A DNA stretch of 32,000 nt from Alkanindiges illinoisensis DSM 15370 (lineage in GTDB: Bacteria; Pseudomonadota; Gammaproteobacteria; Pseudomonadales; Moraxellaceae): contig NZ_JHUX01000008.1 of the NCBI RefSeq assembly GCF_000619845.1, positions 30,001 through 62,000 of the forward strand, in the 5' to 3' direction. A program made the position numbers and the translations under genes. The notes beneath the pieces are model-generated. The model ran no database searches. It worked only from the letters and a program-made list of their open reading frames with translations, and was not told where the DNA came from. Of this stretch, positions 1 to 32,000 are shown piece by piece (position 1 is the first letter of the stretch; each line of letters starts with the position of its first letter).

Positions 1-2665
1 GACTCAGCTCGCTAGCCAAAGAATCGGCAATCTCTTCATCAACTTCAAATACCAGTTCATCATGCACCTGTAGCAGTAACATGGCCTGATCCTTGGGTAA
101 AATATGGTCAACCGCAATCATGGCTTTTTTGATGATATCAGCCGCCGAACCTTGCAGTGGCGCATTAATGGCGGCGCGTTCTGCGCCCTGACGCACCATG
201 GCATTGCGGGCGTTTACATCCGGCGTATACAAACGGCGACCCATGAGCGTTTCTACAAAGCCCTGCTCGGAAGCCAGCTTGCGGGTGCGCTGCATATATT
301 CATACACACCCGGATAACGCGCAAAATACTGGTTAATGTAAGACTGCGATTCCTGCCGGGACAGCTTGAGCTGCTTGGACAAGCCAAACGACGACATACC
401 ATATAGCAAGCCAAAGTTAATAGTTTTGGCCTGACGGCGCTGATCATTGGTCACGTCTTCGAGGGCAATGCCCAGTACCTCGGCAGCAGTGGCCTGGTGA
501 ATATCCAGCCCCTGCTGGAAAGCACGCAGCAAGGCTTCATCCTGTGAAAAATGAGCCATGAGGCGCAGTTCAATTTGGGAATAATCGGCTGCCAGCAGTA
601 CACGGCCTTGTGGTGCAATAAAGGCCTTGCGGATTTGCCGCCCGGTTTGCCCGCGAATAGGAATGTTTTGTAGGTTGGGATCAGTCGAAGACAAGCGCCC
701 GGTGGCTGTTACTGCCTGATGATAGCTGGTGTGTACCCGGTTAGTACCCGGATCGGCCTGTGCAATCAGGCGATCAGTATAGGTGCTTTTTAGCTTGCAC
801 AGGCTGCGGTGTTCCAGCACTGTGGCAGCAATCGGGTGATCAATTTTTTCAAGCACAGCTTCACCCGTGGCATACTGGCCGCTCGCAGTTTTCTTGCCGC
901 CGGCAATACCAATTTTCTCAAACAGGATTTCACCAAGCTGCTTGGGCGAGGACACATTAAACGGCTGGCCTGCCATTTCAATGACTTGCTGTTCCAGTGT
1001 ATCAATTTGTCCGGAAAACTCATCGCCCAGTTTGGCCAGAAACCCGGTATCCAGCTTGATGCCGCAGCGTTCCATGTGGGTTAAAATTTGCGCCACCGGC
1101 AGTTCCAGCTTGAGCAGTAATTGTTCCAGTGCCGGGTCTTCCTTCAGCTTGCGGCGAAATACTTCATACAAGCGGTAAGTCACGTGCGCATCTTCACAGG
1201 CATACGGCGCAGCTTGCTCCAGCGGCACCTGATTAAAGGTGAGCTGCTTAACGCCCTTGCCAGCCACATCTTCAAAGGTGATGGTCATGTGGCTTAAATA
1301 CAGGCGTGCCACATCATCCATGCCATGCCGGGTTGCTGTTGGATTAAGCACATAAGAGGCCAGCATGGTGTCAAACACCCAGCCTTTTAAATTAATGCCG
1401 TGATTTTTAAACACATGCGCATCATATTTTAAATGATGGCCAATCTTGCCAATGGCTGCATTTTCAAAATAGGGCTTAAGCTGATCCAGAATGATTTCAC
1501 GATTTAACTGTTCGGGCGCATCCAGATAATCATGTGCCAGTGGAATATAAAAGGCATCCTGAGCATCAAAGGCAAATGACAGGCCAACAATTTGCGCCTT
1601 GCGATAATCCAGACTGGTGGTTTCGGTATCAATGACAAAATGATCGGCGTTTTGCAGCCGGGCAAAAAAATCATCAAACTGGGCTTGCGTTAAAATGGTG
1701 TGATATTGCGCCGTACCCAGCTTGTCATCACTGCTGCTGCTTTCTGACTGGCTTTCAAAATTCTGGCTAGCCTGCTGCTGGTTAGGTTCAGTCTGGATTG
1801 CCATTCGGTCCGGATTATTCGGATGTTCCAGCGACTGTAGCTGGCTTCTAAATTCCAGCTCGGTATACAGACGGCGCAGTTCTTCCACATTGGGATTGCC
1901 CAGTTTTAGTTCAGTCCAGTCCAGTCCAACCGGCAGGTCACAGATAATGGTGGCGAGCTGGTGATTCAGTGGAATGCTGTCCTGATGGTCACGGATATTC
2001 TGGCCAAGCTTGCCCTTGATGTTATCCAGATTTTGCAGGATGCCATCAATATTCTGATATTCCTGCAACAGCTTGGCTGCGGTTTTGGTGCCCACGCCCG
2101 GAATACCCTGAATACCATCAGAGGCATCGCCCATCAGGGTCAGATAATCCACAATTTGCTGTGGCCAGACGCCAAATTTTTCAAACACGCCCTGCGTATC
2201 CAGCACGCGGTCGCGAAAGCTGTCTTCCAGATTCACACAATCATTCACCAGCTGTGCCATGTCCTTGTCGCCGGTGGAAATCAGCACATGGTGGCCTTGC
2301 TCGCAGGCGCGTTTGGTCAGCGTTCCCATCAGGTCATCCGCTTCAACGCCGGGCAGGGTGAGCAGGGGAATGCCCAGTGCACGGATCACCGCATGCAAAT
2401 AGGGAATTTGTTCTGCCAGCTCAGAAGGCATTGGCGGGCGATTACCCTTATAAGTACTGGACAGTTTATGGCGAAACGTCGGTTCCGGGGTATCAAAAAC
2501 CACGGCCATGTGCGTGGGTTGCAGGCGGCGCATCAGTTTTTGCAGGGCAGACAATGCACCGCGCACGGCATTGGTAGTGAGTCCGGTAGAGGTGGTTAAC
2601 GGTGGCAATGCATGAAATGCCCGAAACAGGTAATACGAACCATCAACCAGTACAAAAGGGGGCAT
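1..2665 (-). CDS. polA: DNA polymerase I (C-terminal end lies beyond the left window edge)
   Basis: Absent from the ORF track because there is no stop codon inside the window. Reverse-complement translation from ATG (2665-2663) gives MPPFVLVDGSYYLFRAFHALPPLTTSTG, a 5'-nuclease N-terminus. At the left edge the same frame reads ...AMLLLQVHDELVFEVDEEIADSLASELS, the family-A polymerase QVHDE motif region. The frame is continuous over codons 2665..2. The three minus-strand track ORFs in this span are in a different frame. In-frame ATGs at 2680 and 2677 are alternative starts. Confidence 0.95.
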   Translation of the reverse strand, partial: MPPFVLVDGSYYLFRAFHALPPLTTSTGLTTNAVRGALSALQKLMRRLQPTHMAVVFDTPEPTFRHKLSSTYKGNRPPMPSELAEQIPYLHAVIRALGIPLLTLPGVEADDLMGTLTKRACEQGHHVLISTGDKDMAQLVNDCVNLEDSFRDRVLDTQGVFEKFGVWPQQIVDYLTLMGDASDGIQGIPGVGTKTAAKLLQEYQNIDGILQNLDNIKGKLGQNIRDHQDSIPLNHQLATIICDLPVGLDWTELKLGNPNVEELRRLYTELEFRSQLQSLEHPNNPDRMAIQTEPNQQQASQNFESQSESSSSDDKLGTAQYHTILTQAQFDDFFARLQNADHFVIDTETTSLDYRKAQIVGLSFAFDAQDAFYIPLAHDYLDAPEQLNREIILDQLKPYFENAAIGKIGHHLKYDAHVFKNHGINLKGWVFDTMLASYVLNPTATRHGMDDVARLYLSHMTITFEDVAGKGVKQLTFNQVPLEQAAPYACEDAHVTYRLYEVFRRKLKEDPALEQLLLKLELPVAQILTHMERCGIKLDTGFLAKLGDEFSGQIDTLEQQVIEMAGQPFNVSSPKQLGEILFEKIGIAGGKKTASGQYATGEAVLEKIDHPIAATVLEHRSLCKLKSTYTDRLIAQADPGTNRVHTSYHQAVTATGRLSSTDPNLQNIPIRGQTGRQIRKAFIAPQGRVLLAADYSQIELRLMAHFSQDEALLRAFQQGLDIHQATAAEVLGIALEDVTNDQRRQAKTINFGLLYGMSSFGLSKQLKLSRQESQSYINQYFARYPGVYEYMQRTRKLASEQGFVETLMGRRLYTPDVNARNAMVRQGAERAAINAPLQGSAADIIKKAMIAVDHILPKDQAMLLLQVHDELVFEVDEEIADSLASELS

Positions 2666-3203
2666 GTCATCTTTCATCATGTAAAGTAACCATTTTTTAA
2701 AAAGTAGAATTAAATTCTGGCGGGCAGGATGCGCATCAACACATTGGTTTTGTTCCAGCCGGACCTATGCAGAATAACATGAAAAAACCTGAAAATAAGT
2801 GCCACACCAGTACTACATCAGCGTGGAGACATACTGGCAAAGAACGATATTTTTAACCATCTGCCACAGTACTGATGCCAGAAATTCAGGCACAATCAGG
2901 CAAAAAACCGCATAGAAAAAAGCAGGATTAAAGTCTTGAGTATGGCTATTAATATGGAGCAAAAAACGCAAATTTCAACCCGGATTTCACGCCTGTTACC
3001 GTGGTGAACATGGCTTTTGCCAATCATTTATTTTCAGGGTTTAAACAGATAAGTGTGAGGTGAAAGCAGTGATCACCACCTAAAAACCTGGCAGGAAAAA
3101 TAAGAATTTTACCGTTTGCTTCATTTAGCCTTTACATAAACTAAATTTTTAATATATTGCATTGCGGTACGATGAAAAATAAGTAAAACAAGGATAATGT
3201 TCG

Positions 3204-6041
3204 ATGTTTCATTTGTCGTTTTGGGCCATTGTGGTGTTTTTGCTGCCACTGGCCTTGGCTATTGTGGCACTGGTGACCAGCCTAAGAACCCAGCGTCAAC
3301 TGGAACAGGACGTTAGCCGACTGGAACAACTGTTAAAAACCACCATTCAGCAGTCGCAAGCTTATCAACAAGCTTCTGGGCAAACCACAGCTACATCGGC
3401 TCAGGTAGCGGCTCAAGCAGATTCTAGCCAGCAAGTTTTGGCTCATCAATCATCAATAACCGATGACATTCCCGTCACAGCGCATTCACTGGAAAGTCAG
3501 GTGCCTCTTGAACCTGCTGCTACAGCACAAGCTAGTTCCATTGACGAGGATTTAATAGATTCAGCGCCAACAGGGCAAATCGCAAATCCTGCCAAAGCCG
3601 CATGGCCGCAAGCTACTACTTCACCTACGCGCCCACAATTGCTGGAACCGGATGAACAATCCCTGAGTGTGGTGACTTCCATCTGGCATTCCTTTTTGCA
3701 ATGGTTTAAAGGCGGTAATGCGATTGTACGGATTGGGGTGATTGTGCTGCTGGTTGGCGTAATTTTACTGCTGCGACTGGCCAATGACCTGCTGACGATT
3801 CCGATTGAAGTGCGACTCGGCGCAGTGGCGATTGGTGGCGTTGCACTGACCCTGATTGGCCTAAAGCTACGGCAAAACCGGCGCAGCTATGCGATTAGCA
3901 TTCAGGGCGCTGGCCTTGCCATAGTGTACTTTACCCTGTTTGCTGCGTTTCGCCTGTATGAGGTGTTACCGGCCAGCCTGACGTTTGGCCTGCTGGCAAT
4001 TCTGGCAATCGTTAGTGCAGCACTGGCCCTGATGCAAAATGCCTTGCCCTTAGCCTTGCTGGCCTTTGGTGGCGGTTTTTTGGCGCCACTACTGACTTCT
4101 ACCGGAAGCAATAATCTGGTGGGGCTGTTTAGCTATTATTTAATTCTCAATCTGGCACTGGCCTGGATGGCACATTATAAAACATGGAAGGTCTTAAACG
4201 TGCTGGGGGCTGGCATGACCTTTGGCATGGCGGGCTATCTGGGCTGGAATAGCTATGAAGACAGCATGCGCTGGCCATTGGAAGGCTTGCTGCTGGCGCA
4301 TCTGGCACTGTATTTGTTTATTGTGGTGCGTTATAGCCAGCAACTGGCAACCGTGCCAGCCGATGAGTCGGTACGTGTTGCCCCAGTCGATAGCAGCCTG
4401 CTATTTGGTGTGCCACTGATGGGTTTTGCCCTGCAAGCTGGCCTGCTGCATGACATTCCCTATGCACTGGCGCTGAGTAGTGCCGTGTTATCTGAATTAT
4501 ATCTGGCGTTGGGTTACAAGCTGTTTTACCAGAACCGGAAACTGGTGCTGTTGACCGAAGGTGTATTGGCGCTGGGCATTGGCTTTATGGCACTGGTGAT
4601 TCCATTGGCACTGGATGCGCAGTGGACCGCAGTGGGCTGGTCGGTTCAGGGGGCTGCACTGGTGTGGCTGGGCAAGCGGCAAAACCGCATCTGGTCAATC
4701 CGCTTTGGCGTGTTACTGGAAGTCTTAAGCACACTGGCGCTGTTGTGGTTGTCGTTTGATGGCAAGGAACTGCTGTTGCCACTGGTGGTGTATAGCGTGT
4801 GCCTGTTTATTTGTGCCTTGCTAGTGCGTAAGCAGAATCATCAAGGGGTAAATCTGCTATTAAATCTCTTTCAACCTGCCTTTTTAATATTGGCATGGGC
4901 ATTTGCGGCCAGTCAGGTCATGCTGCGTGAGCTGGAACAATGGAGTATGGGGCATCAGGTTTACTGGCCTTTGCACCACTTGCAATTTAGTTTGTATCCA
5001 CTGATTTTTATATTTATAACAATGTTGGCCAGCTGGCGTTTTTACTGGCCGCAGCTTAGCTTGTTAATCCGGCTGATTCTGGCTGCACTCACCCTGCATG
5101 CTGCTGTCATCTGGCTTGACTATGGGCATTTGCTGGTGCATCGACCACTTCTGCTACTAACCATTTTTAGCTATGCAGCCTTTGGCCTATTGGCAATTCA
5201 GCGACTTTCCCGACAGTTAATTTATGCCAATACCCTGCAAGAAGCAGCGTCTTCTACCCAGCAGCATAGCCTGTCCAGCCGTGTTGAGCAGGCCATCTGG
5301 GCAATGGGCTTATTGATCTATAGCAGTGTGCTGTTACAGGTGTACTGGATCAAACAGCCGATGATTGCCATGATTATTTTGCCACTGGGTCTCATCAGTG
5401 CTTTATTACTGGTTAAAAAACCATTGTTGCTCATTCAGCGCCACACGCTGCTGCATGATTTAAGTGTTCCGGTGAGTGTGGCGCTATTTGGCTGGATGAT
5501 GGCTGCCAATTGGCTGTCTAGCGGGCAAATAGGTGGTTTGCCGTATATCCCCGTGCTGAATGTGCTGGACATTTGCCTGATTGGTGCTGGATTAGTGATT
5601 TACCGTTTAATGATGGATTTGCCACCAGTATTGATAAAAGTGGCACAGGCTGGATTGGGTATTGCTGCATTTTTTAGCTTAACCAGCCTGATTATTCGCA
5701 CCCTGCATCAATGGGCAGGTACACCACTGTGGGAAAATGGCGCATGGCAGGTTGATCTGGTGCAAACCAGCCTGACCATTATCTGGACTTTATGCGCCCT
5801 GATACTAACAGGTTTGGCCAGTCGCTATGGCTGGCGGCAGGTATGGCTGGCGGGCATTGCCTTGCTGGCAGTCGTGGTGATTAAGCTGTTGCTGGTGGAT
5901 TTATCCAATGTGGCCGCCATTGCACGTATTGTGTCTTTTATTGGCGCAGGCTTGATTATGCTGCTGATTGGTTATATTGCGCCTTTACCGCCTGTAAAAA
6001 TAGCCGAAATTCCACCATCTTCACCTGAATCCAGGGAATAG
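3204..6041 (+). CDS. Very large polytopic inner-membrane protein (945 aa), DUF2339-like
   Basis: The N-terminus has a TM helix (FWAIVVFLLPLALAIVALV). It is followed by a coiled-coil-like LRTQRQLEQDVSRLEQLLKTTIQQ and then a Q/A/S/T-rich low-complexity linker of about 120 aa. More than 20 hydrophobic helices follow, starting at GGNAIVRIGVIVLLVGVILLL. The DUF2339 name is recalled from this architecture, not searched. Confidence 0.8.
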   Translation: MFHLSFWAIVVFLLPLALAIVALVTSLRTQRQLEQDVSRLEQLLKTTIQQSQAYQQASGQTTATSAQVAAQADSSQQVLAHQSSITDDIPVTAHSLESQVPLEPAATAQASSIDEDLIDSAPTGQIANPAKAAWPQATTSPTRPQLLEPDEQSLSVVTSIWHSFLQWFKGGNAIVRIGVIVLLVGVILLLRLANDLLTIPIEVRLGAVAIGGVALTLIGLKLRQNRRSYAISIQGAGLAIVYFTLFAAFRLYEVLPASLTFGLLAILAIVSAALALMQNALPLALLAFGGGFLAPLLTSTGSNNLVGLFSYYLILNLALAWMAHYKTWKVLNVLGAGMTFGMAGYLGWNSYEDSMRWPLEGLLLAHLALYLFIVVRYSQQLATVPADESVRVAPVDSSLLFGVPLMGFALQAGLLHDIPYALALSSAVLSELYLALGYKLFYQNRKLVLLTEGVLALGIGFMALVIPLALDAQWTAVGWSVQGAALVWLGKRQNRIWSIRFGVLLEVLSTLALLWLSFDGKELLLPLVVYSVCLFICALLVRKQNHQGVNLLLNLFQPAFLILAWAFAASQVMLRELEQWSMGHQVYWPLHHLQFSLYPLIFIFITMLASWRFYWPQLSLLIRLILAALTLHAAVIWLDYGHLLVHRPLLLLTIFSYAAFGLLAIQRLSRQLIYANTLQEAASSTQQHSLSSRVEQAIWAMGLLIYSSVLLQVYWIKQPMIAMIILPLGLISALLLVKKPLLLIQRHTLLHDLSVPVSVALFGWMMAANWLSSGQIGGLPYIPVLNVLDICLIGAGLVIYRLMMDLPPVLIKVAQAGLGIAAFFSLTSLIIRTLHQWAGTPLWENGAWQVDLVQTSLTIIWTLCALILTGLASRYGWRQVWLAGIALLAVVVIKLLLVDLSNVAAIARIVSFIGAGLIMLLIGYIAPLPPVKIAEIPPSSPESRE

Positions 6042-6053
6042 GCAGGGCCAGAT

Positions 6054-7379
6054 ATGACTTTCAAACTGATTATTACTGCTGGCCTCTGGAGCTGGCTGAT
6101 CACTGCCCATGCGGCAACGAGTCAGCTCAGCACGCCAATTGTTGAAAAAAACCTGCAAGGCGTGCAGCAGCTTGAGCTGAATCTGGCCAATATTGCAGCC
6201 TATCTGGAACAGCCCCGGCAATTATCGGTGATAGATGCCAACCGGCAGGTCATGCCCATGCGCATGATGCAACCCGTGCTTAAGCCCCAAAAAACCAGTT
6301 TTCCTTTGCAGGTATATCGTTGGCCGGCACAAGCAGTATTTAATAATCCTGCGGCCTTAAACCAGCTTCAGCTTCAATTAAAGCAGGGTGAGCAGCAGGC
6401 TGTGGTGACCTGGCCGGGCCAGCCGGATCTAAACCTGACTCAGGCTGGCATAGATCAAAGCTGGCTACTGGCTGCACCGCAATTGCCAGAACAGCCTGCT
6501 GGTCAGATACGCGCCGAAGCTTTGCTATTGAGCTGGAACAATAATGATTTTTCCAGCCAGGTGCAGGTAGAGGGCAGCGATAATCTGGTGGACTGGCAAT
6601 TTGCTGGCCTGGGGCAGGTGCTGCAAACGCACGATGCCAAAGGTCAGAAATTGCTACAGCAGCGGGTCGACATCCGGCAGTATTATCAATTCTGGCGGTT
6701 GCGCTTTGATCAGCCGCTGGCGCTACAGCAGGTTCAGCTTCAGGCCAGCTTGCCTGCCATGCCAGCATGGCAGCAGCAGGAACTCCAGTTTCAAAAAACC
6801 AGTGAACCTTCACTCCATGAATCATCACCACAATGGCAGCTTCAGTTACCGTATCCGATTGCCATTCAGAAAATGCAATTTGATGTGCCTGCCAATCAGC
6901 TATGGCAGGTAAGGGTAATGGCCAGATTGCCACAGCAGGGCCGTGAGATTTGGCAGCAAGTAGGACAGGCTGGGCTGTATCGTAACAAGCAAGGTAGCAG
7001 TACCGAAAATCAAGTAAACCAGATTGAGTTTAACCAGCCAGTAATGGCACGTGAATGGCGGGTGCAAATTGAAGCCCCGGTGAATCTATCCCGCTTGCCG
7101 GTACAGGTTTTTGCCCCCAAAACCGTGCTGTATTTTCTGGCACAGGGCACCGCGCCTTACCAACTGGTGTCTAACCCGCAGGCCAGCCGCGTACCACCCC
7201 GGTTGCCTGAAAAGCTTAATCCCGTGGGCAAGGTGCATCTGGGTAATACCATTGTAATAGTAAAGCCGGTTTCCACCCGGCAATATGGCTTGTGGGTAGG
7301 ACTCATCCTGCTGGTAGGGGTGCTGGCAGTGGCTGCATGGCGCTTATACAAAACCATGCAACAGCCGGGGAATTCCTGA
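6054..7379 (+). CDS. Secreted, C-terminally membrane-anchored protein (441 aa), DUF3999-like partner of the upstream gene
   Basis: The start lies 12 nt after the upstream stop. The protein has an N-terminal signal peptide (LIITAGLWSWLITAHA-ATSQ), a Q-rich soluble body and a single C-terminal TM helix (YGLWVGLILLVGVLAVAAWRLY). The family name is recalled from the conserved pairing with DUF2339 genes. Confidence 0.7.
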   Translation: MTFKLIITAGLWSWLITAHAATSQLSTPIVEKNLQGVQQLELNLANIAAYLEQPRQLSVIDANRQVMPMRMMQPVLKPQKTSFPLQVYRWPAQAVFNNPAALNQLQLQLKQGEQQAVVTWPGQPDLNLTQAGIDQSWLLAAPQLPEQPAGQIRAEALLLSWNNNDFSSQVQVEGSDNLVDWQFAGLGQVLQTHDAKGQKLLQQRVDIRQYYQFWRLRFDQPLALQQVQLQASLPAMPAWQQQELQFQKTSEPSLHESSPQWQLQLPYPIAIQKMQFDVPANQLWQVRVMARLPQQGREIWQQVGQAGLYRNKQGSSTENQVNQIEFNQPVMAREWRVQIEAPVNLSRLPVQVFAPKTVLYFLAQGTAPYQLVSNPQASRVPPRLPEKLNPVGKVHLGNTIVIVKPVSTRQYGLWVGLILLVGVLAVAAWRLYKTMQQPGNS

Positions 7380-7402
7380 TCAAGAATAGCCGCTTGGACT
7401 CA

Positions 7403-8344
7403 TTAGCGTCGGGGTGTGGGACCAAGTGGCGGGTTATTCATAGACTGGGCGTTAAGATTAGGGCCTTGCAGATTGTCTGCCAGCATGACAGTGTCCGGGT
7501 CACTCAAGCCCTGATGCAAATCAATTTTCGGCACCGGAATTTCAATATGATTACGGATAAAGTCATCCTTAATCATTTCCTGAATTTCATCGCGCACGGT
7601 TAAAAAATTTTCACGCCGGGTCCAGACTGCAAACATCAGCTCAATGGTGGATTCACGAAAGGCAGTGACGGTAACGCGTGGCTTGGGTTCATCCATGACC
7701 AGCGGATATTCACTGGCCAGATTCAAGAGCACCTGCCGTACCTTGCTCATGTCTTCCTGAAAGGCAATAGCCAGTGTAATAGGAATGCGCCGAATTGGAA
7801 AACGTGACAAGTTTTGTACCGGGGTGCGAATCAATTGCTCATTAGGCACCCGGATAAAAATATTGTCCACCGTGCGCAACTTGATGGATAGCAGGTCAAT
7901 GGAAATCACTTCGCCTTCAATCACATAACCACGAATCAGGGTCATTTGAATCAAGTCACCTACTTCAAACGAACCTTCACCAATCAGGAATAGACCGCTA
8001 ATCAGGTTGGAAGCTGAAGTTTGTGAGGCAAAACCAAATGCCACGGTTAAAATACCGGCTGCTCCCAAAAACACACTGAGCTTGAAACCTGCTTCACGCA
8101 GGCTGGTAATCAGGAACAGCATAAAAATGAAATAAAAAATTCCGCGTCGCCAGACCAGCCGCTGATGGGCATTAAAGCGAAAGCCAATAGTGCGGATAAA
8201 GGCATTGCTCATCAAGCGCGCCACAAAAAAACCCAGCGTCAGCATCACCAGTGCGACCAGAATATCTTCCAGACGATCGGTTTTAATTCCGCTCACCATG
8301 CCAGTAAAGGTACTTTTGAGTTGTTCTGTAATATCCAGCGCCAT
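7403..8344 (-). CDS. Mechanosensitive ion channel family protein (MscS family)
   Basis: Three N-terminal TM helices are followed by an MscS-type pore helix and beta domain: GAAGILTVAFGFASQTSASNLISGLFLIGEGSFEVGDLI...EGEVISIDLLSIKLRTVDNIFIRVPNEQL. Confidence 0.85.
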   Translation of the reverse strand: MALDITEQLKSTFTGMVSGIKTDRLEDILVALVMLTLGFFVARLMSNAFIRTIGFRFNAHQRLVWRRGIFYFIFMLFLITSLREAGFKLSVFLGAAGILTVAFGFASQTSASNLISGLFLIGEGSFEVGDLIQMTLIRGYVIEGEVISIDLLSIKLRTVDNIFIRVPNEQLIRTPVQNLSRFPIRRIPITLAIAFQEDMSKVRQVLLNLASEYPLVMDEPKPRVTVTAFRESTIELMFAVWTRRENFLTVRDEIQEMIKDDFIRNHIEIPVPKIDLHQGLSDPDTVMLADNLQGPNLNAQSMNNPPLGPTPRR

Positions 8345-8437
8345 TCATTCAATCCAGTGACCAAGGTGGTAATCAGTTCAACAATAGGGTTAGTGCAAAG
8401 TCCACTATTTAAAAAACTATAATAAAACAGGCTAATA

Positions 8438-9271
8438 CTAAAAAAAGCTGTCAAACATATGAAACAAGCCACCTTCACCAATCCGTGGTGGCTGAATAAA
8501 AGCCACCTGACCCGCCTGCGGGGGTGTACGATTTTCAATTCGGATGCGTGGAGGACGGTTGGGTGTGTCCTGTACTACCCGGATTTGTGACGTCCAGATG
8601 CGGCCGCTATCACTACAGTGAAACAGAGGCAAGGCCTGTACAGGCAGGTTCATGCGATCCAGTTGTAATAGCGTGCTGCTGGTATTGTGGAAATGCACGG
8701 GTGTTACCGCCCGAAAAGCACGTGGTACTAACTGCTTTAAGTCAGTACGGCCTTCCACCGGTGTGGCATAGCACAACTCGCCTTTAATGGTATCGGGGCC
8801 AAACCAGGAATCCTTGGGCCGGTTAATGGCAATATCAAATAGCGGTTCACGCTGGCCGCCGACAAAACCCGCCATCCAGAGTGGGGTACTGACAAACAGC
8901 GTGCCTTGCTGGCCTGCCGGAATAAAAATGGGATTAATAGGCTTTACAATCACCGAGCGATCAGCCAGCCGGGGATACAGCGATAGCGAATCACCGGTAT
9001 GCGCAAACATATAGCGTTCCAGTACGGTTGGCTCGCTAAAGGCTGTATCAATATCCAGTATTTCCCAGTCCTGCATGTTTTCATTCTGATGGCGTGGACG
9101 GTGATACTCCAGTTGCCATTCATTAATATTGCGGCTAATGCGCACATACAGCGAACCCAGCCGCCATGCCCGGGACTGACCCACCATAAAGCTCAACGGC
9201 CCCCACCAGGGTGCTAGGGGGGAGTGTTCATGGGAAGCATGCTGTAGCAGCGTATCAGGGATCAAAGTCAT
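8438..9271 (-). CDS. Conserved hypothetical soluble protein (277 aa)
   Basis: This is a long ORF co-oriented with and 93 nt upstream of the MscS-family gene. It has no TM segment or signal peptide, is Trp/Pro-rich, and carries no motif I can assign to a family. Confidence 0.6.
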   Translation of the reverse strand: MTLIPDTLLQHASHEHSPLAPWWGPLSFMVGQSRAWRLGSLYVRISRNINEWQLEYHRPRHQNENMQDWEILDIDTAFSEPTVLERYMFAHTGDSLSLYPRLADRSVIVKPINPIFIPAGQQGTLFVSTPLWMAGFVGGQREPLFDIAINRPKDSWFGPDTIKGELCYATPVEGRTDLKQLVPRAFRAVTPVHFHNTSSTLLQLDRMNLPVQALPLFHCSDSGRIWTSQIRVVQDTPNRPPRIRIENRTPPQAGQVAFIQPPRIGEGGLFHMFDSFF

Positions 9272-9365
9272 GGCCTGTATTGCAAAAATCCGGGTTTGGT
9301 AAAGGCGTTAAAAGATAGCTGAAGAAATCGGACAATAAAAGAATAGTGGCGCTTTAATCAGCCAG

Positions 9366-10895
9366 ATGCTTAGAGTACACTCATTGTTCCTGTTAATAAA
9401 AATGGAATTTGTCGTGCAATTGCTTCGTCAGGCTCAGCTTCCCTACAGTTATGCCAAACGTCATGGTGTGCTACTCCAGTTTGACGGTGAGCAAGCCATT
9501 ATCGTGCGTCGGCAAAATGCGCCCTTACCGGCACTTACCGAAGCCCGTCGCTTTCTGGGTGCGACTGCTTCTTATAAAACCGTGGCTGACGAAGAATTTT
9601 CACGCCTGCTGGCTGCCTCATTTGCAGGTGATACCGGAGAGTCGCAACAGGTTGCAGCAGGTCTGGAAGATCACCCCGATTTGTTAAGCCTTGCCGATCA
9701 GGTGCCGGAAACTGAAGACCTGATGGATCAGGAAGACGATGCACCCATCATTCGTCTGATCAATGCCTTGCTGAGCGAAGCCATTCGTCTGGGTGCATCG
9801 GATATTCATATTGAATCGTTTGAAAAACGCTTGTCCGTGCGCCTGCGCGTGGATGGACAATTGCGTGAAATTGTACAACCGCGCCGGGAACTGGCACCGC
9901 TGCTGGTCTCACGGATCAAGGTCATGGCACGACTGGATATTGCCGAAAAACGCATTCCGCAGGATGGCCGTATTTCCCTGCGACTGGCGGGCCGTGAAGT
10001 GGATGTACGTGTCTCGACCCTGCCATCCAGCCATGGTGAACGGGTAGTAATGCGTTTACTCGATAAACAGGCAGGCCGCCTCAACATGACCCATCTGGGT
10101 TTGATGAAAGATGACTATGAGCGCCTGACGCATCTGATTCACCGTCCGCATGGCATTATTCTGGTCACTGGCCCTACCGGTTCCGGTAAAACCACCACCC
10201 TGTATGCTGCACTCACTGACCTCAATGACAATACCCGTAATATTTTAACTGCCGAAGACCCAATTGAGTACCAGCTTGAAGGCATTGGCCAGACCCAGGT
10301 CAATACCAAGGTCGACATGACCTTTGCCCGTTCCTTGCGTGCCATGTTACGTCAGGATCCTGATGTGGTGATGGTGGGTGAAATCCGTGACCTTGAAACC
10401 GCTGAAATTGCCGTACAGGCCTCATTAACAGGCCACTTGGTATTATCCACCCTACACACCAATACGGCAGTTGGCGCCGTCACCCGACTAAAAGACATGG
10501 GGATTGAGCCATTTTTGCTGTCTTCTTCCTTAATTGGCGTGATTGCCCAGCGGCTGGTGCGCACTTTGTGTAAACATTGCCATACATGGCGCGAAGCGGA
10601 CAGCTACGAGCAGCAATTATTTAGCCAAGTGCAATTGACTGAGCCGTTAAAAATTCCGGTGGCGCAGGGCTGTGAGCAATGTAATCAGTTGGGCTTTAAT
10701 GGCCGTACTGCGATTTATGAAGTAGTGCCCGTTGATGATGCCATGCGACGCCTGATTCATGGCAATGCAGCAGAGCATGAGCTGGAAGCCTATGCGCGTA
10801 GTTATGCGCCCTCCATTCGCCATGATGGCTTGCTGAAAGTCTTGCAGGGTAAAACAACGGTAGAAGAAGTATTAAGAGCCACGCAGGAAGAGTAA
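9366..10895 (+). CDS. gspE: Type II secretion system ATPase GspE
   Basis: It has the N1 domain motif LPYSYAKRHGVLL, Walker A GPTGSGKTT, Asp/His boxes (ILTAEDPIEY, MVGEIRD, TGHLVLSTLHTN) and the tetracysteine CKHC...CEQC motif typical of GspE. The real start may be the ATG at 9402 (MEFVVQLLRQ). Confidence 0.92.
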   Translation: MLRVHSLFLLIKMEFVVQLLRQAQLPYSYAKRHGVLLQFDGEQAIIVRRQNAPLPALTEARRFLGATASYKTVADEEFSRLLAASFAGDTGESQQVAAGLEDHPDLLSLADQVPETEDLMDQEDDAPIIRLINALLSEAIRLGASDIHIESFEKRLSVRLRVDGQLREIVQPRRELAPLLVSRIKVMARLDIAEKRIPQDGRISLRLAGREVDVRVSTLPSSHGERVVMRLLDKQAGRLNMTHLGLMKDDYERLTHLIHRPHGIILVTGPTGSGKTTTLYAALTDLNDNTRNILTAEDPIEYQLEGIGQTQVNTKVDMTFARSLRAMLRQDPDVVMVGEIRDLETAEIAVQASLTGHLVLSTLHTNTAVGAVTRLKDMGIEPFLLSSSLIGVIAQRLVRTLCKHCHTWREADSYEQQLFSQVQLTEPLKIPVAQGCEQCNQLGFNGRTAIYEVVPVDDAMRRLIHGNAAEHELEAYARSYAPSIRHDGLLKVLQGKTTVEEVLRATQEE

Positions 10896-10945
10896 GTAAA
10901 TAGTTTTCAAAATTTAAGATTAGATAAAGCACTGAGAATACTAAT

Positions 10946-12130
10946 ATGTCAAATGACTTAAATAATTCAACTGACCATGACATACGGCTTGAGCAAAGCA
11001 GTAATATTGTACCGCTTGATCAGGACGCTATACCGAATTTAAATACGCAGATTGATGAGTTTATTCATTCAGTTATTACATTGGATATTCAGCAAAAAGA
11101 TTTTCAAGATAAAGTAAATAGTGTTCATCAATTAGGTCAGCAAACAGTTGTAAAGACTGCCGGCTTTAGTCAGCGCTTACTATCACGATCCATAAAAAAA
11201 ATGGATGATGATGAAGAGGCTAAAGGTATTGGTCAAAGTTTAATTGACCTTAAACAAACCCTTGAAGCATTAAATCCTGCCAACAATACTAGTTTTTTCA
11301 GTAAACGGAAATTGCTGGGCTTTATTCCCTTTGGCAGCAAAATAGAAGATTATTTTGATAAATATAAATCGGCGGAAGCACATTTATCAACCATTTTGAT
11401 TGCTTTGGATAAGGGTAGAGATGAGTTATTAAAAGATAACATTGGTATAGAACATGATAAAAAACAACTTTGGACACTGATGCAACAATTAGAGCAATAT
11501 ATCTATATTGGCCGGCAGCTGGAGCAAATTTTAACTGAAAAACTATATGATATTGAGTTGCAGCATCCTGAAAAGGCAAGAGTGATTAAAGAAGAAGTAG
11601 TGTTTTATTTGCATCAAAAAATAACTGATTTACTGACACAACAAGCTGTCGGTATGCAATCTTATTTATCACTTGATTTGATTCGCAAGAATAATTTTGA
11701 ATTAATTAAAGGTGTAGAGCGTGCTACCACCACGACTGTAGCAGCATTGCGTACCGCGATTGTGGTCGCACAGGCCTTAGCTAATCAGAAGTTGGTTTTA
11801 AAACAGGTTGATGCCGTTAATAAAACGACTGAAGATTTAATTGTTGCTACAAGTAAAATGTTAAAAAACCAAACTAAAGATATTCAAATACAGGCGAGTA
11901 GTAGTGTAATTAATTTGGATAAACTACAGACTGCTTTTAACAATACTTTTGAAACAATTAATATGGTCAATGATTTTAAAATTCAGTCAATTGACAAAAT
12001 GCATAAAAATATTGAGGTATTAAACCAGCAATTAGAAACAGCAAGAAGCTATCTGGATCAAAATAAGGAATATGAAGTAAAAACACATCTTGCAAGTCAT
12101 CAGATTAAAAGTGACAACGGGAACATTTAA
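10946..12130 (+). CDS. telA: TelA-family (toxic anion resistance / KlaB-YaaN-like) protein, 394 aa
   Basis: The protein is all-helical and soluble. TelA-like blocks are present: ALDKGRDELLKDNIGIEHDKKQLWTLMQQLEQYIYIG and FYLHQKITDLLTQQAVGMQSYLSLDLIRKNNFELIKGVERATTTTVAALRTAIVVAQAL. The gene is strongly AT-rich compared with gspE, which ends 50 nt upstream. Confidence 0.85.
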   Translation: MSNDLNNSTDHDIRLEQSSNIVPLDQDAIPNLNTQIDEFIHSVITLDIQQKDFQDKVNSVHQLGQQTVVKTAGFSQRLLSRSIKKMDDDEEAKGIGQSLIDLKQTLEALNPANNTSFFSKRKLLGFIPFGSKIEDYFDKYKSAEAHLSTILIALDKGRDELLKDNIGIEHDKKQLWTLMQQLEQYIYIGRQLEQILTEKLYDIELQHPEKARVIKEEVVFYLHQKITDLLTQQAVGMQSYLSLDLIRKNNFELIKGVERATTTTVAALRTAIVVAQALANQKLVLKQVDAVNKTTEDLIVATSKMLKNQTKDIQIQASSSVINLDKLQTAFNNTFETINMVNDFKIQSIDKMHKNIEVLNQQLETARSYLDQNKEYEVKTHLASHQIKSDNGNI

Positions 12131-12143
12131 TATTATTAAACTA

Positions 12144-12176
12144 AGGATTTAATTTTATATTTAATAATTAAATCCT
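12144..12176. terminator. Perfect 11-bp AT-rich hairpin between convergent genes (candidate bidirectional terminator)
   Basis: aggatttaatt (12144-12154), an 11-nt loop, then aattaaatcct (12166-12176). It sits between the telA-like stop (12130) and the stop of the 322-aa gene (12205). There is no clean U-run on the plus side, and the minus side has a modest one. Confidence 0.45.
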
Positions 12177-12204
12177 GATTCAAAGCTTTATTCTTGGAGT
12201 GATT

Positions 12205-13173
12205 TTATTGAATGTAAAAATAACTTCCATGATAGCCACCTTGAAATGTAAAATCATCTTTACCTGTAATCTCTTTGACAGATTTTTTCAGTTTTTCAGT
12301 TAATTGGTAACTATAAAAATACGGATAGTTTAACTTAATACATCCTCGACAAAAAGATTCCTCATAAGTATTAATAAATACAGGAATATCAAAGGGTAAT
12401 CCCTTAATTTTCTGGGATTCATAACCAGTAAGGATTATAGCTTTAATATTTTTGCTTTTAGTGTGTACATCCCATACAGCATTATTATAAGCATTTAAAA
12501 TCAGTATGGTTGGGGGTATCTGATCAGCAATTTCTATCTCAACACTAAAATTTGTGTATGGAGAAGAAGGATGCCAATAAGCATAATCCGCACACATAGA
12601 AGCTTGGTTTGAATTAGCCTGATTATATCCTTCTAGTGCTTCACAAATTGCAAATAAATTACGATCATCTGTCTCTTCGGTTGAAGAAGGATCATGTACA
12701 GCAATAACTACAATTTGAGCATTTTTTGCTAACTGCTTAAGGCTCTGCGGATTTATAGGTTTAGCATATAAAGCACGTTTAGCTTGATCACTGCTCAATT
12801 CTTTTTTAAATTTCTTAAATTTTTGATCGTAACTATCTTTGTCTTTTTGCCTTAGTTTCGCTAATGATTTTTTAAAAATTTGGTCTTGCTCTGTTATAAC
12901 TGTTTGTTCCGTAGAGTCTTCTTCAATATTATCTAAATTTTGCTTGATTTGTTCAGCATAAGTTTTTGCATGTGCAGCATCTACTTTAGCAATTCGTGCA
13001 GCATCTATAGCTGCCTTTAATTGTCTCTGATCGTTAGTATACCTTCCATTACTAACCTGATGCTTAATGCCTATTATAAATAAAGTTGCAATAACAAAAA
13101 TAAAATTAATTCCTATTACCATAAAAGAATAATTATGAAATATCTTTATATATAATATAATTTTTTTAAACAT
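12205..13173 (-). CDS. Single-pass membrane protein of unknown function (322 aa), paralog of the 226-aa protein
   Basis: It has a Lys-rich N-terminus and one TM helix (FMVIGINFIFVIATLFIIGI), then an Ala-rich helix (QLKAAIDAARIAKVDAAHAKTYAEQIKQ) and a K/D/Q-rich insert. The C-terminal domain shares the motifs PPTILILNAYNNAVW, AIILTGYESQKIKG and ITGKDDFTFQGGYHGSYFYI with the neighbouring gene. Confidence 0.7.
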   Translation of the reverse strand: MFKKIILYIKIFHNYSFMVIGINFIFVIATLFIIGIKHQVSNGRYTNDQRQLKAAIDAARIAKVDAAHAKTYAEQIKQNLDNIEEDSTEQTVITEQDQIFKKSLAKLRQKDKDSYDQKFKKFKKELSSDQAKRALYAKPINPQSLKQLAKNAQIVVIAVHDPSSTEETDDRNLFAICEALEGYNQANSNQASMCADYAYWHPSSPYTNFSVEIEIADQIPPTILILNAYNNAVWDVHTKSKNIKAIILTGYESQKIKGLPFDIPVFINTYEESFCRGCIKLNYPYFYSYQLTEKLKKSVKEITGKDDFTFQGGYHGSYFYIQ

Positions 13174-13219
13174 ATCATAGATTCTATTTTAAAAGTTATT
13201 AAAGTTTAATTGAAGAGAT

Positions 13220-13900
13220 TCAGATTTCATTTTTAATGAAAAATGATTCTGCATAATATTTTTCCTGATAAGAAGTAATAGCTTTCCTAGTTAATTTATA
13301 AACAGTTGTTGATATGGATTCATCCTGTGTATTGTATGTATTATGACTAAAAGCTGCACGTAATTCTCCCGTTACTCCTGTGACATGCTGAGAGCAGCAA
13401 CCACCAAAAATAATAGCATTAACTTCTGTGTTATCTTTTTTTTCAATAGTCCAATTAATAGGTTGATAGGCTATTAAAACAAGAGTAATAGGGTTTTTAG
13501 AGTTACTAATAATAACTTTAACCTGTTTTAAAGGTTGCTTGGTATTTTTTGTATAGCACTTTTCATAGGACATTTTTTCACATTCGGGAGTATACCAAGC
13601 ATATATATTTGAAATCTTTTTATCATAGATTCTGATGGCATGAACCTCAGTGTCTTGGCTTAGTTCAAGTGTGTTAGAGTTAAGCGAGTTCAGAGTGTCT
13701 TGTGCACTTGCAGCAGCTTCAGCTGCTTTTATAGCTGAATTTTTAGCATCTTGAGCTGCTTCCTGAATCGTATCCCTTATCATTTTGGCTTGGGTAACAT
13801 TAGCCTCAGTTTTATTGGGAATAGAGATAGGACGTATTATCATAAATAAAGTACTTAGGACAAAAATAGCATTCACCATTTTCACAGTATAAAAATGCAC
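13220..13900 (-). CDS. Single-pass membrane protein of unknown function (226 aa), paralog of the 322-aa protein
   Basis: The GTG start at 13900 lies 2 nt after the upstream TAA stop (13905-13903). A GAGGA Shine-Dalgarno sits within the last codons of the upstream gene. An alternative ATG is at 13879. The protein has one TM helix (AIFVLSTLFMII) and an Ala-rich helix (IQEAAQDAKNSAIKAAEAAASAQDTL). Its C-terminal domain carries PITLVLIAYQPINW, AIIFGGCCSQHVTG and LTRKAITSYQEKYYAESFFI. Confidence 0.7.
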   Translation of the reverse strand: MHFYTVKMVNAIFVLSTLFMIIRPISIPNKTEANVTQAKMIRDTIQEAAQDAKNSAIKAAEAAASAQDTLNSLNSNTLELSQDTEVHAIRIYDKKISNIYAWYTPECEKMSYEKCYTKNTKQPLKQVKVIISNSKNPITLVLIAYQPINWTIEKKDNTEVNAIIFGGCCSQHVTGVTGELRAAFSHNTYNTQDESISTTVYKLTRKAITSYQEKYYAESFFIKNEI

Positions 13901-13902
13901 TT

Positions 13903-14631
13903 TTAGTCCTCAGCTTCTATTTTAAAGAACTGATAAGGTTTTAATTTTTGATTTAAAAATTCAGCATGTAATGTAAGGCCAGTTAAATTATCAGCCAAAA
14001 TATTATCTAGCATTGTATATAATTCATTTTTGAGTAATTCAAGCTGTTCAATGAGCAAGTCTTTTGCAGTTTTTTCATCATTAATGATTCGATTACTTGC
14101 ATAGTAGCGGGGAATTTTTAAATAATTTTCTATAGTAGGTTGTAAGTATTCATATACAATTTTTTGAGTCTTATTAATTTCTAAAGAGAAAACATCATTA
14201 CGTGTTTCAGTTTGTTGATAGAGCATTAATAGTATTTGGTAAATCTCATTCAATATTTTTGTTGCACTATAGGGTAACTCAAGTTGATGGGTAATTTTTA
14301 ATTGCAAAAAATCATCGATAAAAGGGCTAATTTTATTCCGAGCATGTGAATCTTTATGTTGTATAGTTGGTAAATTCTCTGTGAGAGAAAAAACTGGTTC
14401 AGAAGTTGAAACATTCAAATCTGTAGAAGATTCTTTTTCATTATAGTTTTGATCTGAGGGAAATATTTTTACGGCAGCAAACCAACCAGCACTGTAAAAA
14501 ATAATTAGGACTGTTAACCATGACCAAGTGATTACTCCCATCCAAATCATTACGTAGCCAACAATAGTACTAATACATCCTATAAGGTGTTGGCGAGAAC
14601 TTAGAAATATTTGGGCTTGGGTGGAAGACAT
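13903..14631 (-). CDS. Two-TM membrane protein with cytoplasmic helical domain (242 aa), XpaC-like (putative TelA partner)
   Basis: An N-terminal TM hairpin (LIGCISTIVGYVMIWMGVI / WSWLTVLIIFYSAGWFAAV) is followed by a linker and a helical C-terminal domain (KIVYEYLQPTIENYLKIPRYY...LLIEQLELLKNELYTMLDNILADNLTGL). The architecture matches what I recall for the XpaC family, which is encoded next to TelA/YaaN in Firmicutes. The assignment rests on architecture, not on a search. Confidence 0.6.
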   Translation of the reverse strand: MSSTQAQIFLSSRQHLIGCISTIVGYVMIWMGVITWSWLTVLIIFYSAGWFAAVKIFPSDQNYNEKESSTDLNVSTSEPVFSLTENLPTIQHKDSHARNKISPFIDDFLQLKITHQLELPYSATKILNEIYQILLMLYQQTETRNDVFSLEINKTQKIVYEYLQPTIENYLKIPRYYASNRIINDEKTAKDLLIEQLELLKNELYTMLDNILADNLTGLTLHAEFLNQKLKPYQFFKIEAED

Positions 14632-14793
14632 ATGTTCTCTATTATGAAATTATATGAATATATAAAATAAAGTTTAATTCCTGCAATTAACTAAAGCTAG
14701 CGCTTTATTAGCGGATATAATTTTATGGCAGCGAGTGTTAGCCTAAGGGATTGTAAGTCAAATTAGCCAAACCTACTATACAAAGAGAATCCC

Positions 14794-15498
14794 ATGTTTA
14801 CCGGAATTATCCAAGCGGTTGCCACCATTGAAAATGTCACTGATGTCGCAGGGATTCGCACCTTTGTCATCCACTTTCCAGCAGGCTTTTGCCAGGACTT
14901 GCAGATTGGTGCCAGCGTGGCCATTGATGGCACTTGCCTCACTGTTACCCAAATCATTGATGCCAACACCACCAGCTTTGATGTCATGTTACAAAGCTTG
15001 CAAATTACCACACTGGGGGAGTATCAGGCTGGCACCCAGGTCAATGCCGAGCGGGCTGCCAAGGAAGGTGCTGAAATTGGCGGGCATCCACTGTCAGGAC
15101 ATATTGATTTTACCGCAACCCTTCTGGACATTAGGCAATATGACAATAATTTTTGCTATCGCATTGGTGTCGCACCGCAATGGATGAAATATATTTTTTC
15201 CAAAGGTTATATTGCTATTAACGGCACTAGTCTAACGCTGTTTGAAGTCAATAAAACTGAGCACTGGTTTGAAGTCTGGCTGATTCCTGAAACCCGCCGT
15301 ATGACCGTTTTTGCACAAAAGAAAGCAGGTGATCGCTTAAACGTGGAAATTGAACGCAGCACACAGGTGCTTGTAGATACGATTCACGATGCGCTGGATG
15401 AAAAGCTGGGTGCTTTAGCGCCATTACTGGAAAAAATCATGCAGCAACAAGACATGGATTTGGCCAGTGATCTGGTTCAAACATTGCCTAAAGCATGA
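14794..15498 (+). CDS. ribE: Riboflavin synthase (alpha subunit)
   Basis: It begins MFTGIIQAVATIENV and contains the duplicated lumazine-binding repeat (GASVAIDGTCLTV and YIAINGTSLTL). Confidence 0.92.
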   Translation: MFTGIIQAVATIENVTDVAGIRTFVIHFPAGFCQDLQIGASVAIDGTCLTVTQIIDANTTSFDVMLQSLQITTLGEYQAGTQVNAERAAKEGAEIGGHPLSGHIDFTATLLDIRQYDNNFCYRIGVAPQWMKYIFSKGYIAINGTSLTLFEVNKTEHWFEVWLIPETRRMTVFAQKKAGDRLNVEIERSTQVLVDTIHDALDEKLGALAPLLEKIMQQQDMDLASDLVQTLPKA

Positions 15499-15522
15499 TT
15501 TTAGCTTCAGAAAAATTTTAAA

Positions 15523-16392
15523 TTAGAAATCTTTTAATAAACCCAAGCGACGGTGCCGCATCAGGGGCATGGATTCACGCCGTTTCTGGATAGTGGTGTG
15601 ATCAAATGTAGCAGCCACAATGCCCATACCCGCTTCCGTGCGTTCAGCCACGATTTCCCCCGCAGCATTACTGATGGCACTATGGCCCCATGTTTGGCGT
15701 AAAGGTTGCCGCGTACCATGAGTTCCCTGCTGTCCAGCACCCAAAACATAGCACTGCGTGTCAGCCGCACGGGCACGCAATAATAATTGCCAGTGCAGGC
15801 GACCTGTCATTTCAGTAAAGGCAGAAGGAGCAGTGAGAAAATCCGCTCCCTGTTTACGTAAGGCTAGGGCCAGTTCCGGAAATCGCAGGTCATAGCAAAT
15901 CATCATGCCAAGACGGCCAAATGGCGTATTGGCAACAACGATTTCATCACCGGGTTCAAAAGTGGCCGATTCCTGATAACTGCCCGTATTGTCACCCACC
16001 TGCACATCAAACAAATGAATCTTATCATAGCGAGCTACTGTTTTGCCTTCTGGGCTAATCAATAAGCTGGTGCTGCGAACACGGCTATTGGGCACAGTTT
16101 GACCATTAGGACGATACGGGCAGGGAATTGAACCGGCAACCAGCCATAGGTGATATGTTGCAGCCAGTTGCTGGAGCTGTTGCTGCAATTCGTCAAAACG
16201 CTCAGCTGTTTTTAGCTGTTGCCCCGCTGCAAAACAGGCAAAATTTTCTGGCAATACTAGCAGGGAGACATGCTGTTCACGTGCCTGCTGCATCAATAGC
16301 GCTGTATTGGCAAGATTCTGCGCAATCGAATCCTGCGAATTCATCTGCGCTACTGCAAACACAGGCAATTGATCTTGAAGGGAGCAAGTCAT
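15523..16392 (-). CDS. Carbon-nitrogen hydrolase family protein (nitrilase superfamily, Nit/YbeM-like amidase)
   Basis: The Glu-Lys-Cys catalytic triad is present in its usual contexts: LLVLPENF, RYDKIHLFD and GMMICYDLRFPE. Confidence 0.88.
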   Translation of the reverse strand: MTCSLQDQLPVFAVAQMNSQDSIAQNLANTALLMQQAREQHVSLLVLPENFACFAAGQQLKTAERFDELQQQLQQLAATYHLWLVAGSIPCPYRPNGQTVPNSRVRSTSLLISPEGKTVARYDKIHLFDVQVGDNTGSYQESATFEPGDEIVVANTPFGRLGMMICYDLRFPELALALRKQGADFLTAPSAFTEMTGRLHWQLLLRARAADTQCYVLGAGQQGTHGTRQPLRQTWGHSAISNAAGEIVAERTEAGMGIVAATFDHTTIQKRRESMPLMRHRRLGLLKDF

Positions 16393-16404
16393 GGGGCAGC
16401 GGGA

Positions 16405-17025
16405 TTAATGATACTGCGTTGAGGAAAGTTGCTGGGCAGCTTGCTGCTGGCGTTGTTCTTCTTGTTCGAGTTGTCTCACCAGCGGCTGAAACATATTGTG
16501 GTTGGCTTTATTCAGGCACATCAGGGTACGGTGGGCTTCCAGTACAGTATGCAGCATTTCACTGTGATCACCATGCTCTTCTGGCAATACCTGCGTACAG
16601 CATGCATCTGCCGGACAGTTCAGCATGACAAATACCTGACTTAAGCCCATGCTGTTGGCCAGCGTGGTGATATCAGGATTGGTGGTAATCATGACTGCCT
16701 GAATATTATGGATTTGCTGTAGCTTTAAACCCAGTTTCGCTAAAATGCCCAATACAGTGCTATCAATAAAGGTGGCCTTGGTCAAATCAACCAATGCACC
16801 TTTAATGCCAGTTTGCTGTTCTATTTTATCGAGAAGGTGATCAAGACTAATACAAGAGGTGGCTCGGACTTCACCAATAAGTTTGAATACGTGGGTACCA
16901 TCCAAGCCTGCATATTCAATATGACCAGTTGACATAAACATGCCATTTTCATACGGGGAGTAATAATTATCCCATAGCTCATGCACTTCGGCAAGTAAGC
17001 TGGTGGTAATTACCACCTTAAGCAT
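16405..17025 (-). CDS. STAS-domain protein (anti-sigma-factor-antagonist-like) with a C-terminal Cys/His- and Gln-rich extension
   Basis: The STAS core reads VFKLIGEV...GALVDLTKATFIDSTVLGILAKL and retains the Ser of the DS phosphorylation motif. A tail of about 70 aa follows (CPADACCTQVLPEEHGDHSEMLH...EQEEQRQQQAAQQ). Confidence 0.8.
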   Translation of the reverse strand: MLKVVITTSLLAEVHELWDNYYSPYENGMFMSTGHIEYAGLDGTHVFKLIGEVRATSCISLDHLLDKIEQQTGIKGALVDLTKATFIDSTVLGILAKLGLKLQQIHNIQAVMITTNPDITTLANSMGLSQVFVMLNCPADACCTQVLPEEHGDHSEMLHTVLEAHRTLMCLNKANHNMFQPLVRQLEQEEQRQQQAAQQLSSTQYH

Positions 17026-17040
17026 GGCTAATAAATAGGC

Positions 17041-18018
17041 TTATTTACGTGACAGGCATAAAATGGCGATATCATCGGGTACATGCTCTGGCGGCTTAAG
17101 TCCATCAGTTTGCAGGGTTTTTATCAGCTGGTTAAACTGCTCGTTCAAACCACCTTTAAAAGATTCCAGCGCGCCATCCGAACAAAAAATTAATTGTGCA
17201 CCGGATTTCATGTGTAAATGCTGGGTCTGGATTTTCAGGTCGCTGGTTAAGCCCAGTGGCAGGCTGCTGGTGGTTAAAATGGCAGGTTCCTGTCCGGGTT
17301 GCAGCAAAATGGGTGGTGGATAATGGCCGGCACTGCACCATTCAATGTCATTGGTTTTAAAGTCCAGCAGGCCGCAAACCAGCGTAATGTGCTTTTCGGC
17401 GTTTTGTGCCACCAGCTTGTTATTGAGCTTGGTCACCAGTTGCATTGGGCTATAGGCCCGGCCATGAAAGCCTGCCATCCATGAGGTCAGCAAGCTGCTG
17501 GTAACACCATGTCCGGCAACATCAGCCAGATAAAACAGGATTTGCTGGTCATCCACCTGCCAGTAATCAAACCAGTCCCCTGATAAAAACGCAGCAGGCT
17601 GAAAAAATTGTTCAATCTGGTAGCCATCAATCTCTAGCGGACGGGGCAACATACGTTGCTGCAAGCGTGCCGCAGCAGGTAAATCGCGGCTATCCTGATT
17701 GCGCTTGTACTGTAAATCCAGCTGCTTGAATACTTCTTCAGGCTGTGCTGGCAGTTCATTCCAGATCCAGCCTGCCAGCGCGCCTTTTTGCCATGCTTTG
17801 GCCAGTAGAGAACCTTGCTCGGCTCTGGCCAGTACAATGGTTGGATTTTTCCATTGCTGGTTTAAGAAGGTTTCAACATCGGAAAAAACCACCAGCGTGT
17901 CGTCAACTGTAGACAGCTCATCAAGCCTCATTTGTTGAAGACTCGGCAATGCCCGTTGCAACTGGGCAATTTCTGCTGACAGGTCAGTTTTATAAATGAC
18001 AAGCATTGGACTAGGCAA
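17041..18018 (-). CDS. PP2C/SpoIIE-family serine phosphatase with an N-terminal receiver-like domain
   Basis: SpoIIE/RsbU motifs are present: FLSGDWFDYW, LADVAGHGVTSSLL, CSAGHYPP and FCSDGALE. The N-terminal 100 aa or so have a receiver-like beta/alpha pattern but lack the acidic pair after strand 1 (MLVIYKTD). The track start at 18018 is TTG, and an ATG at 18006 is an alternative. Confidence 0.85.
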   Translation of the reverse strand: MPSPMLVIYKTDLSAEIAQLQRALPSLQQMRLDELSTVDDTLVVFSDVETFLNQQWKNPTIVLARAEQGSLLAKAWQKGALAGWIWNELPAQPEEVFKQLDLQYKRNQDSRDLPAAARLQQRMLPRPLEIDGYQIEQFFQPAAFLSGDWFDYWQVDDQQILFYLADVAGHGVTSSLLTSWMAGFHGRAYSPMQLVTKLNNKLVAQNAEKHITLVCGLLDFKTNDIEWCSAGHYPPPILLQPGQEPAILTTSSLPLGLTSDLKIQTQHLHMKSGAQLIFCSDGALESFKGGLNEQFNQLIKTLQTDGLKPPEHVPDDIAILCLSRK

Positions 18019-18039
18019 CTGAAAGATTTAAGTTAGACA

Positions 18040-19173
18040 TTAAAACGCTGCATCCTGATTTTGCGCAGGCTCAGACCCAAAATCAGGCACGGCCTGCATT
18101 TCGGCTGCTGGTATTGAAGCGGGTTCCGTTGTTGATTCAGTGTCGCCAAAGTTCTGATCCATACTGCTACTGTTAGTGTTGCTACTCTCATTCATATCAT
18201 CTGGCGCATCGCCAAAGCTGGCGTCTTCATCGCCAAAACTGTTGTCCACGCTGGCATTTTGTTCATTACCTGAAATCAGGTACTGCCGGCGCTGCAGGTA
18301 CAGGTCACGCAGCAAGGCATACTGGTCACCTTGAACCAGATCTTCTACCCCGACAAATTTGGCGCGTGCATCCACGCCTTCAGTGCCCACTAAACCCCAG
18401 TAAAGCGAGTTCTGGTTCATATAGTGCACGGGACGGCCAAAGGTATCAAAAATACGGCCAGCACTATCGCGCAAAGTGGATGGGCCTAACACCGGCAGCA
18501 TTAAAAACGGCCCTGACTTTACGCCCCACTTGCCCAGTGTCTGGCCAAAATCCTCATTGCCCTGTGAGGCAAGACCGAGTTTGGTTGCCGGATCAGCCAG
18601 TCCCAGGCTGCTAAAGGTATTAACCGTAAAGCGGCCTAAACTCTTATAGGATGAGATGCCATTACCCTGAAGCAAATGGTTAACCGCATTCCATGGCTCA
18701 CGCAGGTTTGAAAAAAAGTTGCCGATACCGGTTTGAACCGGGGCAGGAACTTTATTCTTATAGGCTTTTGCAACTGGCAGTAAAAGATGCTGATCAAGCT
18801 TGGAGTTAAACTGGAAAACTTTACGGTTAATGGGCTGAAACGGATCTTTAACCACATCGGGCTGGCTGGCATTGGCATCGACCCGAAGCTGCTTGAGCGT
18901 AATGCGGCTCAGTGCATTAAAAGTAAAGGGATCGTCATACACATTAATCTGCGAGTCAGCCGCATTGACAGGCTGCACAGGGGGCTGAATCACTTCGCTA
19001 ATGGTTAAGGTTTGATACGCTATATTGATGTTTGGGCTGGTCTGATCAGGCGAAGCTGAAGTTTCCTTGCTATTGTTATTGATTGGCAGGGCAGGGTCGA
19101 TTGCCAGTGCAGGTGTAACAAATGCAGCATTCATGGCAGCAATACTGAACCAGCGGGCAATTGCAGTCGTCAT
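18040..19173 (-). CDS. mlaA: MlaA/VacJ-family outer-membrane lipid-asymmetry protein homologue, extended (377 aa)
   Basis: The MlaA core reads DPFQPINRKVFQFNSKLDQHLLLPVAKAYKNKVPAPVQTGIGNFFSNLREPWNAVNHLLQG...GQTLGKWGVKSGPFLMLPVLGPSTLRD. The protein has a signal peptide but no cysteine anywhere, and a long acidic C-terminal tail. Confidence 0.85.
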   Translation of the reverse strand: MTTAIARWFSIAAMNAAFVTPALAIDPALPINNNSKETSASPDQTSPNINIAYQTLTISEVIQPPVQPVNAADSQINVYDDPFTFNALSRITLKQLRVDANASQPDVVKDPFQPINRKVFQFNSKLDQHLLLPVAKAYKNKVPAPVQTGIGNFFSNLREPWNAVNHLLQGNGISSYKSLGRFTVNTFSSLGLADPATKLGLASQGNEDFGQTLGKWGVKSGPFLMLPVLGPSTLRDSAGRIFDTFGRPVHYMNQNSLYWGLVGTEGVDARAKFVGVEDLVQGDQYALLRDLYLQRRQYLISGNEQNASVDNSFGDEDASFGDAPDDMNESSNTNSSSMDQNFGDTESTTEPASIPAAEMQAVPDFGSEPAQNQDAAF

Positions 19174-19444
19174 ATACCGAATCTTCCTAACTTTATTTCA
19201 CGGCAGAGTAAGGTACTTTGCGCTTATTGTAAATTATTCGTCAGCCTGTTATAGCATATTCCCACATTACTCCCAGATTACTATTTGATGTATAAATAAA
19301 TTTTATGTAAGGAGTTGCGTGCAGTTATTGTGCTGGGCAGTAGCTTTGATATTGAATATTTTTGCTGCGGCATAGAAATTGCTTTCCCTTTTGCTTTCGC
19401 CTTGTGGTTATAATAAAAACTCATACTAAAAACAGGACATCAGT

Positions 19445-20965
19445 ATGAAGCTATCCATGGGGATGAAAGTTTCTGCTTCCTTATCCTTGACGCCACAGTT
19501 GCAGCAGGCCATTAAACTGCTGCAATTGTCTTCGCTTGAGCTGGAGCAGGAAATTCAGGTTCAACTGGATAGTAATCCCTTACTGGAAGTGATTGATCCT
19601 AGCGAGGAAAATCAGCGCCCTGCCGAGGCTACCACCAGCCAAAGCTCGACTGAGCAGGCTGAAAGAGAAGGAGCGGATTATGAAACCTCGCTCACAGAGC
19701 ATATGCAGGCCAACCAGCTCAATGACGATTTGCCGGTTGATACCCAGTGGGATGATATTTTTACTCATCAATCCACCGCACTGGCTACACCGGAATTTGA
19801 AGAGCGCGAAGATAATCGCACCAGTCAGGACAGCATCTGGGATCATTTGCGCTGGCAGGTTAATTTTGCTCACTTTAGCCCGATAGACCGCCTGATTGCC
19901 GAATGTATCATTGATGGTATTGATGAGCGTGGCTACCTGATGATTAGCCTTGAAGATGTTCTTGAAGCAGCGGTGCAGCAATTGCAATCACTAGGCGTGC
20001 TTAGTGAGGATATGGACCCTGCCGAGCTGCTGGAATATGACATTGAGCTTGAAGAAGTTGATGTGGTGCTCAAGCGCATTCAGAATCTGGAGCCTGCTGG
20101 GGTGGGCGCGCGCAGTTTGCAGGAATGCCTGTTGATACAGCTAAAGAACCTGCCGGAACACACGCCCTGCCGTCTAGATGCATTAAAACTGTTGCAGCAT
20201 CATGAATTATTGATTGCCAATGATATTAACCGGCTGATGCGGCAAACCCAGCTTGGGCAGGATGCCTTAAAAGAAGCTCTGAACCTGATTAAATGCCTTG
20301 ATCCTTATCCGGGGCAAAAGTTTTCTGACCCGGAGCGCGACCATCAGGTGCCGGATGTAATTGTGCGCAAGAAAAATAACCGCTGGGAAGTGCAGCTCAA
20401 CACTGACATTTTACCAAAACTGCGGGTCAACCCGTATTATGCAGGACTAATTCGCCGTGCAGACAGCAGCAGTGATAACCAGTATTTGCGCCTACACATG
20501 CAGGAAGCACGTAACTTTATTAAAAGTGTAGATGAACGACACAAGACCTTATTAAAGGTATCCACCTGTATTATTGAGCATCAGCGTGATTTTCTGGAAC
20601 ATGGCCCCGAAGCCATGAAGCCACTTATCCTGCGTGATATTGCCGAAGAAACCGATTTGCACGAGTCCACAGTATCGCGGGTTACCACCCAAAAATACAT
20701 GCTTACGCCGCGCGGATTATTTGAACTGAAATATTTCTTTTCAAGTCATGTCGGTACCAGCAGCGGTGGAGAATGTTCGTCTACGGCAATCCGTGCCATG
20801 ATCAAAAAAATGGTTCAGGAAGAAAATGTGCGTAAGCCATTGTCTGATAATGCAATTGCCGAGAAGCTACAGGCTGAGGGAATTGATGTGGCGCGGCGCA
20901 CGGTTGCCAAGTATCGTGAGTCGCTAAATATTCCATCATCCAGTGAACGAAAACGCTTGCTTTAA
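19445..20965 (+). CDS. rpoN: RNA polymerase sigma-54 factor
   Basis: Region I is LSLTPQLQQAIKLLQLSSLELEQEI, followed by an acidic region II. The C-terminal HTH and RpoN box read ESTVSRVTTQKYMLTPRGLFELKYFF and ARRTVAKYRE. Confidence 0.95.
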   Translation: MKLSMGMKVSASLSLTPQLQQAIKLLQLSSLELEQEIQVQLDSNPLLEVIDPSEENQRPAEATTSQSSTEQAEREGADYETSLTEHMQANQLNDDLPVDTQWDDIFTHQSTALATPEFEEREDNRTSQDSIWDHLRWQVNFAHFSPIDRLIAECIIDGIDERGYLMISLEDVLEAAVQQLQSLGVLSEDMDPAELLEYDIELEEVDVVLKRIQNLEPAGVGARSLQECLLIQLKNLPEHTPCRLDALKLLQHHELLIANDINRLMRQTQLGQDALKEALNLIKCLDPYPGQKFSDPERDHQVPDVIVRKKNNRWEVQLNTDILPKLRVNPYYAGLIRRADSSSDNQYLRLHMQEARNFIKSVDERHKTLLKVSTCIIEHQRDFLEHGPEAMKPLILRDIAEETDLHESTVSRVTTQKYMLTPRGLFELKYFFSSHVGTSSGGECSSTAIRAMIKKMVQEENVRKPLSDNAIAEKLQAEGIDVARRTVAKYRESLNIPSSSERKRLL

Positions 20966-21198
20966 GCGGGCGAATATGATTATTTAAAGGTGTCACCACT
21001 GCGGTGACATGCACCGTCCGACTCCAGGTTGCGCTTTGATTTTTAACAATAAAATTGCAACCATGAGCCGTATCTCTGCAAGGCGAAGAGTTTGTTCCCA
21101 TCAGGTTCAAATCGACCTATTTTCCTTTGGAGAAAAGGCCGCCGTTTGCTTATGGGAACGCTTGATTAATTAACGATAGTTAATGCGAGGATGGATTT

Positions 21199-21519
21199 AT
21201 GCATATCAAAATTAGTGGACACCACATTACTGTAACCCCTGCCATTGAAGCCAGCATTCTTGAAAAATTTGCGCGGGTAGAGCGCCACTTTGACCATATT
21301 AATAGTATGCAGGTAGTTTTATCTTTAGATAATCATCATAGTGACTGTAGCCATAAAGGACAGTCCAACCATAAGGCAGAAGCCATTTTACGAGTACCGG
21401 GTGCTGAGCTGTTTGCACAGGCCTGTGCCGATGACATGTATGCTTCGATTGCCATGCTGTCAGAAAAACTGGATCGTCAGGTCAAGCGCCATAAAGAGCG
21501 CCAAATGACCCGTTACTAA
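21199..21519 (+). CDS. hpf: Ribosome hibernation promoting factor (short HPF / sigma-54 modulation protein family)
   Basis: It contains MHIKISGHHITVTPAIEASILEKFARVERHF...DMYASIAMLSEKLDRQVKRHKER and occupies the canonical position downstream of rpoN. A strong SD (gcgaggatgg) lies upstream. Confidence 0.9.
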   Translation: MHIKISGHHITVTPAIEASILEKFARVERHFDHINSMQVVLSLDNHHSDCSHKGQSNHKAEAILRVPGAELFAQACADDMYASIAMLSEKLDRQVKRHKERQMTRY

Positions 21520-21533
21520 CAGAAAGTGAGGTT

Positions 21534-21562
21534 AAAAAGGGCTTATGATCAGCCCTTTTTTT
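21534..21562 (+). terminator. Rho-independent terminator after hpf
   Basis: aaaaagggct (21534-21543), the 7-nt loop tatgatc, then agcccttttt (21551-21560) extended by tt. This is a 10-bp stem with a U-run. The A-run on the 5' side would allow bidirectional function. Confidence 0.85.
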
Positions 21563-21837
21563 ATAGCTTTTAATTTTAAGTCCAGAATTGCATCAGCCTT
21601 CAATCATCTTATCTGATGAGTTTCAAATCAGGACAACTCATAAGGAATGTAGGGACCTGTTTTGATCCGCTGCCCTTATTGTAATTCGCTATTTAACAAA
21701 CGTCCAAACTGGTTACGTGAACCCTGTTTTTCTCACACAACCCGGCTTTTGACTGTACAGCTTGTAACCAGCATAACCAATTTTATGGCCTAGAATTTCA
21801 GGCACTGATAACGTTATAAAATTTTTAGGTTTTAACC

Positions 21838-22683
21838 ATGTACACGTTTGATATTGATTGCAGTTTTGGTTACGAAGTCAAGCAACCATCGGAGTTTATT
21901 TTTCATATACAAGTGGCCCATCATCCTTGGCAAACCATTCATGAAGAATTGCTACAGGTTTCCTCACATTTGCATATTCATGAGTATGAAGATGAAAAAG
22001 AGCTGAACCGGCTGTTCCGGTTTAGTGCGCCAGCAGGGCCAATTGAGTTGCGCTACCGGGCACGGGTGAGTGTGGATATGCCTTATCGTGATCCGGCTTT
22101 CCGTGAAATGGACATTGCCGAGTTGCCATCCGAAGTATTGCACTATCTACTGCCCAGCCGCTATTGTGAATCTGATTTGCTCAGTGGCATGGCGCAGCGC
22201 ACATTTGGCCATATCCCGCGCGGGTTTGACCGGGTGGAAGCGGTGTGTGACTGGATTAAAACCAATATTGCCTATGAAGTGGGTTCATCCCATGCATCGA
22301 CCACTGCACGTGATGTACTGGCCAACCGTGCCGGGGTGTGCCGTGACTTTGCCCATCTGGGGGTGGCGTTGTGCCGGGCACTCAATATTCCAGCCCGTTT
22401 TGTGTTTGGTTACGCCGAGTTTGAGGAGCCACCACCAGATTTTCATGCCCTGTTTGAAGCCTACGTTGGCAATCAATGGGTATTGTTTGATGCCACCCGT
22501 ATGGCGCCCATTGAAAAAATTGTCCGCATTGGTACAGGTACGGATGCCAAGGATGTTGCCTTTGCGACCATTTATGGCGATGTTGAAATGAAATATATGA
22601 AGCCATTGATTTGTGACCATGTGGATGGGCAGGCGCCTAATTTTGTCCACAAGGATCAGTTTATTGGCCTAAAAACCGCATAA
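21838..22683 (+). CDS. Transglutaminase-like cysteine peptidase family protein (N-terminal Bact_transglu_N-like domain plus core)
   Basis: The catalytic Cys sits in RAGVCRDFAHLGVALCRALNIPARFVFGY. His and Asp are in FHALFEAYVGNQWVLFDAT. Confidence 0.88.
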   Translation: MYTFDIDCSFGYEVKQPSEFIFHIQVAHHPWQTIHEELLQVSSHLHIHEYEDEKELNRLFRFSAPAGPIELRYRARVSVDMPYRDPAFREMDIAELPSEVLHYLLPSRYCESDLLSGMAQRTFGHIPRGFDRVEAVCDWIKTNIAYEVGSSHASTTARDVLANRAGVCRDFAHLGVALCRALNIPARFVFGYAEFEEPPPDFHALFEAYVGNQWVLFDATRMAPIEKIVRIGTGTDAKDVAFATIYGDVEMKYMKPLICDHVDGQAPNFVHKDQFIGLKTA

Positions 22684-22759
22684 CACTGAGATAATATCGG
22701 CCAGCGCTATTAAAACCGACAAAAACCTATAGAAATAGTAGCGCACACTGGACGTTTTG

Positions 22760-22801
22760 GATTGGGCAGAGTAACCTTTCGCCCAATCTTTTATCTATTT
22801 T
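22760..22801 (+). terminator. Candidate rho-independent terminator after the transglutaminase-like gene
   Basis: gattgggc (22760-22767) pairs with gcccaatc (22781-22788) across a 13-nt loop. The T-rich tract ttttatctatttt follows. The long loop lowers confidence. Confidence 0.5.
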
Positions 22802-22842
22802 AGAATCTTTTCCATTACCGTTTCTTCATGTAGGGGTTTGCA

Positions 22843-24361
<1,519 letters not shown>

Positions 24362-24402
24362 CAGGCAATTGTTGATCAGCAGTTGCGCTGAATCATGCCA
24401 AT

Positions 24403-25086
24403 TTGAACAAGAAGGGTAATGACGTGTCAGATGTACTCGGTAATTTTGATCATGGCTTAACGCTGGCATTAAGCAAGGGCCGTATTTTAAAGGAAACATT
24501 GCCACTGCTGGCCAATGCCAACATTGCCTTGCTGGAAGACCCTGAGCATTCCCGCAAGCTGATTTTCCCGACCACTCATCCCAACGTCCGTATTTTGATC
24601 CTGCGCGCTAGTGATGTACCCACCTATGTGGAAAATGGTGCTGCCGATATTGGCGTGGCTGGCAAAGACGTATTGATGGAACATGGCGCGCATAACGTTT
24701 ACGAACTACTGGATTTGAAAATTGCGCGTTGCCGCCTGATGACAGCCGGTAAGGTAGGTGCAGTGCGTCCGGCAGGCCGCCTCAAAATCGCTACCAAATA
24801 TGTCAACCTGACCCGGCAATATTTTGCAAGCCTTGGTGAGCAGGTGGACGTCATTAAACTGTATGGGTCCATGGAGCTTGCACCACTGGTAGGGTTGGGC
24901 GACTTGATTGTGGATGTGGTAGATACTGGCAATACCTTGCGTGCCAATGGCCTGGAGCCATTAGAGGAAATTTGCAAAGTTTCGTCACGCCTGATTGTCA
25001 ACAAGGCCAGTTTTAAGCGCAAGCAAGCCGTGCTGGGTCCCATTCTGGCGCAACTGGAACAAGCGGTTGCTGCCAAGTCTGCTTAA
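24403..25086 (+). CDS. hisG: ATP phosphoribosyltransferase, short form (HisG-S)
   Basis: It contains [18 protein letters not shown]...[28 protein letters not shown]...[15 protein letters not shown]. At about 220-227 aa it lacks the C-terminal regulatory domain of long HisG. The start is either TTG at 24403 or GTG at 24424. Confidence 0.93.
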
Positions 25087-25108
25087 GTAGCATGAAATAA
25101 ACCAAACT

Positions 25109-25138
25109 GCATCGATGTTTTTAATGCATCGGTGCTTT
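25109..25138 (+). terminator. Intercistronic hairpin between hisG and hisD (possible partial terminator or processing site)
   Basis: gcatcgatg (25109-25117) pairs with catcggtgc (25127-25135). The stem is 9 bp with one G-U pair and a 9-nt loop, followed only by the short run tttca. Confidence 0.35.
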
Positions 25139-25246
25139 CAATGGTCCGGTGCAGAATTTCCTATCATCACCCATGCTTAAAACTGCCACAAGATCAGCCA
25201 AACACGCTAAACTATGCGTTTGCTTATCATTGTGGAAGTGATGACA

Positions 25247-26533
25247 ATGCGTCGTTTGTCAACCCGGGATGCCAGTTTTCAGCAGCGGTTTTCTGCGCTA
25301 CTGGCCTTTGAAACTGTTAATGATCCTGCGTTAATTCAAACTGTTGACCAGATTATTGCTCAGGTACGTGAACTGGGTAATGCCCATGTGCTGGCCCTGA
25401 CCCAGCAATTTGACCAGCATCCCGCCCAGCACTTTGATGAGCTAGAATTATCTGCTAGCCAATTGCAGCAGGCTTTTGAGCAGCTTGAACCTACAGTGCG
25501 CAATGCACTGGAACTGGCTGCTAGCCGGATTCGTGAGTTTCACCAGCGTCAGGTTCAGCCTGACTGGCAATATGTTGATGCACTCGGTAATACATTAGGC
25601 CAAAAAGTTACGCCACTGGATCGTGTCGGGATTTATGTGCCTGGCGGCAAGGCTTCTTATCCCTCTTCAGTATTGATGAATGCCATTCCCGCGGCAGTTG
25701 CTGGCGTACAAGAAATCATCATGGTGGTGCCAGCGCCAAAAGGCGAGTTAAATCCGCTGGTACTGGCTGCCGCGCATCTGGCTGGCGTGCATCGCGTGCT
25801 GACGATTGGTGGTGCCCAAGCCGTGGCTGCATTGGCTTATGGCACAGAAACCATTGCCCCCGTGGATAAAATTACTGGCCCCGGTAACCGTTTTGTGGCT
25901 GCGGCCAAGCGTGCTGTGTTCGGTCAGGTTGGCATTGACATGATTGCTGGCCCTTCAGAAATTCTGGTGTATGCCGAAGGCCAAAATAACCCGCAATGGC
26001 TGGCGATGGATTTGCTGTCACAGGCTGAACATGATGAAGTGGCGCAGTCCATTTTCATTACGCCGGACGCCGAATTACTGGAGCAAGTTGCACAGGCCAT
26101 TGAAGCGCATCTGGTCACATTGCCACGCGCTGAAATTGCCAAAACATCGTTGCAAAACCGCGGTGCGCTGGTGCTGGTTAAGGATCGCGCTGAAGCAATA
26201 CAGTTGATTAATCAGGTTGCCCCGGAGCACCTTGAGCTGTGTATGGATGAGCCGGAGCAGCTGCTGCCGCAAATTCGCCATGCCGGTGCCATCTTTATGG
26301 GGCGCTATAGCCCCGAAGCCATTGGAGACTACTGCGCTGGGCCAAATCATGTGTTACCCACTTCAGGCACAGCGCGGTTTTCTTCGCCGCTTGGCGTCTA
26401 TGACTTTCAAAAGCGCAGCAGCATTATTTATTGCTCGCCGGAGGGCAGTAAGTCACTGGCGCAAGCTGCTGATGTACTGGCGCAGCAGGAAGGCCTGGAA
26501 GCACATGCGGGTTCAGCACGTTACCGTAGCTAA
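25247..26533 (+). CDS. hisD: Histidinol dehydrogenase
   Basis: It contains [47 protein letters not shown] and [28 protein letters not shown]. The track ORF begins at 25214. The ATG at 25247 (MRRLSTRD) gives the typical length of about 428 aa, and 25241 is another option. Confidence 0.95.
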
Positions 26534-26630
26534 TTAAATGATAGAGATACCTAGTCCCGTATTAAGAGGCTAGGGGTTTGAAGCACACTGCTTTAAAGCA
26601 ATGACTTAAAAATATTTAGAGACAAGAAGC

Positions 26631-27731
26631 ATGACCACCCAGCACATCAGTTCCCATCTGCAACGCCTGTGGAGTCCAGAAGTTCGTACGCTGGAACCTT
26701 ATGTGCCCGGTGAACAACCCAAAATTGATAATCTGCTCAAGCTCAACACCAATGAAAGCCCTTTTCCACCTTCACCGAAAGTGGCAGAAGCCATTATCAA
26801 AGTGTTAAATGAGCAAACTGAACCGGGTAATAGCCTGCGCCTCTATCCTGATCCCGATGCCAGTGCGCTTAAGCAAGCCATTGCAGCCCAGCAGAAACTG
26901 CCGGTTGAGCAGGTGTTTGTTGGTAATGGTTCTGATGAAGTCTTGGCACATATTTTTAAGGCATTCTTTATTCAGGATAAGCCCATTTTATACCCGGATA
27001 TCAGCTATAGTTTTTACCCGGTATATTCACAGTTCTTCAATTTAAACGTCGTTGAAGTGCCACTGGCTGATGACTTTTCCATTGATGTCACTGGTTATCA
27101 ACAGCCAAATGGCGGCATTATTTTTGCCAATCCCAATGCACCCACTGGAGTATTTTTGCCGCTGGCTAAAATTGAAGTAATCTTGCAGCAAAATCCAGAC
27201 AGTGTGGTGGTGGTAGATGAAGCCTATGTGGATTTTGGCGGACAGTCAGCCACGAGTTTAATTAACAAATATGATAATTTGGTAGTATGTCAGACCACCT
27301 CAAAATCCCGTGCATTGGCAGGATTGCGCATAGGCATGGCTTTTGCCCAGCCGCATTTAATTGCAGCACTGGAGCGGGTAAAAAACAGTTTTAACTCCTA
27401 TCCGATGGATCGACTGGCCATTGCAGGCGGGGTGGCTTCTTTTGAAGATCAAGCCTATTTTGAGCAAACTTGTCAGCAAACCATTGATAACCGTGAACAA
27501 TTGGTCGCACAGTTAGTTGCATTGGGTTTTGAGGTACTTCCTTCTAAAGCCAACTTTATTTTCACTCAGCATCATCAGTATGCTGCTATGGAAATTGCCG
27601 CCAAATTGCGTGAGGTTGGCATTATCGTACGGCATTTTAACAAGCCAAAAATCCATAATTTTTTACGCATTACCATTGGCACCATTGAACAACAGCAACG
27701 CCTAATTGATCGCTTAAATCAAATCATTTAA
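26631..27731 (+). CDS. hisC: Histidinol-phosphate aminotransferase
   Basis: It has the class-II aminotransferase pattern LNTNESPFPPSP, VFVGNGSDEVL and VVVDEAYVDF, with the PLP lysine in TTSKSRALAGLRIG. Confidence 0.93.
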   Translation: MTTQHISSHLQRLWSPEVRTLEPYVPGEQPKIDNLLKLNTNESPFPPSPKVAEAIIKVLNEQTEPGNSLRLYPDPDASALKQAIAAQQKLPVEQVFVGNGSDEVLAHIFKAFFIQDKPILYPDISYSFYPVYSQFFNLNVVEVPLADDFSIDVTGYQQPNGGIIFANPNAPTGVFLPLAKIEVILQQNPDSVVVVDEAYVDFGGQSATSLINKYDNLVVCQTTSKSRALAGLRIGMAFAQPHLIAALERVKNSFNSYPMDRLAIAGGVASFEDQAYFEQTCQQTIDNREQLVAQLVALGFEVLPSKANFIFTQHHQYAAMEIAAKLREVGIIVRHFNKPKIHNFLRITIGTIEQQQRLIDRLNQII

Positions 27732-27846
27732 CCATACAGATAAGTCTGATCCTTATCTTCTATCAAACAGGCTAAGGATTAGGGCTGCTAAATTTATAGC
27801 TTAAATCTGTAAAAAAAGGCTTTATACGGAGAAGCGGTTTTAACAT

Positions 27847-29262
27847 TTAGCCAGATTTTTTCTGTGTTCCCAAATTATTAACACAGTTCAAGATTGCACC
27901 AATTTTATCAAGGCATTCCTGATATTCTTCTTCGCAATTTGAAGCAATGGTAATACCGCCACCTGCCCAGGCTGTTAACGTATTTCCATGTTTTTGCAGA
28001 CTACGGATTAAAATATTAAAAGTGCCTGTTCCATCATAGTTCAAAAATCCCATACTGCCGCAATAAGCCCCACGACTTTCTGCTTCTAGCTCATCAATAA
28101 TCTGCATTGCCCGTATCTTGGGTGCGCCAGTAATTGAACCACCGGGCAGGGCACTAAACAAAACATCCAGTGGCGATGCTTCAGGCTTAAGTCTAGCCCG
28201 AATTTCACTAACCAGATGATGCACTTGCGCAAAACTTTCTATCTTAAACAATGCAGGCACATGCACACTGCCAGTCTGGGCATAAACACTTAGGTCGTTA
28301 CGCAATAAGTCGACAATCATTAGATTTTCACTGCGGTCTTTTTCAGAATCTAGTAATTGTTGCTTAAGCGCTTCATCAATTTCAGGATTTGCATGACGAG
28401 GACGAGTTCCCTTGATCGGCTTGGTGATCACTTCACCCTCAGCATTAAATTCAATAAACAATTCTGGTGAGCAACTGAGCAGCTCAAAATCACCATATTT
28501 TATAAAGCCGCCATAACTGGCCTTGGTTAGGTGCATTAACGCATCAATGGTAGAAACTAAACTGCCTTCCATCATTGCTTTAAAAGGCTGGGTTAAATTG
28601 ACCTGATAACAGTCCCCTTGCTTCAGATAATTCTGGATTTTGTTAAAAGCATATTGGTATTGCTGAAACTGCCAGACTGGTTGAAACGGTAAGCTAAGCT
28701 GAAAGGCAGGATCAATCGCATTCCGGGTGGCAGTTTCCGACAAAAGTTCCTGAATATGCTGATATATAGCCTGCAATTCTGATAAGTCGGGTCCATAAAG
28801 TTGCCAAACCTTTTTTCCAGTTACTGAAACTTCCTGTTTCAGAAAAATATCATATTCCCCTATTATTGCAGCAGGCGATGCTAAATTTTCCAGTGTTATG
28901 GCCTGGGATGCAGCTAAGTCATACCCGATAAATCCCATTAATCCACCATAAAAATTCCCATTTGAAGATTCTTTGGCATAGGAATTCCTTAACTGAGATC
29001 CATTCCAGTATTGATTAAGCATAGAAAAATAATCAGCATGCTGCAAATTAACCGATTGTTGCAAGCCATGACGTTCTAGTATCAGTGTGCTAGAAGCTGA
29101 GAAGGCAACAGCTTGCCACTTTGGAAATAACCCTACAACTTTGGTCGTAGGATAGCTAATCAAAATAAAACCAGCGCAATTTTGTAAATATATGGATAAA
29201 GTTTGAATTGATTCACAATCAGTACAAAATTCCTGTCTAACAATCACAGTATGGGTATCCAT
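27847..29262 (-). CDS. pabB: Aminodeoxychorismate synthase component I
   Basis: The chorismate-utilising enzyme core reads LPGGSITGAPKIRAMQIIDELEAESRGAYCGSMGF. The PIKGTRPR motif has Lys at the position that separates PabB (PIKGT) from TrpE/isochorismate synthases (PIAGT). The gene is more AT-rich than the his genes. Confidence 0.85.
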   Translation of the reverse strand: MDTHTVIVRQEFCTDCESIQTLSIYLQNCAGFILISYPTTKVVGLFPKWQAVAFSASSTLILERHGLQQSVNLQHADYFSMLNQYWNGSQLRNSYAKESSNGNFYGGLMGFIGYDLAASQAITLENLASPAAIIGEYDIFLKQEVSVTGKKVWQLYGPDLSELQAIYQHIQELLSETATRNAIDPAFQLSLPFQPVWQFQQYQYAFNKIQNYLKQGDCYQVNLTQPFKAMMEGSLVSTIDALMHLTKASYGGFIKYGDFELLSCSPELFIEFNAEGEVITKPIKGTRPRHANPEIDEALKQQLLDSEKDRSENLMIVDLLRNDLSVYAQTGSVHVPALFKIESFAQVHHLVSEIRARLKPEASPLDVLFSALPGGSITGAPKIRAMQIIDELEAESRGAYCGSMGFLNYDGTGTFNILIRSLQKHGNTLTAWAGGGITIASNCEEEYQECLDKIGAILNCVNNLGTQKKSG

Positions 29263-29282
29263 GGCAGTGCTTCAAATATATA

Positions 29283-29314
29283 TTTTTTATAATTAAGTGA
29301 TTGATTATAAAAAA
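29283..29314. repeat. Perfect 11-bp AT inverted repeat in the pabB / FilA-like divergent intergenic region
   Basis: ttttttataat (29283-29293), the 10-nt spacer taagtgattg, then attataaaaaa (29304-29314). Confidence 0.5.
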
Positions 29315-29535
29315 TAATATAAATAATAAAACTGGGTTGAATGATTAGAGCTAATATTCTACCGTTTATCGGATGTTAAACAAAAGTAGTAAAAAGCGCT
29401 TGCACACAAAGCGTACGCATTGTAATTTTGCTGTGCAGGATTAGCTACAAGAATACCATGTAAGGATGCATTGGATACACAACACCGTACAAGGTAGTAG
29501 CGGCACAACAAAACTTATACTCGTAGGAGAGTGCA

Positions 29536-30444
29536 ATGAAGCTTTTTACTAAACTCGCTTTAGTTTCCGCAGTGGCAATTAGCGGTCAAGCAATGGCAAT
29601 GCAATCAATGGATGACTCAGCTCTAAGCTCTACAACTGGTCAAGAAGGCATCACTTTAACCATTAAAACTGATGAAGTTAAAATTGGTAAATTGATTGTT
29701 CATGACAACGACGGTCTGTCTACTGCTGCTACTATTAGCCCAACTACTGCTGCAACTGCTGGCGGTACAGCGACTGGTGGTGGTATCACTGTAAATGGCG
29801 TAAGCGTTAAAGTGGATACTACTAGTCCATTTGCTTTGGCATCAGCTGGTGCTCGTGCTGCACTGGGCTTAACCAATGACGTATTGGCAATTGTAAAAGT
29901 TGACGCTGACGCTGGTGCTGGCGGTACTGCTCCAGTTCTGAACGTAAACATGCTGAACAATGCTATGGCTATCCATGTTGACAGCATTGGTGTTGGTGCT
30001 TCTAACAGCGTAGCTTCAATGGCTGGTAAAGCACGTCGTGGTGTAACTAGTGAAGTTTCCCTGATTGAAAACGTTGATCTGACTATTGGTGCCAGTGCAC
30101 TGAACATTCAACTGGGTAATCAGCCACAAGGCGCTATGATTGCTGCTAACGGTGTAATTGGTGGCGGTATCCGTATTGCTAACCTGACTGTTAACGACAA
30201 TGTTGGTGGTGGTCAAGTTGGTATTCAGAACATGGCAATTACCAGTGCTGACAGCACTAACCTGACTGTTAATACACTGATTGGTGTAAACAACCAAGGT
30301 CTGTCTATCAAATCAACTGGTGCTAACGACATCTACATGGGTTCCATCAAACTGGGTGATCTTTCTACTGCTGCTTCTTTAGGTTCTATCGAAATTCAGG
30401 GTATGGAAATGGTTAACTCTGAAATTCTGGTATCTGGCCACTAA
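29536..30444 (+). CDS. Secreted Gly/Ala/Thr/Asn-rich protein, FilA / DUF6160-like putative pilus-system subunit (paralog 1, 302 aa)
   Basis: A strong SD (gtaggagag) precedes the gene. The signal peptide is MKLFTKLALVSAVAISGQAMA. Conserved motifs are SMDDSALSSTTGQEGIT, HDNDG, VKVDADAG, PVLNVN and NIQLGNQPQGAMIA, and the C-terminus is ...ILVSGH. There is no Cys. The FilA/DUF6160 name is recalled from Acinetobacter annotations. Confidence 0.75.
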   Translation: MKLFTKLALVSAVAISGQAMAMQSMDDSALSSTTGQEGITLTIKTDEVKIGKLIVHDNDGLSTAATISPTTAATAGGTATGGGITVNGVSVKVDTTSPFALASAGARAALGLTNDVLAIVKVDADAGAGGTAPVLNVNMLNNAMAIHVDSIGVGASNSVASMAGKARRGVTSEVSLIENVDLTIGASALNIQLGNQPQGAMIAANGVIGGGIRIANLTVNDNVGGGQVGIQNMAITSADSTNLTVNTLIGVNNQGLSIKSTGANDIYMGSIKLGDLSTAASLGSIEIQGMEMVNSEILVSGH

Positions 30445-30454
30445 TAGGCTGTGG

Positions 30455-30484
30455 GCCGACAATAGTAATATTGTCGGCTTTCTT
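30455..30484 (+). terminator. Rho-independent terminator after FilA-like paralog 1
   Basis: gccgacaat (30455-30463), the loop agtaat, then attgtcggc (30470-30478), followed by tttctt. Confidence 0.8.
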
Positions 30485-30536
30485 GACTTGATTTTTGGTA
30501 ATCAGTCTTATCTTCAAGGGAACAGGGAACAATACG

Positions 30537-31388
30537 ATGAAAACTTTAACAAAATTAGCTTTGGTTTCTGCTATGGCAATCAGCAGCAGTGCTTTTGCTC
30601 TGGAATCGCTTGATGATTCAACGCTGAGCCAAACCACAGGTCAGGATGGTATTACAATCAAGTTGGATGCACAGGCTGATGGTACAATCTTTGGTGCCGA
30701 TAATATTGTTGTTCATGATAACGATGGTGTAGGTACAGCAAGCTACGGTATTGCTACCCCTTCTGCCGGTGCGATTGTACTGGGTAAAAAGTCTGATGGT
30801 ACAGGTACTGGTTTTAGCATTAAAGGTGCAACAGGTGATGCGGTAGTCATTAAAGTTGATGCCGATGCGAATGGTACTTCACCTGTATTAAACGTAAATA
30901 TTGGGTTGCCAACAGCTTTAACTGTAAATACTGGTGATATCTATGTAGCCAAATCTAATGGCGTTGGAGCTACTGGTGCACAGTTTGCTAATGAAGCTAA
31001 AATTTTAAATAACATCACTGTAAGTCTTGGTGGTGCACAGATGAATGTTCAGTTAGGTAATGCGCCACAAGGTGCGATGATTGCCTTAGGTGGTAGTGTA
31101 GCAGGTGGTGTAAATATCGCTAACCTGGAGCTGCAAGATAACTCAACTGGTGCTGGTGGCGTAATTCACCTTGGCAACATCAATATCCGTGATAAAGGTG
31201 CTGCTAACTTAAGTTTAGGAACTAATATCAAAGCTACTACTGATGGTTTATCAATTGTTCGTACAGCTGGTGATGTTGACGTTCGACTAACTGCAGTTCA
31301 GTTGGGTACAGCAAATGCTGCCCATCAAGTTGGTGATATCGCAATTTTGGGTATGAAAGTGCCTAACATGACTATTAGTGGCCATTAA
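30537..31388 (+). CDS. FilA / DUF6160-like secreted protein (paralog 2, 283 aa)
   Basis: The ATG at 30537 gives MKTLTKLALVSAMAISSSAFA-LESLDDSTLSQTTGQDGIT, parallel to paralog 1. The track ORF begins upstream at 30495. It shares HDNDG, IKVDADANG, PVLNVN, NVQLGNAPQGAMIA and the ...MTISGH end. Confidence 0.75.
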   Translation: MKTLTKLALVSAMAISSSAFALESLDDSTLSQTTGQDGITIKLDAQADGTIFGADNIVVHDNDGVGTASYGIATPSAGAIVLGKKSDGTGTGFSIKGATGDAVVIKVDADANGTSPVLNVNIGLPTALTVNTGDIYVAKSNGVGATGAQFANEAKILNNITVSLGGAQMNVQLGNAPQGAMIALGGSVAGGVNIANLELQDNSTGAGGVIHLGNINIRDKGAANLSLGTNIKATTDGLSIVRTAGDVDVRLTAVQLGTANAAHQVGDIAILGMKVPNMTISGH

Positions 31389-31415
31389 TTAATTTAGCTG
31401 CTTAAATATGTAAAG

Positions 31416-31440
31416 CAAAGCGGCACAAGATGCCGCTTTG
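31416..31440 (+). terminator. Terminator-like hairpin after FilA-like paralog 2
   Basis: caaagcggca (31416-31425), the loop caaga, then tgccgctttg (31431-31440). The stem is a perfect 10 bp. The U-run lies inside the stem, with no extended trailing T tract. Confidence 0.6.
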
Positions 31441-31517
31441 TCATCAGGAGTGTATAATAATTATAAATCTGCAGCAGCAGATGGCACTGGATGCATGAAA
31501 CTTAAAGGAAGAGTAGT

Positions 31518-32000
31518 ATGTTTAAACTTCGAAAACTGATCATCGCATCCATGCTGTTTAGTGGATTAACTTCTGCTTTTCCAGTTTTTGCAATGCAAGC
31601 TCTTAATGATGAAACTCTGAGTGATACCACGGGGCAGGATGGTATTACTTTAACTCTGGATAACTCAGGAACTTCTGGTAAAGTTATCTGGACGGATAAT
31701 GACGGCTGGTCAGGCTTGTCTCAAACTGCAGGTGCTGTAATCTTTGGTGATGGTACACCTTCAACAAATTTTCGTATTAGTGGTGGAAAGACCGTAATTA
31801 CCATGGATGCTGATGGTAATGGATCTAATGCTTTTCTTAATATCAATATTGATATGCCAGATAATTTAAAAATAAATACGGGCAATATCTATGTAGCTGG
31901 TAAAGACAGTACAGGCGTTATTAATCAGAAAAAAATTCTTGGTGATACAGAAATTGAATTAAGTGGTTTAAATCTTAATGCTCAGCTTGGGAATGCCCCT
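31518..32000 (+). CDS. FilA / DUF6160-like secreted protein (paralog 3, N-terminal 161 aa; continues beyond the right edge)
   Basis: Not in the ORF track because it is truncated by the window edge. The SD aaaggaagag precedes the ATG at 31518. The translation is MFKLRKLIIASMLFSGLTSAFPVFA-MQALNDETLSDTTGQDGITLTL...TDNDG...TMDADGNG...LNINI...NAQLGNAP, with the same motif order as paralogs 1 and 2. Confidence 0.7.
   Translation, partial: MFKLRKLIIASMLFSGLTSAFPVFAMQALNDETLSDTTGQDGITLTLDNSGTSGKVIWTDNDGWSGLSQTAGAVIFGDGTPSTNFRISGGKTVITMDADGNGSNAFLNINIDMPDNLKINTGNIYVAGKDSTGVINQKKILGDTEIELSGLNLNAQLGNAP

Follow-up and report, generated by a model that had tools for sequence, protein, structure and literature searches.

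What is an A+T-rich block of four genes doing between gspE and ribE in Alkanindiges illinoisensis, and how did it come to be there? The block fills positions 10896–14793 of the window, the whole 32,000-nucleotide stretch of DNA analyzed here. The earlier note had judged it by eye to be an A+T-rich island, and computation agreed: the interval is 31.2% G+C compared with 47.6% in the remaining window, it is the lowest-G+C 3.9-kb stretch of the window, and the fall starts at the gspE stop codon. Codon usage also set the island apart, with GC3 values of 0.18–0.27 in its four genes compared with 0.45–0.50 in gspE, ribE, and the genes for the CN-hydrolase and STAS proteins. We tentatively read the locus as an old accessory cassette in a hotspot, encoding a three-layer envelope-protection module of the inner membrane that senses outside and acts inside and is probably conflict related.

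Table. Features of the interval between gspE and ribE, with its two anchors
Feature	Position	Strand	Evidence
gspE (type II secretion ATPase), left anchor	9366–10895	+	Pfam T2SSE E 2.9e-155 plus GSPE_N1E
TelA-family protein, 394 aa	10946–12130	+	Pfam PF05816 E 2.5e-79
A+T-rich 11-bp hairpin between convergent genes	12145–12176	n/a	Sequence read and folding
Long twin, 322 aa	12205–13173	-	Family HMM E 1.5e-51
Short twin, 226 aa	13220–13900	-	Family HMM E 7.6e-41
Two-TM protein, 242 aa, first gene of minus-strand operon	13903–14631	-	AF2 model
Intergenic region upstream of minus-strand operon	14632–14793	n/a	Aligned to empty sites
ribE (riboflavin synthase), right anchor	14794–15498	+	Pfam Lum_binding E 1.9e-40

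The coordinates and strands of the open reading frames agreed with the layout described in the earlier note, in which a TelA gene converges on a three-gene minus-strand operon. TelA lies on the strand opposite the operon and is therefore co-located, not co-transcribed, with it. The translational coupling claimed for the operon could be read at the site as GAGGAC-TAA-AA-GTG, the GTG start codon of the short twin lying 2 nt past the stop of the 242-aa gene. Where the two arms meet, the perfect 11-bp hairpin was confirmed (12145–12155 pairs with 12166–12176); its folding energy is -13.2 kcal/mol (z = -2.55), and, having no T-run, it is a candidate weak bidirectional terminator. The intergenic region upstream of the operon is the putative site of its unmapped promoter. 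Searches for marks of mobility gave no convincing find: 10896–14793 is filled by the four genes and has no integrase-sized ORF, the island has no Rfam match, and the window contains no tRNA; no flanking direct repeat was convincing. A PADLOC scan matched none of the four island proteins. MscS, MlaA, and an RsbU/STAS-type stress cluster are encoded nearby, and the window also has a DUF2339 gene 5 kb upstream.

Assignment of the plus-strand gene to the TelA family held, with PF05816 matched at 267 bits (cut-off 30) over profile positions 6–331 of 332; no TM helix was noted in the sequence. Identity to the TelA proteins of related loci was 87% (L002), 80% (L006), 78% (L001), and 62% (L093). A tblastn search with the window TelA at E 1e-5 found no IncP plasmids, and its best plasmid match was in Sphaerotilus (45% identity); no phage homologues were found for TelA or for the two-TM protein. 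The kilA-telA-telB (klaABC) and Ter loci are tellurite, phage, and colicin resistance loci. These RK2/IncP and Ter (terZABCDEF) systems include TelA-family proteins or are associated with them, and are carried on plasmids or as accessory genes; the accessory, TelA-encoding island is like them in this. Unlike them, it has no TerB, TerC, TerD, or vWA families in its four genes or in the scanned flanks (3204–9271 and 14794–15498), and its TelA has no IncP match.

The 242-aa protein has TM helices at residues 13–31 and 38–56, a disordered linker (59–100), and a helical bundle (103–229) that is predicted to face the cytoplasm. Its AF2 model, built on a 7-sequence alignment, was of moderate confidence (pLDDT 69.8) and found no fold match in the PDB. 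Pfam, NCBIfam, and PADLOC gave no matches, and the six homologues (56–61% identity) are all confined to this lineage. The label "XpaC-like" was not upheld: even with the cut-off loosened to E ≤ 10, PF10112 (XpaC) matched none of the seven proteins, the 242-aa protein and its six homologues, and the likeness is one of predicted architecture only. The island nevertheless resembles the Firmicute XpaC-TelA (YaaN) pairs (B. subtilis xpaC-yaaN, L. monocytogenes lmo1966-lmo1967, and E. faecium xpaC-telA) in that a TelA gene adjoins that of a small membrane protein whose N-terminal TM helices accompany a helical soluble part. These Firmicute pairs are associated with tolerance toward membrane-active agents (PMC6811118, PMC12791056); E. 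faecium xpaC-telA affects daptomycin binding and resistance (PMC6811118), and a Listeria telA mutant is cited in PMC12791056 as having raised sensitivity to nisin and tellurite. Besides lacking the XpaC Pfam match, the island differs from these pairs in that its genes are convergent rather than in a single operon, it adds one or two bitopic proteins with predicted periplasmic domains, and its host is Gram-negative.

The two bitopic proteins proved to be paralogues, as had been claimed: BLASTP aligned them at 29% identity across 86 aa (E 1e-5), and a single family HMM matched both. In the long twin, an N-terminal TM helix is followed by a Lys/Ala/Gln-rich linker and an orphan-domain-like C-terminal domain with four Cys (residues ~152–322, bases 12208–12720). 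The short twin has an N-terminal TM helix, an Ala-rich linker, and this same C-terminal domain but lacking the CxxC insert (residues ~74–226, bases 13223–13681). In L002, the orthologue of the long twin is a 262-aa gene (34% identical), and the short twin is 43% identical to a 223-aa gene. The TM helix motif (I/V)NxIFxxxTLxMI is common to all bitopic paralogues and is kept in a 211-aa bitopic gene of L006 whose C-terminal domain is unrelated. At the level of prediction, the proposed topology was supported, with the two-TM bundle in the cytoplasm and each twin carrying one TM helix and a Cys-bearing C-terminal domain predicted to face the periplasm.

The earlier note had called this C-terminal domain unassigned, which is correct in that it has no Pfam family; it is, however, no orphan, and its family comprises at least 907 clusters. 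Members usually sit after a TM or signal sequence, and the family belongs among outward-facing domains, which fits the topology above. The domain is also found together with Big and Calx-beta domains, and fused to ankyrin repeats, LprI, or DUF2339. Twelve of the top 157 family members are ECF-sigma-TM-domain fusions, with Sigma70_r2/r4 and two to five, mostly three to five, copies of the domain. Such placement recalls ECF sigma factors with TM anti-sigma-like sensors and argues for an outward-facing sensory role; unlike those systems, the island has no sigma factor, and the output partner would be the two-TM protein plus TelA.

The AF2 model of the long-twin domain was confident (pLDDT 89.3, pTM 0.80). 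Its top eight Foldseek PDB matches were all orphan domains of betaglycan (TGFBR3) or endoglin, with probabilities up to 0.99 and moderate TM-scores of 0.38–0.46. The family profile matched zebrafish and rat betaglycan in both subdomains (E 2e-6 to 1e-4), with a sequence core of only ~25–55 aligned residues; a narrower profile did not reach the betaglycan match. From these model and profile comparisons, the bacterial twin domain and the orphan domain of animal TGF-beta co-receptors appear to be relatives, the shared features being an extracellular beta-rich fold, one main helix, and conserved cysteines. Unlike betaglycan and endoglin, the bacterial unit is a single copy rather than a duplicated, circularly permuted pair, and no ZP module follows.

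The module was found beside gspE in five other Alkanindiges-lineage loci. Four further module-bearing lineages are represented by L001, L002 (and L003), and L006/L007. The order of two-TM gene, one or two bitopic genes, and convergent TelA was seen in L001, L002/L003, L006/L007, and L093, a more distant version of the module, and L004 has at least the two-TM gene beside ribE before the contig ends. In every module locus the two-TM gene either comes very close to the first bitopic gene, with 2 nt between them in the window and in L001, or overlaps it, by 4, 1, and 11 nt in the others. Comparison of the gspE-ribE interval among relatives also marked the island as accessory: ribE directly follows gspE in L008 (Alkanindiges sp. 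WGS2144) and L009 (MAG OH_PBrB_6), with spacers of 21 and ~70 bp, respectively. Identity to the window gspE was 97% and 94% in these two, and 96% and 92% in the island-bearing L002 and L001.

In Acinetobacter, gspE and the CN-hydrolase gene are separated by 40 bp to 6.7 kb, an interval that holds low-GC cargo, including a PAAR protein as well as bSEFIR (E 4.6e-76), TmtA (1016 bits), and PDC-S46 (E 8e-238); bSEFIR, Tiamat (TmtA), and PDC-S46 are carried by different species. The best explanation is that the slot downstream of gspE acts as a variable defense-gene hotspot across Moraxellaceae, and the known defense genes lend indirect support to the earlier suggestion of a conflict-related island. 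The TelA module is like defense-island cargo in occupying this slot, but unlike those systems it has no PADLOC match, and we know of no anti-phage activity for it. TelA was absent from the slot in Acinetobacter, Moraxella, and other loci (80 loci fetched). Between the window and L002, dN was 0.027 for gspE, 0.072 for ribE, and 0.071 for TelA, compared with 0.32 for the two-TM protein and 0.45 and 0.74 for the twins; the membrane proteins evolved 4–10x faster than TelA and the flanking genes. Because dS was saturated, dN/dS is rough; no value exceeded 1.

In the envelope-protection module that we propose, one or two bitopic proteins would form the first layer, their common TM helix anchoring a periplasmic, orphan-domain-related binding domain. 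The second would be the two-TM protein, with its predicted cytoplasmic bundle and its translation tightly coupled to the first bitopic gene, and the third would be cytoplasmic, convergently encoded TelA. The periplasmic domains may bind either an agent from outside or a mark of injury to the envelope; phage components, bacteriocins, and membrane-active compounds are candidate ligands. Within the membrane, the conserved TM helix would relay the signal to the two-TM protein, whose bundle would recruit or release TelA at the inner membrane face, where TelA would protect or remodel the membrane. By analogy, TelA would then play the part proposed for it in Ter systems, to which the Firmicute XpaC-TelA pairs also point; TelA has been proposed to build sub-membrane structures that hinder phage or xenobiotic entry (PMC7824862).

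A conflict-related role (phage or toxin exclusion) is somewhat more likely than abiotic stress tolerance because the outward-facing parts evolve fast, cassettes are swapped, and the location is a hotspot. The module could instead serve against abiotic stress in general, of the envelope or from toxic anions, as a Gram-negative counterpart of XpaC-TelA that takes no part in biological conflict and whose domains sense envelope state, not an enemy. TelA-family membership, a two-TM and helical-bundle architecture beside TelA that resembles XpaC-TelA (PMC6811118, PMC12791056), the MscS, MlaA, and RsbU/STAS-type neighbors, and the lack of a PADLOC match would all suit it. We nevertheless regard it as rather unlikely, since patchiness among close relatives, strong AT-richness, a defense-hotspot site, and the 4–10x faster dN of the outward-facing parts would be unexpected for housekeeping stress genes.

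The linkage of TelA with the operon is known from one clade, and the co-occurrence sought in gene neighborhoods held within that clade but not in 69 metagenome loci outside this lineage, none of which had TelA beside the twin domain. That finding and the convergent transcription units would fit TelA and the operon being separate hotspot cargo, or the operon serving the type II secretion system or DUF2339; domain-DUF2339 fusions in other organisms and the upstream DUF2339 gene point toward the last. This is improbable, however, as TelA, the two-TM gene, and at least one bitopic gene that carries the domain keep a constant order in all island-bearing loci, including L093 with its divergent TelA, and the module persists where the ribE side is rearranged.

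In a tree of the flanking genes, the island-bearing L001 branched off first within the clade. The simplest history is therefore a single old gain and a single loss, and we suggest that the cassette entered and was lost once in this way. The claim of a horizontally acquired insert stands as regards foreign composition and accessory status, but not as a recent or strain-specific event. An alternative with a smaller probability still is that low G+C is no foreign mark and that the locus is ancestral to the genus, kept AT-rich by local selection, such as binding by a silencer serving stress-induced expression, with the empty sites as simple deletions. The island does stay AT-rich across lineages with saturated dS, with no drift to host composition, and the tree is consistent with one ancient presence and one loss. 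Yet the module is missing from all sampled outgroups (Moraxellaceae MAGs L010–L013, Acinetobacter, and Moraxella), and the equivalent slot elsewhere is filled by unrelated low-GC mobile cargo, which argues for acquisition at some time.

A recent strain-specific insertion, the simplest reading of the earlier note, would fit the GC and GC3 contrast and the clean empty sites in two close relatives but is very improbable and largely refuted, as at least four other lineages (flanking-gene dS of 1 or more against the window), including basal L001, have the module at this gspE junction, the island proteins have diverged as much as the flanks or more, and no integrase, tRNA, or direct repeat was found. 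When the intergenic region was aligned to L009 and L008, which have empty sites, what is left of the hairpin in the ancestral gspE-ribE spacer came to lie at ~14737–14759, where L009 GCTTGCCTAAGGATTGGCAAGC aligns to window TTAGCCTAAGGGATTGTAAGTC.

The interval between gspE and ribE (10896–14793) has a computed G+C content of 31.2%, compared with 47.6% in the remainder of the window, and is the lowest-GC 3.9-kb stretch in it. GC3 was 0.18–0.27 across the four island genes and 0.45–0.50 in gspE, ribE, and the two genes that follow; the AT-rich interval that the earlier note had estimated by eye is confirmed. The same ORFs were recovered, and together they fill the interval: a plus-strand gene for TelA (394 aa) and a convergent minus-strand operon for a 242-aa protein with two transmembrane (TM) helices and for two paralogous bitopic proteins, the short (226-aa) and long (322-aa) twins. 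The junction of the 242-aa and 226-aa genes reads GAGGAC-TAA-AA-GTG, in agreement with the proposed coupling, and the perfect hairpin noted between the two arms is present (12145–12176) and more stable than shuffled sequence (z = −2.55). No promoter was assigned, as consensus scans for promoters and terminators performed no better than on shuffled sequence. The island is bounded on the left by the gspE stop codon. At its ribE end, a hairpin that also occurs in the gspE-ribE spacer of the metagenome-assembled genome (MAG) OH_PBrB_6 has been retained at ~14737–14759. As reported before, there is no tRNA in the window and no convincing flanking direct repeat of the island; no Rfam element was found in the island, and the mobility signatures of a genomic island (integrase, tRNA target, flanking direct repeats) are absent from this locus. 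The gspE 3′ end may be degenerately duplicated at the right junction (GCAGGAAGAGTAAG versus GCAGCGAGTGTTAG), but the match is too weak for a target-site repeat. Elsewhere in the window, a second low-GC patch (37–40% at 28.5–30 kb) overlaps two paralogous DUF6160 genes.

Coordinates of features in the window and in the compared loci (L, locus; P, twin-domain family protein)
Feature	Location	Strand	Description
Hairpin	window 12145–12155 paired with 12166–12176		perfect 11-bp stem, A+T-rich, without T-run
Twin domains	window 12208–12720 and 13223–13681	−	family also in proteins P0010–P0157, loci L098–L166
Swapped twin order	window 12205–13900; L002 10699–12191		short-type and long-type genes
Truncated twin copy	L001 11723–12055		110 aa
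211-aa bitopic gene	L006 10511–11146	+	first bitopic (twin) position
~8-kb block	L001 ~600–9600; L006 ~1400–9700; L007 ~190–8470		between CN-hydrolase gene and island
Acinetobacter slot	L016–L061, L087, ~9.5–16 kb locus coordinates		just downstream of gspE
Slot cargo examples	L028 9851–10798; L022 9559–12750; L041 9602–11809; L087 9778–10305		
DUF2339-DUF3999 pair	window 3204–6041 and 6054–7379	+	~5 kb upstream of island
DUF2339 fusion	P0121; L100 and L104 5172–8528		C-terminal orphan-domain-like domain
DUF6160 paralogues	window 29536–30444 and 30495–31388	+	tandem

Homologues of the 242-aa protein (56–61% identity) led to metagenome contigs with the same cassette. In the related locus L002, the order is ribE, a 233-aa 2-TM gene, 262-aa and 223-aa bitopic genes, convergent TelA, gspE, a DUF432 gene, and MscS, which is the synteny of the window. 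The same module adjoins gspE in L001 and L006/L007, and L093 carries a more distant version (TelA 62% and 2-TM protein 42% identity) with a single bitopic gene. In L001, L006, and L007, ribE is absent from the site and an extra block of ~8 kb takes its place; the CN-hydrolase end of this block is visible in L006 and L007, and L001 ends before the CN-hydrolase gene. Its products are HvfC/MbnB-like proteins, DoxX, an ECF sigma factor with a zf-HC2 anti-sigma factor, a HisKA_3/GerE two-component system, and unknown proteins.

Comparison of the gspE-ribE interval in relatives, which the earlier note had proposed, revealed empty sites, so the cassette is not core everywhere. A gspE scan of one genome per species yielded 80 Moraxellaceae loci. 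In Alkanindiges sp. WGS2144 (L008; gspE 97% identical) and MAG OH_PBrB_6 (L009; 94%), gspE is followed directly by ribE with spacers of 21 bp and ~70 bp, respectively, and neither TelA nor any other island gene occupies the site in the remaining loci of the scan. Scanning the genome collection with a TelA pattern gave no match, and the exact window TelA sequence is absent from the contig index. In a neighbour-joining tree of gspE and the DUF432 gene (748 aa), the window paired with L002 (71% bootstrap) and L008 with L009 (68%); these four formed one clade (100%), with island-bearing L001 as its sister (100%). Most parsimoniously, the cassette was gained once at the base of the clade and cleanly lost once; support for the internal nodes is only moderate. 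The locus thus combines host-unlike composition with presence and absence among close relatives, as expected of a genomic island. These data indicate an accessory, probably foreign cassette, as first suggested from its composition and now also from the empty sites, but one that is ancient and lineage-wide, with basal L001 carrying it, and not a recent insert.

Relatives, L001 and L002 among them, also have an AT-rich island despite saturated synonymous divergence between those lineages; its composition has therefore not converged on that of the host. Selection, silencer binding, or repeated exchange of the cassette could explain this.

The C-terminal domain of the twins had been described as unassigned, and no Pfam model covers it; nevertheless, it belongs to a large family. 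Word-index searches with the 322-aa and 226-aa proteins each returned only the query itself. A profile made from the two window domains, used in an exhaustive HMMER search, returned 907 cluster representatives at E ≤ 1e−3 and 179 at E ≤ 1e−10. Typically, a signal sequence or TM helix precedes the domain, of which a member has one to seven copies. In 12 of the 157 top members, two to five copies follow an ECF sigma factor (r2 + r4) and a TM helix; other partners are ankyrin repeats, LprI, DUF2339, and AAA_35, and giant proteins combine the domain with Big and Calx-beta. An assignment to DUF6225 was rejected because the weak hit in a single family member did not recur in others. Co-occurrence of twin homologues with TelA or 2-TM genes elsewhere, which would have extended the proposed association, did not materialize: none of 69 twin-domain metagenome loci (27 groups at 70% identity) has a TelA or 2-TM family gene within 8 kb, and neighbour clustering found no neighbour shared across the 27 groups. 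Contigs of the more distant bitopic family members were mostly too short for context. Judged by the 69 metagenome loci sampled, the twin domain is linked to TelA only within this lineage.

Structure and profile searches, as the earlier note had recommended, both matched the twin domain to the orphan domains of betaglycan and endoglin. The domain of the 322-aa protein was modeled with AF2 from 45 family sequences (pLDDT 89.3, pTM 0.80), and the top eight Foldseek matches in the PDB were all betaglycan or endoglin orphan domains (probability 0.30–0.99, six of them 0.85–0.99; E 0.03–1.2; TM-score [TMq] 0.31–0.46). Matches below the top eight had probabilities of 0.11 or less, and a Foldseek search against viral structures returned none. 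A profile of repeat units from large multi-copy proteins (A10) matched the zebrafish and rat betaglycan orphan domains (6mzn, E 2.1e−6; 9b9f, 7.6e−6; 9fdy, 9.5e−5) over stretches in both subdomains, with the core motif KPvvLvLtSYxxvxWkvk aligned to KPLVFILNSPQPILWKVR. A broader profile (A5) gave E values of 0.005–0.009, whereas a narrow one (A9) missed the orphan-domain match; this pattern suggests that the link is real but remote. Based on profiles and models, remote homology of the twin domain to the orphan domain is therefore probable. The architectures differ: the orphan domain is a duplicated, circularly permuted two-subdomain unit joined to a ZP module, whereas the window proteins have a single domain each, twin-family repeats elsewhere are simple tandem copies unlike the permuted pair, and Pfam detected no ZP module in the window proteins or family members. 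The orphan-domain fold was described from the endoglin structure as new and without homologues (PMC5464963), and a non-exhaustive literature search found no report of prokaryotic relatives; the twin domain appears to be the first reported bacterial one.

Substitution rates differ sharply inside the cassette. Calculated gene by gene against L002, dN was 0.071 for TelA, close to ribE (0.072) and above gspE (0.027), and rose to 0.32 for the 2-TM gene, 0.45 for the short twin, and 0.74 for the long twin. Every dN/dS ratio in this comparison was below 1, and these ratios are rough because dS is saturated. The short-type and long-type twins are in swapped order in the window and L002, and L001 contains a truncated twin copy. 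The 211-aa bitopic gene in L006 combines the TM helix and Ala-rich linker of the twins with a Cys-rich C-terminal domain unrelated to theirs, as if the periplasmic module had been exchanged. Together, the swapped order, truncated copy, and unrelated domain suggest cassette-like turnover of the outward-facing parts. Throughout this turnover the bitopic proteins keep the TM helix motif (I/V)NxIFxxxTLxMI, which suggests an intramembrane partner; the obvious candidate would be the tightly coupled 2-TM protein.

The 2-TM protein had been called XpaC-like, and this label holds for predicted architecture and TelA context but not for family membership. The 242-aa protein did not match PF10112 (XpaC) at E ≤ 1, nor did any of seven family members at E ≤ 10, and NCBIfam and PADLOC gave no match. 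Its AF2 model (pLDDT 69.8, from a shallow alignment) has TM helices at 13–31 and 38–56, a disordered linker, and a four-to-five-helix bundle at 103–229, for which Foldseek found only generic helical bundles in the PDB. As in XpaC, there is a TM hairpin, a helical domain predicted to be cytoplasmic, and telA in the cassette; the 2-TM gene and TelA share the cassette in every locus, L093 included. The modeled protein is thus XpaC-like in architecture only, which is resemblance and not proof of homology. A Bacillus TelA neighbour in PLSDB proved to be DUF3974 instead of XpaC; its hhalign probability against the 2-TM family was 0.1.

TelA proteins occur widely, and resistance to nisin, daptomycin, and tellurite has been linked to them. 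The window protein is a full-length PF05816 member (E 2.5e−79; 267.2 bits against a cut-off of 30; profile positions 6–331 of 332), and no sequence relatives were found among solved structures. The cassette differs from known TelA systems. Judged by Pfam families and plasmid matches, the island does not share the gene adjacency of the Ter system (terZABCDEF; TerB, TerC, TerD, or vWA genes) or RK2 klaABC: no Ter or vWA Pfam families were found in the island genes or scanned flanks, and tblastn with the window TelA identified no IncP plasmid. Plasmid TelA genes in Sphaerotilus, Vibrio, Arthrobacter, and Methanosphaera have vWA or other hypothetical proteins as neighbours, and the island-type module is not present beside them. 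The XpaC-TelA operon, the functional pairing of which is supported in Firmicutes (PMC6811118, PMC12791056), is co-transcribed from one strand, whereas TelA converges on the 2-TM operon in the window and all related loci. The cassette varies the TelA-plus-membrane-partner theme by an added domain family.

The module lies at the position equivalent to a variable slot in Acinetobacter, where 40 bp to 6.7 kb separate gspE from the CN-hydrolase gene and the cargo has a G+C content of 0.28–0.37. This cargo includes bSEFIR (E 4.6e−76), TmtA of Tiamat (1016 bits), and PDC-S46 (E 8e−238) in three Acinetobacter species, as well as a PAAR-motif protein. The gspE-downstream slot is a variable defence hotspot to which the module is linked by location only; PADLOC 2.0 gave no match at E ≤ 0.1 for any of the four island proteins. 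Guilt-by-location evidence has led to new defence systems before, and the hotspot is a practical place to look for new Moraxellaceae defence cargo.

A sub-membrane role for TelA against phage or xenobiotic entry has been proposed (PMC7824862). We tentatively read the cassette as an envelope-protection module that would sense outside and act inside, and lean toward a role in conflict. The module hypothesis of the earlier note retains its underlying observation, its accessory and probably foreign status, and its predicted topology, with the twins facing the periplasm; a reading as a recent insertion and XpaC membership are not supported, and the twin domain belongs to a large family. The bolder proposal, a previously unrecognised TelA-based envelope defence against phage or bacteriocins whose periplasmic sensor, from a large and undescribed bacterial domain family, is truly homologous to the orphan domain of the vertebrate TGF-beta co-receptors betaglycan and endoglin, seems to us rather unlikely. 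If true, the orphan domain would have a prokaryotic relative consisting of one unduplicated unit, and TelA would be connected to a defined pathway for outside-in sensing. Searches of phages by tblastn with TelA and the 2-TM protein gave no matches. The cassette offers a compact genetic handle, comprising TelA, a putative dedicated membrane adaptor, and fast-evolving outward-facing proteins that may bind ligands.

The twin domain family, with its use in ECF-sigma fusion proteins, merits its own description. Upstream of the island, the window has a DUF2339-DUF3999 gene pair, and in other organisms a DUF2339 protein carries the same orphan-domain-like domain as a C-terminal fusion; this may be a coincidence or a second functional link.
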